Shown: positions 1 to 64,000, numbered from the stretch's first letter. The stretch: 64,000 bases of DNA from Pseudomonadota bacterium (GCA_041182225.1 JBEGOC010000206.1:14194-78193), one strand, 5' to 3'. A program made the numbers and translations. Notes: a model not told the origin generated them from the sequence alone.

Positions 1-1
1 G

Positions 2-262
2 ATGATCATGAGTACCCTGCACCAGATCACCCCGGAGGCGCGGCATGGCGAGGCCCTGGGTCTGCGCCTGATGGCGATCAACGCCTCCAGCGTTCTGATG
101 CCGATGCTGTTTGGCACGGTGGGGACCGTGGTCGGGGTCTCGGTGGTGTTCTGGTCGGTCGGGCTGGTCGCGGGGGCGGGTGCGCGACCGGCATGGTTAC
201 TGCGGCCAGCGGCGCACCCGGGGCCTGGCCTGAAGGTCAAAGGGCATAAAAGGCGCGAATGA
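2..262 (+). CDS. MFS transporter, C-terminal fragment (truncated by window edge)
   Basis: 'TPEARHGEALGLRLMAINASSVLMPMLFG' plus hydrophobic helices, typical of last MFS TMs; 3' end overlaps the convergent LOG gene. Confidence 0.75.
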   Translation: MIMSTLHQITPEARHGEALGLRLMAINASSVLMPMLFGTVGTVVGVSVVFWSVGLVAGAGARPAWLLRPAAHPGPGLKVKGHKRRE

Positions 263-1100
263 CCTCCCAGGCGGCGACCGGGTCATCGACATAGGTGAAC
301 AGCTTGAGGTCCTGGGCCGAGATCACACCTTCTTCGAGCATCAAGTCGATGTTGAGCAGGCGTTTCCAGTAGTCGCTGCCGAACAGCACGATCGGCACCG
401 GCTTGGCCTTGCCGGTCTGTACAAGGGTGATCACCTCGAACAACTCATCCAGGGTACCGAAGCCACCGGGAAAGGCCACCAGCGCCTTGGCCCGCATCAT
501 GAAGTGCATTTTGCGCAGCGCAAAATAGTGGAACTTGAAGCTCAGGTTGGGCGTGATGTAGGGGTTGGGGTGCTGCTCATGGGGCAGCGCGATGTTCAGG
601 CCGACACTGGATGCGCCCATTTCATGCGCGCCGCGGTTAGCCGCTTCCATGATGCCAGGTCCGCCTCCGGTGGCAATGAAGAGCCGGTCCTCACCGCGAT
701 GGTGCGCGCTGTATTCGGCCACGCGTTGCGAAAACAGCCGCGCCTGGTCGTAGTAGCGGGCATTGCGAACCTGGCGCTGCGCCACCTGAAGGGTGTCGGC
801 GTCGCCGCTGGCCAAGGCCTGGCGCAGCAGGGTCTGCGCCTGCTCGGGTGACACAAAGCGGGCGCTGCCAAAAACGACAATGGTGTTTTCGATGCCGTGC
901 TCGGACTGGTCCAGGTCTGGCTTGAGCATCTCCAGTTGAAAACGGATGCCGCGTGTTTCCCGGCGCAGCAAAAACTCCGGGTCGGCAAAGGCGAGTCGGT
1001 AGGCGTCTGCCTCCAGTGCATTGCCCTGCGCTGAATGGTTTTGCAGCTCCGCCCAGGCGTCCGCCAGTCGTCGTTCTTTGAGTCGTTGGGGTTCGGTCAT
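237..1100 (-). CDS. LOG family (TIGR00730-like) nucleotide phosphoribohydrolase
   Basis: Motifs VFGSAR, TGGGPGIMEAANRGA, PGGFGTLDELFE; start trimmed to ATG at 1100 (MTEPQR). Confidence 0.9.
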   Translation of the reverse strand: MTEPQRLKERRLADAWAELQNHSAQGNALEADAYRLAFADPEFLLRRETRGIRFQLEMLKPDLDQSEHGIENTIVVFGSARFVSPEQAQTLLRQALASGDADTLQVAQRQVRNARYYDQARLFSQRVAEYSAHHRGEDRLFIATGGGPGIMEAANRGAHEMGASSVGLNIALPHEQHPNPYITPNLSFKFHYFALRKMHFMMRAKALVAFPGGFGTLDELFEVITLVQTGKAKPVPIVLFGSDYWKRLLNIDLMLEEGVISAQDLKLFTYVDDPVAAWEVIRAFYAL

Positions 1101-1153
1101 GGCGCCTATTGTGCGCGACAGACTTGGTCCTGCGCCAGTGGCGCAGCAGCCGC

Positions 1154-2965
1154 TCAGTCCGGATAGCGTTGCCGCACGTAATCGCCAGGGGCATCGCCCA
1201 GGGCCAACCGGTCTGGAAATGGCAGGGCCTTTTGACGCCCGGTCGACTGGCTCACCAGCCAATGTTGCCACTCAGGCCACCATGAGCCGTCCTGGACTGC
1301 GGTCTGCGCCTGCCATTGGTCGGGATCCGTCCAGCTCCCATGCGCTGGCCGCGTGTTGATCTGGTAGTGCCGGTGGGCGTGGCCGGGTTCCGACACGATG
1401 CCGGCGTTGTGGCCGCCGCTGGTCAGTACAAAGGTGATTTCCGGGTCGCACAGGCGGTGGAGCTGGTAGACCGAGCGCCAGGGCGAGATGTGATCCCGCA
1501 GCGTGCCCACCACGAACATGGGCGCCCGCACATCGGCCAGCGCCACAGCCCGTCCCTCGACCCGGTAGGCGCTATTCGCCAGCGCATTGTTCAGGTACAG
1601 CGAGGTCAGGTACTCATGGTGCATCCGGGCGGGCATCCGCGTGTGGTCCGCGTTCCAGGCGGTCAGATCGCTTTCCGGCTCGCGCTCGCCCAACAGGTAT
1701 TCCCGCATCCGCCGAGTCCAAACCAGCTCGCGCGAATGTAGAAACTGGAATGAAGCGGCCATTTGTCGACCAGTCAGATAGCCCTGACCCCGCGTGAGGT
1801 TGTCAAGGAAGCAGATCTGGCTTTCGTCGATCAAGAGGCCGAGTTCGCCGGGCTCGGAGAAATCCGTCTGGGCCGCCAGCAGGGTCACGCTGCGGATTTT
1901 GGGCAGGTCCCGGCTGCCGACCACGCCGCCGGGCCGCGCCAAGGCCGCGACTGCAATGGCCAGCAGGGTGCCGCCCAGGCAGTAGCCCGCCGTATGCACT
2001 GCGCTGCCCTCGGGGTGAAAGTTCGCCACTGCGCGCAAGGCCTCCAGCACGCCGAGTCGCAGGTAGTCGTCCATGGACAAATCCCGGTCTGATGCGTCCG
2101 GATTCCGCCATGACAGCATGTAAACCCTGTGCCCCTGCCCGACCAGGTAGCGCACCAGCGAATTGCCGGGCGACAGGTCGAGGATGTAGTACTTCATGAT
2201 CCAGGAAGGCACGATCAGAATCGGCTCGGCATGGACGGTGGTCGTTTGCGCGTCGTAGCGCAGCAATTCGATGAGGCGGTTCCGATACACCACCTTACCG
2301 GGCGTGATCGCCACCTCCCGTCCCACGCGGAAATGTTCGGCCGCCTGGCTGGCATGGGTACCGGCGACATCCTGCAGCCAGTTGCGCACACCCTGTGCCA
2401 GACCAGTGCCATTGGATTCAAAGATGTCCCGCCAAACCACCGGATTCGTGGCGAGCCAATTGGGCGGTGCCATCATGTCCAGCCATTGGCGGGCGAAAAA
2501 TTGGGTCAGGTCACGGTGGTGCGAGGTCATGCCAGCCACCTGGGTCGCTTCGCGCCAGAAAGCCTGACTCTGGCGGAAACCTTGTCGCCACTGGTTGAAG
2601 GGCCAGCGCGTCCAGGCATCGTCGCGGAATCGGGGGTCTTCGTCCGATGGGCCAGCGGGTGGCGTTGCCTCGCCGGGCCGTTCGGCTTGATGCGCGAGCT
2701 GAGCGGCCAGGGACAGCAGTTCAAGCTGCTTGCCCGGTGAGCCCAGCAGATGCCAGGACCAATCGGCTTGTGCCAGCGCCAGCGATATCGGAGACAGGCC
2801 CGCCTGCTGCGGCACACTGGCCGCATGGATCAGCCGATCCAGGGCCTGTGTGGCCAACTCTGCCGGGCGCGCGGGCTCTGTCCACATCAGGTCTTCCTCC
2901 TTTTGCCTTCGCGTCGGCGCGGGGTTCAGGGTGACCAGCGTGCCGTCCCGAGGTGCGACTGCCAT
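1154..2965 (-). CDS. phaC: Polyhydroxyalkanoate synthase (class I-like paralog with extended N-terminus)
   Basis: TPGKVVYRN, IMKYYILDL, lipase box GYCLGG, catalytic DHISPW and GGHNAG, C-terminal GSWWPEW/APGDYV; start could be a later ATG (MWTEP). Confidence 0.92.
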   Translation of the reverse strand: MAVAPRDGTLVTLNPAPTRRQKEEDLMWTEPARPAELATQALDRLIHAASVPQQAGLSPISLALAQADWSWHLLGSPGKQLELLSLAAQLAHQAERPGEATPPAGPSDEDPRFRDDAWTRWPFNQWRQGFRQSQAFWREATQVAGMTSHHRDLTQFFARQWLDMMAPPNWLATNPVVWRDIFESNGTGLAQGVRNWLQDVAGTHASQAAEHFRVGREVAITPGKVVYRNRLIELLRYDAQTTTVHAEPILIVPSWIMKYYILDLSPGNSLVRYLVGQGHRVYMLSWRNPDASDRDLSMDDYLRLGVLEALRAVANFHPEGSAVHTAGYCLGGTLLAIAVAALARPGGVVGSRDLPKIRSVTLLAAQTDFSEPGELGLLIDESQICFLDNLTRGQGYLTGRQMAASFQFLHSRELVWTRRMREYLLGEREPESDLTAWNADHTRMPARMHHEYLTSLYLNNALANSAYRVEGRAVALADVRAPMFVVGTLRDHISPWRSVYQLHRLCDPEITFVLTSGGHNAGIVSEPGHAHRHYQINTRPAHGSWTDPDQWQAQTAVQDGSWWPEWQHWLVSQSTGRQKALPFPDRLALGDAPGDYVRQRYPD

Positions 2966-2975
2966 GATGGAGGCC

Positions 2976-3275
2976 TCAATTCAAGAACTTGGGCAGGATG
3001 ACCGACCACTGACGCCATCGCGACGCGGTGCGATAAACCCACCAGGCCCGGCGTACCAGGGTCAGTGCCCGCGCTGGTCTGAGCACCGTCCACAGGGCGA
3101 AGGCGCCGACCGGCCAGGCAGGGTGTCGGTACAGCCACCTGAGGCCGGTGAAAGCCAGGTCCATCATGGCCAAGGGTCGCCGCAACGAGTTGGCCTCATT
3201 GGCCAGACGCTGCCTGAGCGAGCCGCTGCGCAGCAGCAACTGCTGTTGGCGCAAGACAATCTCAGTGTGGACCAT
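2976..3275 (-). CDS. YqjK-like protein
   Basis: 'RQQQLLLRSGSLRQRLA...WLYRHP...LRPAR' pattern, third gene of yqjD-yqjE-yqjK-like trio; start trimmed to ATG 3275. Confidence 0.7.
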   Translation of the reverse strand: MVHTEIVLRQQQLLLRSGSLRQRLANEANSLRRPLAMMDLAFTGLRWLYRHPAWPVGAFALWTVLRPARALTLVRRAWWVYRTASRWRQWSVILPKFLN

Positions 3276-3672
3276 GGGGGGTGACCGATGACAGGCTGGC
3301 GCTGTCGCTGTCGCGCTGCAACTCGCCCAGACTGAGTTGAAACATGCCTGAAACACTGACCAACTGTGCCCTGGCCTTGCGCAGCAGCACTGCCCCGGCC
3401 ACCAAGTAACAGCCGGCCAGTGCGGCCATCGATGCCAGTCGGTAGTTATCCCAACACAGCAAAATGATGAGGCCGGTCACCATGGCCAGCCCCATGCCCA
3501 GCAACATCAAGGCCATGCTACCCCACAGCAGACCGTCGAACAGACGGTGCGCACCCAGTTCGAATTCGGTACCGAGGAGCGCCAAGCGCACCTTGGCCAA
3601 TTCCAGGGTGGTCGCGAGCAAGCGGTTGAGGGACACGGCGAGGCCACCGAAATGCCCCGAACCAGACATCAC
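3262..3672 (-). CDS. YqjE-like membrane protein (phage holin superfamily III-like)
   Basis: 'RLALLGTEFE' followed by two TM helices; synteny with DUF883 gene. Confidence 0.75.
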   Translation of the reverse strand: MMSGSGHFGGLAVSLNRLLATTLELAKVRLALLGTEFELGAHRLFDGLLWGSMALMLLGMGLAMVTGLIILLCWDNYRLASMAALAGCYLVAGAVLLRKARAQLVSVSGMFQLSLGELQRDSDSASLSSVTPHGPH

Positions 3673-3683
3673 CTTGCCAAGCG

Positions 3684-3995
3684 TCAGCGGCGGCTGGCGA
3701 TCAGACCCAGGATCACACCCAGACCCGCAGCCATGCTGATGGACTTCCAGGGGTTGGCGTGAACAAATTCATCTGTAGCATGACCCGCCGCCTTGACCTT
3801 GGCAACGGCTGTCTCCTGCAGATGAACGAGGTCGGTCTTGGCCTGGTTCATTCTGGCCTGGACCCGGCTGCGGACATCGGCCACGCCCTCTCCAGCCTGA
3901 TCAGCCGTCAGCCGAAGCAACTCTTCCGCGTCGGCGATGACCACCTTCAAGTCGGTCATCAATTTGTCCCTGTTGACCGTTGCGACATCATTCAT
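3684..3995 (-). CDS. DUF883 / ElaB-YqjD family tail-anchored membrane protein
   Basis: 'KLMTDLKVVIADAEELL...TDEFVHANPWKSISMAAGLGVILGLIASRR'; GGAGG RBS before ATG 3995. Confidence 0.92.
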   Translation of the reverse strand: MNDVATVNRDKLMTDLKVVIADAEELLRLTADQAGEGVADVRSRVQARMNQAKTDLVHLQETAVAKVKAAGHATDEFVHANPWKSISMAAGLGVILGLIASRR

Positions 3996-4062
3996 CAAAA
4001 CCTCCGTGTGTAAGAAAAAAAGGAACTGGTAGCCATCGTAGGCGCCGAACCGGCGATGACCG

Positions 4063-4076
4063 TTGACAAAAATCAT
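4063..4076. promoter_or_regulatory. FNR/ANR/FixK-like box
   Basis: TTGAC-AAAA-ATCAT, 2 mismatches to TTGAT-N4-ATCAA, in divergent intergenic region. Confidence 0.5.
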
Positions 4077-4264
4077 CGCAGCGCAGTTCCTGGTCATCCC
4101 TCACCTTGGTTCGTACCGGGCTTGGGCCCAAGTTGGTCAGCGCAAGGTCTTAGCGCGGCGTGAGGCATCGCAAGCCAAAGGTCGCAGCAGCGCCTTAGCA
4201 TGTCTGCCGGCGACGCTCGGTCCGGGTGGTCAAGGCTTGGCAAAGTCACTTCGAAAAGAGGCCC

Positions 4265-5671
4265 ATGACAACGGTGTTTGACCCTGTTCGCTTGGCTGCA
4301 GCGGCGCTTGACATTCTCGCCAGCGGCCAATTGACTGCGGCGGCCCTGGCGGTCCGCCAGCAGGCCCGTTTGGCCAATCTTGTCAGGGCCGCGCGGCAAG
4401 GATCGCGCCTCTACCGCGCGCGACTGGCGGGTAACGCCACCGCGACAATGCCTTTGAGCGAGGTGACACCGATCACGCGGGCTGAGCTGATGGCGCACTT
4501 TGACGATTGGGTGACTGACCCTGCGTTGCGGCTCGATGACTTGAAGGCTTTTGTTGCGGATGACAGTCGGATCGGCCAGGCCTACCTGGGCAAATACCTG
4601 GTGTGGGAGAGCTCGGGCACCAGTCATCAACCCGGCATTTTTGTGCAGGATACGCAGGCCATGGCGGTCTACGATGCGCTGGAAGCGCTGCGGCGCAGCG
4701 CGCCGCGGCCGCTGTTGCGGTGGCTGGACCCGATGCTGCTGACCGAACGCCTGGCCTTCGTCGGCGTCACTGGCGGCCACTTCGCAAGCCTGGTGTCGAT
4801 GTTGCGGCTGCGACAACTCAACCCCTTGCTGGGGCAGGGCTTGCGCTGCTTTTCGATCCTGCAGCCGATGGACCGGCTGTTGGCGGAACTCAATGCCTTT
4901 GCGCCGACGGTGCTGGCCACCTACCCCACGGTGGCCGCCCAGTTGGCCGAGCTGGCCGTGCAGGGGCAGCTTGATTTTGCGCCGAGCGAGGTCTGGACCG
5001 GCGGTGAAACCCTGAGTCCGGCCGCACGGCGGCGCATCGAGCAGGGCCTGGGCTGCGTGGTCCGCAACAGCTACGGCGCCTCGGAATTCATGCCCATTGG
5101 CTGGGAGTGTCAGTTGGGCAAGATGCACGCCAACGCCGACTGGGTCATTCTGGAACCGGTGGACGCGCAGGGCCGGGCCACAGCGCCCGGCCAGCCCTCC
5201 CACTCGACGCTGCTGACCAACCTGGCCAACCATGTGCAGCCCCTGATCCGCTACGACCTGGGCGACCAGATCACTGTATCGAGCGAGCCCTGTGGCTGTG
5301 GTTCAACGCTGCCGGTGATCGAGGTCCGGGGCCGGCGCGATGAGGCGCTGGTGATGGCGGGGCGCGATGGTCAGCCGGTGACCTTGTTGCCCATGGCCCT
5401 GACCACGCTGCTGGAGGAGGGCGCTGGCGTGTTTGACTTCCAACTGGCCCAACAGGATGCGCACACGCTGGTGCTGCGGTTGGATCTGCATGGCGCCGAG
5501 GCGGCGGGTCCCAGTGCGCGGTGCCAGGCGGTTTTGGCCAAATACGCGAGCGATCAGGCCCTGGCACCGATCCAGATCAGGCTGGAACTGGGCGCCATCG
5601 GGCCGCGCGGCCGCAGCGGCAAGGCGCCGCGGGTGCTGGCACGGCCCTGGCAACCTGCCCAGGCGGCCTAA
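4265..5671 (+). CDS. Phenylacetate-CoA ligase (PaaK)-like adenylate-forming enzyme
   Basis: SSGTSHQP loop, WTGGETL, NSYGASEF, PLIRYDLGD, GRRDE; start trimmed to ATG 4265. Confidence 0.85.
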   Translation: MTTVFDPVRLAAAALDILASGQLTAAALAVRQQARLANLVRAARQGSRLYRARLAGNATATMPLSEVTPITRAELMAHFDDWVTDPALRLDDLKAFVADDSRIGQAYLGKYLVWESSGTSHQPGIFVQDTQAMAVYDALEALRRSAPRPLLRWLDPMLLTERLAFVGVTGGHFASLVSMLRLRQLNPLLGQGLRCFSILQPMDRLLAELNAFAPTVLATYPTVAAQLAELAVQGQLDFAPSEVWTGGETLSPAARRRIEQGLGCVVRNSYGASEFMPIGWECQLGKMHANADWVILEPVDAQGRATAPGQPSHSTLLTNLANHVQPLIRYDLGDQITVSSEPCGCGSTLPVIEVRGRRDEALVMAGRDGQPVTLLPMALTTLLEEGAGVFDFQLAQQDAHTLVLRLDLHGAEAAGPSARCQAVLAKYASDQALAPIQIRLELGAIGPRGRSGKAPRVLARPWQPAQAA

Positions 5672-6573
5672 GGGCGGACCGGCTGCGCCAGAACGCCTCG
5701 GGCCGCTTGCGCGAGTGCTGACGCCATGCTGACGCAGTTGCTGGGGTGCGCAATGCAGTCGGTGCTCCAGACCTCGCCCACGCCGGCGGCCTGTAGCTGG
5801 GCCAGGGCATTGCCCGAGAAGATGGCGTGGGTGACGGCCACATCCACCCGGCGCGCACCAGCGGCCAGCAACTGGCGTGCTGCTTGGGCCAGAGTTTGTC
5901 CGGTACTGGCCACATCGTCGAGCAAGACAATGTCCCGTCCGGCCACCGGCCGCACGGGGAGCGCGATCGCCACCTGGTGGTCGCCCAGTCGGACCTTGGT
6001 GCACACGGCCGCATCAAAGCCATGGCGCGCCGCGGCCATGCTCAGCCATTGCGCTGATTCTTCATCGGGCCCGACCAGCAGCGCCTGCGGTCGTCGCTCG
6101 GCAATCAGGTCCGACAGCAGGGGCGCGCCGCTCAGGGTCATGGTCTGTCGCGCGGGCACAGCCTGGTCCAGCGTGGCTACCCGGTGCAGGTGTGGGTCCA
6201 CGGTGATCACGGCGTCGAACAAGCCCGCCAGAAAGCGCCCGACAATGCGCTGGCTCACCGCCTGGCCCGGGGCAAAAGCCATGTCCTGGCGCATGTAGGC
6301 CAGGTAGGGCGCTACCAGTGTCAGGTGGCGGGTGCCAAGTTCGCGCGCGGCCTGCGCTGCCAGCAGCAGCTCCACCAGTTTTTCATTGGGCTGGTGCAGG
6401 CTGCGCAGCAGCAGCGTGTGAGCGGGCAGGCCAGGCGGCAGCCGCAGCCGGAATTCGCCATCCGGAAACCGATGGCGCTCAATCAGGGCGGCATCAAATC
6501 CGCCGGCGTCGGCCAGCCGCAGCGCTGGCGCCGCCTCATCGTCGAAATACAGCAGCAGCGGTGCGCTCGCCAT
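5668..6573 (-). CDS. Ribose-phosphate pyrophosphokinase-like protein (short paralog)
   Basis: RFPDGE, PYLAYMRQD, VDPHLH, LLDDVASTGQT PRPP loop; start overlaps upstream stop. Confidence 0.9.
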   Translation of the reverse strand: MASAPLLLYFDDEAAPALRLADAGGFDAALIERHRFPDGEFRLRLPPGLPAHTLLLRSLHQPNEKLVELLLAAQAARELGTRHLTLVAPYLAYMRQDMAFAPGQAVSQRIVGRFLAGLFDAVITVDPHLHRVATLDQAVPARQTMTLSGAPLLSDLIAERRPQALLVGPDEESAQWLSMAAARHGFDAAVCTKVRLGDHQVAIALPVRPVAGRDIVLLDDVASTGQTLAQAARQLLAAGARRVDVAVTHAIFSGNALAQLQAAGVGEVWSTDCIAHPSNCVSMASALAQAARGVLAQPVRP

Positions 6574-8165
6574 CAGAACTCCACAAACACCTGGGGCAGC
6601 TCGCTGCTGTCGCCCAGGTTGTAGCCCGAGTGCTTCAGGCAGGCTTGGCGGGCAAACTCCAGGTCGCTCGGGTAGCCGGCGTAGACGCGATACAGCACCT
6701 CGCCCGTGTTGACGGCCTCGCCGAGCTTGCGAAACAGGTCAACGCCGGCACCGATCACCTTGGGTGCGCCGGCCAGGCGTGCCACTCGTGCGATCTGGTG
6801 GTTGTCAATGCCGGTCACCACGCCGCTGCCTTGGGCGCAGATGTCAAAGCTCAGGGCTCCAAGCTGTGGGCTGTGGTGGTCAAAAGGGTTCTGGCCTTGC
6901 GCTGCCATGATGGCGCGCATTTTGCTCAGGGCGCGGCCCGAGTCCAGGATGTCGCGAGCAATTGCGAAGCCGTCGCCGCCCCGGATATCGGGGTTGCATT
7001 CGATCAGCCGGCCGGCCAGCCGCAATGATTTTTGCCGCAGGTCGTTGGGCGCCTGCGGGTCGTTTTCCAGCACCCGCATCACGTCGCGGGCTTCCAGCAC
7101 CGGGCCAATGCCGTTGCCGATGGGCTGGCGGCCGTCGGTGATCACCACATCCAAAGAGAGGTGCATGCGGCTGGCGACGTATTCAAACAGCCGTCGCAGC
7201 CGCTGTGCCTCGGGCATCGAGCGGACCTTGGCGCTGGGGCCGATCGGGATATCCAGCACCAGGTGGGTGGAGCCGGCGGCAATTTTTTTGGACAGGATGG
7301 AGGCCACCATCTGGCCGGCCGAATCCATGGCCAGCGGGCGCTCCACCGAAATCAGCACATCGTCAGCGGGCGACAGGTTGGCCGAGCCGCCCCACGCCAG
7401 GCAGCCGCGGTGTTCGCGCACGATATCGGCCAGTTGCTCGAACGGCAGCTCGACCTTGGCCAGCACCTCCATGGTGTCGGCGGTGCCCGCCGGTGAGGTG
7501 ATGGCGCGCGACGAGGTTTTGGGGCAGAGCAGGCCATGCGCTGCCAGGATCGGCACCACCAGCATCGAGGTCCGGTTGCCGGGAATGCCGCCAATGCAGT
7601 GCTTGTCTACCACCAGATGCTCATGCCAGTCCAGCCGGCGGCCGCTGGCTACCATGGCTTCGGTCAGAAAGTAGACTTCTTCGCGGTCCAGCTCATCGCG
7701 GTTGGTGGCCACCACAAAGGCGGTCAGTTCAATCTTGGAGTAGCGCCGGTCGGCAATGTCCTGCACGATGCTTCGGAACTCCTCCCGCCCCAGGCGCTCA
7801 CCCGCGAGTTTGCGCCGTAGCGCTTCGATCGAGGCCGGCGCCTCGGCCTGGGCCACCGATGCCGTGTGGCCGTCCTGCACATCGAGTTGCAAAAAGGCGT
7901 CTTCTGACAAGCCCAATTCGTGGCAGCCCACGATGCTGTGGTCGTCCACCACGTTCAAGCTGGCCAGGATGCGGCGGCCGTTGGCGCGAACTTCGATCTT
8001 CGACAAAGCCTGGAAGCCCTCGGCCCGGTAGATGGCGCAGTCGCGGTGCAGGTAGGCCACGTTTTCACGGTAGGTGTCGATCGCCACCCGTCGCAGCGAC
8101 AGGGCAGAGGGGTTGGGCGCGGTCTGCGCCGTGATGACGGCGCCAGCCGATGCGGTCAGGTCCAT
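6573..8165 (-). CDS. Thymidine phosphorylase / AMP phosphorylase-like protein with N-terminal extra domain
   Basis: [45 protein letters not shown]; start trimmed to ATG 8165. Confidence 0.9.
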
Positions 8166-8226
8166 GGCCCGGAGCCTACACCCGAATGCCCACCCGGGTC
8201 CAGCCCGCTGTGCCCGGGCTCGTTGC

Positions 8227-8250
8227 AAAAAAAGGCCTCTTGCGAGGCCC
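8227..8250 (-). terminator. Intrinsic terminator after efp
   Basis: Minus strand GGCCTC-GCAA-GAGGCC-TTTTTTT. Confidence 0.85.
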
Positions 8251-8278
8251 TGGTAAGGGTGGCAAGAGGTGCCGCGGC

Positions 8279-8833
8279 TTAAACGCGTTTGCGGTACTCG
8301 CCAGTGCGGGTGTCGATTTCCACCTTGTCGCCCTGGGCCACAAAGATCGGCACCCCGATTTCGAAGCCGGTCGAAATTTTGGCGGGCTTGAGCACCTTGC
8401 CCGAGGTGTCGCCCTTCACGGCCGGCTCGGTCCAGGTGATTTCACGGACCACGCTGGTTGGCATTTCGACCGAGATGGCCTTGCCGTCATAAAAAACGAC
8501 TTCCAGCGACATGCCGTCTTCGAGGTAGCTGAGCGAATCACCCATGTTCTCGGCCTCCACCTCATACTGGTTGTATTCGGTGTCCATGCAGACGTACATG
8601 GGTTCGGCGAAGTAGGAGTAAGTGCACTCCTTTTTGTCCAGAACGATCTGGTCCATTTTGTCGTCGGCCTTGAAAACCACCTCGGTGCCGAAATTGTTCA
8701 GCAGGCTTTTGAGTTTCATGCGCACGGTGGCGGAGTTGCGGCCGCCGCGGCTGTATTCGGTCTTGAGCACGACCATCGGGTCCTTGCCATGCATGATGAC
8801 GTTGCCAGCACGGATTTCTTGAGCGATTTTCAT
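8279..8833 (-). CDS. efp: Elongation factor P (Arg32 type)
   Basis: [14 protein letters not shown] loop, [15 protein letters not shown]. Confidence 0.98.
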
Positions 8834-8925
8834 AGTGATTGAGCGTAGGTTGGGCCGCCCTTGTGGCAGCGTGCGCGGCAGGGGCCAGAGGGGAGCCAGG
8901 CCAATCGCCGCTTAAACGCCAGATT

Positions 8926-10029
8926 TTAGTGGTTTTTTGCCACGAAGCCCAGCAGGCTGCTGGTCAGGTCGTCGAGTTGCCCTTGGGCCGCGCGCGCGTC
9001 GGCGAGGCAGGCCTGCCATTCCGCCCAGGCCAGCGGCGGCCAGGGGCCTGACCCAGCGCCGGGCGCATCATTCCAACGGTGATGCAGGGCGCGCAAGGAG
9101 TCAGGGGCCTTGATCAGATCCAGAAAGGCGTCCAGTTTGGCATGATGGGCGCCGTCGCTCTGTGGGTAAATCTGCCAGACCAGTGGCTTGCCGGCCCACA
9201 GGGCCCGTACCAGCGAGTCCTCGCCGCGCACGAAGTTCAGGTCGCAGGCCCACAGCAGGTGGTCGAAATCGGTTTGGCTCAAGCTGGGTAAGTATGAAAT
9301 TGATAGCGCACCAGCCTTATTCCATAGGGGTTCCGAGCCGTTTTGATGCTCAATAACAGCCAGCACGGCGGCGCTGGCGCGACCGGCTGTAACCAGCAGC
9401 CGGGTTGGCTGCTCGCCACCGGCCAGGGTCAGAAGCAGCTCGCGCAGTGCCGGTGGTTCGTAACAGAACAGGGCGATCCGCCGCTCGGCGCCCGTTGGGA
9501 TCCCCAGCTGCGCCAACCAGTGCGCAGGCTCAAAAGCGGCCTGGCGCGCCCACAGCCCGGGTTCCCGCAGCAGGCCGCCCGTGGCCGCCGTGAAGCCGGG
9601 GTAGAAAAAATGCTTGGTCAGGCCGCGCCCAGGCCCGGCCATGACCGGCGAGGGCAGGCCGTGACAGCGCTCGACGAAGCCCTCGGCACTCAGGTATTCC
9701 AGGTTGATCCAGCAGGGTTTTTGGCCGCCAAGCCTTGCGGCGTCTACCCAAGAAGCTATGAATTCAGGAGCGACCTCGCAACCGAAAGCCTCCAGCAACA
9801 CGTCGCCGGGCAGGATGTCACTCAGCTCCAGCGGCTGCGTCCAGGGTCGGACCTCAACGCCTGGCGCCCCGCCAGGCGCCATCCAGGTCAGCGCGCTGGC
9901 ATCGTCCACCCACAGCCGGACCGTCTGGCCGCGACCGGCCAGATCGACGGCCAGGCGCCAGCACACGCCGATGTCGCCGTAGTTGTCAATCACCCGGCAA
10001 AAAATGTCCCAAGTCCAGCCTGTTTTCAC
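8926..10029 (-). CDS. earP: EF-P arginine rhamnosyltransferase
   Basis: [43 protein letters not shown]; upstream of efp; GTG start at 10029 (the ORF-track extension is a uvrC shadow). Confidence 0.96.
9291..9353 (-). repeat. ~60-bp palindromic repeat, copy 1 (in-frame inside earP)
   Basis: Minus-strand core GCTAT-caatttc-ATACT; AT-rich patch in GC-rich CDS. Confidence 0.6.
9712..9771 (+). repeat. ~60-bp palindromic repeat, copy 2 (in-frame inside earP)
   Basis: AAGCCTTG then core GCTAT-gaattca-GGAGC; CCTTG starts 22 nt before the core. Confidence 0.6.
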
Positions 10030-10036
10030 CAACGGG

Positions 10037-10048
10037 ATTGTCCACAAT
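10037..10048. promoter_or_regulatory. Back-to-back -10-like hexamers for divergent earP and uvrC
   Basis: ATTGTC|CACAAT: GACAAT (-) 7 nt before earP GTG, CACAAT (+) 8 nt before uvrC ATG. Confidence 0.5.
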
Positions 10049-10056
10049 ACGCACCT

Positions 10057-12060
10057 ATGCCTGCAAAACCTGAGTCCCCTGGCGCGCCCGCTGGCTTGAG
10101 CACGGCCGCGCCGACGCGGCACGAGTTGCTGCTGCGCGAGGCCGCCAGCCTGCCCGAGCTGCCTGGCGTGTACCGCTACTTCGACGCCGAGGGTGCGGTG
10201 TTGTACGTGGGCAAGGCCATCAGCCTGCGGCGCCGGGTGGCCAGCTACTTCCAGAAAAACCACGGCGGCACGCGCATTGGGCACATGGTGGGCAAGATCG
10301 CACGCATGGAGACCACGGTGGTGCGCTCCGAGGCCGAGGCCTTGCTGCTGGAAAACAACCTGATCAAGACGCTCAACCCCCGCTACAACATCCTGTTCCG
10401 GGACGACAAGAGCTACCCCTACCTGAAAATATCGGGCTCCGGCGCCGCAAGTGATGCCGGCCAGGCCGGCGCAGCCGCCTTTGCGCGGGTCTCCTACTAC
10501 CGGGGCGCCGTCGAGAAGCGGCACCGGTATTTTGGTCCCTACCCCAGCGCCTGGGCGGTCAAGGAAGCCATTTTGCTGATGCAAAAGGTGTTCCGGCTGC
10601 GCACCTGCGAAGACACGGTGTTCAACAACCGCACCCGGCCTTGCCTGCTGTACCAGATCAAGCGTTGTTCGGCGCCGTGCGTGGGCCATATCTCACCCGC
10701 GGCCTACGCCGAGGACGTGGTCAACGCCGAGCGCTTTTTGCGTGGCGATGCCCAGCAGGTGATGCAAGGCCTGGAGGCGCGCATGATGGCGCATGCCGAG
10801 CGCCTGGAGTTCGAGCAGGCAGCCGAGCTGCGCAACCAGGTGTCGGCGCTGTCGAGCGTGCTGCATCAGCAGTCAGTGGACAACGTCTCGGACCGGGATG
10901 TGGATATTTTGGCCGTGAAGGTGCAGGGCGGCCGGGCCTGCGTCAATCTCGCCATGGTGCGCGGGGGCCGCCATTTGGGCGACCGGCCCTATTTCCCCGT
11001 GCATGTGGAAGAAGCCGTCGGTGTTTCCCATGGCCTGGACGACGATGGCGCGCCGGGCGCGGCCGCCGCCAGCCTGGAGTCGCAGATCATCGAGGCTTTC
11101 CTGGCCCAGCACTACCTGAGTCAGCCGATTCCCGCCTCGCTGATCGTCAGTGACCCGATTGCCCCGGGGCTGGTCAAGGCTTTGTCCAACCAGGCGGGTT
11201 ACCGAATTTCGGCGGTTCACCAGCCGCGGGAGCAGCGGCGGGTCTGGCTGGAGATGGCGCAGACCAATGCCAGCCTGCAATTGGCGCGCCTGTTGGCCGA
11301 GGAGGGGTCACAGCAGGCGCGCAGCCGAGCCCTGGCCGAGGCGCTGGACCTTACGCTGGAGGATCTGGACGCGCTGCGCATCGAGTGTTTCGACATTTCG
11401 CACACCGCGGGCGAGGCAACGCAGGCCTCCTGTGTGGTGTTTCAGCACCACAAGATGCAAAGCGCCGAATACCGCCGCTACCGGATCGACGACATCACGC
11501 CCGGCGACGACTACGCTGCGATGCGTCAGGTACTGCTGCGCCGCTATGCCAAGGTGGCGGAAGCATTGGCCGAGGCTCAGCGCAGCGGCCATCTGCCTGC
11601 TGGTACCGGCCGCCTTCCGCATCTGGTGTTGGTCGATGGCGGCAAGGGCCAGGTGGCGATGGCGCGCGAGGTGTTCGAGGGGCTGGGCCTTGATCTGGGT
11701 TTGATCGTGGGCGTGGAAAAGGGCGAAGGCCGCAAAGTCGGCCTGGAAGAACTGGTGTTTGCCGATGGTCGCGACAAGGTTTACCTGGGCAAGGACTCGG
11801 CGGCGCTGATGCTGGTGGCCCAGATTCGCGACGAAGCCCATCGATTTGCGATCACGGGCATGCGTGCCCAGCGCGCCAAGACCCGGCTTGATGGCGGCCA
11901 GCTGGAAGAAATCCCGGGTGTCGGCGCCAAACGCCGCGCCAAGTTGTTGCAGCGCTTTGGCGGGGTACGCGGCGTGGCCTCGGCCAGCGCTGAAGATATC
12001 GCCACCGTAGACGGCATCTCGCGCGAGCTGGCTGAAAGCATTTATCGGGCCCTGCACTGA
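10057..12060 (+). CDS. uvrC: Excinuclease ABC subunit C
   Basis: [51 protein letters not shown], HhH; start trimmed to ATG 10057. Confidence 0.98.
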
Positions 12061-12087
12061 GCTGGTGCAGCATGCCACAATTGACCC

Positions 12088-12654
12088 ATGTTTTTGACCA
12101 TTCCGACGATCATGACTTGGGCGCGCATCGTCGCGATTCCCTTGATCGTTGGCGTTTTTTACCTGCCGATTGAGCCGGCCAGCCGCAATGTGGTGGCCAC
12201 GGTGATGTTTGTGGTGTTTGCCGCCACCGACTGGCTCGACGGTTACCTGGCGCGCAAGCTCAATCAGGTGTCGTCGTTTGGCGCTTTTCTGGACCCGGTG
12301 GCGGACAAATTTCTGGTCTGCGCCTGTGTGCTGGTACTGGTGCATTTGGGACGGACCGATGTGTTTGTGGCACTGATCATCATTGGGCGGGAAATTGCGA
12401 TCTCGGCGCTGCGCGAGTGGATGGCTCAGATCGGCGCCGCCCGCAGCGTGGCGGTGCACATGATCGGCAAGCTCAAGACCGTGGTGCAAATGGTCGCCAT
12501 CGGCTTCCTGTTGTTTGATGGCATGTTGCTCGGCCTGATCGACACCCATCTGTGGGGTGCCTGGCTGATCTGGATCGCCGCCATCATGACGGTGTGGTCC
12601 ATGGTCTATTACCTGCGCAAAGCGCTCCCTGAAATCAGGGCACGCGCGCGGTGA
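12088..12654 (+). CDS. pgsA: CDP-diacylglycerol--glycerol-3-phosphate 3-phosphatidyltransferase
   Basis: TDWLDGYLARK..FGAFLDPVADK; canonical position after uvrC. Confidence 0.97.
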   Translation: MFLTIPTIMTWARIVAIPLIVGVFYLPIEPASRNVVATVMFVVFAATDWLDGYLARKLNQVSSFGAFLDPVADKFLVCACVLVLVHLGRTDVFVALIIIGREIAISALREWMAQIGAARSVAVHMIGKLKTVVQMVAIGFLLFDGMLLGLIDTHLWGAWLIWIAAIMTVWSMVYYLRKALPEIRARAR

Positions 12655-13568
12655 GCCAAGCGCGCGATGCGGCCCTGATCCGGGCCATGCCGGCGGTGTT
12701 TGTGCTGATCTGGAGCACCGGCTTCATCGTGGCACGCTACGGCATGCCCCATGCGCCGCCAATGAAGTTTCTGGCGGTCCGGTTTGCCCTGTCCATCCTG
12801 TGTTTCCTGCCGTGGATTCTGTTGGCGGGCGTGGCTTGGCCCGGCAAGCGAGCTCAGTGGGGCCATCTGGCCGTCGCCGGGGTGTTGATGCACGCTTGCT
12901 ACCTGGGCGGCGTCTGGTCGGCGATCCGGGCCGGCATGGGCTCCGGCCTCTCGGCGCTGATCGTCGGTTTGCAGCCAGTGCTGACCGCTGTCTGGTTGTC
13001 CGCCACTGGCGGCGTGGTCTCACGCCGCCAATGGCTTGGGCTGAGCCTGGGCTTGGGTGGTTTGGTGTTGGTGGTGTCGGGTAAGTTGGGCGCGGGCGGC
13101 GAGGCCAATGGAGCCAACCTGCTGATGGCCGTGGGGGCCTTGCTGGGCATCACCCTCGGGACCCTTTACCAAAAAAGGTACGTGGCGCCCTGTGATGTGC
13201 GCAGTGCGAATGTCATTCAACTGACAGCCGCGCTGCTGGTGACCCTGCCCTTTGCGGCCTTGGAGCCGGCCGCCATGGACTGGAACGCCGAATTGGGTTG
13301 GGCGATGGGTTGGTCGGTGCTGGTCATGACCTTGGGCGGCAGCTCGCTGCTGTACCTGTTGATCCAGCGTGGCGCGGCCACGTCGGTTACCAGCCTGATG
13401 TACCTGGTGCCGCCGTCGACCGCCTTGATCGCCTACCTGCTGTTTAAGGAATCCATCACCGCGGCGACGGTGCTTGGCACTGTGCTGTCGGCGGTGGGGG
13501 TGGCGCTGGTGGCGCGCCAGGCCCAGACATCGTTGTCACCAGACCTCAGTCCAAAGGATCGTCCATGA
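12651..13568 (+). CDS. DMT/EamA family transporter
   Basis: LIWSTGFI start, ~10 TM helices, two EamA halves; GTGA overlap with pgsA. Confidence 0.9.
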   Translation: MSQARDAALIRAMPAVFVLIWSTGFIVARYGMPHAPPMKFLAVRFALSILCFLPWILLAGVAWPGKRAQWGHLAVAGVLMHACYLGGVWSAIRAGMGSGLSALIVGLQPVLTAVWLSATGGVVSRRQWLGLSLGLGGLVLVVSGKLGAGGEANGANLLMAVGALLGITLGTLYQKRYVAPCDVRSANVIQLTAALLVTLPFAALEPAAMDWNAELGWAMGWSVLVMTLGGSSLLYLLIQRGAATSVTSLMYLVPPSTALIAYLLFKESITAATVLGTVLSAVGVALVARQAQTSLSPDLSPKDRP

Positions 13569-14650
13569 GTAGCCAGAGAATCGCGGTGATTGCCGGTGAC
13601 GGGATCGGCAAGGAGGTCATGCCCGAGGGCTTGCGCGTGCTGGATGCCGCCGCCCGCAAGTTCGGCCTTGACCTGCACTTTGACCACTTCGATTTTTCCA
13701 GCTGGGACTACTACGAGCGGCACGGCAAGATGCTGCCCGACAACTGGAAAGACTTGATTGGCGGCCACGATGCCATCTACTTTGGTGCGGTGGGGTGGCC
13801 TGAAAAGATTGCGGACCATGTCTCCCTGTGGGGCTCCCTGTTGCTGTTTCGCCGTGAGTTTGACCAATATGTCAATTTGCGGCCAGCGCGGCTGATGCCG
13901 GGCATCATTGCGCCGGTGGTTCGGCGCGATGGCAGCCGTCGCGCGCCGGGCGAGATTGACATGTACATCGTGCGGGAAAACACTGAGGGCGAGTACTCCA
14001 GCGTTGGCGGGCGCATGTACCCGGGCACCGAGCGCGAGATTGTGATGCAGGAAACCGTGATGTCGCGCATCGGCGTCGACCGGGTGCTGAAGTTTGCCTT
14101 TGAGCTGGCACAGTCCCGCCCCAAAAAGCACCTGACCAGCGCGACCAAGTCCAACGGTATCGCCATCACCATGCCGTACTGGGACGAACGGGTGGCCGAG
14201 ATGGCCCGCCACTACCCGGATGTGCGGGTGGACAAGTTTCACATCGACATCCTGACGGCGCATTTTGTCCAGCGGCCAGATTTTTTTGACGTGGTGGTGG
14301 CCAGCAACCTGTTTGGCGACATCCTTAGCGACCTGGGCCCCGCCTGCACAGGCACCATCGGCATCGCCCCCAGCGCCAATTTGAACCCCCAGCGCCTGTT
14401 CCCCTCGCTGTTCGAGCCGGTGCACGGCTCGGCACCCGACATTGCGGGCCAAGGCATTGCCAACCCGATCGGGCAGATCTGGTGCGGTGCGCTGATGCTC
14501 GATTTTTTGGGGCACCGAGCTGCCCACGACGCGATTTTGAAAGCCATAGAAGCCGTGCTTGACCCTGCGAGCGGTGCGCCACGTACGCCCGATCTGGGCG
14601 GACAGGCTGGCACGGCAGATGTGGGGCGCGCCATCGCGGCGGCGGTCTGA
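13565..14650 (+). CDS. Tartrate dehydrogenase / D-malate dehydrogenase (decarboxylating)
   Basis: GDGIGKEV, DHVSLWG, TSATKSNGIAITMPYWD, NLFGDILSDL, EPVHGSAPDIAG. Confidence 0.92.
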   Translation: MSSQRIAVIAGDGIGKEVMPEGLRVLDAAARKFGLDLHFDHFDFSSWDYYERHGKMLPDNWKDLIGGHDAIYFGAVGWPEKIADHVSLWGSLLLFRREFDQYVNLRPARLMPGIIAPVVRRDGSRRAPGEIDMYIVRENTEGEYSSVGGRMYPGTEREIVMQETVMSRIGVDRVLKFAFELAQSRPKKHLTSATKSNGIAITMPYWDERVAEMARHYPDVRVDKFHIDILTAHFVQRPDFFDVVVASNLFGDILSDLGPACTGTIGIAPSANLNPQRLFPSLFEPVHGSAPDIAGQGIANPIGQIWCGALMLDFLGHRAAHDAILKAIEAVLDPASGAPRTPDLGGQAGTADVGRAIAAAV

Positions 14651-14728
14651 CCGGCACATGCTCCCGATCATTGGCGGTGGCAAAACCGACTAGAATAAAA
14701 ATGTTGTTTTACCCTTGGGGTTTGTACT

Positions 14729-15001
14729 GTGAATAAAACCGAACTGATTGATCACATCGCCCAGCAGGCAGATATCTCCAAGGCAGCTGCGACGCGCGCC
14801 CTGGAGTCCACGATCAGCGCGGTCAAGGCAACGCTGAAAAGTGGCGGATCAGTCTCCTTGGTCGGGTTTGGCACCTTCGCCGTTGGCAAACGCGCACCCC
14901 GTGTGGGCCGCAACCCGCGCACCGGTGAGGCGATCAAGATCAAATCAGCCAAGGTACCCAAATTTCGCCCAGGCAAGGCGTTGAAAGACGCCCTGAACTG
15001 A
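14729..15001 (+). CDS. hupB: DNA-binding protein HU
   Basis: [32 protein letters not shown]; upstream of ppiD. Confidence 0.95.
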
Positions 15002-15024
15002 GGTCCTGTCAACTGGTTTCGGTG

Positions 15025-15100
15025 GGGTGCTTAGCTCAGTTGGTAGAGCGGCGCCCTTACAAGGCGTAGGTCGGCGGTTCGAGCCCGTCAGCACCCACCA
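15025..15100 (+). tRNA. tRNA-Val (TAC)
   Basis: GGGTGCT/AGCACCC acceptor stem, anticodon loop CTTACAA, GGTTCGAGCCC T-arm, encoded CCA, 76 nt. Confidence 0.97.
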
Positions 15101-15107
15101 CCCACCC

Positions 15108-15135
15108 AAGGCGAACATGAGGTTCGCCTTTTTTT
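15108..15135 (+). terminator. Intrinsic terminator after tRNA-Val
   Basis: AAGGCGAAC-atgag-GTTCGCCTT followed by T-run. Confidence 0.85.
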
Positions 15136-15159
15136 GTTTTGCTACTGGAGACTGAGCGC

Positions 15160-17097
15160 ATGTTTGATTTTGTCCGCAAGCACACGAAAATCATGATGTT
15201 CGTGATGTTCTTGCTGATCATCCCGTCCTTTGTGCTGTTCGGTATCGACGGCTACAACCGCGCCGGCGATCAGGGCGCGGTGGTCGCGAAGGTCGGCGGC
15301 CATGCCATTACACAGGGCGAGTGGGATGCAGCGCACAAGGCAGAAACTGACCGGCTGCGCGCGTCCATGCCTAACCTGGACCCCAAGCTGTTCGATTCGC
15401 CCCAGGCCCATTACGCCACCCTGGAACGGCTGATCAAGGACCAAGTGCTGACACAGGCCGCTGAAGCCTTGCGATTGACCACGAGTGATGCCCGTTTGGC
15501 CAGAGACCTGCAGGAAAACCCAGCCATCGCCGCGCTGCGCCGCCCCGATGGCTCGCTGGACATGGCCCGTTACAGCCAGCTGGTCGCCAGCCAGGGCCTG
15601 ACGCCCGAAGGCTTTGAGGCACGGGTGCGCCAGGACATCTCGGTGCGCCAGGTGGAAGCCGGCATCACCGCCACCAGTGTTACCGCGGCGGCCATGGCTG
15701 ACCTCGCCCTAAACGCTTTTTTTGAGCGGCGCGAGGTGCAGATCGCTTTCTTCAACACGCCTGAGTTTGCCTCCAAGATCAACCCGACGGATGCAGAGCT
15801 GGACGCCTACTACAAGGCCAATCCGAAGCTGTTCCAGGCGCCCGAAGAGGCCAGCATCGAGTACGTGCTGCTGGACCTGGAAAGCGTCAAGAAGTCCATC
15901 GCCATCAGCGAGGCCGACCTCAAGAGCTACTACGAACAAAATGCCGCCAGATTAAGCGGCAAAGAGGAGCGTCGGGCCAGCCATATTCTGATCAACGCAG
16001 CCAAGGGTCAGCCCGATGCGGATCGTCAAAAAGCCAAAGCCAAAGCTGAAGAACTGCTGCAGCTGGCGCGCAAGGCGCCTGACAGCTTTGCCGACCTTGC
16101 CAAAAAGAACTCACAGGACACCGGCTCTGCTGCCAACGGTGGTGACTTGGACTTTTTTGCACGCGGCGCCATGGTCAAGCCCTTTGAGGATGCGGCTTTT
16201 GCAATGAAGAAGGGGGCTATTTCAGACGTGGTGGAGTCAGATTTTGGCTATCACATCATCAAACTGACCGACGTCAAGACGCCGACGCAACGCAGTTTCG
16301 AGGAACTGCGGGCTGGCATGGAGGCTGACCTCAAGGCCCAGCAGGCCCAGCGAAAGTTTGCTGAAACCGCCGAGCTGTTCACCAATGGCGTCTACGAGCA
16401 GTCGGACAGCCTCAAGCCAGTGGCCGACAAACTGAAGCTGGAGATCAAAACCGCTGACCGGTTGACCCGTTCGGCGGCGACCGGCGCCACGGGTGTCCTG
16501 GCCAGTGCGAAGTTTTTGACCGCCGTCTTTGCGCCCGATGCTGTCGAGAAGAAGCGCAATACCGAGGCGGTGGAAATTGCCCCCAACCAGCTGGCTGCGG
16601 GGCGCATTGTGAAATACACACCGGCGCGTACCTTGCCGTTTGCCGATGTGCGCTCGGTCGTCCGCGAGCGCCTGGTCGCCGCGGGCGCGGCCGATCTGGC
16701 CAAAAAAGAGGGCATCGCGAAACTCGCAGCCTGGAAGTCTGCGCCCGACACCGCTGTATTGCCTGTCGCGGTCACGGTGTCCCGGGACCAATCCCAGAAC
16801 CTGCCACCGGCGCTGCTGAAATCCATTCTGAAAGCAGATGCGGCGACCTTGCCGACCTTCATCGGCGCAGACCTTGGCGACCAGGGTTACGCCGTGATCA
16901 AGCTCAACAAGACCGCCTCGCGGCCCGTGCCCAATGAGGACGGGCTCAAGCAAGACCGCGCCCAGTACGGCCAGTGGTGGACCAGTGCCGAAACCCTGGC
17001 CTATTACAGTGTGCTGAAAGACCGCATCAAGGTCGATGTCCGCGCGCCCAAGCCGTCTACCAACGGGTCTGAGCCGGCCGGGTCTGCCGTCAGGTGA
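15160..17097 (+). CDS. ppiD: Periplasmic chaperone / peptidyl-prolyl isomerase (SurA-N + parvulin)
   Basis: N-terminal TM ([11 protein letters not shown]), [33 protein letters not shown]; GGAG RBS before ATG 15160. Confidence 0.93.
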
Positions 17098-17153
17098 CCG
17101 AATGACGCCGTCACTTGGCCGGTCGTGCCGATGATGTGTGTCGAGGAAGTGTG

Positions 17154-17181
17154 TCGACGAAGTGAGATCGCACGTTATAAT
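17154..17181 (+). promoter_or_regulatory. Probable sigma70 promoter of tRNA-His
   Basis: Perfect TATAAT at 17176-17181; TCGACG 16 nt upstream. Confidence 0.6.
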
Positions 17182-17192
17182 TTCTGCATTGC

Positions 17193-17269
17193 GGTGGCTG
17201 TAGCTCAGTTGGTAGAGTCCAGGATTGTGATTCCTGTTGTCGTGGGTTCGAGCCCCATCAGCCACCCCA
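17193..17269 (+). tRNA. tRNA-His (GTG), with encoded G-1
   Basis: GTGGCTG/CAGCCAC acceptor stem, anticodon loop TTGTGAT, GGTTCGAGCCC, CCA end. Confidence 0.97.
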
Positions 17270-17280
17270 TCTCGATGCCG

Positions 17281-17315
17281 AAAAGCCTGCTATTTTAACG
17301 ATAGCAGGTTTTTTT
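17281..17315 (+). terminator. Intrinsic terminator after tRNA-His (possibly bidirectional)
   Basis: AAAAGCCTGCTAT-tttaacg-ATAGCAGGTTTTTTT. Confidence 0.88.
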
Positions 17316-17420
17316 ATGGCCGGCTCAAGCTTAGAGGCTTAGAGGCAGACACGACGAGGCGTGCGAGGCAGAGCCGAGGCGGACTTTGACGTAAGTTCCT
17401 GATTGATGGAGGTGACCCGT

Positions 17421-18185
17421 ATGCGCTGGATGCGTTTTGAACACCAGGGCGCCACAGGATTTGGCGTGTTGGAGGGCGACCAGGTTCGCTGTTATCAGGG
17501 TGATATGTTTGGCACGCCTGTAGCCACGCAGATTCAACTGAATGTCGCGGCGCTGACATGGCTTCCGCCCTGCAGGCCAGGCAAGATCATCGGTTTGTGG
17601 AACAACTTTCGAACTGCCGCCGAAAAAAACGGGTGGGCTGAGCCGTTGGAGCCCCTGTATTTTCTCAAGTCGCCAGGCAGCGCGGCGGGGCATTTGAAAG
17701 CGGTTGCCGTACCGGCAAGCTATGGCGGCAGGGTGGTGTACGAGGGTGAACTCGTGGTGGTGATTGGCAAGACCGCACGGGCAGTGGCCGTGCAGGATGC
17801 AGCCACGCATATTTTTGGATACACCTGCGGGAACGACTTCACGGCGCTTGAACTGCTCCACCGTGATGCCTCCTTCGCGCAATGGACCCGGGCCAAAAGT
17901 TTTGACGGTTTTGCGGCTTTCGGTCCGACCATCGAGACCGAGTTCAATCCTGCCAGTTGCCATTTGCGTACCTTGGTGGGTGGGCGCGAGCGGCAGAACT
18001 ATGCGTTGTCCGACATGTTTTTCAGCCCACTGGAACTGGTTTCCCGGATTTCGCATGACCTCACGCTCGAACCCGGCGACCTGATTTATTGCGGCACGTC
18101 GCTGGGCGTGCTACCCCTGAAGCCTGGGACCACCGTCGATGTGGTGGTCGATGGCTTGGGAACCCTGTCCAACCTCTACGGCTGA
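17421..18185 (+). CDS. Fumarylacetoacetate hydrolase family protein
   Basis: YEGELVVVIGK, GYTCGND, RAKSFDGF, TLEPGDLI.CGT; GGAGG RBS before ATG 17421. Confidence 0.92.
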   Translation: MRWMRFEHQGATGFGVLEGDQVRCYQGDMFGTPVATQIQLNVAALTWLPPCRPGKIIGLWNNFRTAAEKNGWAEPLEPLYFLKSPGSAAGHLKAVAVPASYGGRVVYEGELVVVIGKTARAVAVQDAATHIFGYTCGNDFTALELLHRDASFAQWTRAKSFDGFAAFGPTIETEFNPASCHLRTLVGGRERQNYALSDMFFSPLELVSRISHDLTLEPGDLIYCGTSLGVLPLKPGTTVDVVVDGLGTLSNLYG

Positions 18186-18189
18186 GCGC

Positions 18190-19197
18190 TTAGCTGGCGT
18201 TGATCTGCAGCCTGCCCCTGTGGCGCGCCAGTGTGTGGGCCAGCAGCCGGGTTGCCGCATAGATGGCGTTAATCGTGGGTGTGGCGGTTTGGGTCATGCG
18301 GGCTAATTCGACGACAGAACCTAGCAGTGCGTCCAACTCAAGAGCGCGACCGTGCTCGATGTCTTGCAGCATGGACGTTTTGTGCGCACCCACCGCCTGG
18401 GCCCCGGCGATGCGTTTCTCAAGCGAGATCTTGAACACCACCCCGAGTTTTTCCGCCACGGTTTGCGCCTCGGCCATCATGTTGGCGGCCAGCAAGCGGG
18501 AAGGCCCAAAGGAGCAAATATCTTCCAGGGTGGCATGGGTCAGCGCGGAGATTGGATTGAAGCTCAAATTGCCCCAAAGCTTGAGCCATATCTCGCTGCG
18601 GATATCCCGGGATATCGGCGCCTTGAACCCTGCGCGCATCAGGGCCTGAGCCAGTACCTCGATCCGCTCACTTCGATTGCCATCGAGCTCGCCTAGGGTA
18701 AATCGGTTCCCTTCAATGATGCGCACCACCCCTGGGGTCACAAGCTCAGCCGCCGGGTACACCACACTGCCAATGACGCGCTCGCTGCCAATGCAGCTTG
18801 CGATGCGCCCGCCCGGATCGACACTCTCCAGCCCGCGGCCTTGGTGCTCACCCGGCAGCCCTTGGAAATACCACCATGGAATACCATTGATCATGGTGAC
18901 CAGCATGGTGTTCGGCCCCAAGAGCTTTTGGAGGTCGGGCAGCAGATCGCCGACCTGGTGGGCTTTGACGGTCAGCAGAACTGCGTCCTGCTGGCCGGCA
19001 TCGGCCATGTTCTGCACTGCGCGAACACCGGTCGCGTGTTCTTCGCTACCGTCCTCCAAGATCAGTCTAAACCCATTTTTTTCAATGGCGGCAAGGTTCT
19101 GGTTGCGCGCGATAAAGGTCACCTCTTCACCAGCATTGGCCAGTTTGGCGCCGAGGTAGCCTCCGATCGCTCCGGCTCCGACCACTGCGATTTTCAT
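18190..19197 (-). CDS. Ketopantoate reductase family protein (PanE2-type, putative oxalyl-CoA reductase)
   Basis: GAGAIGG, NGIPWWYF, WLKLWGNLSFNP, HKTSMLQD; co-operonic with oxalate-CoA ligase-like gene (function is inference). Confidence 0.8.
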   Translation of the reverse strand: MKIAVVGAGAIGGYLGAKLANAGEEVTFIARNQNLAAIEKNGFRLILEDGSEEHATGVRAVQNMADAGQQDAVLLTVKAHQVGDLLPDLQKLLGPNTMLVTMINGIPWWYFQGLPGEHQGRGLESVDPGGRIASCIGSERVIGSVVYPAAELVTPGVVRIIEGNRFTLGELDGNRSERIEVLAQALMRAGFKAPISRDIRSEIWLKLWGNLSFNPISALTHATLEDICSFGPSRLLAANMMAEAQTVAEKLGVVFKISLEKRIAGAQAVGAHKTSMLQDIEHGRALELDALLGSVVELARMTQTATPTINAIYAATRLLAHTLARHRGRLQINAS

Positions 19198-19211
19198 GTC
19201 AAGACCTTGCT

Positions 19212-20714
19212 TCAGCCTGCCTTGCGCTTGGCCGAGTTGCCTTTGAACAACGCCAGAAGCGGCCAGAGCAGCATGATGACAGCCAGACCGGATATGGAAC
19301 CGACCAGCGGGTTAGACCAGAAAATTGACACTGACCCCTGCGACAGCAACATCGACTGCCTGAAACTCGCTTCGGCCATATCGCCCAGCACCAGGGCGAG
19401 CACCAAAGGCGCCATTGGGTACCTCAGCTTTTTGAAGAGGTAGCCCACCACGCCGAAAACCAGCATCATGACGACATCAAACATGGAACTGTGCACGGTG
19501 TAGGCGCCAACCGCACAAATCACCACGATCACCGGGGCAATGACGGAGAAGGGAATCCGCAAAAATGCCGCCCAGAATGGCACAGTGGTCAAAACGACCA
19601 CCAGCCCGACCAGATTGCCGATGTACATCGAAGCAATCAGGCCCCACACAAAGTCCTTGTGCTCAACAAAGAGCATGGGCCCTGGTTGCAGGCCCCAGAT
19701 CATCAATCCGCCCAACAACACTGCCGCCGTTGGCGACCCCGGGATGCCCAGGGTCAGCATGGGTAGCAAGGCCGAGGTGCCTGCAGCATGGGCCGCCGTC
19801 TCGGGTGCCAATACGCCCTCAATCTGGCCCTTGCCAAATGAGTCAGGCTCTTTCGACATGCGCCGGGCAATGCCATAGCTCATGAAAGACGCCGGTGTGG
19901 CCCCGCCAGGCGTGATCCCCATCCAGCAACCGACTGCCGTGGACCGCAGGAAAGTCATCCAGTAACGCGGAAGCTGTTTCCAGGTTTGCAGCACAACACG
20001 CAAGTTGAGCTTGGCGCTCTTGCCCTTGAAGGCCAGGCCCTCTTCGATGGTCAGCAGGATCTCGCCGATGCCAAACAGCCCGATCACGGCAATCAGGAAG
20101 TCGAAGCCCTTGAGCAACTCCGGATAGCCATAGGTCATGCGCAGTTGCCCCGTCACCGTGTCCATGCCAACCGCCGCCAGGGCAAAGCCCAGCGTCATGG
20201 CGGCAATCACCTTGGCAGGCGGCTCCTTGCTCATGCCGACGAAACTGCAAAAGGTCAGCAACTGCACCGCGAAGTACTCTGCCGGACCAAAACGCAGTGC
20301 AAATTTGGCAAGGAGTGGCGCCAGAAAGGTGATCAGCCCGACAGCAAACAGCGCTCCCACAAAGGAGGAGGTAAATGCCGCGGTCAGGGCCTGCGCCGCG
20401 CGACCTTGTTGCGCCATGGGGTAGCCGTCAAAGGTGGTCGCCACCGACCAGGGCTCTCCGGGGATGTTGAACAGAATCGACGTGATCGCCCCGCCAAACA
20501 GTGCGCCCCAGTAAATGCAGGACAGCATGATGACTGCAGAAGTCGGGTTCATCGAGAAGGTCAGCGGCAACAGGATGGCAATGCCGTTGGCGCCGCCGAG
20601 TCCCGGCAAGACACCGATCAATATGCCCAGGGTGATGCCAACCAACATATAAACCAGGTTGGGCAGCGTCATGGCAACGCTGAAACCTTGCATCAGGTTG
20701 TTGATTTCGTCCAT
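19212..20714 (-). CDS. tctA: Tripartite tricarboxylate transporter large permease
   Basis: GVLPGLGG, ILFNIPGE, TFDGYPMA, LGIPGSPT. Confidence 0.95.
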   Translation of the reverse strand: MDEINNLMQGFSVAMTLPNLVYMLVGITLGILIGVLPGLGGANGIAILLPLTFSMNPTSAVIMLSCIYWGALFGGAITSILFNIPGEPWSVATTFDGYPMAQQGRAAQALTAAFTSSFVGALFAVGLITFLAPLLAKFALRFGPAEYFAVQLLTFCSFVGMSKEPPAKVIAAMTLGFALAAVGMDTVTGQLRMTYGYPELLKGFDFLIAVIGLFGIGEILLTIEEGLAFKGKSAKLNLRVVLQTWKQLPRYWMTFLRSTAVGCWMGITPGGATPASFMSYGIARRMSKEPDSFGKGQIEGVLAPETAAHAAGTSALLPMLTLGIPGSPTAAVLLGGLMIWGLQPGPMLFVEHKDFVWGLIASMYIGNLVGLVVVLTTVPFWAAFLRIPFSVIAPVIVVICAVGAYTVHSSMFDVVMMLVFGVVGYLFKKLRYPMAPLVLALVLGDMAEASFRQSMLLSQGSVSIFWSNPLVGSISGLAVIMLLWPLLALFKGNSAKRKAG

Positions 20715-21232
20715 CAGAAGCCCAGTAAGTTTTCAATAGGGCCCTTTGGCAATGGCACCAAGAACCAGCGTTCAAACACCAGAAAGAACGCCAGGGGCAC
20801 AGCAAGGGACAGGCCGACCACCGGCAGCCAGCCAAACTTGCCGTAGCGACGCATGAAGTACCCGATCAGCAGTGCTGAGGGGAGGTAGATGCCCAGCCAC
20901 ACCATTGCCAGGACATAAACCGTCATGGGCACCAGCATCGCCGACACCGATGACAGTTGCGTCAGGTCGGCAAATGATGTGGTGTTGGTGCGCCATGTCA
21001 GCAGGGTGGACACGAAGATTGTGCCGCTTGCGGCCAGCAGTAGCAGGCCGATTAAGAACGGAAAATAGCCGGAGCGCGGGCCGTCGTCGGCCCACCCGAT
21101 CCCGACGCGCAGGCTGTCCTTGATGACCATGGCCGCCAGCCCCATCAGCAGGGCAGCCACTGCCAGTTCCGGGCCGCGTTGTTTCAAAGCGGGTTCGTCG
21201 CTGTCGCCTGCAGGCTGGGGTTGCTCACTCAT
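20714..21232 (-). CDS. tctB: Tripartite tricarboxylate transporter small permease
   Basis: GPRSGYFPF, 4 TMs, VPLPKG; between tctC and tctA. Confidence 0.92.
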   Translation of the reverse strand: MSEQPQPAGDSDEPALKQRGPELAVAALLMGLAAMVIKDSLRVGIGWADDGPRSGYFPFLIGLLLLAASGTIFVSTLLTWRTNTTSFADLTQLSSVSAMLVPMTVYVLAMVWLGIYLPSALLIGYFMRRYGKFGWLPVVGLSLAVPLAFFLVFERWFLVPLPKGPIENLLGF

Positions 21233-21240
21233 GGCGCAAC

Positions 21241-22245
21241 CTAGTTGGACATGAAGCCGGCTTCGCGCATGAGAACGCGGTGCACCTGTTCGTTCTGGCC
21301 CAGCCAGTTGACATAATCATCGCCGCTCATGACCGTTTGCTTGAAGGCGCCTTTTTCCATGAAATCTTTCCATTCCGGCAGGGCACGCACTTTGGCGAAC
21401 AGATTGATGTAGAACTTGACTTGGTCGGCTGTCACCCCGGGCGGCATGAAGATGCCGCGCAGCATGAGGTACTCCACCGGTAACCCAGCCGATGCGCAGG
21501 TGGGGACATCGCTCCAGGACTGGGTCGTGGTGAGTTTGGCCTTGTAGGGCAGGCGCTCTTTGTCCATGACGCAAAGCGGCCGCAGTGTGCCCGAGCGCCA
21601 GTGAGATTCGGCCTCGATCGGGTTATTCACCGTCGAATCGATGTGTTTGCCTACCAGTTGAACCGCCACATCACCGCCCCCCTTGAGCGGTATGTAGATC
21701 ATTTTTTTGCCCAGCGCCTTTTCCATCAGCACGGTGATGATCTGGTCTTCCTGCTTGGACCCGGTGCCGCCCATCTTGAAGGTCTTGTCGGGCTGGGCCT
21801 TCACGGCCGCGAGGTATTCCTTCGTGGTTTTGTAGGGGGTATCCTGGTTCACCCAGAGAATGAACTGATCGAGTGCCAGCATGGACACGGGCGTCAAATC
21901 CCGCCAATTGAATGGCACACCGGTTGCCAGCGGCGTGGTGAACAGGTTGGACAGCGTGATGACAATCTTGTGCCCATTGCCCTTGTCGGCCTTCACATCG
22001 AGGAAGCCCTCGGCGCCAGCGCCACCGGCCTTGTTAACCACGATGATCGGCTGGGTGCTGAGTTTGTTCTTGGCCACAATGCCCTGCAGAAAGCGCGCCA
22101 TCTGGTCCGCACCGCCACCGGTTCCTGCCGGAACCACAAATTCAATGGGTTTGGTGGGCTCCCAAGCATGGGCAGGCAGCACCGCTGCTGCGCATAGGCT
22201 CGTGACGATGCTCGTGAATACACTGATTTTGATTCGCAGATTCAT
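21241..22245 (-). CDS. tctC: TTT substrate-binding protein (Bug/TctC)
   Basis: Signal peptide, PAGTGGGADQMAR, NKAGGAG; start trimmed to ATG 22245. Confidence 0.93.
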   Translation of the reverse strand: MNLRIKISVFTSIVTSLCAAAVLPAHAWEPTKPIEFVVPAGTGGGADQMARFLQGIVAKNKLSTQPIIVVNKAGGAGAEGFLDVKADKGNGHKIVITLSNLFTTPLATGVPFNWRDLTPVSMLALDQFILWVNQDTPYKTTKEYLAAVKAQPDKTFKMGGTGSKQEDQIITVLMEKALGKKMIYIPLKGGGDVAVQLVGKHIDSTVNNPIEAESHWRSGTLRPLCVMDKERLPYKAKLTTTQSWSDVPTCASAGLPVEYLMLRGIFMPPGVTADQVKFYINLFAKVRALPEWKDFMEKGAFKQTVMSGDDYVNWLGQNEQVHRVLMREAGFMSN

Positions 22246-22317
22246 GGTGCCTCTCGGTGAATTAAAAAATGGGTTCTGTCGGATTTGTTGTGGGATCAAT
22301 TCGCGCCTGCGCGGGGT

Positions 22318-23844
22318 TCAGACTAGGCCCAGCTTGGCTGCTAAGCCGATGCGCTGCAATTTGCCGGTGGCGCCTTTGGGGATTTCCGCCATGAAGAGAA
22401 TCGTTTTGGGCACCTTGAAGTCGGCCGCTCGGTTGCTGACAAAGGCCTGCAGTTCGCGCTCTGTGGCCTGTTGGCCCTCCCGCAGCACCACCACAGCAGC
22501 CACTTCCTCGCCCAGTTTCGGGTGTGGCATGCCAAAACAAACGACCTGGGCCACCGCCTCATGGTCCATCAAGATTTCATCGACCTCACGCGGGCTGACC
22601 TTCTCGCCGCCACGATTGATGATTTCCTTGAGTCGCCCGGTGATGCTGATGTAGCCTTCATCGTCCATCACACCTTGGTCTCCCGTCCGGAACCAGCCGT
22701 TTTCGAAGGCTTCTGCGTTGGCCTTCGGGTTGTTTTCGTAGCCCGCAGTGACATTGGGGCCACGGATGACGATCTCGCCGGTTTCGCCGCGCGGCAACAA
22801 TCCACCCAGGCTGTCCATGATGGCGACTTCCGGACCGGCAGCGATGCCCACTTTGCCCGGCTTGCGCACGGCGGGTGGCAGCGGGTTGCACGCCATCTGG
22901 TGGGTCGCCTCGGTCATGCCGTAGGCTTCAATCAGAGGTGCGCCGAAGATTTGCTCCAGTTCGGCAATCACCTGAGGCGGCATGGACGACGACGAGGAAC
23001 GCAAAAAGCGCAATGGATTGCGTGCGATCACATCCTGGTTACCTTTGGCGCGGCTCACGATGGCCTGGTGCATGGTTGGGACGGCGGTGTACCAGCTGGG
23101 TTTGGCCTCGTCCATCCAGCTGAAGAACTTCAAGGCATTGAAGCCGGGCGTACAAAACACCTGTGAGCCAGCGGCCAGCGGCGCCAAGACCCCGGCAATC
23201 AGGCCATGAATGTGGAACAAGGGCATCACGTTCAGCCCGCAGTCCTGAGGTGTGAACTGGAGCGAGTTGCGGATATTGATGGCCGATGCCACCAGGTTGC
23301 TTTGCGACAGCGGCACGATTTTGGGTCGCGAAGTTGTTCCGGAGGTGTGGAGCACCATGGAAATATCGCCTGGGTCGGCGTAGCCCGCGCAGGTTGCGGT
23401 CTTTGCATCAGTACCGCCGCCGCGCAACTGCAAGCTGAAATGGCCGGCACCTTGGTCAGGGTTTGCCACCAGATCAATGACCCGCAGCCCCAGCTTTGCC
23501 GCGACACCGATGGCTGCGGAGCTGCTGTCTTTTTCCACAATCAGCGCACTCGCGTGCAGGTCCGAGAGGTAGAACTCGAATTCGTCAGCACGGTAGGCGG
23601 GATTCAGAGGCGCACTGGTAACGCCACTGGCACAGGCCATGAAGCATGTTGCCATCTCCGGACCATTCGCTAGAACGATGGCCACCCGGTCATTTCGGCC
23701 AATACCCCAGTTGTTGAGTTGAGCAATAGTGGTCCCGATCAGAGCGCGCAGGCTGCCAAAGCTGAGTGGCGACTGGCCGGGTGCCGAAATCGCAGGAGCA
23801 GCCGAAGCACCAGTGGCCAATAAGTCGCGCAGTACTAGAGACAT
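22318..23844 (-). CDS. Acyl-CoA synthetase, oxalate-CoA ligase (AAE3/Pcs60)-like
   Basis: LHTSGTTSRPK.VPL, MPLFHIHGL, WYTAVPTMHQ, EAYGMTEATHQM..NPLP, GWFRTGDQG, PKGATGKLQR. Confidence 0.85.
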   Translation of the reverse strand: MSLVLRDLLATGASAAPAISAPGQSPLSFGSLRALIGTTIAQLNNWGIGRNDRVAIVLANGPEMATCFMACASGVTSAPLNPAYRADEFEFYLSDLHASALIVEKDSSSAAIGVAAKLGLRVIDLVANPDQGAGHFSLQLRGGGTDAKTATCAGYADPGDISMVLHTSGTTSRPKIVPLSQSNLVASAINIRNSLQFTPQDCGLNVMPLFHIHGLIAGVLAPLAAGSQVFCTPGFNALKFFSWMDEAKPSWYTAVPTMHQAIVSRAKGNQDVIARNPLRFLRSSSSSMPPQVIAELEQIFGAPLIEAYGMTEATHQMACNPLPPAVRKPGKVGIAAGPEVAIMDSLGGLLPRGETGEIVIRGPNVTAGYENNPKANAEAFENGWFRTGDQGVMDDEGYISITGRLKEIINRGGEKVSPREVDEILMDHEAVAQVVCFGMPHPKLGEEVAAVVVLREGQQATERELQAFVSNRAADFKVPKTILFMAEIPKGATGKLQRIGLAAKLGLV

Positions 23845-23925
23845 GGGTGCTCCAAGAGGGCTGATCTTTTATTCTGGCACCCTTTTTGCCGGAATGACTA
23901 CAGGGGAACCCCTAGTATCAGCGTG

Positions 23926-24394
23926 TCACGCCTTCGACCGGCTGAGGCATTTTCTGATGTCCGGGATCACGCTGCCAGGCGGCTCAACCCGGACTGAAAG
24001 CATCCCCCTGCCGTCGGTCGGTCGTCAAAAGGTCGAAATCGGCCTCACCAACCCGGCCGCGCAGCGTCGCCGCATGGCCGGCGCGCTGGGCACGCTCGGC
24101 TGAATCTGGTGAGATGGTTGCAGCGGCGGCAACCAGGGCGGTCAGCATCGTGCCGCGGTCGCCGTGGCGATCGAACACAAAGAGCCGCATGTGGCGCCAC
24201 GGCGCATCGGGCGTCGGGTCCACCAGGGTCATGAAGCATCGCAGGGCGCCCGGTCTGTTGTCGATCACAGAAGGCTGCCCCATCTGGGCCGACAGGCCCT
24301 GGGCGAGCACCCGGGCAACCACATCGGTACCGCCACCAGCGGGAAATCAGACCACCAGTTTCACGGGCTTGGCTGGATGGGCCGTTGAGTTCAT
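23926..24394 (-). pseudogene. Decayed remnant: Bug/TctC N-terminus with internal TGA, joined to an unrelated degenerate fragment
   Basis: ATG 24394: MNSTAHPAKPVKLVV*FPAGGGTDVVARVLAQGLSAQMGQPSVIDNRPGA, TGA at 24347-24349, similarity ends abruptly. Confidence 0.75.
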
Positions 24395-24450
24395 GGTGGG
24401 TCCGGATTGGCGTTGAAGAGCTCATTCCCCTCTGCGATCCGGACATTCCT

Positions 24451-25485
24451 TCAGGCGCTGTCACGCTCGACAATGTGAAAGCCAAGGTCGATCAACGGTT
24501 GGGTTTTTGATTCGCCGCGCATCAGGGCCATCAGCATGGTCGCCGCTGCCTCGCCAATATTTGCCCGCGGGGTGCGCACCGTGGTCAGCGTCGGCAGCAT
24601 TTGATCGCTGCCGGTCAAATCGTTGAAACCGGCAATGGCGACGCGGTCCGGCACTGGAATAGCGAGGCGCAGCGCTGCCAACAGCGCGCCTTGGGCGAGA
24701 TCATCGTTGCAGAAAAAGATGGCGTCCACATTGGGGTTTTGCTGCAGGATAGTCTCAAACATGGCACCGCCCAGCGCTAACGACGAGGCTGCCGGGTTGA
24801 GCCATTCCAGGCCAGGGTCATAAAGGCCTTGCGCCTGCAAGGTGAGCCGCCAACCATCGCGCCGTTGCATCACCCTCGGGTCGAGTTGCGCGCCGGCAAA
24901 GGCGATGCATCGCCGACCGCGCGCCAGCAACAGGCGCGTCAACGCGGCCCCAGCATCTGTCTGCCGAAAGCCTACGCAGTAAGGAGGATTGGCGTCAGTC
25001 GGGCTTGGCAGATCCATCAGGTGCACGCAGGGCACCTGGCTTTTCGCCACCAGAGCGCGCGTTGCAGCATTCTGATCCAAGCCGGTGAGCAGCAGACCAG
25101 CCGGTCGATGCAAGAGTTGCTCGCTCAGCAGCTGCTCTTCCTGGGCTTGGTCATAGTGAGTGACGCCTATCAGTGTTTGAAACCCGCCCGCTCTGAGTGT
25201 CCGCTGTGCCGCGTCCAGCAGATCGACGAACAGGGCATTGGACAACAGGGGGATCAGGACAGCCACATGGTTGCTGCGTTGCGAGGCCAATGCCCGTGCC
25301 GCGGGATCCGGCACATAGCCCAGCTGCGTAGACGCTTGGGTGACACGCTCGACCAGGACCGGATCGACCGATCGTTCGCCACGCAGTGCCCGCGACACGG
25401 TGATCGGGCTGACGCCGGCAACTCGCGCGACATCACTCAGCGTGACACGGCCGGTGGAGCGCTTGCGTTGAAGGGTAGGGCGCAT
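24451..25485 (-). CDS. gntR: LacI-family gluconate regulator (GntR/IdnR type)
   Basis: VTLSDVARVAGVSPITVSRAL HTH, LGYVPD, FFCNDDLAQG; divergent from gluconate/idonate genes. Confidence 0.88.
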   Translation of the reverse strand: MRPTLQRKRSTGRVTLSDVARVAGVSPITVSRALRGERSVDPVLVERVTQASTQLGYVPDPAARALASQRSNHVAVLIPLLSNALFVDLLDAAQRTLRAGGFQTLIGVTHYDQAQEEQLLSEQLLHRPAGLLLTGLDQNAATRALVAKSQVPCVHLMDLPSPTDANPPYCVGFRQTDAGAALTRLLLARGRRCIAFAGAQLDPRVMQRRDGWRLTLQAQGLYDPGLEWLNPAASSLALGGAMFETILQQNPNVDAIFFCNDDLAQGALLAALRLAIPVPDRVAIAGFNDLTGSDQMLPTLTTVRTPRANIGEAAATMLMALMRGESKTQPLIDLGFHIVERDSA

Positions 25486-25528
25486 GAATGTCTAGGGTAA
25501 GTACCGAGCAGAGGGACCCAGCAGGATG

Positions 25529-25545
25529 ACTAAGATAGCGCTGTC
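25529..25545. promoter_or_regulatory. Putative GntR operator
   Basis: ACTAAGATAGCGCTGTC; near-palindrome GATAGCGCTGTC with central CG typical of LacI-family sites. Confidence 0.65.
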
Positions 25546-25608
25546 CTGCGCTCTCATCGCCATATCAATCCTGATTATGCGCTGACGTTTGGCAAGACTA
25601 AAGGAGAC

Positions 25609-26577
25609 ATGGCGTTGTCAAAACCAGAAATATTGGCGGTGGCCAATGTTCACCCGCTGTACCTGAAAGCGCTGAGAGAGGTTTTCATGGTTCATGAGCG
25701 CACGCATGAGGGTAGCCCCGCCGAGTTTGCCAAGCTGGCGCCGCGCATCGTGGGGATTGCCGCCGGTGGCGAGTCCCTGGTGCCCCGGTCGCTGTTGGAG
25801 CAGTTGCCCAACCTCAAACTGGTGTCAGTATTCGGCGTGGGTTACGACGGCATCGACGTTCAGGCTGCGGTGGCGCTTGGCGTGATGGTGACCCATACCC
25901 CCGGTGTGCTGACGGATGACGTGGCCGATCTGGCGATGGGCCTGGTGCTGGCCGTCAGTCGCCAGATCGTGCAGGCTGACCAGCACGTCAGGGCAGGGCG
26001 CTGGCCCCAAGGGCCGATGCCGCTGGGCAGGAAAGTCTCGGGCGCTCGAATGGGCATCGTGGGCTTGGGTCGCATTGGCACGGCCATTGCCCGCCGGGCA
26101 CAGGCCTTTGACATGTCGGTGGCGTACACCGCACGCACGGAAAAACCAGGGTCTGGATTCGATTTTCACCCCACGGCCGCCCAGTTGGCCGCCGCAGTTG
26201 ATTTTCTGGTCGTCATCACGCCTGGAGGACAGGGCACCCGACACCTGATCAATGCCGAGGTCTTGTCGGCCCTCGGGCCTCAGGGCTATCTGATTAATGT
26301 GGCGCGAGGCAGCGTGGTGGATGAGCGAGCCCTCGTCCATGCCCTGGAGGCTGGCCTGATTGCCGGGGCCGGCCTCGATGTATTCGCGGCCGAACCCCAG
26401 GTTCCGGAGGCGCTGTGGCAGATGCCCAATGTGGTGCTGACACCGCATATGGCCAGCGCCACGCACCAGACCCGACGCGCCATGGCCGACTTGGCGTTTG
26501 CCAATATGCAGGCGGGCGTCGCACTCAAGCCCGTGTTGACGCCGATCCCGGAATGCCTGGCCGCCCTGAGCACCTGA
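25609..26577 (+). CDS. D-2-hydroxyacid dehydrogenase (GhrB-like 2-ketoacid reductase)
   Basis: FGVGYDGID, GLGRIG, INVARGSVVDE, GLDVF..EP, TPHMASAT. Confidence 0.9.
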   Translation: MALSKPEILAVANVHPLYLKALREVFMVHERTHEGSPAEFAKLAPRIVGIAAGGESLVPRSLLEQLPNLKLVSVFGVGYDGIDVQAAVALGVMVTHTPGVLTDDVADLAMGLVLAVSRQIVQADQHVRAGRWPQGPMPLGRKVSGARMGIVGLGRIGTAIARRAQAFDMSVAYTARTEKPGSGFDFHPTAAQLAAAVDFLVVITPGGQGTRHLINAEVLSALGPQGYLINVARGSVVDERALVHALEAGLIAGAGLDVFAAEPQVPEALWQMPNVVLTPHMASATHQTRRAMADLAFANMQAGVALKPVLTPIPECLAALST

Positions 26578-26588
26578 GGCCCGTCACC

Positions 26589-27146
26589 ATGCACCCCAAA
26601 GTGGCATCCAGCCTTGATCCGATGATGCAGATCGTCGTGATGGGTGTGTCAGGCAGTGGCAAATCAACGCTTGCCGGCACGCTGGCTCGTGAACTGGGGT
26701 TGCGCATGGTCGATGGCGATGACCTGCACCTGCCGGAAAGTGTGGCCAAGATGCGTGCGGGTATTGCGCTGCAGGATGCAGATCGTTGGCCCTGGCTGGA
26801 TCGGATCGGACGCTTGCTGGCCGAGGGTGGCGATCATCCCGCCGAGGGTCGCATTGTGGCGTGTTCCGCGCTCAAACGTTCGTACCGGAATCGCATCCGC
26901 CAGCTCGCCCCTGCGGTCCGATTCATTTTTCTCGACGGTGCGCCGGAGCTGATCCGACAGCGCATGCTGCTTCGCACCGGGCACTACATGCAGCCCGATT
27001 TGTTGGCCAGCCAAATCCAGACGCTGGAGCGGCCCCAAGCCGACGAGACCGACGTGATCACCTTGGACATCCTGGCGGACCCGACTCAACTGGTCGCTAT
27101 GGCGATCCGTTCCCTGTCGCTGGCTCGGCCAGCCGTCAATGCCTGA
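26589..27146 (+). CDS. gntK: Gluconokinase
   Basis: VMGVSGSGKST, DGDDLH, DADRWPWL, ACSALKRSYR, SQIQTLE; start at 26589 or a few codons later. Confidence 0.92.
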   Translation: MHPKVASSLDPMMQIVVMGVSGSGKSTLAGTLARELGLRMVDGDDLHLPESVAKMRAGIALQDADRWPWLDRIGRLLAEGGDHPAEGRIVACSALKRSYRNRIRQLAPAVRFIFLDGAPELIRQRMLLRTGHYMQPDLLASQIQTLERPQADETDVITLDILADPTQLVAMAIRSLSLARPAVNA

Positions 27147-27186
27147 GCCTGTATTGCCTTACCCAGTACCCACTTAAAAGAATCCG

Positions 27187-27525
27187 ATGTACATCCGTTG
27201 CGCATTTTTCCGCGGTCAGGTCAAGCCCGGGTTCGAAGACGCCTTCAAGGCCTACATCCGTGAGCAACTGGTGCCCTTGTGGACCCGGTTTCCCGGCGCA
27301 CAGGAGGTGCGGGTGCTGCGACAGGTGGAGTGCGATGTGAGCGACCCGAGGCTTGAGATGGTGCTGTCGGTCCGCTACCCGAGCCGCGAGTCGATTGACA
27401 TTGCCTTGGCTTCTGAGGTCCGGCATCGCAGCCGCGAGGTGTCCAAGGGACTGCTGGCGATGTTTGATGGCACGGTGTTCCATACGGTGTTCAGCGCCGA
27501 TGACTACGTGCTGCCCACCGATTAG
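27187..27525 (+). CDS. Small hypothetical protein, EthD-like dimeric alpha/beta barrel
   Basis: 112 aa; 'VPLWTRFPGAQEVRV...YPSRESIDIALAS' pattern; fills operon gap. Confidence 0.55.
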   Translation: MYIRCAFFRGQVKPGFEDAFKAYIREQLVPLWTRFPGAQEVRVLRQVECDVSDPRLEMVLSVRYPSRESIDIALASEVRHRSREVSKGLLAMFDGTVFHTVFSADDYVLPTD

Positions 27526-27604
27526 TTTGTGTAGAAAGCGCCGGCCGATCGCGTTGGTCAGCCGACCCGAGTTAGTGATGTTTTTTCAACCAGGAGACAG
27601 TCTC

Positions 27605-28579
27605 ATGAAAGTTTCACGTTTATTGCTTGCCTGCCTGATGGCCAGCATCGGCACAGCCGCTCTGGCTGCCAAGTTCAACCTCAAACTCGGGCATGCAGTC
27701 AATGCCACCGACGGGCAGCACGCTGCCGCCGTCAAGCTGGCGGAGCTGGTTAAGCAGCGGACCAACGGCGATGTCGAGATCACGGTTTACCCCTCCAACC
27801 AGCTGGGCAATGACGCCGCCATGATCAACGGCACCCGTGGCGGCACGATTGACATCGTATCCAGCGGCGCCTCCAACTTCAACGGCATTGTGGCCAATAC
27901 CGCAGCCCTTGAGTTGCCCTTTGTGTTCCGGAATGCCCAACACGCTTACAACGTGCTGGATGGCGCGGTCGGTACCGCCATCCTGGAAGAGCTGTCACCG
28001 CACAGCCTCAAGGGCCTGGCCTACTGGGAAAACGGCTGGCGCGCGTTCACCAACAACAAGCGCCCCATCCGCACGCCTGACGATGTCAAGGGCCTGAAAA
28101 TCCGCTCCACCGGTAACCCCTACCATATCCAGGCGTTCAAGCTCTTGGGCATGAACCCGTCGCCGATGCCCATCGCCGAGCTGTACACCGCGCTGGAGGC
28201 CGGCACCTTCGATGCTCAGGAACACCCAATCAACGTGACCTGGTCGTCCAAGTTTTATGAGGTGCAAAAACATCTGACGGTGAGTAACCATGTTTACTCG
28301 CCGCTGATCCTGGCGATGAACAAGGCCAAGTTCGACAGCCTCCCGGCGAACTACCAGGCCATCATGGTCGAATCGGCACGGGAAGCCGCCAAGTACCAGC
28401 GTGAACTCAATGCTGGCAATGCCAGCAAGGTCGTGGCTGAGCTGAAGAAGTCCGGCATGCAGGTCATCGAGGTGGTGGACATGGCGCCGTTTCAGAAACT
28501 GACGTCGGACGCCATCGCCAAGTCCTTTGGCGAAAAAAATGGCACGGCGTTGCTCAAAGCCATTGAGGGCACCAAGTAA
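27605..28579 (+). CDS. dctP: TRAP transporter substrate-binding protein
   Basis: Signal peptide, YPSNQLG, ENGWR, GLKIR, ELYTALEAG.FDAQEHP; AGGAG RBS before ATG 27605. Confidence 0.95.
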   Translation: MKVSRLLLACLMASIGTAALAAKFNLKLGHAVNATDGQHAAAVKLAELVKQRTNGDVEITVYPSNQLGNDAAMINGTRGGTIDIVSSGASNFNGIVANTAALELPFVFRNAQHAYNVLDGAVGTAILEELSPHSLKGLAYWENGWRAFTNNKRPIRTPDDVKGLKIRSTGNPYHIQAFKLLGMNPSPMPIAELYTALEAGTFDAQEHPINVTWSSKFYEVQKHLTVSNHVYSPLILAMNKAKFDSLPANYQAIMVESAREAAKYQRELNAGNASKVVAELKKSGMQVIEVVDMAPFQKLTSDAIAKSFGEKNGTALLKAIEGTK

Positions 28580-28593
28580 CGCATGCCGCCTGT

Positions 28594-28625
28594 CGTCGAC
28601 TCTTCCGCTTTCGGGAGGGTCGACG
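28594..28625 (+). other. Intercistronic 14-bp stem-loop between dctP and dctQ
   Basis: CGTCGACTCTTCCG-cttt-CGGGAGGGTCGACG (2 G-U pairs), no U-tract. Confidence 0.7.
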
Positions 28626-28641
28626 CTGACCTTCGCCGCCC

Positions 28642-29181
28642 ATGAAAATCCTGAGCAACCTTTTTTTTAGGCTGGCCGAGATGCTTCTGGTCACCATGCT
28701 GGCCATCATGGTCATCATGGTGTTTGGCAATGTGGTGCTGCGCTACGGCTTCAACTCCGGCATCATCAGCTCCGAGGAGTTGTCGCGTTATTTGTTCATC
28801 TGGATCACTTTCCTCGGCGCCATCGTCGCGTTTCGGGAGAATGCTCACCTGGGGCTTGATACGGTGGTCAGGCTGTTGCCGTCCAGCGGCAAAAAAGTAT
28901 TTTTCGCGCTGTCCAACGTGCTGATGCTTGGGTGTTGCATGCTGATGTTCTACGGCACCTGGAAACAGCACGGTATCAACGCGACCACCCGGTCGCCAGT
29001 GACCGAGACGCCGATGATCTGGGTCTACGGTGTGGGCTACGTCGCCAGTGTGGCCATGGGCCTGATGATTGTCGGCAAACTGGTGGGCGTAGCGCGGGGC
29101 AAGTTTGCCGATGATGACCTGATCCAGGTCCAGGACTCCGAGGATACCGCTGTGCCACACACCCAAGGGGCGGCACGATGA
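28642..29181 (+). CDS. dctQ: TRAP small permease
   Basis: NVVLRY, SEELSRYLFIWITFLGA, 4 TMs. Confidence 0.93.
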   Translation: MKILSNLFFRLAEMLLVTMLAIMVIMVFGNVVLRYGFNSGIISSEELSRYLFIWITFLGAIVAFRENAHLGLDTVVRLLPSSGKKVFFALSNVLMLGCCMLMFYGTWKQHGINATTRSPVTETPMIWVYGVGYVASVAMGLMIVGKLVGVARGKFADDDLIQVQDSEDTAVPHTQGAAR

Positions 29182-30458
29182 CCATTCTTGTGTTTGTCGG
29201 GTCGCTGCTGGCGGCCATGGCGCTGGGCATGCCCCTGGCTTTTTCTTTGCTGGTGTCGGGTGTGGCCCTGATGCTGCACCTGGATCTGTTTGACACCCAG
29301 ATCGTGTCGCAAAACCTGATCAGCGGTGCCGACAATTTCCCTTTGATGGCTGTGCCGTTTTTCATGCTGGCTGGCGAGCTGATGAATGCCGGCGGTATGA
29401 GCCGGCGCATTGTCAATTCGGCCCTGGTGTGGGTGGGTCATTTCCAGGGCGGCCTGGGCTATGTGGCCGTATTTGCGGCCATCGTCATGGCCAGCCTGTC
29501 GGGCTCCGCCGTGGCCGATACTGCAGCATTGGCGGCGGTGCTGCTGCCCATGATGCGCAAGGCCGGCTACCGCATGGACCGATCAGCGGGGCTGATCGCC
29601 GCCGGCGGCATCATCGCGCCTGTCATCCCGCCCTCGATCGGCTTCATTTTGTTCGGCGTGATCGGTGGCGTGTCGATCTCCAAGCTGTTCATGGCCGGGA
29701 TTTTTCCGGGCATTCTGATGGGGCTGGCGCTGATCGTGACCTGGTGGATCGTCGCCCGCCACGACAAGGTGGAGGTGTCGCCACGGGTTCCGATGGCGGA
29801 GAAGCTGCGGGTGACGGCCAATGCCTTTTGGGCCTACCTGCTGGCGGTGACCATCATCGGCGGCATGAAGTTCGGCGTTTTCACTCCCACCGAGGCGGCG
29901 GTGGTAGCAGTCGTTTATTCAATGCTGGTCGGACTGTTCATCTACCGCGAGATCAAGTTCCGCGATCTTTACCGCATCACTTTGAGCGCGGCCAAGACAT
30001 CTGCGGTCGTGATGTTTCTGGTGGCTGCGGCGCTGGTCTCGGCCTGGTTGATCACAGTGGCCAACATCCCGGCGCAGATGGTGCAGCTGTTGCAGCCCTT
30101 CATGGACAACAAGATGTTGCTGATGGCGATGCTGATGCTATTGGTGCTGGTTGTCGGGACGGCGCTGGATTTTGCCCCGACGGTGCTCATCCTCACGCCG
30201 GTGCTGATGCCGCTGGTGCGGCAGGCCGGCATCGATCCGGTCTACTTTGGTGTGTTGTTCATCATCAACAATGCCATTGGACTGCTGACCCCGCCGGTCG
30301 GCACCGTGCTGAATGTGGTTTGTGGCGTGGGGCGTATTCCCATGCATGAGGTGATCAAGGGTGTCATGCCGTTTCTGTTGTCGCAGGTGGTGGTGATGGG
30401 CTTGCTGATTATTTTCCCGGGCTTGGTGATGGTCCCTTTGCGCTGGTTGACCAGCTGA
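29178..30458 (+). CDS. dctM: TRAP large permease
   Basis: PFFMLAGELM, SGSAVAD, IPPSI, TPTEAA, TPPVG. Confidence 0.95.
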   Translation: MTILVFVGSLLAAMALGMPLAFSLLVSGVALMLHLDLFDTQIVSQNLISGADNFPLMAVPFFMLAGELMNAGGMSRRIVNSALVWVGHFQGGLGYVAVFAAIVMASLSGSAVADTAALAAVLLPMMRKAGYRMDRSAGLIAAGGIIAPVIPPSIGFILFGVIGGVSISKLFMAGIFPGILMGLALIVTWWIVARHDKVEVSPRVPMAEKLRVTANAFWAYLLAVTIIGGMKFGVFTPTEAAVVAVVYSMLVGLFIYREIKFRDLYRITLSAAKTSAVVMFLVAAALVSAWLITVANIPAQMVQLLQPFMDNKMLLMAMLMLLVLVVGTALDFAPTVLILTPVLMPLVRQAGIDPVYFGVLFIINNAIGLLTPPVGTVLNVVCGVGRIPMHEVIKGVMPFLLSQVVVMGLLIIFPGLVMVPLRWLTS

Positions 30459-30464
30459 TCGCCC

Positions 30465-31235
30465 ATGGCCGTGCTTGATTCCTTCCGGCTGGATGGCCGC
30501 ACTGCGCTGATCACGGGATCATCGGGTGGCATTGGCCTGGCGCTGGGTCGTGCACTTGGGCAGGCTGGCGCCCATGTCGTGCTCAATGGCCGGCGCGCTG
30601 ACAAGCTCGATGCCGCGGCCCGGCAGTTGCGCTCGGAAGCCCTGCATATCAGTATGTCGCTGTTTGATGTGACCGACGCCGCCGGCGTCCGTGCTGCCGT
30701 TGACGCCATCGAAGCCGATTTGGGGCCGATCGATGTGCTGGTCAATAACGCCGGCATGCAGGTTCGCAACCCGCTGCATGAGTTTGCCGATGAGGACTGG
30801 CACCAGTTGATGAAAACCAACCTCGACAGCGCGTATTTTGTTGGCAAGGCCGTGGCGCAAAAAATGATCCCGCGCGGCCGCGGCAAGATCATCAACATAT
30901 GCTCCGTGCAAAGCGAATTGGGGCGTCCCGGCATTGCGCCCTACACCGCCAGCAAAGGCGCCTTGAAAATGCTGACCAAGGGCATGGCGATTGACTGGGG
31001 GCCACTCGGCATCAATGTGAACGGGCTGGGCCCGGGCTACTTCAAGACCGAGTTGACGGAAAAGCTGGTGGCCGACCCATCGTTCACGGCTTGGCTGGTG
31101 GGGCGCACGCCCAGTCGGCGCTGGGGCGATGTGCAGGAACTGGGTGGTGCTGCCGTGTTTCTGGCCAGTGACGCATCAGCCTTTGTGAACGGCCATATTT
31201 TGTATGTCGATGGTGGCGTAACCGCTACCCTGTGA
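30465..31235 (+). CDS. idnO: Gluconate 5-dehydrogenase (SDR)
   Basis: TGSSGGIG, NNAGMQ.R, ICSVQSELGRP.IAPYTASKG, PGYFKTE. Confidence 0.92.
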   Translation: MAVLDSFRLDGRTALITGSSGGIGLALGRALGQAGAHVVLNGRRADKLDAAARQLRSEALHISMSLFDVTDAAGVRAAVDAIEADLGPIDVLVNNAGMQVRNPLHEFADEDWHQLMKTNLDSAYFVGKAVAQKMIPRGRGKIINICSVQSELGRPGIAPYTASKGALKMLTKGMAIDWGPLGINVNGLGPGYFKTELTEKLVADPSFTAWLVGRTPSRRWGDVQELGGAAVFLASDASAFVNGHILYVDGGVTATL

Positions 31236-31247
31236 AAGGATCAGACC

Positions 31248-32300
31248 ATGCGTGCCCTTATCTGCCATGCCGCCGAGGACCTTCGGCTTGAAAACATCGA
31301 CATGCCGGCACTGGGTGAGCAACAATTGCTGGTGCGGGTAGCTTATGGCGGCATTTGTGGCTCAGACCTGCACTACCAGCAGCATGGCGGTTTTGGCACG
31401 GTACGCATCAAACAGCCGCTCGCGCTGGGCCACGAGGTGTCCGGCATCATCGAGACCGTAGGCGCCAAAGTCAGTGGTTTTCACTCAGGCCAACGGATTG
31501 CAATTTCCCCCTCCAGGCCCTGCGGCAGCTGCCGCTTTTGCCAGTCTGGCATGCACAACCAGTGCCTGGCGATGCGCTTTTATGGGAGCGCCATGCCGTT
31601 TCCTCATATCCAGGGCGCGTTCTGCGAGCACCTGGTGATCGAGTGCCACCAGGCGCACCCGGTGCTGGATCACCTGAGCCTGTCCGAGGCAGCGCTGGCG
31701 GAGCCCTTGTCGGTGGGGCTGCACGCCATTCAACGGGCAGGCGGTGTGCTCGGCAAGCAAGTGCTGGTCACTGGCTGCGGCCCGATCGGCTCACTGCTGA
31801 TTGCGGCCTTGCGACGCAGCGGTGCAGCCCGAATTGTGGCGGCCGACATCACGGATCTGCCGCTGCACTGCGCAACGCAGATGGGTGCGGATGAGACCAT
31901 CAACTTGCGCACCCACCCCACGGAGCTCGACAGGTACAAGACTGACAAGGGTCAATTTGATGCGGTGTTTGAAGCGTCAGGTAGCCAGGCTGCCTTGTTG
32001 GCGGCGTTGGATGTGATCGCACCACGCGGTGTGCTGGTCACTGTCGGGCTGGGCGGCGATATCAGCCTGCCCATGAACCAGATCGTGGCCAAAGAGGTTG
32101 ACTTGCGGGGTACCTTCCGCTTCCATGCGGAATTTGCCACCGCTGTGCAGTTCCTCAACCAGGGCTTGGTGGACGGCAAACCGGTGATCACCAATGTGCT
32201 GCCCATGAGCCGAGCGCACGATGCCTTTGCGCTGGCCGCTGACAAAAGTCAGTCACTCAAGGTGCAAATTGCGTTTGCAGAGCAGGGCCAGGCCGCATAA
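31248..32300 (+). CDS. idnD: L-idonate 5-dehydrogenase (Zn MDR)
   Basis: GGICGSDLHY, GHE, C-C-C-C Zn site, MRFYGSAM.FPHIQGAF, GTFRF. Confidence 0.92.
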   Translation: MRALICHAAEDLRLENIDMPALGEQQLLVRVAYGGICGSDLHYQQHGGFGTVRIKQPLALGHEVSGIIETVGAKVSGFHSGQRIAISPSRPCGSCRFCQSGMHNQCLAMRFYGSAMPFPHIQGAFCEHLVIECHQAHPVLDHLSLSEAALAEPLSVGLHAIQRAGGVLGKQVLVTGCGPIGSLLIAALRRSGAARIVAADITDLPLHCATQMGADETINLRTHPTELDRYKTDKGQFDAVFEASGSQAALLAALDVIAPRGVLVTVGLGGDISLPMNQIVAKEVDLRGTFRFHAEFATAVQFLNQGLVDGKPVITNVLPMSRAHDAFALAADKSQSLKVQIAFAEQGQAA

Positions 32301-32357
32301 TCGGTCGGTGTCTGGCCGTGGCCTCTCTGCCCGGCTTGCCCCGACCCAAAGGCCCCC

Positions 32358-32684
32358 GTGAAAAAAACATTCCAACTCCTTGTCGAAGGCAAGCACCCGG
32401 ATCGCCTGCTGGAGGCCAGCAAGCACGAGGTGCGCAAATACGTGGCGCGGCAGCGGCGCGCAGCCTTGCCCAAAGGCGTTGACTATTGGGATTTCGCCTG
32501 CCGCTTTGGCAGTACCGAGGCCGATGCCAAACCGGTGCATTTTGCGACCCTGATCGGCTTGATGGACGCCGCCGCCAAAGCCGGCTCGAGCAGCTTCTTT
32601 GTGGATATTTTGGGGCAGCACGGTGTCCGCAAGGCAAAGCCAGCTTTCAACCCGGCAGAAACCATGACCGACACCGCTGCCTGA
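32358..32684 (+). CDS. Conserved hypothetical protein (DUF6172-like)
   Basis: KKTFQL...HPDRLLEA.KHEVRKY...LPKGVDYWDF.CRFG. Confidence 0.75.
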   Translation: MKKTFQLLVEGKHPDRLLEASKHEVRKYVARQRRAALPKGVDYWDFACRFGSTEADAKPVHFATLIGLMDAAAKAGSSSFFVDILGQHGVRKAKPAFNPAETMTDTAA

Positions 32685-32709
32685 CACCGCCGCCTGACAC
32701 CGCCGCCTG
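32670..32709 (+). repeat. 13-bp tandem repeat x3 across the stop codon
   Basis: GACACCGCTGCCT GACACCGCCGCCT GACACCGCCGCCT G. Confidence 0.9.
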
Positions 32710-32738
32710 TTGCAACGGTGCAAGTCCAGGGCCGGGTC

Positions 32739-33530
32739 TCAGGGCCGGACAGCCGGCACCTCCAGCAGCATGCCGGCAGCCCGTTGTGCCAGGTAGAGTT
32801 CGAGTGCCACCAGTTCGGGTGAGCCGAAAGCAAAGGGCGCGGCGCGCACGCCGCTCATGCAGTTGCGTAGCCGACGCTGCAAGGTACCCATGCCTTGCCA
32901 CTCCAGCCGATAGAGCGGATAACCAGTCGGATGTGCCTGCGGGATCAGCGTGCCACCCAACAGCCGTCCAGCCTGTTGGTCATGGCATTGGGCACAGGAC
33001 AGGTCCAACTGGCCAAAGCGCTGCTCAAACAGCGCCTTGCCGCGCTGGCGAAAGGGCCGCAGATGGGGGTCGTGATCCGGGCGGATCGACATGCCTCGGG
33101 ACTGGTGGGCCACCACGGTTTCGAGTGCAATCAAGCGCTGGTCCAGGGCCGGCAGTCCGGGTGCCAGTTGATGCCGCTGGCGACACAGGTTGATGCGTTC
33201 GCTCAGGGCCACGGGTTTTTGGCTTGGGGCGTCAAAGCGCGGGTACTGCGTGGCAACGCCGCGCAGCGCGCTGACGGCGCCATGGCAATCGGCGCAGGAC
33301 TTGTCGGCACTGCCTGTTTTGCGGCCCCAAAGGGCCTCGCCGTCGGCCACCCACAGCATCGCCGGGTTTTGCCGGTCATCGCGCTGCATGGCCTGGGTGG
33401 CAGGCGCCATGTCTGCATAGCCGGAGCGCCGGCCCTGCTCGTCGGGGCTCGTTGAAGGCTGCGCGTTGGCCAGCAATGGCAAGATCGCTGTTAGCGTCAG
33501 GGCCCACTGGGCCGAAAGCCAACACCGCAT
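32739..33530 (-). CDS. soxA: SoxA-type c cytochrome (diheme)
   Basis: Sec signal, NPAMLWV..GE.LW, CADCH, RINLCR, CAQCH, GYPLYRLEWQ..GTLQRRLRNC. Confidence 0.92.
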   Translation of the reverse strand: MRCWLSAQWALTLTAILPLLANAQPSTSPDEQGRRSGYADMAPATQAMQRDDRQNPAMLWVADGEALWGRKTGSADKSCADCHGAVSALRGVATQYPRFDAPSQKPVALSERINLCRQRHQLAPGLPALDQRLIALETVVAHQSRGMSIRPDHDPHLRPFRQRGKALFEQRFGQLDLSCAQCHDQQAGRLLGGTLIPQAHPTGYPLYRLEWQGMGTLQRRLRNCMSGVRAAPFAFGSPELVALELYLAQRAAGMLLEVPAVRP

Positions 33531-33538
33531 CGGCGCAA

Positions 33539-33874
33539 TCAGCCCATCACCTGCAGTGGCACGATTTCGGTTTGGCTGAAACCCTGGTCCCCTTCCCAGA
33601 TCAGGGTCAGCGTTCCACTACCGGTGGCGCGCAACTGGAACGCCAGGTAGGGGTTGGCCGAGATGGCCGGGAACAGCTCCGCCGCAAATACCAGCGTTCG
33701 CCCGGAGCTATCAGAAAAAAAACATTTGAAGTGCCGGATCAGATCGCGCGGCAGAATCACGCCGTCTGAACCAGGCCGGTAGCCGGTCTCCATCGGATGG
33801 GCAATCAGTGTCTGGATCTCGATCGTGTCGCCCCGGCGTACCGACTTCGGGAGGTTGATCAGTGTGCGGGCCAT
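33539..33874 (-). CDS. soxZ: SoxZ sulfur carrier subunit
   Basis: LIAHPMETGYR, AISANPYLAF; no signal peptide. Confidence 0.92.
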   Translation of the reverse strand: MARTLINLPKSVRRGDTIEIQTLIAHPMETGYRPGSDGVILPRDLIRHFKCFFSDSSGRTLVFAAELFPAISANPYLAFQLRATGSGTLTLIWEGDQGFSQTEIVPLQVMG

Positions 33875-33887
33875 GATGGAAGCGGCT

Positions 33888-34376
33888 TTAGTCGGTTTCG
33901 ATGCAAGCGGCCAGTGTCACGAACACCTCGATGGTGTGTGACCAGCAGCTGCCGTCGTTCATGCGCGCCATGGCCACCAGTTGTTGTGTGGTGGCCAAAC
34001 GGATCCGGGTTGACACCTTGGCCAAGCCCGAGTGGGGTCCCAGTTGAAAACTGGCCACCTCGGTTTGCGGGTTGCGCTCATTGAAGATCGCGATGGCCGT
34101 CACGTGGTCACCCGGGCTCATGGGGCTATCGACGGTAACCGTTGCCGGTACGGCATTGCCGTTGTCCACCAGCCGGGCCACGTCCAACAAGACCCGTCCG
34201 ACCTGAATCCGGGCGCCGGCAGCAAACGCATTCATGGCCTGGGTCAACTCGTCCTGGGTTGCAAAGGCCGGTCTCACCAGAACAGCCGCACCCAGCCCGA
34301 AGCCGGCGGCCAAGGCTTGCCGCCGGGTGGGGGCGGCTGGCGCAAACCACGGGGATCGGGATGGGCGTGCTGTCAC
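33888..34376 (-). CDS. SoxY-related protein with AACIE C-terminal arm
   Basis: Tat-like TRRQAL signal, DNGNAVP, NERNPQ, STRIRLA, ends VTLAACIETD instead of GGCGG; GTG start 34376 inferred. Confidence 0.88.
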   Translation of the reverse strand: MTARPSRSPWFAPAAPTRRQALAAGFGLGAAVLVRPAFATQDELTQAMNAFAAGARIQVGRVLLDVARLVDNGNAVPATVTVDSPMSPGDHVTAIAIFNERNPQTEVASFQLGPHSGLAKVSTRIRLATTQQLVAMARMNDGSCWSHTIEVFVTLAACIETD

Positions 34377-34401
34377 GGCAACATGGGGTGGTGCAGTTGG
34401 A

Positions 34402-34848
34402 TCAGTGCTGCAGCGTTTGCAGGAAGGCCACCACGTCTTCGATCTGCTGGCTGTCCAGCAAGGGCTGACCAAGCCAGGCCGGTCCGACCCGGTTGAGACC
34501 CTCGGTGCCGGCATAGGCCGGCATGATGCTGTCGGGGTTGAGGCTGCGCGCATTGGCCACACGTTGGCGCAATTGGGGCACCGACCAGCGGGCTCCCACC
34601 CCAGCCAGGCTGGGCGCCAGATTGCCCTGGACGCGCGGGTCCCCGACGGGCGCAGCGTGGCACAACAGGCACAGGCCCACTTGCCGGCTGACCACGATGG
34701 CCTGACCCCGTCCGGCGTCGCCGGTCAAGGCTGGTAACGGGTCCGGCCCGCCTTGAGCCGCCGCAGCACCCAGCTGTAACGACAGCACTGCGATGAAGGC
34801 GCGCAAACGCTCGCGGGCCTTGGGCTGCAGAGCAGCTCGCGGCGTCAT
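34402..34848 (-). CDS. soxX: SoxX-type monoheme c cytochrome
   Basis: GDAGRG, CLLCH, GNLAPSLAGVGAR, NPDSIMPAY, IEDVVAFL. Confidence 0.9.
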   Translation of the reverse strand: MTPRAALQPKARERLRAFIAVLSLQLGAAAAQGGPDPLPALTGDAGRGQAIVVSRQVGLCLLCHAAPVGDPRVQGNLAPSLAGVGARWSVPQLRQRVANARSLNPDSIMPAYAGTEGLNRVGPAWLGQPLLDSQQIEDVVAFLQTLQH

Positions 34849-34863
34849 GACGCGCGCGTGCGG

Positions 34864-37077
34864 TCACGCCTTTTTGAGGCTGTGCTTGCTGAGCGGCAAG
34901 TCACGGATTCTCTGGCCGGTGGCCGCAAAGATAGCATTCAACACAGCGGGCGCTGCCACGGCAATGGTTGGCTCGCCAACCCCACCCCAGAAGCCGCCCG
35001 AGGGCATGACAATCGACTCGACGCGAGGCATGTCCGACATTTTGACCACCGGATAGGTATGAAAGTTGTCCTGTTCCATGCGGCCATCTTTCACCGTGCA
35101 GGCACCAAACAGCGCCGCCGAGAGGCCGTAAGCAAACGAGCCTTCAATCTGAGCCTCGATCTGCTGCGGATTTACCGCATGCCCGGGGTCGGTGGCCGCC
35201 ACGATGCGATGAATCTTCAGTACGCCATCGTCGCTGACCGAGACCTCGGCGCACGCGGCCACATAGCTGCCGAAGCCCATCGTCTGGGCCAGGCCGCGGA
35301 AGACGCCTTTAGCCGCAGGTTTGCCCCAGCCGGCTCCCTGTGCCGCTGCATCCAGCACCGCCCGGTGCAGCGGGTGTCGCGCCAGCAGCTTGTGCCGGAA
35401 GGCCAGAGGATCCTGGCCCGTGGCATGGGCGAGTTCGTCGATGAAGCACTCCACATAAATGCTGTTCTGGTTCAGGTTGACGCCACGCCAGAAACCTGCC
35501 GGCACATGCGGATTGCGCATGGCATAGTCGATCAGAAGGTTGGGTAGGCTGTAGCCGAGATGCCCCTCCGCACCGCCGGCCAGTAGGCCCTGAAACACCA
35601 CCGGGTCTTTGCCGTCCTTGATGCTCTGGGGCGCCACTGTGGCCAGAATCGACTGTCCGGCAATGCGCATGTGCAAGCCGGTGACCTGGCCCTGGGCATC
35701 AATGCCGGCGGTCAGTTTGCACTGGGTCACTGGGTGGTAACGCCCGTGCAGCATGTCTTCCTCGCGGCTCCAGATCAACTTCACCGGTATGCCTGGCATT
35801 TGCTTGGCAATGCTGACGGCCTGGTGGATCCAGTCGGTGCCTCCACGCCGGCCGAAGCCACCACCCAACATCAGTTTGTAGACCTCGCATTTGGATGCAG
35901 GCAGGCCGGACGCCTCGGAGGCGGCCGCCAGCGCGGCTTCGCCATTCTGGGTGGGGGTCCAAACCTCGCAGCGCTCCGGCGTGCCATTGGCGGCCACGGT
36001 GAACTTGACCGTGGCATTCATGGGCTCCATGGTGGCGTGGTTTTGGTGCGGCATGCCGTAAACCGCTTCGATTTTGCGCGCTGCACCGGCAATCGCCTTG
36101 CGGGCGTCGCCGTTTTCATTGCCCACTGCGGCTTCGGGCGCATCGAGCGCTGCCTTGAGCACTTTGGCAAACGCTTCGCTGGAGGCTTTGGCGTGTGGGC
36201 CCTCGTCCCACTCGATGGGGAGTGCGTCGAGCGCCATCTTGGCGCGCCACCAGGTGTCGGCCACCACCGCGACCGTGCTGTCGTTGACACGAACGACCTT
36301 TTTGACACCCTTGCGCCCGGCAATGGCCGCGGCATCGAAGCTTTTGAGCTTGCCGCCAAACACCGGGCAGTCCTTGATGGCGGCGTTCAACATCCCGGGC
36401 AGTTTCAAGTCGATGCCGTACATCTGGGCCCCGGTGGTCTTGTCCACCGTGTCAAGCCGGGCCAGGCGTTTGCCGGCCAGCTTCCAGTCCTTGGGGTTTT
36501 TCAGGGTAACCGCGGTGGGCTGCGTCAGCTTGCCGGCTGCGACAGCGACCTTGCCGTAGCTGATGGTGCGGCCGGTGGGCACGTGCGTGATCACGCTGTT
36601 GGCCGCCCGACAGTCGGCCGCTGCCACCTGCCATTCGTTGGCTGCTGCCTGCACCAGCATCATGCGGGCAATGGCACCGCCCTTGCGGACGTAGTCCTGC
36701 GAGTCCCGTATGCCGCGGCTGCCGCCGGTACTGAAATTGCCCCAGACCCGATTGCGCGCCAGACTCTGGCCGGGGGTCGGGTATTCCGTGGTGACCTTGG
36801 CCCAATCGCAGTCGAGTTCTTCGGCCACCAGTTGCGCCAAGCCTGTCAGGGTGCCCTGACCCATTTCTGAGCGGGCGATCCGGATCACCACACGGTCATC
36901 CGGTTGAACCACAACCCAGGCATTCACCTCAGCAGCTTGGCTGGCCTGGGCGGACGCGTCCATGGTCCAGGGCGCGGCGATGGCCACCACCAGCCCGGTA
37001 CCTGCCGCCGCCGAGGTGCCCAGAAATTGCCGACGGGAGAGACTGCCCGGGCCGCCTTGAGTCAATGCCTTGCTCAT
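34864..37077 (-). CDS. Molybdenum hydroxylase large subunit (IorB/xanthine oxidase family), Tat-exported
   Basis: SRRQFL Tat motif, [30 protein letters not shown]; ATG 37077 overlaps upstream TGA. Confidence 0.93.
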
Positions 37078-37577
37078 GTGGTGCTCCCGTCGGTGTGCTG
37101 GATAGAGAGACCCGCCACCTTGGTGTTGCCTCCCTTGGCCACCACCTTGATCGCGGCGCGGATCCGGTTGTAGGTGCCGCAGCGGCAAATGTTGGTGATG
37201 GCGGCGTCGATGTCGGCGTCGGTGGGATCGGGTTTTTCCTTGAGCAGCGCCACAGTGGCCATGATCATGCCGCTCTGGCAAAAGCCACATTGAGGCACGT
37301 CCAGTGCGGCCCAGGCCTTTTGCACCGGGTGCAGGCCGTCGGGCGACAGGCCCTCAATCGTGATGATTTTTTCGTTGGGCTGCACGGTTGAGACCGGCCG
37401 GACACAGGAGCGCGTGGGCACGCCATCGATATGGACCGTGCAGGCTCCGCACTGGGCCAGGCCGCAGCCGTACTTGGTGCCTGTCAGACCGAGCTGCTCG
37501 CGCAGCACCCACAGGAGGGGGGTATCACCTTCGGCATCGTGCTCGCGCACGGCATTGTTCACAGTCAGCTTTGACAT
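37074..37577 (-). CDS. 2x[2Fe-2S] small subunit (IorA-type)
   Basis: [35 protein letters not shown]; GGAGG RBS before ATG 37577. Confidence 0.95.
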
Positions 37578-37747
37578 GGGGCCTCCAATAATCGGCCCGG
37601 ACATGCCCAGGTTGTGATTGAGCTCATCTTACGCCGGCGGCGCCAGTGTTGCCAGCAACATCGTCTCAGGGTATACCCGGCATGTGCGTCCGGGGTTTGT
37701 CGTTACCGCAGGGATGGGACAGCAGGGTTGGCTGGCAACCGGCAGGC

Positions 37748-38281
37748 CTAATCGGGCGCCGGTGAATGGACCCGGCGCGCACCATCAAAGCGCAGATTCC
37801 AGTAGGCCACGCCCATGTCTTCTACCCGCACTTCCGCGCCTGGCTTGGGCGAGTGGATGAACTTGCCTTCACCGACGTAGATGCCGACGTGGCTGAAGGC
37901 GCGGCGCATGGTGTTGAAAAAGACCAGATCCCCAGGTTGCAGGTCCGAGCGCTCGATTTTCTGGGTGCTCGCCGCCTGCTGCTCGGCGCGACGCGGCAAG
38001 ATCAGGCCCACCGTCTGCTCATACATGGCCTTGACGAAACCACTGCAGTCAAACCCGGTCTCGGCGGTATTGCCGCCACGGCGGTAAGGCACGCCCATGA
38101 AGCCTAGCGCAGTGAACACCAGTTCAGAGGCTTTGTTGCTGGCGGTCTGGCGAACCTGATCCAGGCGGCTCAGCAGGCCTTTTTCGGCCAGCAATCTGTC
38201 CAAGTCGTCCACGGGCGCGACCGGACTGGCAAACGCTTGCGAGCACAACAGCAGGGCGGCGATAAGATAGGTCCGGCGCAT
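37748..38281 (-). CDS. NlpC/P60 (C40) peptidoglycan endopeptidase
   Basis: GVPYRRGG, GFDCSGFV, PGDLVFF, SHVGIY, FIHSP; ATG 38281. Confidence 0.94.
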   Translation of the reverse strand: MRRTYLIAALLLCSQAFASPVAPVDDLDRLLAEKGLLSRLDQVRQTASNKASELVFTALGFMGVPYRRGGNTAETGFDCSGFVKAMYEQTVGLILPRRAEQQAASTQKIERSDLQPGDLVFFNTMRRAFSHVGIYVGEGKFIHSPKPGAEVRVEDMGVAYWNLRFDGARRVHSPAPD

Positions 38282-38288
38282 GGGGCAG

Positions 38289-38317
38289 AGGATAGCTGCC
38301 CAAACCCGCTGTGTCAA
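38289..38317 (-). promoter_or_regulatory. Sigma70 promoter of NlpC/P60 gene (leaderless layout)
   Basis: Minus strand TTGACA (38317-38312), 17-nt spacer, TATCCT (38294-38289), 7 nt, ATG. Confidence 0.8.
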
Positions 38318-38377
38318 GTTGTAAACGACGTGAATAATATCTTGTAACTCATTGAATCATATAGAAATTTGAATTCC

Positions 38378-39340
<963 letters not shown>

Positions 39341-39358
<18 letters not shown>

Positions 39359-39399
39359 GCCTTGTCCCTATTGGGTTTATAGCTATCAATAAAATAGCA
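39341..39399 (+). repeat. ~60-bp palindromic repeat, copy 3 (spans acuI stop)
   Basis: AAGCCTTGTC then core TAGCTAT-caataaa-ATAGCA; CCTTG starts 22 nt before the core. Confidence 0.7.
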
Positions 39400-39416
39400 T
39401 TTACACCCACGGATGG

Positions 39417-41687
39417 TTAAGCCAACCGCAGCGGCAGGGCGCGTAGCCGCTGACCGGTCAGCGCAAACAGGGCGTTGGCCACCGCCGGCGCGATGGGCGG
39501 CGTGCCGGGCTCGCCCACACCCTCGGGCGGGGCGTCGCTGGGGATGATTTCGGTGTGAACAACGGGGCAATCAGCCAGGCGAAGCACCGGGTAGTCATGA
39601 AAATTGGACTGCTGCACCTGACCCTTGCGGATGGTGATGTCGCCAAACAGGGCCGCTGACAGGCCGAACACAATGGCGCTTTCCATTTGCTGTGCAATCA
39701 GATTCGGGTTGATCGGCTGGCCGCAGTCAATGGCGCACCAGACCTGATGAACCCGGATGCGTTTGTCGGGCCCGACCGACACCTCGGCCACCTGCGCCAC
39801 GATGGCGCCAAAGGACTGGTGCAGGGCAATACCGCGTGCCCGCGTCCGACCGTCAGCTGGCGGGGCCACCGGCTTACTCCAGCCGGCCATGGCGGCTGCC
39901 GCCTGCAGGACGCGCAGGTGGCGTGGATGGCGTTTGAGCAGGGCGGCCCGGTAGGCGACCGGGTCCTGCCTGGCGGCGGCCGCCACCTCATCCAGAAAAC
40001 TTTCCTTGAAAAAAGCCTGGTGCGAATGGCCGACCGAGCGCCAAAAGCCCACCGGGACGCCGAGGTCGACGATTTCATGGCCGATGCGGGCGGCCGGCCA
40101 CTCATAGGGTTGGTCGAACGCCCCTTCGGAGCTGGTTTTGTCCGGCCCGGCCGCTGGCAGGCCAAACAGGCGATTGAGTGCCTGCGGCACGATGGCCTGG
40201 CCGGCGGAGGTGTTTTTCCAGGCCAGCAACTCACCATTGGCGCCGAGGCCGGCGGTAAAACGCGACACGCAGGCTGGCCGGTAAAAGTCGTGCCGCATGT
40301 CCTGTTCGCGCGTCCAAAGGGTTTGCACCGGGGCGCCGCCGGCCTCGCGGGCAACGGCGGCTGCCTGGGCAATAAAGTCGACGTCCAGGCGGCGGCCAAA
40401 GCCACCACCGAGGAATTGCACCTGCACGTCGACCTTGTCGTTGGCTAGCCCCAGCACTGCCGCAACCGCGTCGCGCGCCAGCCCGGGCACCTGGGTCGAG
40501 ACCCAGACGGTGGCCGAGCCGTCCTTGACCTGCACCGTGCAGTTCAGCGGCTCCATCGCCGCGTGGGCCAGGTAGGGTGCCCGGTATTCGGCGCTGAGGC
40601 TGCGGCTGGCGCCGGCCAGCGCCGCGTCCACGTCGCCCCGTTTGAAGTAGGCAAAACCGGCCTCGCGGTCCAGGGTTTGCGCCAACTGATCCATCAGTTG
40701 GTCGCTGTCCATGGCAGCATTGGCACCGTGGTTCCATTCGACCGAGATGCGGGCCAGCGCCTGCCGGGCGCGGTGGCTGCTGTCGGCGATCACGGCCACG
40801 CCGGCCGGACTGCCGTTGTAGGAGGCAACGGCGAACACCTTTTTCACGCCCGGCAGTGTTTCGGCCTGACTCGCGTCAAAACGCAGCAAGGTACCGCCCA
40901 GCGTTGGGCACATCAGCAGGCCGGCATGCAGAAGTCCGGTGGGCTTCACGTCGATGCCGAATATCGCGCTGCCATTCACTTTGGCCATCGTCTCCAGCCG
41001 CGGCCGCGGCTGGCCGATCAGTTTGAATTGGGCTGGCGTCTTCAGCACCGGTTTTTTGGGCTGCGGCTGGGTGGCTGCCAGGGCGGCCAACTCGCCAAAG
41101 CTCGCGGATCGGCCCGAGCTGTGCAGCACGCGCCCGGCCAGCGTACGGCATTCGCCGGCGGGCACTGCCCATTGCTTTGCCGCGGCTGCCAGTAGCATGG
41201 CCCGCGCCGAGGCACCGGCTTCGCGCATGGGCAGCCACAGGTCCTTCAGGCTGGACGAGCCGCCCGTCATCATGATGCCAAACTCGCGCATGGCCTTGGC
41301 CGTGAGCCAGCCTGCCAGGCGCTTGACGGCGCCATCGTCATCGGGGTGAAAGGGCAGGCCGTCCACCACCGTGGCCAGGTTGTTGTAAATCTTGTCGATC
41401 GGTGACGCTTCGACCCGCACTTGGGACCAGTCGGCGTCAAGCTCCTCGGCCAGCAGCATGGCCAAACCGGTGTGCACCCCCTGGCCCATTTCGGATTTGG
41501 CCATCACCACGGTCACCGTGTTGTCAGCGCCAATACTTACCCAGCCGTTGAGCGCGCGCTGGCCCAGCCGCTCGGGCCGTGGCTGCGCGGTCAGCAGGCG
41601 CTGCCTTGGCGGCATGACAGACCAGCCGACCACCAGTGCGCCGGCGGCAGTGGCGCTGCCCAATAGCCATGTTCTGCGTGTGACCAT
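39417..41687 (-). CDS. Second molybdenum hydroxylase large subunit (IorB-type), Tat-like signal, no adjacent small subunit
   Basis: [47 protein letters not shown]; start trimmed to ATG 41687. Confidence 0.92.
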   Translation of the reverse strand: MVTRRTWLLGSATAAGALVVGWSVMPPRQRLLTAQPRPERLGQRALNGWVSIGADNTVTVVMAKSEMGQGVHTGLAMLLAEELDADWSQVRVEASPIDKIYNNLATVVDGLPFHPDDDGAVKRLAGWLTAKAMREFGIMMTGGSSSLKDLWLPMREAGASARAMLLAAAAKQWAVPAGECRTLAGRVLHSSGRSASFGELAALAATQPQPKKPVLKTPAQFKLIGQPRPRLETMAKVNGSAIFGIDVKPTGLLHAGLLMCPTLGGTLLRFDASQAETLPGVKKVFAVASYNGSPAGVAVIADSSHRARQALARISVEWNHGANAAMDSDQLMDQLAQTLDREAGFAYFKRGDVDAALAGASRSLSAEYRAPYLAHAAMEPLNCTVQVKDGSATVWVSTQVPGLARDAVAAVLGLANDKVDVQVQFLGGGFGRRLDVDFIAQAAAVAREAGGAPVQTLWTREQDMRHDFYRPACVSRFTAGLGANGELLAWKNTSAGQAIVPQALNRLFGLPAAGPDKTSSEGAFDQPYEWPAARIGHEIVDLGVPVGFWRSVGHSHQAFFKESFLDEVAAAARQDPVAYRAALLKRHPRHLRVLQAAAAMAGWSKPVAPPADGRTRARGIALHQSFGAIVAQVAEVSVGPDKRIRVHQVWCAIDCGQPINPNLIAQQMESAIVFGLSAALFGDITIRKGQVQQSNFHDYPVLRLADCPVVHTEIIPSDAPPEGVGEPGTPPIAPAVANALFALTGQRLRALPLRLA

Positions 41688-41823
41688 CCAATGTCCTTGT
41701 TGTGGGCCCGAGGAAAGTGGGCCGGACCGATGGTACTGTTTTTGCTGGCGGGCAGCCTGGGCCGGAAGCTGAGGTTTAATTGGGCGATGACCTTGTTCCT
41801 GCACCGTTCCCAGAAAGACTGCC

Positions 41824-42426
41824 ATGCTGCTTGACGTCTCCCAATCCCAGCTGGTGCTGGTGGACTACCAGTCCCGCTTGATGCCTGTGATCTGGGAGGC
41901 CGACGCAGTCGCGGCGAATGCGGTGCGTCTGGGCACGCTGGCGCAGTTGATGGGCGTACCCTGCTGGGGCACCGAGCAAAACCCGTCCCGATTGGGCCAA
42001 AACCTGCCAGCCATCCGAGGCTTGTGTGGCCAAACCTTGAGCAAAATGCACTTCAGCGCGGTGGAGGAGGGTTTGGGCGAATGGCTGCGCCCGCCTGCCA
42101 AGCCGCAAGGCGGCAATGCGCGCAGCCTGCCCAAGCATTTGCAGAAGCCCATCGGCGGTCCGCCGCAGCGCGACACGGTGGTGATTGCCGGCTGCGAGGC
42201 CCATGTCTGCCTGCTGCAAACCGCCCTGGATCTGATGGAGGATGAGTTTGACGTGTGGGTCGTGACGGATGCCTGCAGTTCCCGGACCGAACGCAACCGC
42301 GACGCCGCCTTTGACCGGCTGGCCGGCGCAGGCGCAGAATTGGTCACGACCGAGATGGTGGGGTTCGAGTGGCTGCGCACAGCCGAACATCCCGCGTTCA
42401 AGGCAGTCCATGGCCTGATCAAGTGA
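41824..42426 (+). CDS. Isochorismatase (YcaC-like) cysteine hydrolase
   Basis: LVDYQSRL, TEQNP, KMHFS, GCEAHVCLLQTALD, DACSSR. Confidence 0.9.
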   Translation: MLLDVSQSQLVLVDYQSRLMPVIWEADAVAANAVRLGTLAQLMGVPCWGTEQNPSRLGQNLPAIRGLCGQTLSKMHFSAVEEGLGEWLRPPAKPQGGNARSLPKHLQKPIGGPPQRDTVVIAGCEAHVCLLQTALDLMEDEFDVWVVTDACSSRTERNRDAAFDRLAGAGAELVTTEMVGFEWLRTAEHPAFKAVHGLIK

Positions 42427-42503
42427 TGGGCCGCGGTGGCGGGCGTCGGCGTCTGCCGCCCGGGGTCGCCTTGGGACAAGTCAGTCTGTAGCAAGCTGCT
42501 TCG

Positions 42504-42515
42504 TCATAATTATGA
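42504..42515. promoter_or_regulatory. Perfect 12-bp palindrome upstream of prpE
   Basis: TCATAATTATGA, containing CATAAT -10-like hexamer. Confidence 0.4.
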
Positions 42516-42548
42516 ATTCAGTTTGATGCACCGAGTGGAGACATAACC

Positions 42549-44450
42549 ATGACAGCCTACGCCGATTTCTATCGCCGCTCGATCAACGAGCCTGAGTCCT
42601 TTTGGGCTGAACAGGCAAGACTGATCGACTGGCAGGTCGCCCCTGCCACCATCTGTGACAACACCCAGCCGCCTTTCGCCAGGTGGTTTGTCGGCGGCAC
42701 GACCAACCTGTGCCACAACGCGGTGGACCGGCACCTGGTGGATCGGCCCGACCAGGCCGCGCTGATCTTTGTGTCGACCGAGACCAACCAGGAGCGCGTG
42801 TACTCGTTCCGCGAGTTGCATGCTGAAGTGCAGCGCATGGCCGCCGTGTTGCGCCACCTGGGGGTGCAAAAGGGGGATCGGGTGCTGATCTACATGCCGA
42901 TGATTGCCGAGGCCGCGTTTGCCATGCTGGCCTGCGCGCGTTTGGGCGCACTCCACTCGGTGGTGTTTGGCGGGTTCGCCTCGGGCTCGCTAGCTTCGCG
43001 CATCGAGGATGCATCTCCCCGGCTGGTCATCAGCGCCGATGCGGGCTCGCGCGGCGGCAAGGTGGTGGAGTACAAGCCGCTGCTGGATGAGGCGATCCGC
43101 CTGTCGGCTCACAAACCGGAGTCGGTCTTGCTGGTGGACCGGCAACTGGCGGCCATGGCGCTGACGGCCGGACGCGATCATCTTTGGAGCCCCCTGCGTG
43201 AGCAACACCTGAGCACGGTGGTCAAGTGTGAATGGGTCGAGGCGACGCATCCCAGTTACACGCTCTACACCAGCGGCACCACCGGCAAGCCCAAGGGCGT
43301 GCAGCGCGACACTGGCGGCTACGCCGTGGCCCTGGCGGCCAGCATGAAACACATTTTTGACGGACGGGCGGGCGAAACCTATTTCTCCACCAGCGACATC
43401 GGCTGGGTGGTGGGCCACAGCTACATCATCTACGGGCCGCTGATCGCGGGCATGGCCACCATCATGTACGAAGGCCTGCCCATCCGCCCGGACGGTGGCG
43501 TGTGGTGGAGTCTGGTCGAGAAATACAAGGTGACGGTCATGTTCAGCGCCCCGACGGCGGTGCGGGTGCTGAAAAAGCAGGACCCGGCGCTGCTGAAAAA
43601 ATACGATCTGTCCAGCCTGCGCGCCCTGTTTCTGGCCGGAGAGCCGCTGGATGAACCCACCGCGCGCTGGATCGCCGACGGTCTGCGTGTGCCCATCATC
43701 GACAACTACTGGCAGACCGAAAGCGGCTGGCCGATCCTGGCCATCGCCAATGGCGTCGAGAAGACGCCCAGCAAATTCGGCAGCCCGGGTGTGCCGATGT
43801 ACGGCTACAAGGTCAAACTGCTGGATGACCAGACGGGCGAGGAACTGACCGCCCCCAACCAAAAGGGCGTGGTGGCGATTGAAGGGCCGCTGCCGCCCGG
43901 CTGCATGCAGACGGTGTGGCGTGACGATGAGCGCTTTGTCAAGACCTATTGGTCCAGCGTGCCGGGCAAGCAGGTCTACAGCACCTTTGACTGGGGCATC
44001 CGGGACGCAGATGGTTACTTCTTCATTCTCGGCCGCACCGACGATGTGATCAATGTGGCGGGGCACCGGCTGGGCACCCGCGAGATCGAGGAGAGCATTT
44101 CGGCCCACCCCAATGTGGCGGAAGTGGCGGTGGTCGGTGTGGCTGACCAGCTCAAAGGCCAGGTTGCGATGGCCTTTGCCGTGGCCAAGGATGCCAGCGG
44201 CCTGACCGACGCCAGTGCCCGGCTGCGGCTGGAGGGCGAGATCATGAAACTGGTGGACCGCGATCTGGGGGCGGTGGCCCGCCCGGCACGGGTGCTGTTT
44301 GTGTCGGCGCTGCCCAAGACGCGCAGCGGCAAGCTGCTGCGCCGCGCCATGCAAGCGGTGTGCGAGGGGCGCGATGCCGGCGACCTGACCACCATGGAAG
44401 ATCCGGCCGCCTTGCAGCAGATTCGGGATGTGATGGTGCCGTCAGTTTGA
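42549..44450 (+). CDS. prpE: Propionate--CoA ligase
   Basis: NLCHNAVDRH, YTSGTTGKPKGVQRDTGG, SDIGWVVGHSY, DNYWQTE, PKTRSGK. Confidence 0.93.
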   Translation: MTAYADFYRRSINEPESFWAEQARLIDWQVAPATICDNTQPPFARWFVGGTTNLCHNAVDRHLVDRPDQAALIFVSTETNQERVYSFRELHAEVQRMAAVLRHLGVQKGDRVLIYMPMIAEAAFAMLACARLGALHSVVFGGFASGSLASRIEDASPRLVISADAGSRGGKVVEYKPLLDEAIRLSAHKPESVLLVDRQLAAMALTAGRDHLWSPLREQHLSTVVKCEWVEATHPSYTLYTSGTTGKPKGVQRDTGGYAVALAASMKHIFDGRAGETYFSTSDIGWVVGHSYIIYGPLIAGMATIMYEGLPIRPDGGVWWSLVEKYKVTVMFSAPTAVRVLKKQDPALLKKYDLSSLRALFLAGEPLDEPTARWIADGLRVPIIDNYWQTESGWPILAIANGVEKTPSKFGSPGVPMYGYKVKLLDDQTGEELTAPNQKGVVAIEGPLPPGCMQTVWRDDERFVKTYWSSVPGKQVYSTFDWGIRDADGYFFILGRTDDVINVAGHRLGTREIEESISAHPNVAEVAVVGVADQLKGQVAMAFAVAKDASGLTDASARLRLEGEIMKLVDRDLGAVARPARVLFVSALPKTRSGKLLRRAMQAVCEGRDAGDLTTMEDPAALQQIRDVMVPSV

Positions 44451-44510
44451 CGTTTTCAATCGGTGGCACAATCCTGGTCCAGTTACTAGGCCCTTCCCAC
44501 GCCACAGTCG

Positions 44511-44600
44511 CATCCGCCAAACGGTCCAGCCGTGACGCGGAAGGTTAATTAAAGAGCTTTAACCAGCTAATGTTTCCTGCAGGGAAACGGAGGTCAGCGG
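44511..44600 (+). ncRNA. sucA RNA motif (Burkholderiales cis-regulatory leader)
   Basis: TCCGC/GCGGA stem enclosing ACGG/CCGT, GGTTAA/TTAACC stem, GTTTCC/GGAAAC stem next to GGAGG RBS; directly 5' of sucA; recognised from memory, no covariance model run. Confidence 0.8.
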
Positions 44601-44603
44601 AAC

Positions 44604-47504
44604 ATGAATGAATCAAACGCCCCACGGGCGACGACGGCCTCGTCCGTCTACCAGGCCTACCAGGCCAACACCTACCTGTTTGGGGGCAATGCCCCGTACG
44701 TCGAGGAGATGTACGAAAACTACCTGGCCAATCCGGGCAGCGTGCCCGACAACTGGCGCGACTACTTTGACGCCTTGCAACACGTGCCGGCCGTGGACGG
44801 TTCCAGCGCCAAAGATGTCCCCCACCTGCCTGTCATCAACGCCTTTGCCGAGCGCGCCAAGCAGGGCGGCACCAAAGTGGTGCTGGCCAGTGTCGATGTC
44901 GAGATGGGACGCAAGCGCACCGCCGTCCAGCAGCTGATCGCGGCCTACCGCAATGTCGGGGCCCGCTGGGCCGACCTCGATCCGCTCAAACGCACCGAGC
45001 GCGACCACATTCCCGAACTCGACCCGGCGTTTTACGGTTTCAACGATGCCGATCAGGAAGCGGTTTTCAACACCAGCAACACCTTCTTCGGCAAGGAGAG
45101 CATGAGCCTGCGCGAGCTGATGAACGCGCTGCGCCAGACCTACTGCGGCACCATCGGCGCCGAGTACATGTATGCCACTGACCAGAACCAGAAACGCTGG
45201 TGGCAACAAAAACTCGAGAGCATCCGTAGCAAGCCGAATTTTGACGCTGAAAAGAAGAAGCACATTCTGGACCGGCTGACCGCTGCGGAGGGTCTGGAGC
45301 GTTTTCTGCACACCAAGTATGTGGGGCAGAAGCGTTTTTCGCTGGAGGGTGGCGAGAGCTTCATCGCCTCCATGGACGAGCTGATCCAGATGGCCGGCGC
45401 CAAGGGTGTGCAGGAAATCGTGATCGGCATGGCGCACCGGGGCCGGCTCAATGTGCTGGTGAATTCACTGGGCAAGATGCCCGCCGATCTGTTTGCCGAG
45501 TTCGACCACACCGCCCCCGAGGAACTGCCCAGTGGCGACGTCAAATACCACCAGGGCTTCAGCTCCGATGTGTCCACCCCTGGCGGGCCGGTGCACCTGA
45601 CCCTGGCGTTCAACCCGTCGCACCTGGAGATTGTGAATCCGGTGGTGGAGGGCTCGGTGCGCGCCCGCATGGACCGCCGCGGCGACCCGCTGGGCAAACA
45701 GGTGCTGCCGGTGCTGGTGCACGGTGACGCTGCTTTTGCCGGCCAGGGGGTGGTGATGGAGACGCTTGCGCTGGCCGAGACCCGGGGTTATTCCACCGGC
45801 GGCACGGTGCACATTGTGATCAACAACCAGATCGGTTTCACCACCAGCGACCCGCGCGACAGCCGCTCCACGTTGTACTGCTCGGACATCGTCAAGATGA
45901 TCGAGTCGCCGGTGCTGCACGTCAATGGCGACGACCCCGAGGCTGTGGTGCTGGCGACCCAGCTGGCGCTGGAGTTCCGCATGGAGTTCCGCAAAGATGT
46001 GGTGGTCGACATCATCTGCTTCCGCAAGCTCGGCCACAACGAGCAGGACACGCCGGCACTGACGCAGCCGCTGATGTACAAGAAAATCGCCCAGCACCCC
46101 GGCACGCGGCGCCTGTATGCCGACAAACTGGCCGCGCAGGGCCTGGGCGCAGAGCTGGGCGACGACATGGTCAAGGCCTACCGCGCCGCGATGGATGCCG
46201 GTAAGCACACGGTTGACCCGGTGCTGACCAACTTCAAGAGCAAGTACGCGGTGGACTGGGCGCCTTACATGGGCAAAAAGTGGACCGACGTCGGCGACAC
46301 CGCGATTCCGATGGCCGAATGGAAGCGCCTGGCGCAGCGCCTGACCACGCTGCCCGCCAACATCACGCCGCACCAACTGGTGCGCAAGGTCTATGACGAC
46401 CGCGCCGCCATGGGGCGGGGTGACCTGCCGGTCGACTGGGGCATGGGCGAGCACATGGCGTTTGCCTCCCTGGTGGCCAGCGGCTACCCGGTGCGCCTGA
46501 GTGGCGAGGACTGCGGCCGCGGCACCTTCACCCATCGGCACGCCGTGATCCATGACCAGAATCGGGAGAAATTCGACGAAGGCATGTACACCCCGCTGCA
46601 AAACGTGGCGGATGGCCAGTCGCCCTTTGTGGTGATCGACTCCATCCTGTCGGAAGAAGCGGTGCTGGCGTTTGAGTACGGTTATGCCTCCAACGACCCC
46701 AACACCCTGGTCATCTGGGAAGCCCAGTTTGGCGACTTTGTCAACGGCGCCCAGGTGGTGATCGACCAGTTCATCGCCTCGGGCGAGGTGAAGTGGGGCC
46801 GGGTCAACGGCATCACCCTGATGCTGCCGCATGGTTATGAAGGTCAGGGTCCGGAGCACAGCTCGGCCCGGCTCGAGCGCTTCATGCAGCTCAGCGCCGA
46901 CACCAACATGCAGGTGGTGCAACCGACCACTGCCAGCCAGATCTTCCACATCTTGCGGCGGCAAATGGTGCGCAACATCCGCAAGCCCTTGATCATCATG
47001 ACGCCCAAGTCGCTGCTGCGCAACAAGGATGCCACGTCACCGCTCTTGGAATTCACCAAAGGCAGCTTCCAGACCATCATTCCGGAGCAAAAGGACGACA
47101 TTGGCAAGAAAGCTGACAAAGTCCGCCGGGTGGTGGCCTGCTCCGGCAAGGTGTACTACGACCTGGTTAAGAAACGGGAAGAAAAAGGCTTTGACGACGT
47201 GGCCATCCTGCGCGTCGAGCAGTTGTACCCGTTCCCACACAAGGCTTTTTCGAACGAGTTGAAAAAATACGCCCAAGCGACCGAGGTCGTGTGGTGCCAG
47301 GACGAGCCGCAAAACCAGGGTGCCTGGTTCTTTGTCCAGCATTACATTCACGAGAACATGCTCGAGGGACAAAAACTGGGCTATTCAGGCCGGACCGCCT
47401 CGGCGTCGCCAGCCGTTGGCTATTCCCACCTGCACCAGGAACAGCAGAAGGCGCTGGTCGAGGGCGCGTTCGGCAAGCTCAAAGGGTTCATCCTGACCAA
47501 ATAA
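44604..47504 (+). CDS. sucA: 2-oxoglutarate dehydrogenase E1
   Basis: KRFSLEGGE, GMAHRGRLN, HGDAAFAGQG, LPHGYEGQGPEHSS. Confidence 0.98.
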   Translation: MNESNAPRATTASSVYQAYQANTYLFGGNAPYVEEMYENYLANPGSVPDNWRDYFDALQHVPAVDGSSAKDVPHLPVINAFAERAKQGGTKVVLASVDVEMGRKRTAVQQLIAAYRNVGARWADLDPLKRTERDHIPELDPAFYGFNDADQEAVFNTSNTFFGKESMSLRELMNALRQTYCGTIGAEYMYATDQNQKRWWQQKLESIRSKPNFDAEKKKHILDRLTAAEGLERFLHTKYVGQKRFSLEGGESFIASMDELIQMAGAKGVQEIVIGMAHRGRLNVLVNSLGKMPADLFAEFDHTAPEELPSGDVKYHQGFSSDVSTPGGPVHLTLAFNPSHLEIVNPVVEGSVRARMDRRGDPLGKQVLPVLVHGDAAFAGQGVVMETLALAETRGYSTGGTVHIVINNQIGFTTSDPRDSRSTLYCSDIVKMIESPVLHVNGDDPEAVVLATQLALEFRMEFRKDVVVDIICFRKLGHNEQDTPALTQPLMYKKIAQHPGTRRLYADKLAAQGLGAELGDDMVKAYRAAMDAGKHTVDPVLTNFKSKYAVDWAPYMGKKWTDVGDTAIPMAEWKRLAQRLTTLPANITPHQLVRKVYDDRAAMGRGDLPVDWGMGEHMAFASLVASGYPVRLSGEDCGRGTFTHRHAVIHDQNREKFDEGMYTPLQNVADGQSPFVVIDSILSEEAVLAFEYGYASNDPNTLVIWEAQFGDFVNGAQVVIDQFIASGEVKWGRVNGITLMLPHGYEGQGPEHSSARLERFMQLSADTNMQVVQPTTASQIFHILRRQMVRNIRKPLIIMTPKSLLRNKDATSPLLEFTKGSFQTIIPEQKDDIGKKADKVRRVVACSGKVYYDLVKKREEKGFDDVAILRVEQLYPFPHKAFSNELKKYAQATEVVWCQDEPQNQGAWFFVQHYIHENMLEGQKLGYSGRTASASPAVGYSHLHQEQQKALVEGAFGKLKGFILTK

Positions 47505-47561
47505 GGTCGGCGCGCGCTCCCTGAAAAGCGCGCCTTCCCCCAATACATTGAAAGAAAAGTC

Positions 47562-48818
47562 ATGGCGATCGTAGAAGTCAAAGTCCCGCAGCTGTCCGAA
47601 TCGGTGGCCGAAGCCACCATGCTCCAATGGAAAAAAAGGGCTGGGGATACCGTTGCGGTGGATGAAATCCTGATCGAGATCGAGACGGACAAGGTGGTGC
47701 TGGAGGTGCCGGCCCCAAGCGCTGGCGTGCTGGTCGACATTCTGGTGGCGGATGGTGGCACGGTGGTGGCCGATCAGTTGATCGCCCGCATCGACACCGA
47801 AGGCCGCGCGGGTCAGGCGGTGGTACCTGCCGCGCTTGCTCCTGTGGCTGCGGCGGCGGCCGCGCCGGGCAGCGCGTCCATGGCCGGTGTGGCCATGCCG
47901 GCCGCGGCCAAGCTGATGGCCGACCAGCAGCTCGCCCCGGGCTCGGTGCCTGGCACCGGCCGCGACGGTCGCGTCACCAAGGGCGATGTCCTGGGTGCCG
48001 TGGCGGCTGCGGCTATCGCACCTTCTGCTCCTAAAGTAATAGCGGTACCTGTAGCTCCGACAAGGGCTGCAGCCCCATTACTGCCTCAGGTGGCGGCACC
48101 GGCGGTGTCGCTGGGCGACCGCCCGGAGCAGCGCGTGCCAATGAGCCGGTTGCGGGCCCGCGTGGCCGAGCGCCTGTTGCAGTCCCAGTCGAGCAACGCC
48201 ATTCTGACCACCTTCAATGAGGTCAACATGGCGCCAGTGATGGAGATGCGCAAACGGTTCCAGGACAAGTTTGAAAAAGAGCATGGCGTCAAGATCGGCT
48301 TCATGAGTTTCTTCGTCAAGGCCGCAGTGCATGCGCTCAAGAAATACCCGGTGCTCAATGCCTCGGTGGACGGCAACGACATCGTGTACCACGGCTACTT
48401 TGACATCGGTATCGCGGTGGGATCGCCGCGCGGTCTGGTGGTGCCCATCCTGCGCAACGCCGACCAGATGAGTTTTGCCGACATCGAGAAGAAAATTGCC
48501 GAATACGGCGCCAAGGCCCGTGACGGCAAGCTCGGCATCGAGGAAATGACCGGCGGCACCTTTTCCATCTCGAACGGCGGGGTGTTCGGCTCCATGCTGT
48601 CCACCCCCATCATCAACCCGCCGCAGTCGGCGATCCTGGGGGTGCATGCCACCAAGGACCGTGCGGTGGTGGAGAACGGTCAGGTGGTCGTGCGCCCGAT
48701 CAACTACCTGGCCATGAGCTACGACCACCGCATCATCGACGGCCGCGAGGCGGTGTTGGGCCTGGTTGCGATGAAAGAGGCGCTGGAAGACCCAGCCAGG
48801 CTGCTGTTTGACATCTGA
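47562..48818 (+). CDS. sucB: Dihydrolipoamide succinyltransferase E2
   Basis: Lipoyl [25 protein letters not shown]. Confidence 0.98.
48026..48089 (-). repeat. ~60-bp palindromic repeat, copy 4 (in-frame in sucB linker)
   Basis: Minus strand AGCCCTTGTC then core GCTAT-tacttta-GGAGCA; CCTTG starts 22 nt before the core; run of A/T-ending codons. Confidence 0.65.
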
Positions 48819-48831
48819 AGGCGGTATCACC

Positions 48832-50259
48832 ATGAGCAAAACCTTTGATGTCGTCGTGATCGGGGCCGGCCCTGGCGGCTATATCGCCGCGATTCGGGCC
48901 GCTCAGCTGGGCTTCAGCGTCGCCTGCGTGGACGCCTGGCGCAACAGCAAGGGTGGACCGGCCCCTGGCGGCACCTGCACCAATGTCGGATGTATCCCCT
49001 CCAAGGCGCTGTTGCAGTCGTCCGAGCATTTTGAGCATGCCGGTCACCACTTTGCCGAGCATGGCATTGGCGTCGCGGGTCTGACGCTGGACCTTGGCAA
49101 GATGATCGGCCGCAAGGACACGGTGGTCAAGCAGAACAACGACGGTATCCTGTTCCTGTTCAAGAAGAACAAGGTCAGTTTTTTTCATGGCCGTGCGTCC
49201 TTTGTCCGCGTGGTTGACGGTGTTTACGAGCTGGCTGTTGATGGCGCCGCGCCGCAAAACCTGTCGGGCAAGCAGGTGGTGATCGCCACCGGTTCCAGCG
49301 CCCGTGCATTGCCGGGCACGCCGTTTGATGAAAAAGACATCCTGTCGAATGAGGGCGCTCTGGCCCTGACCACCGTTCCAAAACGCCTGGGTCTGATTGG
49401 CTCTGGCGTCATCGGCCTGGAGATGGGCTCGGTCTGGCGGCGCCTTGGTGCCGAGGTGACGGTGCTGGAAGGCCTGCCGAATTTTCTCGGGGCCGTGGAC
49501 GAGCAAATCGCCAAGGAAGCCAAAAAAGCCTTCGACAAGCAAGGGCTGAAGATCAATCTGGGCGTCAAGGTCGGCGCTGTGACGGCGAGCGGTCAAGGCG
49601 TCAGCATCGCTTATTCGGACGCCAAAGGGGAAGCCCAGACGCTGGCTGTCGACAAACTGATTGTCTCCATTGGGCGGGTACCCAACACCGAGGGGCTCAA
49701 TGCGCAGGCGGTCGGGCTGCAGCTCGACGAGCGCGGCGCGATTGTGGTGGACGGCGACTGCCGCACCAACCTGCCGGGTGTGTGGGCGGTGGGCGATGTG
49801 GTGCGCGGACCCATGCTGGCGCACAAGGCAGAAGAAGAGGGCGTGGCGGTGGCTGAGCGCATCGCGGGCCAGCATGGTCATGTCGATTTCAACACCATTC
49901 CCTGGGTGATTTACACCAGCCCGGAAATCGCCTGGGTCGGGCAGACCGAGCAGCAGCTCAAGGCCAGCGGCCGCGCTTACAAGGCGGGAACGTTTCCGTT
50001 TCTGGCCAATGGCCGTGCGCGTGCGCTGGGCGACACCACCGGCATGGTCAAGATGCTGGCGGATGCGGCAACCGACGAAATCCTCGGCGTCCACATCGTG
50101 GGTCCGATGGCCAGTGAATTGATTGCGGAGTGTGTCGTGGCCATGGCATTCCGGGCCAGCAGCGAAGATCTGGCACGCATCTGCCACGCCCATCCATCCT
50201 TGAGTGAGGCCACCAAAGAGGCGGCGTTGGCGGTCGACAAACGAACCCTGAACTTCTAG
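48832..50259 (+). CDS. lpdA: Dihydrolipoamide dehydrogenase E3
   Basis: [33 protein letters not shown]. Confidence 0.97.
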
Positions 50260-50317
50260 GCGCAAGCGGCTTGGCTCCCGTGATGTCTCCGGCCCGGCTT
50301 TCGCAGAAGGGCATGCC

Positions 50318-51418
50318 GTGGCCCTGGTGACCGAGGCCTACCAGCGCGAAATTCAGCAGCGCGGCTACGCCAGCGACCCCTCTCAACTGCGCGGCATTGC
50401 GGCGCTTGAGCGCTGTGCGTTGGAGTGGCAACACTACAAGGCGCAGCGCTCCAATGCGCTCAAGAAGCTTGTCAACCGCCCAAGCATCCCACGCGGCGTC
50501 TACCTCTACGGAGGGGTCGGGCGGGGTAAAAGCTTCCTGATGGATTGCTTCTTTGGCGCGGTGCCGATCCGGCGCAAGACCCGCTTGCATTTTCATGAGT
50601 TCATGCGTGAGGTGCACCGCGAGTTGGCGCAGCTGCAAGGCACCGTCAACCCGCTCGACGCCTTGGGCAAGCGCATTGCCGACAAGTACCGCTTGATCTG
50701 CTTTGACGAGTTCCACATTGCCGACATCACGGATGCCATGATTCTGCATCGCCTGCTCAAGGCCTTGTTTGACCATGGTGTCGGCTTCGTCACCACCTCC
50801 AACTTCCGGCCTGACGACCTCTATCCCCATGGCCTGCACCGCAGCCGCATCCTGCCGGCCATTGCCTTGCTCAACGACAAGCTTGAGGTGGTGAACGTTG
50901 ACAACGGGACCGACTACCGGCGCCTGACCCTGGAACAGCTCAAGCTGTACCTGACGCCCCTGGGCCCGCAATCCGAGCAGGACATGACCGAGGCCTTTAA
51001 CCGATTGGCCGAGTCGCAGGACGAGAACCCGGTGCTGGCCATCGAGTCGCGCCAGATCCGCGCCCTGCGCCGCGCCGGCGGTCTGGTCTGGTTTGATTTC
51101 AAGACCCTGTGTGGTGGTCCCCGGTCGCAGAACGATTACCTGGAGATCGCGTCCCAGTTCCACACCGTGTTTCTGAGCGATGTGCCGCAGATGCCGATGC
51201 GCATGGCGTCGGAGGCGCGCCGTTTCACCTGGCTGGTCGATGTCTTGTACGACCGACGGGTCAAGCTGGTCATCTCGGCCGAAGTGGCGCCGGAGGCCCT
51301 CTACACCGAAGGGCCGCTGGTCCATGAATTCCCGCGCACGGTGTCGCGCCTGAAGGAAATGCAATCCGGCGCGTTTTTGGCGCTGGAGCGACGTCAGGTG
51401 GACACGAGCCTGACATGA
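50318..51418 (+). CDS. zapE: AFG1/ZapE family ATPase
   Basis: YGGVGRGKS, HFHEFM, CFDEF, TSN, RTVSRLKEM. Confidence 0.93.
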   Translation: MALVTEAYQREIQQRGYASDPSQLRGIAALERCALEWQHYKAQRSNALKKLVNRPSIPRGVYLYGGVGRGKSFLMDCFFGAVPIRRKTRLHFHEFMREVHRELAQLQGTVNPLDALGKRIADKYRLICFDEFHIADITDAMILHRLLKALFDHGVGFVTTSNFRPDDLYPHGLHRSRILPAIALLNDKLEVVNVDNGTDYRRLTLEQLKLYLTPLGPQSEQDMTEAFNRLAESQDENPVLAIESRQIRALRRAGGLVWFDFKTLCGGPRSQNDYLEIASQFHTVFLSDVPQMPMRMASEARRFTWLVDVLYDRRVKLVISAEVAPEALYTEGPLVHEFPRTVSRLKEMQSGAFLALERRQVDTSLT

Positions 51419-51771
51419 TGCGAGCCCTCTTGTTTGGTTGCCTCGCCCTGCTGCAGCTGACCGCGCTGGCGCAGACGGTTGCGGCCGTGCCGCAGCCTCC
51501 CATGGACGTGCAGGCGGAGCGCAGCCGGATTCAGGCGGAACGCGCGCGTGAAACAGCGCGTTATGAGCAGCAGGAACGCGCCTGCTATGCACGTTTTGCC
51601 GTCAACGATTGCCTGGCGGCCAACCGGGCGCAGCGGCGCGGCGTGCTGGACGATCTGCGACGGCAGACCCTGGCGCTGGACAGCGCCGAACGCAAGAACA
51701 AAGCCCTCGACCAGGTCGAACGCATCCGCGACAAGACAGCCACCCAGGACGGCCGGCCCGCCGCGCCATGA
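51415..51771 (+). CDS. Hypothetical exported helical protein with Cys pair
   Basis: Signal peptide, CYARFAVNDC, coiled-coil; ATGA-coupled on both sides. Confidence 0.7.
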   Translation: MMRALLFGCLALLQLTALAQTVAAVPQPPMDVQAERSRIQAERARETARYEQQERACYARFAVNDCLAANRAQRRGVLDDLRRQTLALDSAERKNKALDQVERIRDKTATQDGRPAAP

Positions 51772-53804
51772 CCGGCCAGCCCTCGGCATCACCCCTGGAA
51801 TTGCTCTCATCGGTTCGCGACGCCTTCTCGGCTCATGGCGTGCTGTCGCAGATGGTCGGGGCATTTCGCCCGCGCCCGGGCCAATCCGAGATGGCAGAAG
51901 CCATTGCCCACACAGTGGCCGAGGGTGGCGCGCTGGTGGTTGAGGCGGGTACCGGCATTGGTAAGACCTACGCCTACCTGGTGCCGGCGCTGCTCAGCGG
52001 CAATCGCCTGCTGGTGTCGACCGCCACCAAGACCTTGCAGGACCAATTGTTTGAGCGGGACCTGCCCGGCTTGGTGCAGGCGCTGGGACTACCGTTGCGG
52101 ACCTCCCTGCTCAAGGGCCGTGCCAGTTACCTCTGCCAGCACCGGCTGATGTTGGCGCGCCAGCAGGCGGAGCTGCTGGATCGCAGCGCACTGTCCGAGT
52201 TGGCGCGTATCGAAGTCTGGGCGCTGGGCACCCGAACGGGCGATCTGGCTGAGGTGCCCGGGCTGGATGAACGCTCGCCACTCAATCCGCTCATCACCTC
52301 GACGCGCGACAATTGCCTTGGATCGCAGTGCCCCAGTTTTCGCGTCTGCCATGTCAACCAGGCCCGTCGTGAGGCCCTGGCGGCTGACGTGGTGGTGGTC
52401 AACCATCACCTGTTTTTTGCCGATCTTGCCGTGCGCGAGTCCGGGCTGGCGGAATTGCTGCCCTCGGTGCAGACCGTGATCTTCGACGAGGCCCACCAAC
52501 TCAATGAGACCGGCGTTCAGTTTTTGGGACGGCAGCTGAGCACGGGTCAATGGCTGGATGCCGCGCGTGACCTGCTGAGCGTCGGCACGCAGCAGGCGCG
52601 TGGGTGGTGCGATTGGCTCCAATTGGCAGCCGGTCTGGAGCGCGCGGCGCGCGACTGGCGCCTGATGGTGGGCCAACAGCCCGCCGGCACCAAGTTGCGC
52701 TGGTTGGGCGACGCGCCCGACACGCTGGATACGACCGCCTGGCAACTGGCGCTGGAGGGGATGCAGCTGGCCTGCCAAGCTGCGGGCGATGCGCTGGCGT
52801 CGGTGGTGGAGACTGGCCCGGAACTGCTGCGGCTGGCCGAACGCCTGGCGACGCTGGCGGAACGTTTGGCAGGTTTTCGCGGACCCTGCCAGCACAATTC
52901 GGTTCGTTGGCTGGAGGCCGGCACCCACCTTAAGCTGCTTGAGACGCCGCTCGACATTGCAGACACGGTCCAGGCCCGGCTGATGTTGCCCTTGCAAGAC
53001 GCGGCCAGCCGACGGTCCTGGATTTTCACCTCGGCCACCCTGGGCGACGATGCCGCACTGAGCTGGTTTACCGAGCCCTGCGGCCTGGCCGACGCCCGGA
53101 TTTTGAAAATCGGCAGCCCGTTTGACTATGCGTCGCAGGCGGCACTTTACGTACCGGCGCACCTGCCCAAGCCGGGCGATCCGGCCCACAGTCTGGCTGT
53201 GGCCGATTTGGTGGCGGGTGCGGCCCGCGTGCTGGGCGGGCGGACCCTGGTCCTGACGACCAGCCTGCGCGCGCTGCAAATCATCAGCGAGGCCCTGCAA
53301 GCGGCGGGCGATGCGGCTGGGCTCGAGATCCTGGTGCAGGGGCAGGGGTCCAAGCGCGAACTGACGCAGCGGTTCCGTCAGGCCAATCAGGGTGAACGCG
53401 CTGGTTGCGTGCTGGTGGCCTCGGCCTCGTTTTGGGAGGGAGTGGATATTCCGGGCACGGCGCTGCAGATGGTGGTCATCGATAAATTGCCGTTTCCGTC
53501 ACCCGCAGACCCGTTGGTGGAAGCCCGTTCGATGCGATTGACCCAGGCAGGCCGCAATGTGTTCAAGGACTACGCCCTGCCGGAAACCTCGGTGGTGCTC
53601 AAGCAGGGGGCGGGACGACTGATTCGCCATGAATCGGACCGAGGCGTGCTGGTCGTTTGCGACCCCCGCCTGGCGCGCATGGGCTATGGGCGTCGACTGC
53701 TGGCGGCGCTGCCGGCCATGCAACGGCTAGGCAGCGAACGCGAATTTCAGGACTACCTGACCCAACTCACCAAAATTTCCACCACGGATCAGTCCCTTTT
53801 TTGA
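51768..53804 (+). CDS. DinG/YoaA family ATP-dependent Fe-S DNA helicase
   Basis: EAGTGIGKT, LKGRASYLC, DEAH, SATL, FWEGVD, QGAGRLIR; start trimmed to ATG 51768. Confidence 0.93.
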   Translation: MTGQPSASPLELLSSVRDAFSAHGVLSQMVGAFRPRPGQSEMAEAIAHTVAEGGALVVEAGTGIGKTYAYLVPALLSGNRLLVSTATKTLQDQLFERDLPGLVQALGLPLRTSLLKGRASYLCQHRLMLARQQAELLDRSALSELARIEVWALGTRTGDLAEVPGLDERSPLNPLITSTRDNCLGSQCPSFRVCHVNQARREALAADVVVVNHHLFFADLAVRESGLAELLPSVQTVIFDEAHQLNETGVQFLGRQLSTGQWLDAARDLLSVGTQQARGWCDWLQLAAGLERAARDWRLMVGQQPAGTKLRWLGDAPDTLDTTAWQLALEGMQLACQAAGDALASVVETGPELLRLAERLATLAERLAGFRGPCQHNSVRWLEAGTHLKLLETPLDIADTVQARLMLPLQDAASRRSWIFTSATLGDDAALSWFTEPCGLADARILKIGSPFDYASQAALYVPAHLPKPGDPAHSLAVADLVAGAARVLGGRTLVLTTSLRALQIISEALQAAGDAAGLEILVQGQGSKRELTQRFRQANQGERAGCVLVASASFWEGVDIPGTALQMVVIDKLPFPSPADPLVEARSMRLTQAGRNVFKDYALPETSVVLKQGAGRLIRHESDRGVLVVCDPRLARMGYGRRLLAALPAMQRLGSEREFQDYLTQLTKISTTDQSLF

Positions 53805-54573
53805 GCCCACCGGCGGTCAGGCTGCTCTGCGGGTAGTTGCTGGCCAGAACGCGTTGCGCATCGTCGCGCAGCTGCGTCAGGCCCAACGCGTCATAAGCCT
53901 TGACCAGGATGTACAGGGCCTCTTCCACCGCCGGCGTACCCTGGTGGTCCGCCACGGCCAATTGGGCGCGGTTGATCGCCGCCACATAGGCGCCTTTGCT
54001 CAGGTAATGGCGCGCCACATGAACCTCGTAATCGGCCAGCGAGTTCACGATGTAGGCCATGCGCTGCCGCGCGTCCGGGCTGTAACGCGAATCGGGAAAG
54101 CGTGTCACCAGCTCCTTGAACGACTCGAACGATTCCTTGGCTGCTTTCTGGTCGCGCTCGGACAGGTCCTGCCGTGTTAAGGCCGAAAAAAGCCCCAGGT
54201 CGTCGTTGAAATTCACCAAGCCCTTGAGGTACAGGGCGTAGTCCAGTGCCGGGCTGGCCGGGTGCAGCCTCAAAAAGCGGTCAATGGTAGCAAGCGCCTG
54301 CGGCGCTTCGGCGGACTTGTAGTGCGCATACGCCTTGTCCAGCTGCGCTTGCTGGGCCAGCGGCGTGCCGGCAGCCCGACCTTCGAGCTTGTCGAACAGC
54401 GCAATCGCCTTGTCATAAGCGCCGGCGTTCATCTCGTCCTTGGCCTCGGCGTAAATCTTGTTCGGACTCCAGCCGGCTGTCGCATCCTTGGTGACCGATG
54501 AGCAGGCGGTTAGCCACAGCGCCATGCTGATGACCAAGCCGGCATGGACCGCCGATAATTTAGCGCTAGGCAT
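53767..54573 (-). CDS. bamD: Outer membrane assembly lipoprotein
   Basis: LTAC lipobox, TPRs, ERDQ, AAINRA, PWWKFW; divergent from rluD. Confidence 0.95.
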   Translation of the reverse strand: MPSAKLSAVHAGLVISMALWLTACSSVTKDATAGWSPNKIYAEAKDEMNAGAYDKAIALFDKLEGRAAGTPLAQQAQLDKAYAHYKSAEAPQALATIDRFLRLHPASPALDYALYLKGLVNFNDDLGLFSALTRQDLSERDQKAAKESFESFKELVTRFPDSRYSPDARQRMAYIVNSLADYEVHVARHYLSKGAYVAAINRAQLAVADHQGTPAVEEALYILVKAYDALGLTQLRDDAQRVLASNYPQSSLTAGGLKKGTDPWWKFW

Positions 54574-54587
54574 GTAGGGCAGCTTTC

Positions 54588-55592
54588 TTGAACAACACCC
54601 ACGGAATTATATCGGCCGGGTCGTCCGAAGACGACGCTGAAGACCTGGCTGACGCCGGGCCGGCGTTCGAGTTGCGGCCCTGGCTGGCGAGCGCGGCTGA
54701 GCATGGCTTGCGCCTGGACCAGGCCCTGGCCAGACTGGTGCCGGAACTGTCACGCAGCTACCTGCAGCAATTGATTGCAGCGGGGGCTGTCGCGCTCAAC
54801 GGCGCGAGCATTGTCAAGCCCTCAGCCCGGCTCAAAGCTGGCGATGTCGGTACCCTGGAAATGCGCCCGACGCTGCAAAGCCAGGCCTTCAAACCCGAGG
54901 CGATGGCGCTGGATCTGGTCTATCAGGATGCCCACCTGATGGTGATCAATAAACCTGCCGGGCTCGTGGTGCATCCTGCCCCAGGCAACTGGACGGGTAC
55001 GCTGATGAACGGCCTGCTGGCCTTTGATTCGGCCTTCATGGCCTTGCCCCGTGCCGGCATCGTGCATCGCCTCGACAAAGACACCAGCGGCCTGATGGTG
55101 GTGGCCCGCACGCGTGCCACCATGGATGCAATGGTCCGCGCCATTGCGGCGCGCGAAGTCCAACGCCATTACCTGGCTTTGGCGCATGGACGCTGGACCG
55201 GCGCAGACCAACGCGAGGTCGTCCAGCCCATCGGGCGCGACCCCCGTCAGCGCTTGCGTATGGCGGTGGTCGACTTGAACACGCATCCCGGCAAAGCGGC
55301 CCGCACTGACATCACACGACTGCAAAACGCCGAGGCAGCGTGTCTGGTGCGGTGCGTCTTGCAGACCGGGCGCACCCATCAAATCAGGGTTCATATGGCT
55401 TGGCTCGGTCATCCACTGTTGGCGGATGAACTCTACGGTGGTGCCTGCGCCGCGGGGCTCACACGGCAGGCATTGCACGCCTACCGGTTGGCTTTCGTCC
55501 ATCCAGTCACGGGTCAAGCCATGACGTTCAAATCCGAGGTGCCGCCCGATCTGCAAGCGGCCCTCAGCCGGTGGGGCCTGAGCTACAATTAA
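54588..55592 (+). CDS. rluD: 23S rRNA pseudouridine synthase D
   Basis: S4 domain, NKPAGLVVHP, VHRLDKDTSG, TGRTHQIRVH. Confidence 0.93.
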   Translation: MNNTHGIISAGSSEDDAEDLADAGPAFELRPWLASAAEHGLRLDQALARLVPELSRSYLQQLIAAGAVALNGASIVKPSARLKAGDVGTLEMRPTLQSQAFKPEAMALDLVYQDAHLMVINKPAGLVVHPAPGNWTGTLMNGLLAFDSAFMALPRAGIVHRLDKDTSGLMVVARTRATMDAMVRAIAAREVQRHYLALAHGRWTGADQREVVQPIGRDPRQRLRMAVVDLNTHPGKAARTDITRLQNAEAACLVRCVLQTGRTHQIRVHMAWLGHPLLADELYGGACAAGLTRQALHAYRLAFVHPVTGQAMTFKSEVPPDLQAALSRWGLSYN

Positions 55593-55732
55593 GCCAGTAC
55601 CGCGGTGCCGCCCTCGGGGTTGGCAACCGGTAGAATCGTTCGCGCCGCAGTCGCTCTGATCTGCCTGATGCGCCGTCTTGAACCGCCATGATGCGGCACC
55701 GCCACGGTGTCGCTTTCGGAACCGTCTGACAC

Positions 55733-56398
55733 ATGAACACGGCAGCTGCCAAGCGTGTATTGGAAACCGCCTTGATTTGCGCCCAGCAACCGCTGCAGTT
55801 GCGGGAACTGCGCGCGCTGTTCGATGATGAACTGGGCGCCGATACAGTCAAGCAACTGCTGCTGGAACTGCAGCTGGAGTGGTCGGGCCGTGGCGTGGAG
55901 CTGGTGGCGGTGGCGACCGGCTGGCGTTTTCAAAGCCGCGCCGAGATGCGTCTCTACCTGGACCGACTGCATCCGGAAAAGCCGCCGCGCTACAGCCGCG
56001 CCACACTGGAGACGCTGGCCATCATCGCCTACCGGCAGCCGGTTACGCGGGGCGACATTGAGGATATTCGCGGCGTGACCGTCAACTCGCTCATCATCAA
56101 ACAGCTGGAAGACCGCGGCTGGGTCGAGGTGATCGGGCACCGGGAGTCGGCGGGTCGGCCGGCCTTGCTGGCCACCACGCGCCAGTTTCTGGACGACCTT
56201 GGGCTTGCCTCGCTGGAGCAGTTGCCCTTGCTGGATACGCCGGCGCAGCAAGCCCGGGTGCGGGCTGCGATTGAGCAGGGCGCCCTGGCCGGCCCCGACT
56301 TTGCCGAACCTGCCGATTTGTCCGGGCCGGAGGCGCTGAGCGTGCAGGCTAGCGCGGATTCCAGCGAGCCCGGACCTGAGCCGCAAGGCCTTTTTTGA
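55733..56398 (+). CDS. scpB: SMC-Scp complex subunit B
   Basis: [38 protein letters not shown]. Confidence 0.95.
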
Positions 56399-56408
56399 CG
56401 GAAACACC

Positions 56409-57701
56409 ATGATGACCGAACACGATGCCGCCGCACCGGACGAAGCCCAACCGCCGGTTGTGCCCCTGACACCCCCTGCCCACGGCACGCTTGGCCAGCC
56501 GGACGCGGCCATCGTCCGGTTCAACGATGTGGTGTCGGGTCAGTTTGATGCGGACGAGGACGTGGCTGACTTGGTGCCCCCAAAACGCGTGTTGGCACCG
56601 CAGGCGGAGACGCCCAAGCTGCACAAGGTGCTGGCCCAGAGTGGCATGGGCTCCCGCCTGGAGATGGAGCAACTGATCATGGAAGGACGGATCACGGTTA
56701 ACAACGAACCGGCTCACATCGGCCAGCGCATCCAGTTTGGCGACCATGTCAAAGTCAACGGCAAGCCGATCCGCATCCGCATTGATGCGCCGCCAGCGCG
56801 CGTGATCGCTTACCACAAGCCCGTCGGCGAGGTCGTGACCCATGACGATCCGCAAAACCGGCCGACTGTCTTCCGGCGCCTGCCCAAGCTGTTTCAGGGA
56901 AAATGGCAGTCGGTCGGTCGGCTGGACATCAACACCGAGGGCCTGCTGCTGTTCACCAGTTCGGGCGAATTGGCCAACAGCCTGATGCATCCGCGCTTTG
57001 GCCTTGAACGTGAGTACGCGGTCCGGGTTCTGGGCGCCTTGAGCAAGGAAGAAAGGCAGCGCCTGACTGATGGCGTCAAACTCGACGATGGCGTGGCGCA
57101 GTTCGGCTCGATCGAAGAGGGGGGCGGCGAGGGTTCCAACACCTGGTACCGCGTCACGATTTCCGAGGGGCGCAACCGTGAGGTCCGGCGCATGTTTGAG
57201 GCGGTGGGGCACGCGGTCAGCCGCCTGATCCGCATCCGGTATGGCGCCATGCTGTTGCCGCGGGGCCTCAAGCGCGGCGGCTGGATGGAGCTCGACGAGG
57301 CGGACATCAAAGCCCTGATGCAGGCGGCGGGTGCCGGTCGTCGGTCGGCCGGCGCCGATGGCGCCCGGCCCGGGTCTGCCGCTGCTGCAGTGCGCGAAGG
57401 TGCGGGCCGTCGCGGCAACCAGGCTACCCGGGGCAGTGGGCCACGCGGCGCCACGGGGTCAGCCCGTGCTTCAGGGTCGGGCCGGCAACCAGGGATGCCC
57501 GGCGGTGCCCCGTTGGAGCGCAAGGGTCGGGGGGAGCGCGGCGACCGGCAGACCACCGCCAGTCAGCCTGACCCGATGAAAACCGCGTTTGGCTACATCG
57601 GGGCTGACAGCTTCACACGACAGAGGCAGGATCAGGGCCAACGCCGGTCCACTTCGGGCGGCCCTGGCAACGGGTCGCGTCGCGGTGGCAGGAGCCGTTG
57701 A
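56409..57701 (+). CDS. rluB: 23S rRNA pseudouridine synthase B
   Basis: KLHKVLAQ, VGRLDINTEGL, EGRNREVRR; after scpB. Confidence 0.93.
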   Translation: MMTEHDAAAPDEAQPPVVPLTPPAHGTLGQPDAAIVRFNDVVSGQFDADEDVADLVPPKRVLAPQAETPKLHKVLAQSGMGSRLEMEQLIMEGRITVNNEPAHIGQRIQFGDHVKVNGKPIRIRIDAPPARVIAYHKPVGEVVTHDDPQNRPTVFRRLPKLFQGKWQSVGRLDINTEGLLLFTSSGELANSLMHPRFGLEREYAVRVLGALSKEERQRLTDGVKLDDGVAQFGSIEEGGGEGSNTWYRVTISEGRNREVRRMFEAVGHAVSRLIRIRYGAMLLPRGLKRGGWMELDEADIKALMQAAGAGRRSAGADGARPGSAAAAVREGAGRRGNQATRGSGPRGATGSARASGSGRQPGMPGGAPLERKGRGERGDRQTTASQPDPMKTAFGYIGADSFTRQRQDQGQRRSTSGGPGNGSRRGGRSR

Positions 57702-57731
57702 CCTCCGGCCTGTCGGTTAAACTAGCCGGCT

Positions 57732-57752
57732 TTGCCTTTCGGGCAATTTTTT
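57732..57752 (+). terminator. Hairpin + T-run between rluB and ndk
   Basis: TTGCCT-ttc-GGGCAA-TTTTTT. Confidence 0.5.
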
Positions 57753-57771
57753 CACCAGATCAGGATACTTC

Positions 57772-58197
57772 ATGACTATCGAACGCACACTTTCCATCAT
57801 CAAGCCCGATGCAGTGGCCAAAAACGTGATCGGCCAGATCTACGCGCGGTTTGAAGCCGCTGGCTTGCGCGTGGTTGCCGCCCGGATGGCGCACCTGTCC
57901 CGCCGCGAGGCTGAAGCCTTTTATGCCGTTCACAAGGCGCGTCCCTTCTTCAATGACCTGGTGGAATTCATGATTTCCGGTCCGGTCATGATCCAGGCGC
58001 TCGAAGGTGATAACGCGATTTTGAAAAATCGCGACCTGATGGGTGCCACTGACCCCAAGAAAGCTGCCGCCGGCACCATTCGTGCTGACTTCGCCGACAG
58101 CATTGATGCGAATGCGGTGCATGGCTCGGATGCTCCCGAGACTGCGGCGGCGGAAGTGGCCTTCTTCTTCCCCGGCCTGAACATCTACTCGCGCTAA
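57772..58197 (+). CDS. ndk: Nucleoside diphosphate kinase
   Basis: [26 protein letters not shown]. Confidence 0.98.
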
Positions 58198-58205
58198 GCG
58201 ATGCA

Positions 58206-59354
58206 ATGACGGCTAACCTGCTGGATTTCGATCTCGAGGGTTTGGCCGTTTTCTGCGAGCGGCTGGGTGAAAAGCGCTACCGTGCCGTTCAACTTTTTCG
58301 ATGGATTCATCAAAAAGGCGCCGTCCAGTTTGACGAGATGACGGATCTTGCCAGGTCGATGCGTGACAAGCTCTCGGCGTCGGCGCATCTGGCGGCCTTG
58401 CCGGTCTTGTCGCAACACCTGTCCGACGACGGTACCATCAAGTGGTTGTTCGATGTTGGAGCGGGTGATGCGGTCGAAACCGTGTTCATTCCCGAGGACG
58501 ATCGCGGCACTCTATGCATCTCCTCGCAGGCCGGTTGCGCCGTCGGGTGCCGGTTTTGTTCGACGGGACATCAGGGCTTCAGCCGAAACCTGACGACAGC
58601 TGAAATCTTGGCGCAGTTCTGGTTCGCCGAACACTTTCTGCGGGTTCATCTCAAGCGAACGGATCGCGTCATTTCCAACGTGGTCATGATGGGCATGGGG
58701 GAGCCGCTGCAAAACTATTCGGCCTTGGTGCCGGCGCTGCGGGTGATGCTCCATGACCATGGTTACGGCTTGTCGCGGCGACGCGTGACGGTGTCGACCT
58801 CGGGCGTGGTGCCCATGATCGACCGGCTGGCCGCCGATTGTCCGGTCGCGCTGGCAGTGTCGCTGCACGCCCCCGACGATGCCTTGCGGGACAAGCTCGT
58901 GCCCTTGAACCGGAAATACCCGATTGCCGAATTGCTCGCAGCCTGCTCGCGCTACCTGCAACATGCGCCACGCGACTTCATCACCTTTGAGTACTGCATG
59001 CTGCAAGGGGTCAACGACCAGATTTCGCACGCGCAGGCCTTGGTCCGGCTGGTCCGCGCGCATCAAGATTCAGGCTTGTCCTGCAAGTTCAATTTGATCC
59101 CCTTCAATCCTTTCCCGGCTTCGGGCCTGCTGCGGTCGGGGGCCGCCCAGGTGCAAGTGTTCGCCAAGGTGTTGATCGATGCGGGCTTGGTCACCACCAT
59201 CCGAAAAACCCGCGGCGACGATATCGATGCCGCTTGCGGCCAGTTGGCCGGTGACGTGATGGACCGAACCGGGGTCGACCAGCGGATCGTCCGGCAGCGC
59301 CAGATCATGCTGCATCCCGTGCCGGCGATGACTCGGGCTGTGGTCGAGCCTTGA
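58206..59354 (+). CDS. rlmN: Dual-specificity RNA methyltransferase (radical SAM)
   Basis: [30 protein letters not shown]. Confidence 0.97.
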
Positions 59355-59356
59355 CC

Positions 59357-60199
59357 ATGCGCGCTCCTGGCACACGCAAGTTTCCGTACTGGCCTGGTCC
59401 CTGGGCTTGGCTAGGCCTGTCGTTGGCCTGGGTGGGTCTGGCTGGCTGCGCCACATCCTCCGGGACAGACTGGCCCGCTGCCCAGCGCAGTGGCGGTGAC
59501 ATCATGACCGCCTCGGACGAGCCTGACACACGCAAGCGGGCCCGTATCCGGCTCGAGTTGGCGCTGGGGTACTTTGAACAGGGGCAAACCGCGGTTGCGC
59601 TCGACGAGCTCAAGCAGGCGCTGGCGATCGATCCAGCCTTTGCTCCGGCGCATAACCTGCGCGGCCTGATTTACATGCGGCTCAATGATTTGCGCACGGC
59701 AGAGGAGGGTTTCCGCCGGGCCCTGCAATTGAGCCCGCGCGATCCGGCCGTGATGCACAACCTGGCCTGGCTGCTTTGCCAGCAGTCGCGCTGGCAAGAG
59801 GCGTCCCAACGTTTCGAGCAGGCCCTGGCGGATCCCCAATACCTGGAGCGCGCCAAGACTTTTCGGGCCCTCGGGCTATGTCAGGCGCGGGCGGGCCAAC
59901 TGGCCGAGGCCGAACGCAGTCTGGTCAAGTCCTTCGAGTTTGATGCCGGAAACCCGGTAACCAGTTTCAATCTGGCGTCCCTGATGTACCAGCGCGGCGA
60001 GCTGACGGGGGCTCGATTTCACCTGCGTCGTCTGAACAACAGCGAGCTGGCCAATGCGGAGACCTTGTGGCTGGGTATCAAGGTGGAGCGGGCACTCGAC
60101 AGTCGTGAAGCCGTGCTCCAATTGAGTGCGCAGCTGATCAAGCGTTTCCCGCAGTCGCGGGAAACTGCGGCTTTCCAGAGGGGTGCCTTCGATGAATGA
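59357..60199 (+). CDS. pilW: Type IV pilus biogenesis/stability TPR lipoprotein (PilW/PilF)
   Basis: LAGC lipobox, RLELALGY, TPRs; canonical position after rlmN. Confidence 0.9.
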   Translation: MRAPGTRKFPYWPGPWAWLGLSLAWVGLAGCATSSGTDWPAAQRSGGDIMTASDEPDTRKRARIRLELALGYFEQGQTAVALDELKQALAIDPAFAPAHNLRGLIYMRLNDLRTAEEGFRRALQLSPRDPAVMHNLAWLLCQQSRWQEASQRFEQALADPQYLERAKTFRALGLCQARAGQLAEAERSLVKSFEFDAGNPVTSFNLASLMYQRGELTGARFHLRRLNNSELANAETLWLGIKVERALDSREAVLQLSAQLIKRFPQSRETAAFQRGAFDE

Positions 60200-61073
60200 G
60201 CCAGGTGATGTCCCAACTGCTGCGGATCAGCCATTGCTGACCCCGCCAGTTCAATCTGCCGGAGCCCTGCTCCGACAGGCTCGCATGGCCGAAGGTCTGC
60301 ACATCGCAGCACTGGCGGTCACCCTGAAAGTACCCGTCAAGAAAATTGAGGCGCTGGAGGCAGACCGACTGGACGAATTGCCAGACATGGTTTTCGTGCG
60401 GGCACTGGCCTCCAGTATCTGTCGGACGCTGAGAGTTGCACCTGGCCCGGTGCTGGATCGACTGCCGCCGAGCAACCTGCCCAGCCTTGGTGCCGATGCG
60501 ACGAGCCTCAATGCGAGCTACCGCGTGAGGGGAGATCGCTCGGGATGGGCCCTCTGGGAACGTTTGTCGCGCCCCTATGGCCTGGCGATTCTGGCGCTCA
60601 TCCTCGGCGTGGCCGCCATGGTGGTTTTGCCGTTCAGACCGCCAACTGATGCGCCCGTGAGCCAGTCACCGGAAGCAGAGACCGCGCCGCCAGCGGCGGC
60701 GATGCCGTCCGCGCCGGTGGCGCCAGCTACCGTCACCCTCGTGCCTGAAGCGGCGATCGCCGCGCCCGCGCTCGCGCTCCCCAGTGCGCCAAGCGATCTC
60801 GGCGCAAAAGCCATTGTGGCCGGTTCCGGCGCCCTCACTGGTGTTCTGGTCTTGCAGGCGCGCGGTGCCTCCTGGGTCGAGGTGACCGATGCCAAGGGCG
60901 TGGTGCAAGTGCGCAAGATCATGAACCAGGGTGATGTGCTCGGCATATCCGGACCTTTGCCCCTGGCGGTGGTGCTCGGCCGCGCGGAAGTGGTGGACGT
61001 GCTGGTACGCGGGACGCCCCTTGACATTCAGGCTGCGACCAAGGACAAGGTCGCCCGTTTTGAGGTGAAATGA
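60192..61073 (+). CDS. rodZ: RodZ-like protein (HTH, TM, DUF4115)
   Basis: [21 protein letters not shown]; between pilW and ispG. Confidence 0.88.
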
Positions 61074-62359
61074 TGGAACCCTGTCAAGTTATTGAGCCGG
61101 CCAAGCCGATGGCGCGGCGATCACGCCAAGCACGGGTCAGCTGGAATTCGCGCATCGTGACGGTGGGCGGCGATGCGCCGGTCCGGGTGCAATCCATGAC
61201 CAATACCGATACGGCAGACGCCATCGGAACAGCCATTCAGGTCAAGGAGCTGGCGCTGGCCGGGTCCGAAATGGTGCGCGTCACAGTGAACACCCCAGAG
61301 GCAGCGCAAGCTGTGCCCTATGTGCGCGAACAACTCGACCGCATGGGCATTGATGTTCCGTTGGTAGGCGACTTCCATTACAACGGTCACCGCCTGTTGA
61401 CCGACTTCCCCGACTGCGCGCAGGCTCTGTCCAAGTACCGCATCAATCCGGGCAACGTGGGCAAGGGTGACAAGCGGGACCGGCAGTTCGGCCTGATGAT
61501 CGAGGCGGCGATGCGCTGGGACAAGCCCGTGCGCATTGGCGTCAACTGGGGCAGTCTCGACCAGGAGTTGCTTGCTCAATTGATGGACGACAACAGCCGG
61601 CGTGCGACGCCCTGGAGCGCCAAGTCGGTCATGTACGAGGCCCTGATCACCTCTGCCACCGAGTCGGCATCGCGGGCGGTTGACATGGGCATGAACCCGA
61701 ACCAGATCATTCTGTCCTGCAAGGTCAGTGGCGTGCAGGATCTGATCTCGGTCTACCGCGAATTGGCCCGGCGCTGCGACTACCCCTTGCACCTGGGGCT
61801 CACCGAAGCCGGCATGGGCACCAAAGGGGCCGTGGCTTCCAGTGTGGCACTGGCGATCCTGTTGCAAGAGGGCATTGGCGACACCATCCGGGTATCGCTC
61901 ACGCCGCAGCCGGGCGAGGCGCGCACCCAGGAGGTGGTGATTGCGTCCGACATCCTGCAGGCGCTCGAATTGCGCTCGTTTGTGCCCAGTGTGACCGCTT
62001 GTCCGGGTTGCGGCCGCACCACCAGCACCACGTTTCAGGAATTGACACAACAAATCGAAGGCTTTTTGCGCGCGCAGATGCCGGTCTGGCGCCATCAGTA
62101 CCCTGGCGTGGAAACCCTGCGGGTCGCCGTGATGGGGTGCATCGTGAATGGGCCGGGGGAGAGCAAGCATGCTGACATCGGCATCAGCCTGCCGGGCACC
62201 GGCGAGGCGCCCGCCGCCCCGGTGTTCATCGACGGTGAAAAGCGCCTGACCCTCAGAGGCGCCGGCATTGCGCAGGAGTTCCAGAAGATCGTGGAGGACT
62301 ACATTGAGAACCGTTTCGGCAAAACCATGCCAGTCGCAACTGTGCGAGGATCGGAATGA
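61070..62359 (+). CDS. ispG: HMBPP synthase
   Basis: [37 protein letters not shown]. Confidence 0.98.
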
Positions 62360-63669
62360 GTGAGGCCGGCCTGAGTCCCAAGGTGACCAAATTGACCGGT
62401 GTCAAGGGCATGAACGATGTCCTGCCGCCTGATTCGGCCGCCGTCGAATGGCTCGAGGCCAGGGTGCGGGCCCTCATGGCCCGCTTCGCCTACCGCAACA
62501 TCCGCACCCCGATCGTGGAGCGTACGCCGCTGTACACGCGCGGTTTGGGCGAGGTGACCGACATCGTCGAAAAGGAGATGTACACCTTTGAGGATCGCCT
62601 CAACGGCGACTCGCTGACGCTTCGACCGGAATGCACCGCCGGCGTGGTGCGCGCAGTGGTAGAGCATTCGCTGCTTTACGACGGCGGCAAGCGGTATTAC
62701 TACATTGGCCCGATGTTCCGGCATGAGCGGCCGCAGCGTGGGCGCTACCGCCAGTTTGACCAGATCGGCGCCGAGGCGCTCGGTTTCGGCGGCGCCGAGG
62801 TCGATGCCGAGTTGATCCTGTTGGCTGTGGCGATGTGGCAAGACCTTGGACTGAGTGACATTCGTCTTGAAATCAACAGCCTGGGGCAGCCTGCTGAGCG
62901 CCTGCAGCACCGGCAGGCACTGATTGCCCACCTGGAGCGGCACGCTGACGTCTTGGACGAGGATGCGCGCCGCCGCCTGTACAGCAACCCGCTGCGCATC
63001 CTGGATACGAAAAACCCGGCCATGCAGGCCGTGGTGGCCTCGGCGCCGCGGCTGATCGACGCACTGGGGCCCGAATCACTGTCGCACTTCAATGCCTTGC
63101 GGGCGATTCTGGACGCCAATGGCGTGGCCTACACCATCAACCCGCGGCTGGTGCGGGGCATGGACTATTACAACCTGACCGTTTTTGAGTTCATCACCGA
63201 CCGTCTGGGCGCGCAGGGCACGGTGTGTGCCGGTGGTCGCTATGACTACCTGATCGAACAACTCGGCGGCAAGCCCGCTCCGGCCGTGGGCTGGGCGCTC
63301 GGCGTGGACCGGGTGCTGGACCTGATCCGGGCGCAGGGAGGTGCCCAGGTCGAGGTGCCGCTGGACGCCTATGCCATCGTGGCGGATGTGGCGGCGCTAC
63401 CGTTGGTGCTGCAGACGCTGCAAGCATTGCGGATGGCGGGCGTCAGCGTGATGATGCATGCCAGCGCCACTGGCGGCATGGGCAGCCTCAAGTCCCAGTT
63501 CAAGCGGGCCGATAGCAGTGGCGCGCGCTATGCCCTGGTGTTTGGTGCCGACGAGGTCGCCGCCGGACGGGTCACGGTCAAGCCCCTGCGTGAGGCGGCG
63601 GGTGTGCAGGTCAGCCGGGCGCTGTCCGATCTGGCAGGCTGGGCGCCCACCCTACAATCGCCGCTCTAA
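62356..63669 (+). CDS. hisS: Histidine--tRNA ligase
   Basis: [32 protein letters not shown]. Confidence 0.98.
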
Positions 63670-63681
63670 CCGAAGACACCC

Positions 63682-64000
63682 ATGGCCAACCAACTCGACC
63701 TTGAAGAACAAGAACAGCTTGACCAACTCAAGCACTTCTGGAAGCAGTACGGCAATGCCATCACTTGGCTGCTGATCGTCGTCTTGGGCGCTTTTGCGAG
63801 CTGGAATGGCTACCAGTACTGGCAGCGCAACCAGGCCACGCAGGCGGCCGCCATGTTTGACGAAGTGGACCGCATGGTAAAAGGTGGCGATTTGAAAAAA
63901 ATTGACCGTGCCTTTGCCGACATGAAAGACAGGTTCGGCTCGACCGCTTACGGCCAGCAGGCCGGCTTGCTGGTGGCTCGGTATTACGCGGAAGCGGGTC
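63682..64000 (+). CDS. yfgM: YfgM-like TPR membrane protein (partial, runs off window)
   Basis: Not in ORF track; MANQLDLEEQEQLDQLKHFWKQYG + TM, canonical after hisS. Confidence 0.9.
   Translation, partial: MANQLDLEEQEQLDQLKHFWKQYGNAITWLLIVVLGAFASWNGYQYWQRNQATQAAAMFDEVDRMVKGGDLKKIDRAFADMKDRFGSTAYGQQAGLLVARYYAEAG

Follow-up and report, generated by a model that had tools for sequence, protein, structure and literature searches.

An IorAB-type molybdenum enzyme conserved beside variant SoxY and SoxZ carrier proteins in Proteobacteria

Introduction

The locus described here raises the question of what an IorAB-type, xanthine-oxidase-family molybdenum enzyme does beside four variant Sox proteins, SoxX', SoxY', SoxZ', and SoxA', in a 64-kb window (the whole stretch of DNA analyzed) that contains neither soxB nor soxCD. 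Most likely, IorAB works on something carried on the cysteine arm of SoxY'. Action on this arm would extend xanthine-oxidase-family chemistry to carrier-bound, probably sulfur, substrates, and would explain the "duplicate sox genes" of many genomes, whose role has been open since at least 2013.

Architecture of the Locus

Six tightly packed genes (iorA, iorB, soxX', soxY', soxZ', and soxA') occupy positions 32739–37577 of the minus strand, each with a domain or family match, in agreement with the original prediction of a molybdenum hydroxylase and Sox operon. The predicted packing is also seen: iorA and iorB share an ATGA overlap, and the gaps of 8–25 nt downstream of iorB measure 15, 25, 13, and 8 nt, the second of these holding if soxY' starts at its probable GTG (34376), as read off the sequence. 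Upstream of iorA is a 170-nt intergenic region (37578–37747, minus strand) with a hairpin that follows the NlpC/P60 gene lying upstream, together with a −10-like box (TAAGAT); both are putative signals that are also present upstream in close relatives. A candidate terminator-like hairpin (32639–32656, minus strand), drawn from a consensus scan only, lies about 85 nt past the soxA' stop.

The small subunit IorA (37074–37577, minus strand; 167 aa) starts at the ATG at 37577, which is preceded by a GGAGG ribosome-binding site. It has two [2Fe-2S] clusters and no signal peptide; its Fer2_2 (Pfam, 6e-29) and Fer2 domains, with no FAD-subunit gene among the neighbors, place it with IorAB-type small subunits. 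The molybdopterin subunit IorB (34864–37077, minus strand; 737 aa) carries the Tat signal SRRQFL (TIGR01409, 22.4 against a cut-off of 16.7) and the marks of the xanthine-oxidase family: two MoCo-binding domains (MoCoBD_1 and MoCoBD_2), a GGGFG motif, and a catalytic Glu loop. Both the GGGFGRR stretch (405–411) and the GVGE702P loop (G701-E702-P703) are invariant across 70 orthologues. In an alignment to xanthine oxidoreductase, IorB Q377 corresponds to the Mo-site Gln and G412 to the substrate-binding Glu802/803 position; residues specific to this IorB clade include M520, R521, and N522 in the modeled interface and F696 and W697 beside the catalytic loop. IorB reaches no NCBIfam equivalog cut-off. 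Its closest solved chain, matched over the full length (5e-73), is 8gy3_C, the large subunit of the membrane-bound aldehyde dehydrogenase of Gluconobacter. A CO-dehydrogenase-type enzyme was considered and rejected, as CoxL models give weak partial matches far under their cut-offs. The ORFs at 41776–42494, upstream of a second IorB paralogue in the window, have no family match.

The Sox proteins differ in how closely they follow the canonical models. SoxX' (34402–34848, minus strand; 148 aa) is a monoheme cytochrome c (TIGR04485 score 79.5, cut-off 61) whose CLLCH heme motif (C60xxC63H64) and Met109 are invariant. SoxA' (32739–33530, minus strand; 263 aa) is a diheme cytochrome c (TIGR04484, 215 against 110) with two CxxCH motifs, the cysteine of RRLRNC, and both heme-ligand cysteines; across 85 orthologues there is no change at C79xxC82H83, C116, C179xxC182H183, or C224. 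The pair thus has the canonical features, namely CxxCH heme with a cysteine axial ligand in SoxA and CxxCH with Met in SoxX. The carrier SoxY' (33888–34376, minus strand), with the Tat-type signal TRRQAL, scores 92 on the true-SoxY model TIGR04488 (cut-off 125) and 193 on TIGR04487 (cut-off 172). It ends in LAACIETD, so that the carrier cysteine of its AACIE arm stands 5 residues from the C-terminus, with an aliphatic residue next to it and an acidic one after that; across 70 orthologues the cysteine never varies, and at least 90% retain the Glu at +2. Its partner SoxZ' (33539–33874, minus strand; 111 aa) passes only the Pfam SoxZ model (4e-21), falling short of the equivalog TIGR04490 (68 against a cut-off of 76).

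Conservation of the Gene Pairing

The original prediction had been staked beforehand on conserved adjacency of IorAB, and the adjacency held. IorA-IorB adjoins SoxY'Z' in all 14 loci from relatives in the genus and order. Among the best 80 of 264 species genomes, 67 loci extend far enough upstream to be informative, and all 67 show the pairing (the remaining 13 reach a contig edge). The 264 species are a lower bound, having been found by a narrow pattern search of a 185,579-species collection. In the reverse direction, across 151 genomes of the order, SoxY'Z' is adjacent for 29 of 35 IorB matches at 49% identity or more and for none of the 30 paralogue matches at 37–47% identity. A tree places the SoxY'Z'-linked IorB proteins in one clade (SH-aLRT 99), apart from 33 paralogues; within the linked clade, six IorAB pairs stand alone, with SoxY'Z' not nearby. 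Chance adjacency or a passenger gene was rejected on these two-way tests and the tree. Together the six genes make up a conserved functional unit, and this IorB clade is co-inherited with SoxY'Z'.

One IorB subclade of 13 members keeps SoxY'Z' with no SoxXA alongside, which defines the core of the module as IorAB plus SoxY'Z'; relatives lacking SoxXA carry no cytochrome gene at all. The same subclade bears on the route of electron exit. IorAB here has neither a flavoprotein nor a cytochrome subunit of its own, and the putative operon encodes no multiheme cytochrome c third subunit of the 8gy3 type, its sole cytochromes being SoxX and SoxA; the homologous 8gy3 enzyme uses a cytochrome c subunit. 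SoxXA' might then be the mere electron acceptor of an ordinary IorAB dehydrogenase, in place of the triheme subunit, with SoxY'Z' a passenger of a soxXYZA block. This is very improbable, given SoxY'Z' without adjacent SoxXA in the 13-member subclade, the invariant SoxY' cysteine, and the retention in SoxA' of catalytic cysteine ligands, beyond the hemes alone.

Loci were also sampled across the phylum. In two other proteobacterial families, all seven loci with an AAC[TV] arm carry IorA-IorB-FccB-SoxX-SoxY'-SoxZ'-SoxA, whereas none of the 13 GGCGG-arm loci has IorAB and 12 of the 13 have SoxB close by. When all flanking ORFs of 94 loci were clustered, no regulator, XdhC-like chaperone, or transporter recurred; the sole exception was a flavocytochrome-c gene of the FccB/SoxF type, present in 12 of the 94, which points to sulfide. 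Altogether the module is found in 29 of the 151 sampled genomes of the order, in at least 264 species, and in at least two other proteobacterial families. Cultured carriers include Curvibacter delicatus NBRC 14919, Noviherbaspirillum, Massilia, and Starkeya novella.

Relation to the Canonical Sox System

The original prediction recorded no SoxB or SoxCD in the window, which is true of the window and not of the genome: a full canonical soxCDYZAXB cluster lies on another contig (C126), where SoxB (853 bits) and SoxCD sit beside their own SoxYZAX. The gene content of this genome therefore agrees with an ordinary Sox system whose SoxB and SoxCD are supplied from another locus. Whether module-bearing genomes in general have the canonical genes has a mixed answer for SoxB, which is present in 22 of 29 (against 58 of 122 genomes without the module, a rough comparison, as related genomes are not independent) and not found in the other seven, six of them 96–100% complete. 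In two genomes (G032 and G051) the only SoxA is that of the module, and neither SoxB nor SoxC scores above its cut-off. On these grounds completion from elsewhere was rejected as the general explanation. Since SoxB was not found in seven of the 29, the module is not reliant on canonical Sox; it is independent of SoxB, and neither SoxB nor SoxC adjoins any IorAB-linked SoxY' locus examined.

Predicted Docking of the Carrier Arm

Multimer prediction, which had been proposed as a check, gave a score of 0.61 for SoxY', SoxZ', and IorB, against 0.01 for the best of three controls. Of 80 solved complexes, 58 reach the mark used for this score, as do 2 of 110 mismatched pairs; these counts hold only roughly here because alignments made for this analysis and three chains were used. 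Contacts agree in at least 78% between runs, and partner pLDDT is at least 87. The modeled interface joins SoxY' arm residues 140–147 to IorB residues 378–394 and 412–414, which flank Q377 and G412 in the alignment to xanthine oxidoreductase. The model suggests that the SoxY' arm sits at the IorB substrate funnel, the score being the predictor's confidence.

The original prediction had offered three roles for the Sox-like proteins: delivery or restoration of sulfur at the molybdenum site, electron acceptance from the enzyme, or tethering of an organosulfur substrate that it oxidizes. An arm at the funnel would fit tethering, whether of an organic group or of sulfur itself, and would also fit delivery. 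Electron acceptance as the only role is weakened by the subclade lacking SoxXA, and the predicted docking of SoxY'Z' on the funnel, with every control at or below 0.01, counts against it as well.

In the delivery role, SoxXA' would make a persulfide on SoxY', and the arm, modeled at the Mo-site funnel, would install or restore the sulfido ligand of IorB, or supply it in trans, while the substrate of IorAB would be a free small molecule. The xanthine-oxidase family requires a labile Mo=S (a cyanolysable terminal sulfido ligand), and we know of no route for its repair in the periplasm; no product-release enzyme would be necessary. Yet the 33 periplasmic-type paralogues of the order, including one 2 kb away in the window, have no such helper, four dedicated genes that include a catalytic diheme cytochrome would be a heavy repair apparatus, and the tight co-inheritance resembles the pattern for an enzyme and the carrier of its substrate. 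Delivery of the ligand is accordingly quite unlikely.

Proposed Mechanism

In the preferred reading, for which the chances appear about even, a sulfur group is put on SoxY' by SoxXA and is oxidized there by IorAB, which takes the place of SoxCD. IorA would cross the membrane with Tat-exported IorB, and SoxZ' likewise with SoxY'. SoxXA', which retains all residues that its known chemistry needs, would couple a sulfur substrate oxidatively to the invariant arm cysteine; this would most likely be sulfane sulfur, derived from sulfide, polysulfide, or thiosulfate. SoxY'Z' would then dock at the IorB substrate funnel with the arm extending toward the molybdenum site, where the carrier-bound group would be oxidized with water; the electrons would pass by way of the two [2Fe-2S] clusters to cytochromes of the c type, which might be SoxXA'. 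IorAB would thereby stand in for SoxCD and perhaps for SoxB too. Speculatively, a chemically plausible cycle without SoxB could convert Cys-S-S(−) to Cys-S-SO2(−) with the release of four electrons, the product breaking down into sulfite and a free carrier.

We infer the loading step by SoxXA', what the substrate is, the chemistry of its oxidation, and how the product is released. The retention of the SoxA' heme motifs and ligand cysteines and of the IorB catalytic Glu loop indicates conserved chemistry and supports oxidation on the carrier; against it, the module encodes no product-release hydrolase, and six IorAB pairs of the linked clade stand alone. The balance is equally poised on whether the module is a self-contained periplasmic oxidation system based on a carrier protein. 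The more specific proposal, that a xanthine-oxidase-family enzyme oxidizes sulfane sulfur bound to a SoxYZ-type carrier and that sulfite is released without SoxB, is possible, if doubtful. If true, it would add a third route of sulfur oxidation by molybdoenzymes, evolved independently and widespread in freshwater and soil Proteobacteria. It would also be the first family member shown to act on sulfur or a protein-bound substrate, as we know of none that does. The module is common and also occurs in genomes where no other Sox-type system was found, so that it could be a route not yet counted in the sulfur cycle of fresh waters and soils.

The group on the arm might instead be organic, held as a mixed disulfide with an organic thiol formed via SoxXA' or as a Cys-aldehyde adduct, and hydroxylated at its carbon by IorAB. 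Hydroxylation of carbon centers is the usual chemistry of the xanthine-oxidase family, the closest solved relative, 8gy3_C, belongs to an aldehyde dehydrogenase, and the predicted docking geometry would be identical. An organic tether is nonetheless rather unlikely: the sole recurrent extra neighbor is a sulfide-dehydrogenase-type flavoprotein, no transporter, thiol-metabolism gene, or regulator is conserved nearby in the 94 loci, and the module is commoner with SoxB, roughly and subject to kinship between genomes.

Comparison with Known Systems

The gene set is already known, and its description as an undescribed system was too strong. NCBIfam has a model for the AACIE-arm protein, and in Starkeya novella a second sox cluster, soxX2Y2Z2A2F2 (Snov_1982-1977), shares an operon with Snov_1975/1976, a xanthine-oxidase-family molybdenum enzyme (Kappler and Nouwens 2013, PMC3797975). 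That cluster is barely expressed, its proteins are undetected on thiosulfate, methanol, and glucose, and it was given no function, being possibly without functional significance under the conditions tested (PMC3797975). Its near-silence suggests that thiosulfate may not be the substrate or inducer, and the lack of induction by thiosulfate (PMC3797975) favors an organic tether. A literature search found no functional study of an AACIE SoxY, or of SoxYZ with an IorAB-type molybdenum hydroxylase; a 2024 paper on expansion of the SoxY family mentions neither the arm motif nor the molybdoenzyme.

By the gene content described in the 2013 paper, the S. novella cluster resembles the present locus in carrying second copies of SoxXA and SoxYZ, with neither SoxB nor SoxCD, in an operon shared with a xanthine-oxidase-family molybdenum enzyme. 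It has soxF2, and the examined loci of alphaproteobacterial type also carry a SoxF/FccB-like gene, whereas the window has no SoxF/FccB and places iorAB first, followed by soxXYZA. SoxY' belongs to TIGR04487, "SoxY-related AACIE arm protein," an annotation family whose name carries no function. Like the 8gy3 aldehyde dehydrogenase and the IorAB isoquinoline 1-oxidoreductase type, the enzyme combines a Tat-signal molybdenum subunit with a 2x[2Fe-2S] subunit and no FAD subunit; unlike the 8gy3 type, it has no triheme cytochrome gene, and its IorB falls in a separate clade with its own funnel and catalytic-loop residues.

The module shares with canonical Sox a periplasmic carrier whose C-terminal arm bears a cysteine, SoxZ as the partner of that carrier, SoxXA with a Cys-ligated heme, and a molybdoenzyme for which the carrier would be the site of action. 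Canonical Sox has SoxB, which this module lacks, and the module also occurs in genomes where SoxB and SoxC were not found. The arm is GGCGG in canonical Sox and AACIE here, and the molybdoenzyme SoxCD belongs to the sulfite-oxidase family, in contrast to the IorAB-type, xanthine-oxidase-family enzyme encoded at this locus.

Gene organization and local DNA

The module comprises six genes, all on the minus strand, at positions 32739-37577 of the window. The first, iorA (37074-37577), codes for the small subunit, which has the [2Fe-2S] domains Fer2 and Fer2_2, and iorB (34864-37077) encodes a molybdenum subunit of 737 amino acids with both molybdopterin-binding domains and the twin-arginine signal SRRQFL. 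These are followed by soxX (34402-34848), soxY' (33888-34376), soxZ (33539-33874), and soxA (32739-33530), where the prime denotes the variant Sox proteins of the module. SoxX and SoxA score above their NCBIfam equivalog cut-offs, as does SoxY' for TIGR04487 ("SoxY-related AACIE arm protein"; 193 bits, cut-off 172). SoxY' falls below the true-SoxY model (92 versus a cut-off of 125); SoxZ has a Pfam SoxZ match and lies below the true-SoxZ cut-off (68 versus 76); IorB reaches no NCBIfam equivalog cut-off. An ATGA overlap joins iorA and iorB, and the remaining gaps are 15, 25, 13, and 8 nt. The original prediction described these six genes accurately in every detail checked.

The true start of iorA is the ATG at 37577, with GGAGG in front. 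A 170-nt intergenic region (37578-37747, minus strand) separates the module from the upstream NlpC/P60 gene. A hairpin lies 3' of that gene, followed about 35 nt on by a TAAGAT box; both recur upstream of the module in close relatives (loci L035, L049, L050, L054, L055, and L056), where the stem sequences differ and the stem pairing is kept. Since there is no good -35 element, the module promoter may need an activator. A terminator-like hairpin is found 3' of soxA, and between it and the soxA stop codon are three tandem copies of a 13-nt GGCGGCGGTGTCA-like unit (about 32667-32707, minus strand). Converging on the sox end of the module is a plus-strand block (27353-32300) of TRAP transporter genes (DctP, DctQ, DctM), a short-chain dehydrogenase, and a zinc alcohol dehydrogenase, with synteny limited to the closest relatives. 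By locus title, the nearest relatives are MAGs of freshwater Comamonadaceae that bear the names Rhodoferax, Comamonas sp. lk, or Limnohabitans.

Conservation of the IorAB link

At loci with an AACIE-type SoxY, IorA-IorB adjoins SoxY'Z' in 14 of 14 cases, drawn from the genus and six other families of the order. A pattern scan using one genome per species found a relative in 264 species; among the 80 best loci, IorB is present at all 67 with enough upstream DNA (IorA too in 60), and the other 13 end at a contig edge and are uninformative for IorB. The reverse test took IorB as the query against 151 genomes sampled evenly from the order. SoxY'Z' is adjacent to 29 of the 35 IorB matches with at least 49% identity; the sox genes are directly downstream in 27 of these, come first in one, and are divergent in one. 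The other six stand alone as solo IorAB pairs (L189, L192-L196), two of them in genomes with a full module elsewhere (G097, G148). Among 30 IorB paralogs of 37-47% identity in the same genomes, none has SoxY'Z' within 3 kb downstream. The adjacency on which the original prediction was staked is conserved in both search directions.

When 79 IorB sequences are placed in a maximum-likelihood tree (quick LG+G4 search), the six solo copies group with all the linked ones in one clade (SH-aLRT 99), and 33 paralogs form a separate clade (SH-aLRT 99). The latter includes a second IorB-type molybdenum subunit of the window (39417-41825, minus strand), 37% identical to that of the module. It has a Tat-like signal of its own, TRRTWL, some 46 residues from the ORF start, and no IorA-like 2Fe-2S gene adjoins it; tblastn with IorA on this contig recovers the module copy only, and the ORFs upstream have no family match. 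Two long-branched rows fall outside both clades; they come from L048, where two divergent, long-branched IorAB pairs flank SoxY'Z' and the arm ends ..GACESMELRY. L048 belongs to G032, a genome in which one of three modules is in tandem with a paralogous IorAB pair.

Beyond the order, 401 genomes of the phylum were searched with the SoxY' profile, and the 20 wider loci fetched split cleanly by arm type. Those with AAC[TV]-type arms, from two other families, have the order IorA-IorB-FccB-SoxX-SoxY'-SoxZ'-SoxA in seven of seven cases. None of the 13 with VKVTIGGCGG-type arms has IorAB; 12 have SoxB close by, some also SoxC. Clustering of flanking ORFs from 94 loci found an FccB/SoxF-like flavoprotein recurring in 12 and no other conserved neighbor.

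A 13-member IorB subclade carries IorA-IorB-SoxY'-SoxZ' alone, without a nearby cytochrome gene (loci L041, L042, L043, and L147-L157), and its arms end ..GCG, ..GCGL, ..ACGG, or similar, near the canonical GGCGG. The arm of every SoxXA-bearing locus has Cys, then an aliphatic residue (rarely Thr), then an acidic residue; an AACIE arm without adjacent SoxXA occurs at four loci (L115, L127, L128, L130). Since some loci have no SoxXA next to them, the minimal conserved core reduces to IorAB plus SoxY'Z'; the dedicated SoxXA' seems to have evolved together with the acidic arm.

Independence from canonical Sox

The absence of SoxB and SoxCD asserted in the original prediction holds for the window but not for the organism. 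The host assembly, a draft of 333 contigs that is 82% complete, carries a full canonical soxCDYZAXB cluster on contig C126 (about 13388-20146), with a SoxB of 853 bits. Its SoxY, SoxZ, and SoxA are just 28-32% identical to the window copies, and its SoxA lacks the first CxxCH motif, which is present in the module SoxA. Upstream of this cluster are a flavocytochrome-like gene and further genes for periplasmic proteins.

In the order sample, 22 of 29 genomes with the module have a SoxB above its cut-off, versus 58 of 122 genomes without the module, so the module is commoner in sulfur oxidizers. This comparison is rough because the sample includes related, non-independent genomes. Even so, the module does not depend on canonical Sox. 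SoxB was not found in seven of the 29 module-bearing genomes (G159, G051, G042, G154, G039, G056, and G081), six of which are 96-100% complete. In G051 and in G032, a same-genus relative that is 94% complete and has three modules (L035, L047, L048), all SoxA copies belong to the module and neither SoxB nor SoxC scores above cut-off. Three of the genomes in which SoxB was not found have an extra SoxA gene at a separate genomic site (G039, contig C16, about 89811-91443; G056, contig C9, about 104004-105466; G081, contig C9, about 69650), adjoined in G039 and G056 by a weak SoxY-like match; these sites may represent another SoxB-less sox cluster.

Conserved residues and a predicted complex

Across 70 orthologs, the SoxY' Cys is invariant, with Glu at +2 kept in at least 90%, and the GGGFGRR and G-E702-P catalytic loop of IorB are likewise invariant. 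Both CxxCH motifs of SoxA' are retained in 85 orthologs, together with C116 and C224, its two candidate ligand cysteines; SoxX' retains its CxxCH and Met109. Among solved structures, the chain closest to IorB is 8gy3_C, which is the Gluconobacter membrane-bound aldehyde dehydrogenase large subunit and matches over the full length at 5e-73. At fourteen IorB positions the linked clade has a fixed residue that is rare among paralogs, including R66, R108, R110, M520-R521-N522, and F696-W697, the last pair immediately preceding the catalytic loop.

A complex of SoxY' (28-150), SoxZ', and IorB (45-736, the scored partner) was modeled from custom 70-row alignments and scored 0.61 (median of three runs), against 0.01 for the best of three controls. 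In calibration, 58 of 80 solved complexes attain the mark it passed, as do 2 of 110 mismatched pairs; these counts hold only roughly here, as our own alignments and the three-chain job differ from the calibration set-up. Contacts agree by at least 78% between runs, with a partner pLDDT of at least 87. The confidently modeled interface involves the arm (140-147) and the VDNGN loop (55-62) of SoxY' along with SoxZ' 30-40 on the carrier side, and IorB residues 106, 116, 306, 310, 378-394, 412-414, 476-489, 493, and 519-529. When IorB 340-545 is aligned to human xanthine oxidoreductase, Q377 takes the position of the Mo-site Gln and G412 that of the substrate-binding Glu after GGGFGGK, so the modeled patch would ring the mouth of the substrate funnel. 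We know of no solved structure in which a xanthine-oxidase-family enzyme is in complex with SoxYZ, and recall of a known structure is therefore an unlikely source of the pass. Docking of SoxY'Z' at the IorB funnel is a prediction, not a measurement.

Proposed function

The findings are best explained by oxidation on a carrier protein, with the SoxY' Cys holding the group on which IorAB acts. In the canonical pathway SoxXA performs oxidative loading; SoxXA' would likewise load the SoxY' Cys, and IorAB would occupy the place of SoxCD. Speculatively, a four-electron oxidation could yield a labile S-sulfinate that releases sulfite, making SoxB unnecessary. That SoxXA' is merely an electron acceptor is the weakest of three rival readings, because of the subclade without SoxXA, the invariant SoxY' Cys, and the predicted docking. 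In a second rival, less likely than the main reading, the SoxY' arm delivers or supplies the sulfur of Mo=S.

As to the group carried, inorganic sulfur is favored by the recurring FccB/SoxF neighbor and by the module being commoner where SoxB is present, and the clade-specific funnel arginines of IorB would suit an anionic sulfur group. Against a sulfur substrate, we know of no precedent in the xanthine-oxidase family, and a second sox cluster of Starkeya novella showed next to no expression on thiosulfate, methanol, or glucose (PMC3797975); the third rival, an organic tethered substrate, is likewise less likely than the main reading. That cluster, soxX2Y2Z2A2F2, has a xanthine-oxidase-family enzyme "in this operon", and no functional conclusion was drawn about it (Kappler and Nouwens 2013, PMC3797975). 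A full-text literature search found no functional work on the module. With the SoxY' family already named in NCBIfam (TIGR04487) and a similar gene set published in 2013 (PMC3797975), the system cannot be called undescribed, as the original prediction had it; the module is real, strongly conserved, and already described. Compared with characterized Sox systems, its sequences suggest a new variant of the carrier pathway, one whose molybdoenzyme comes from a different family.
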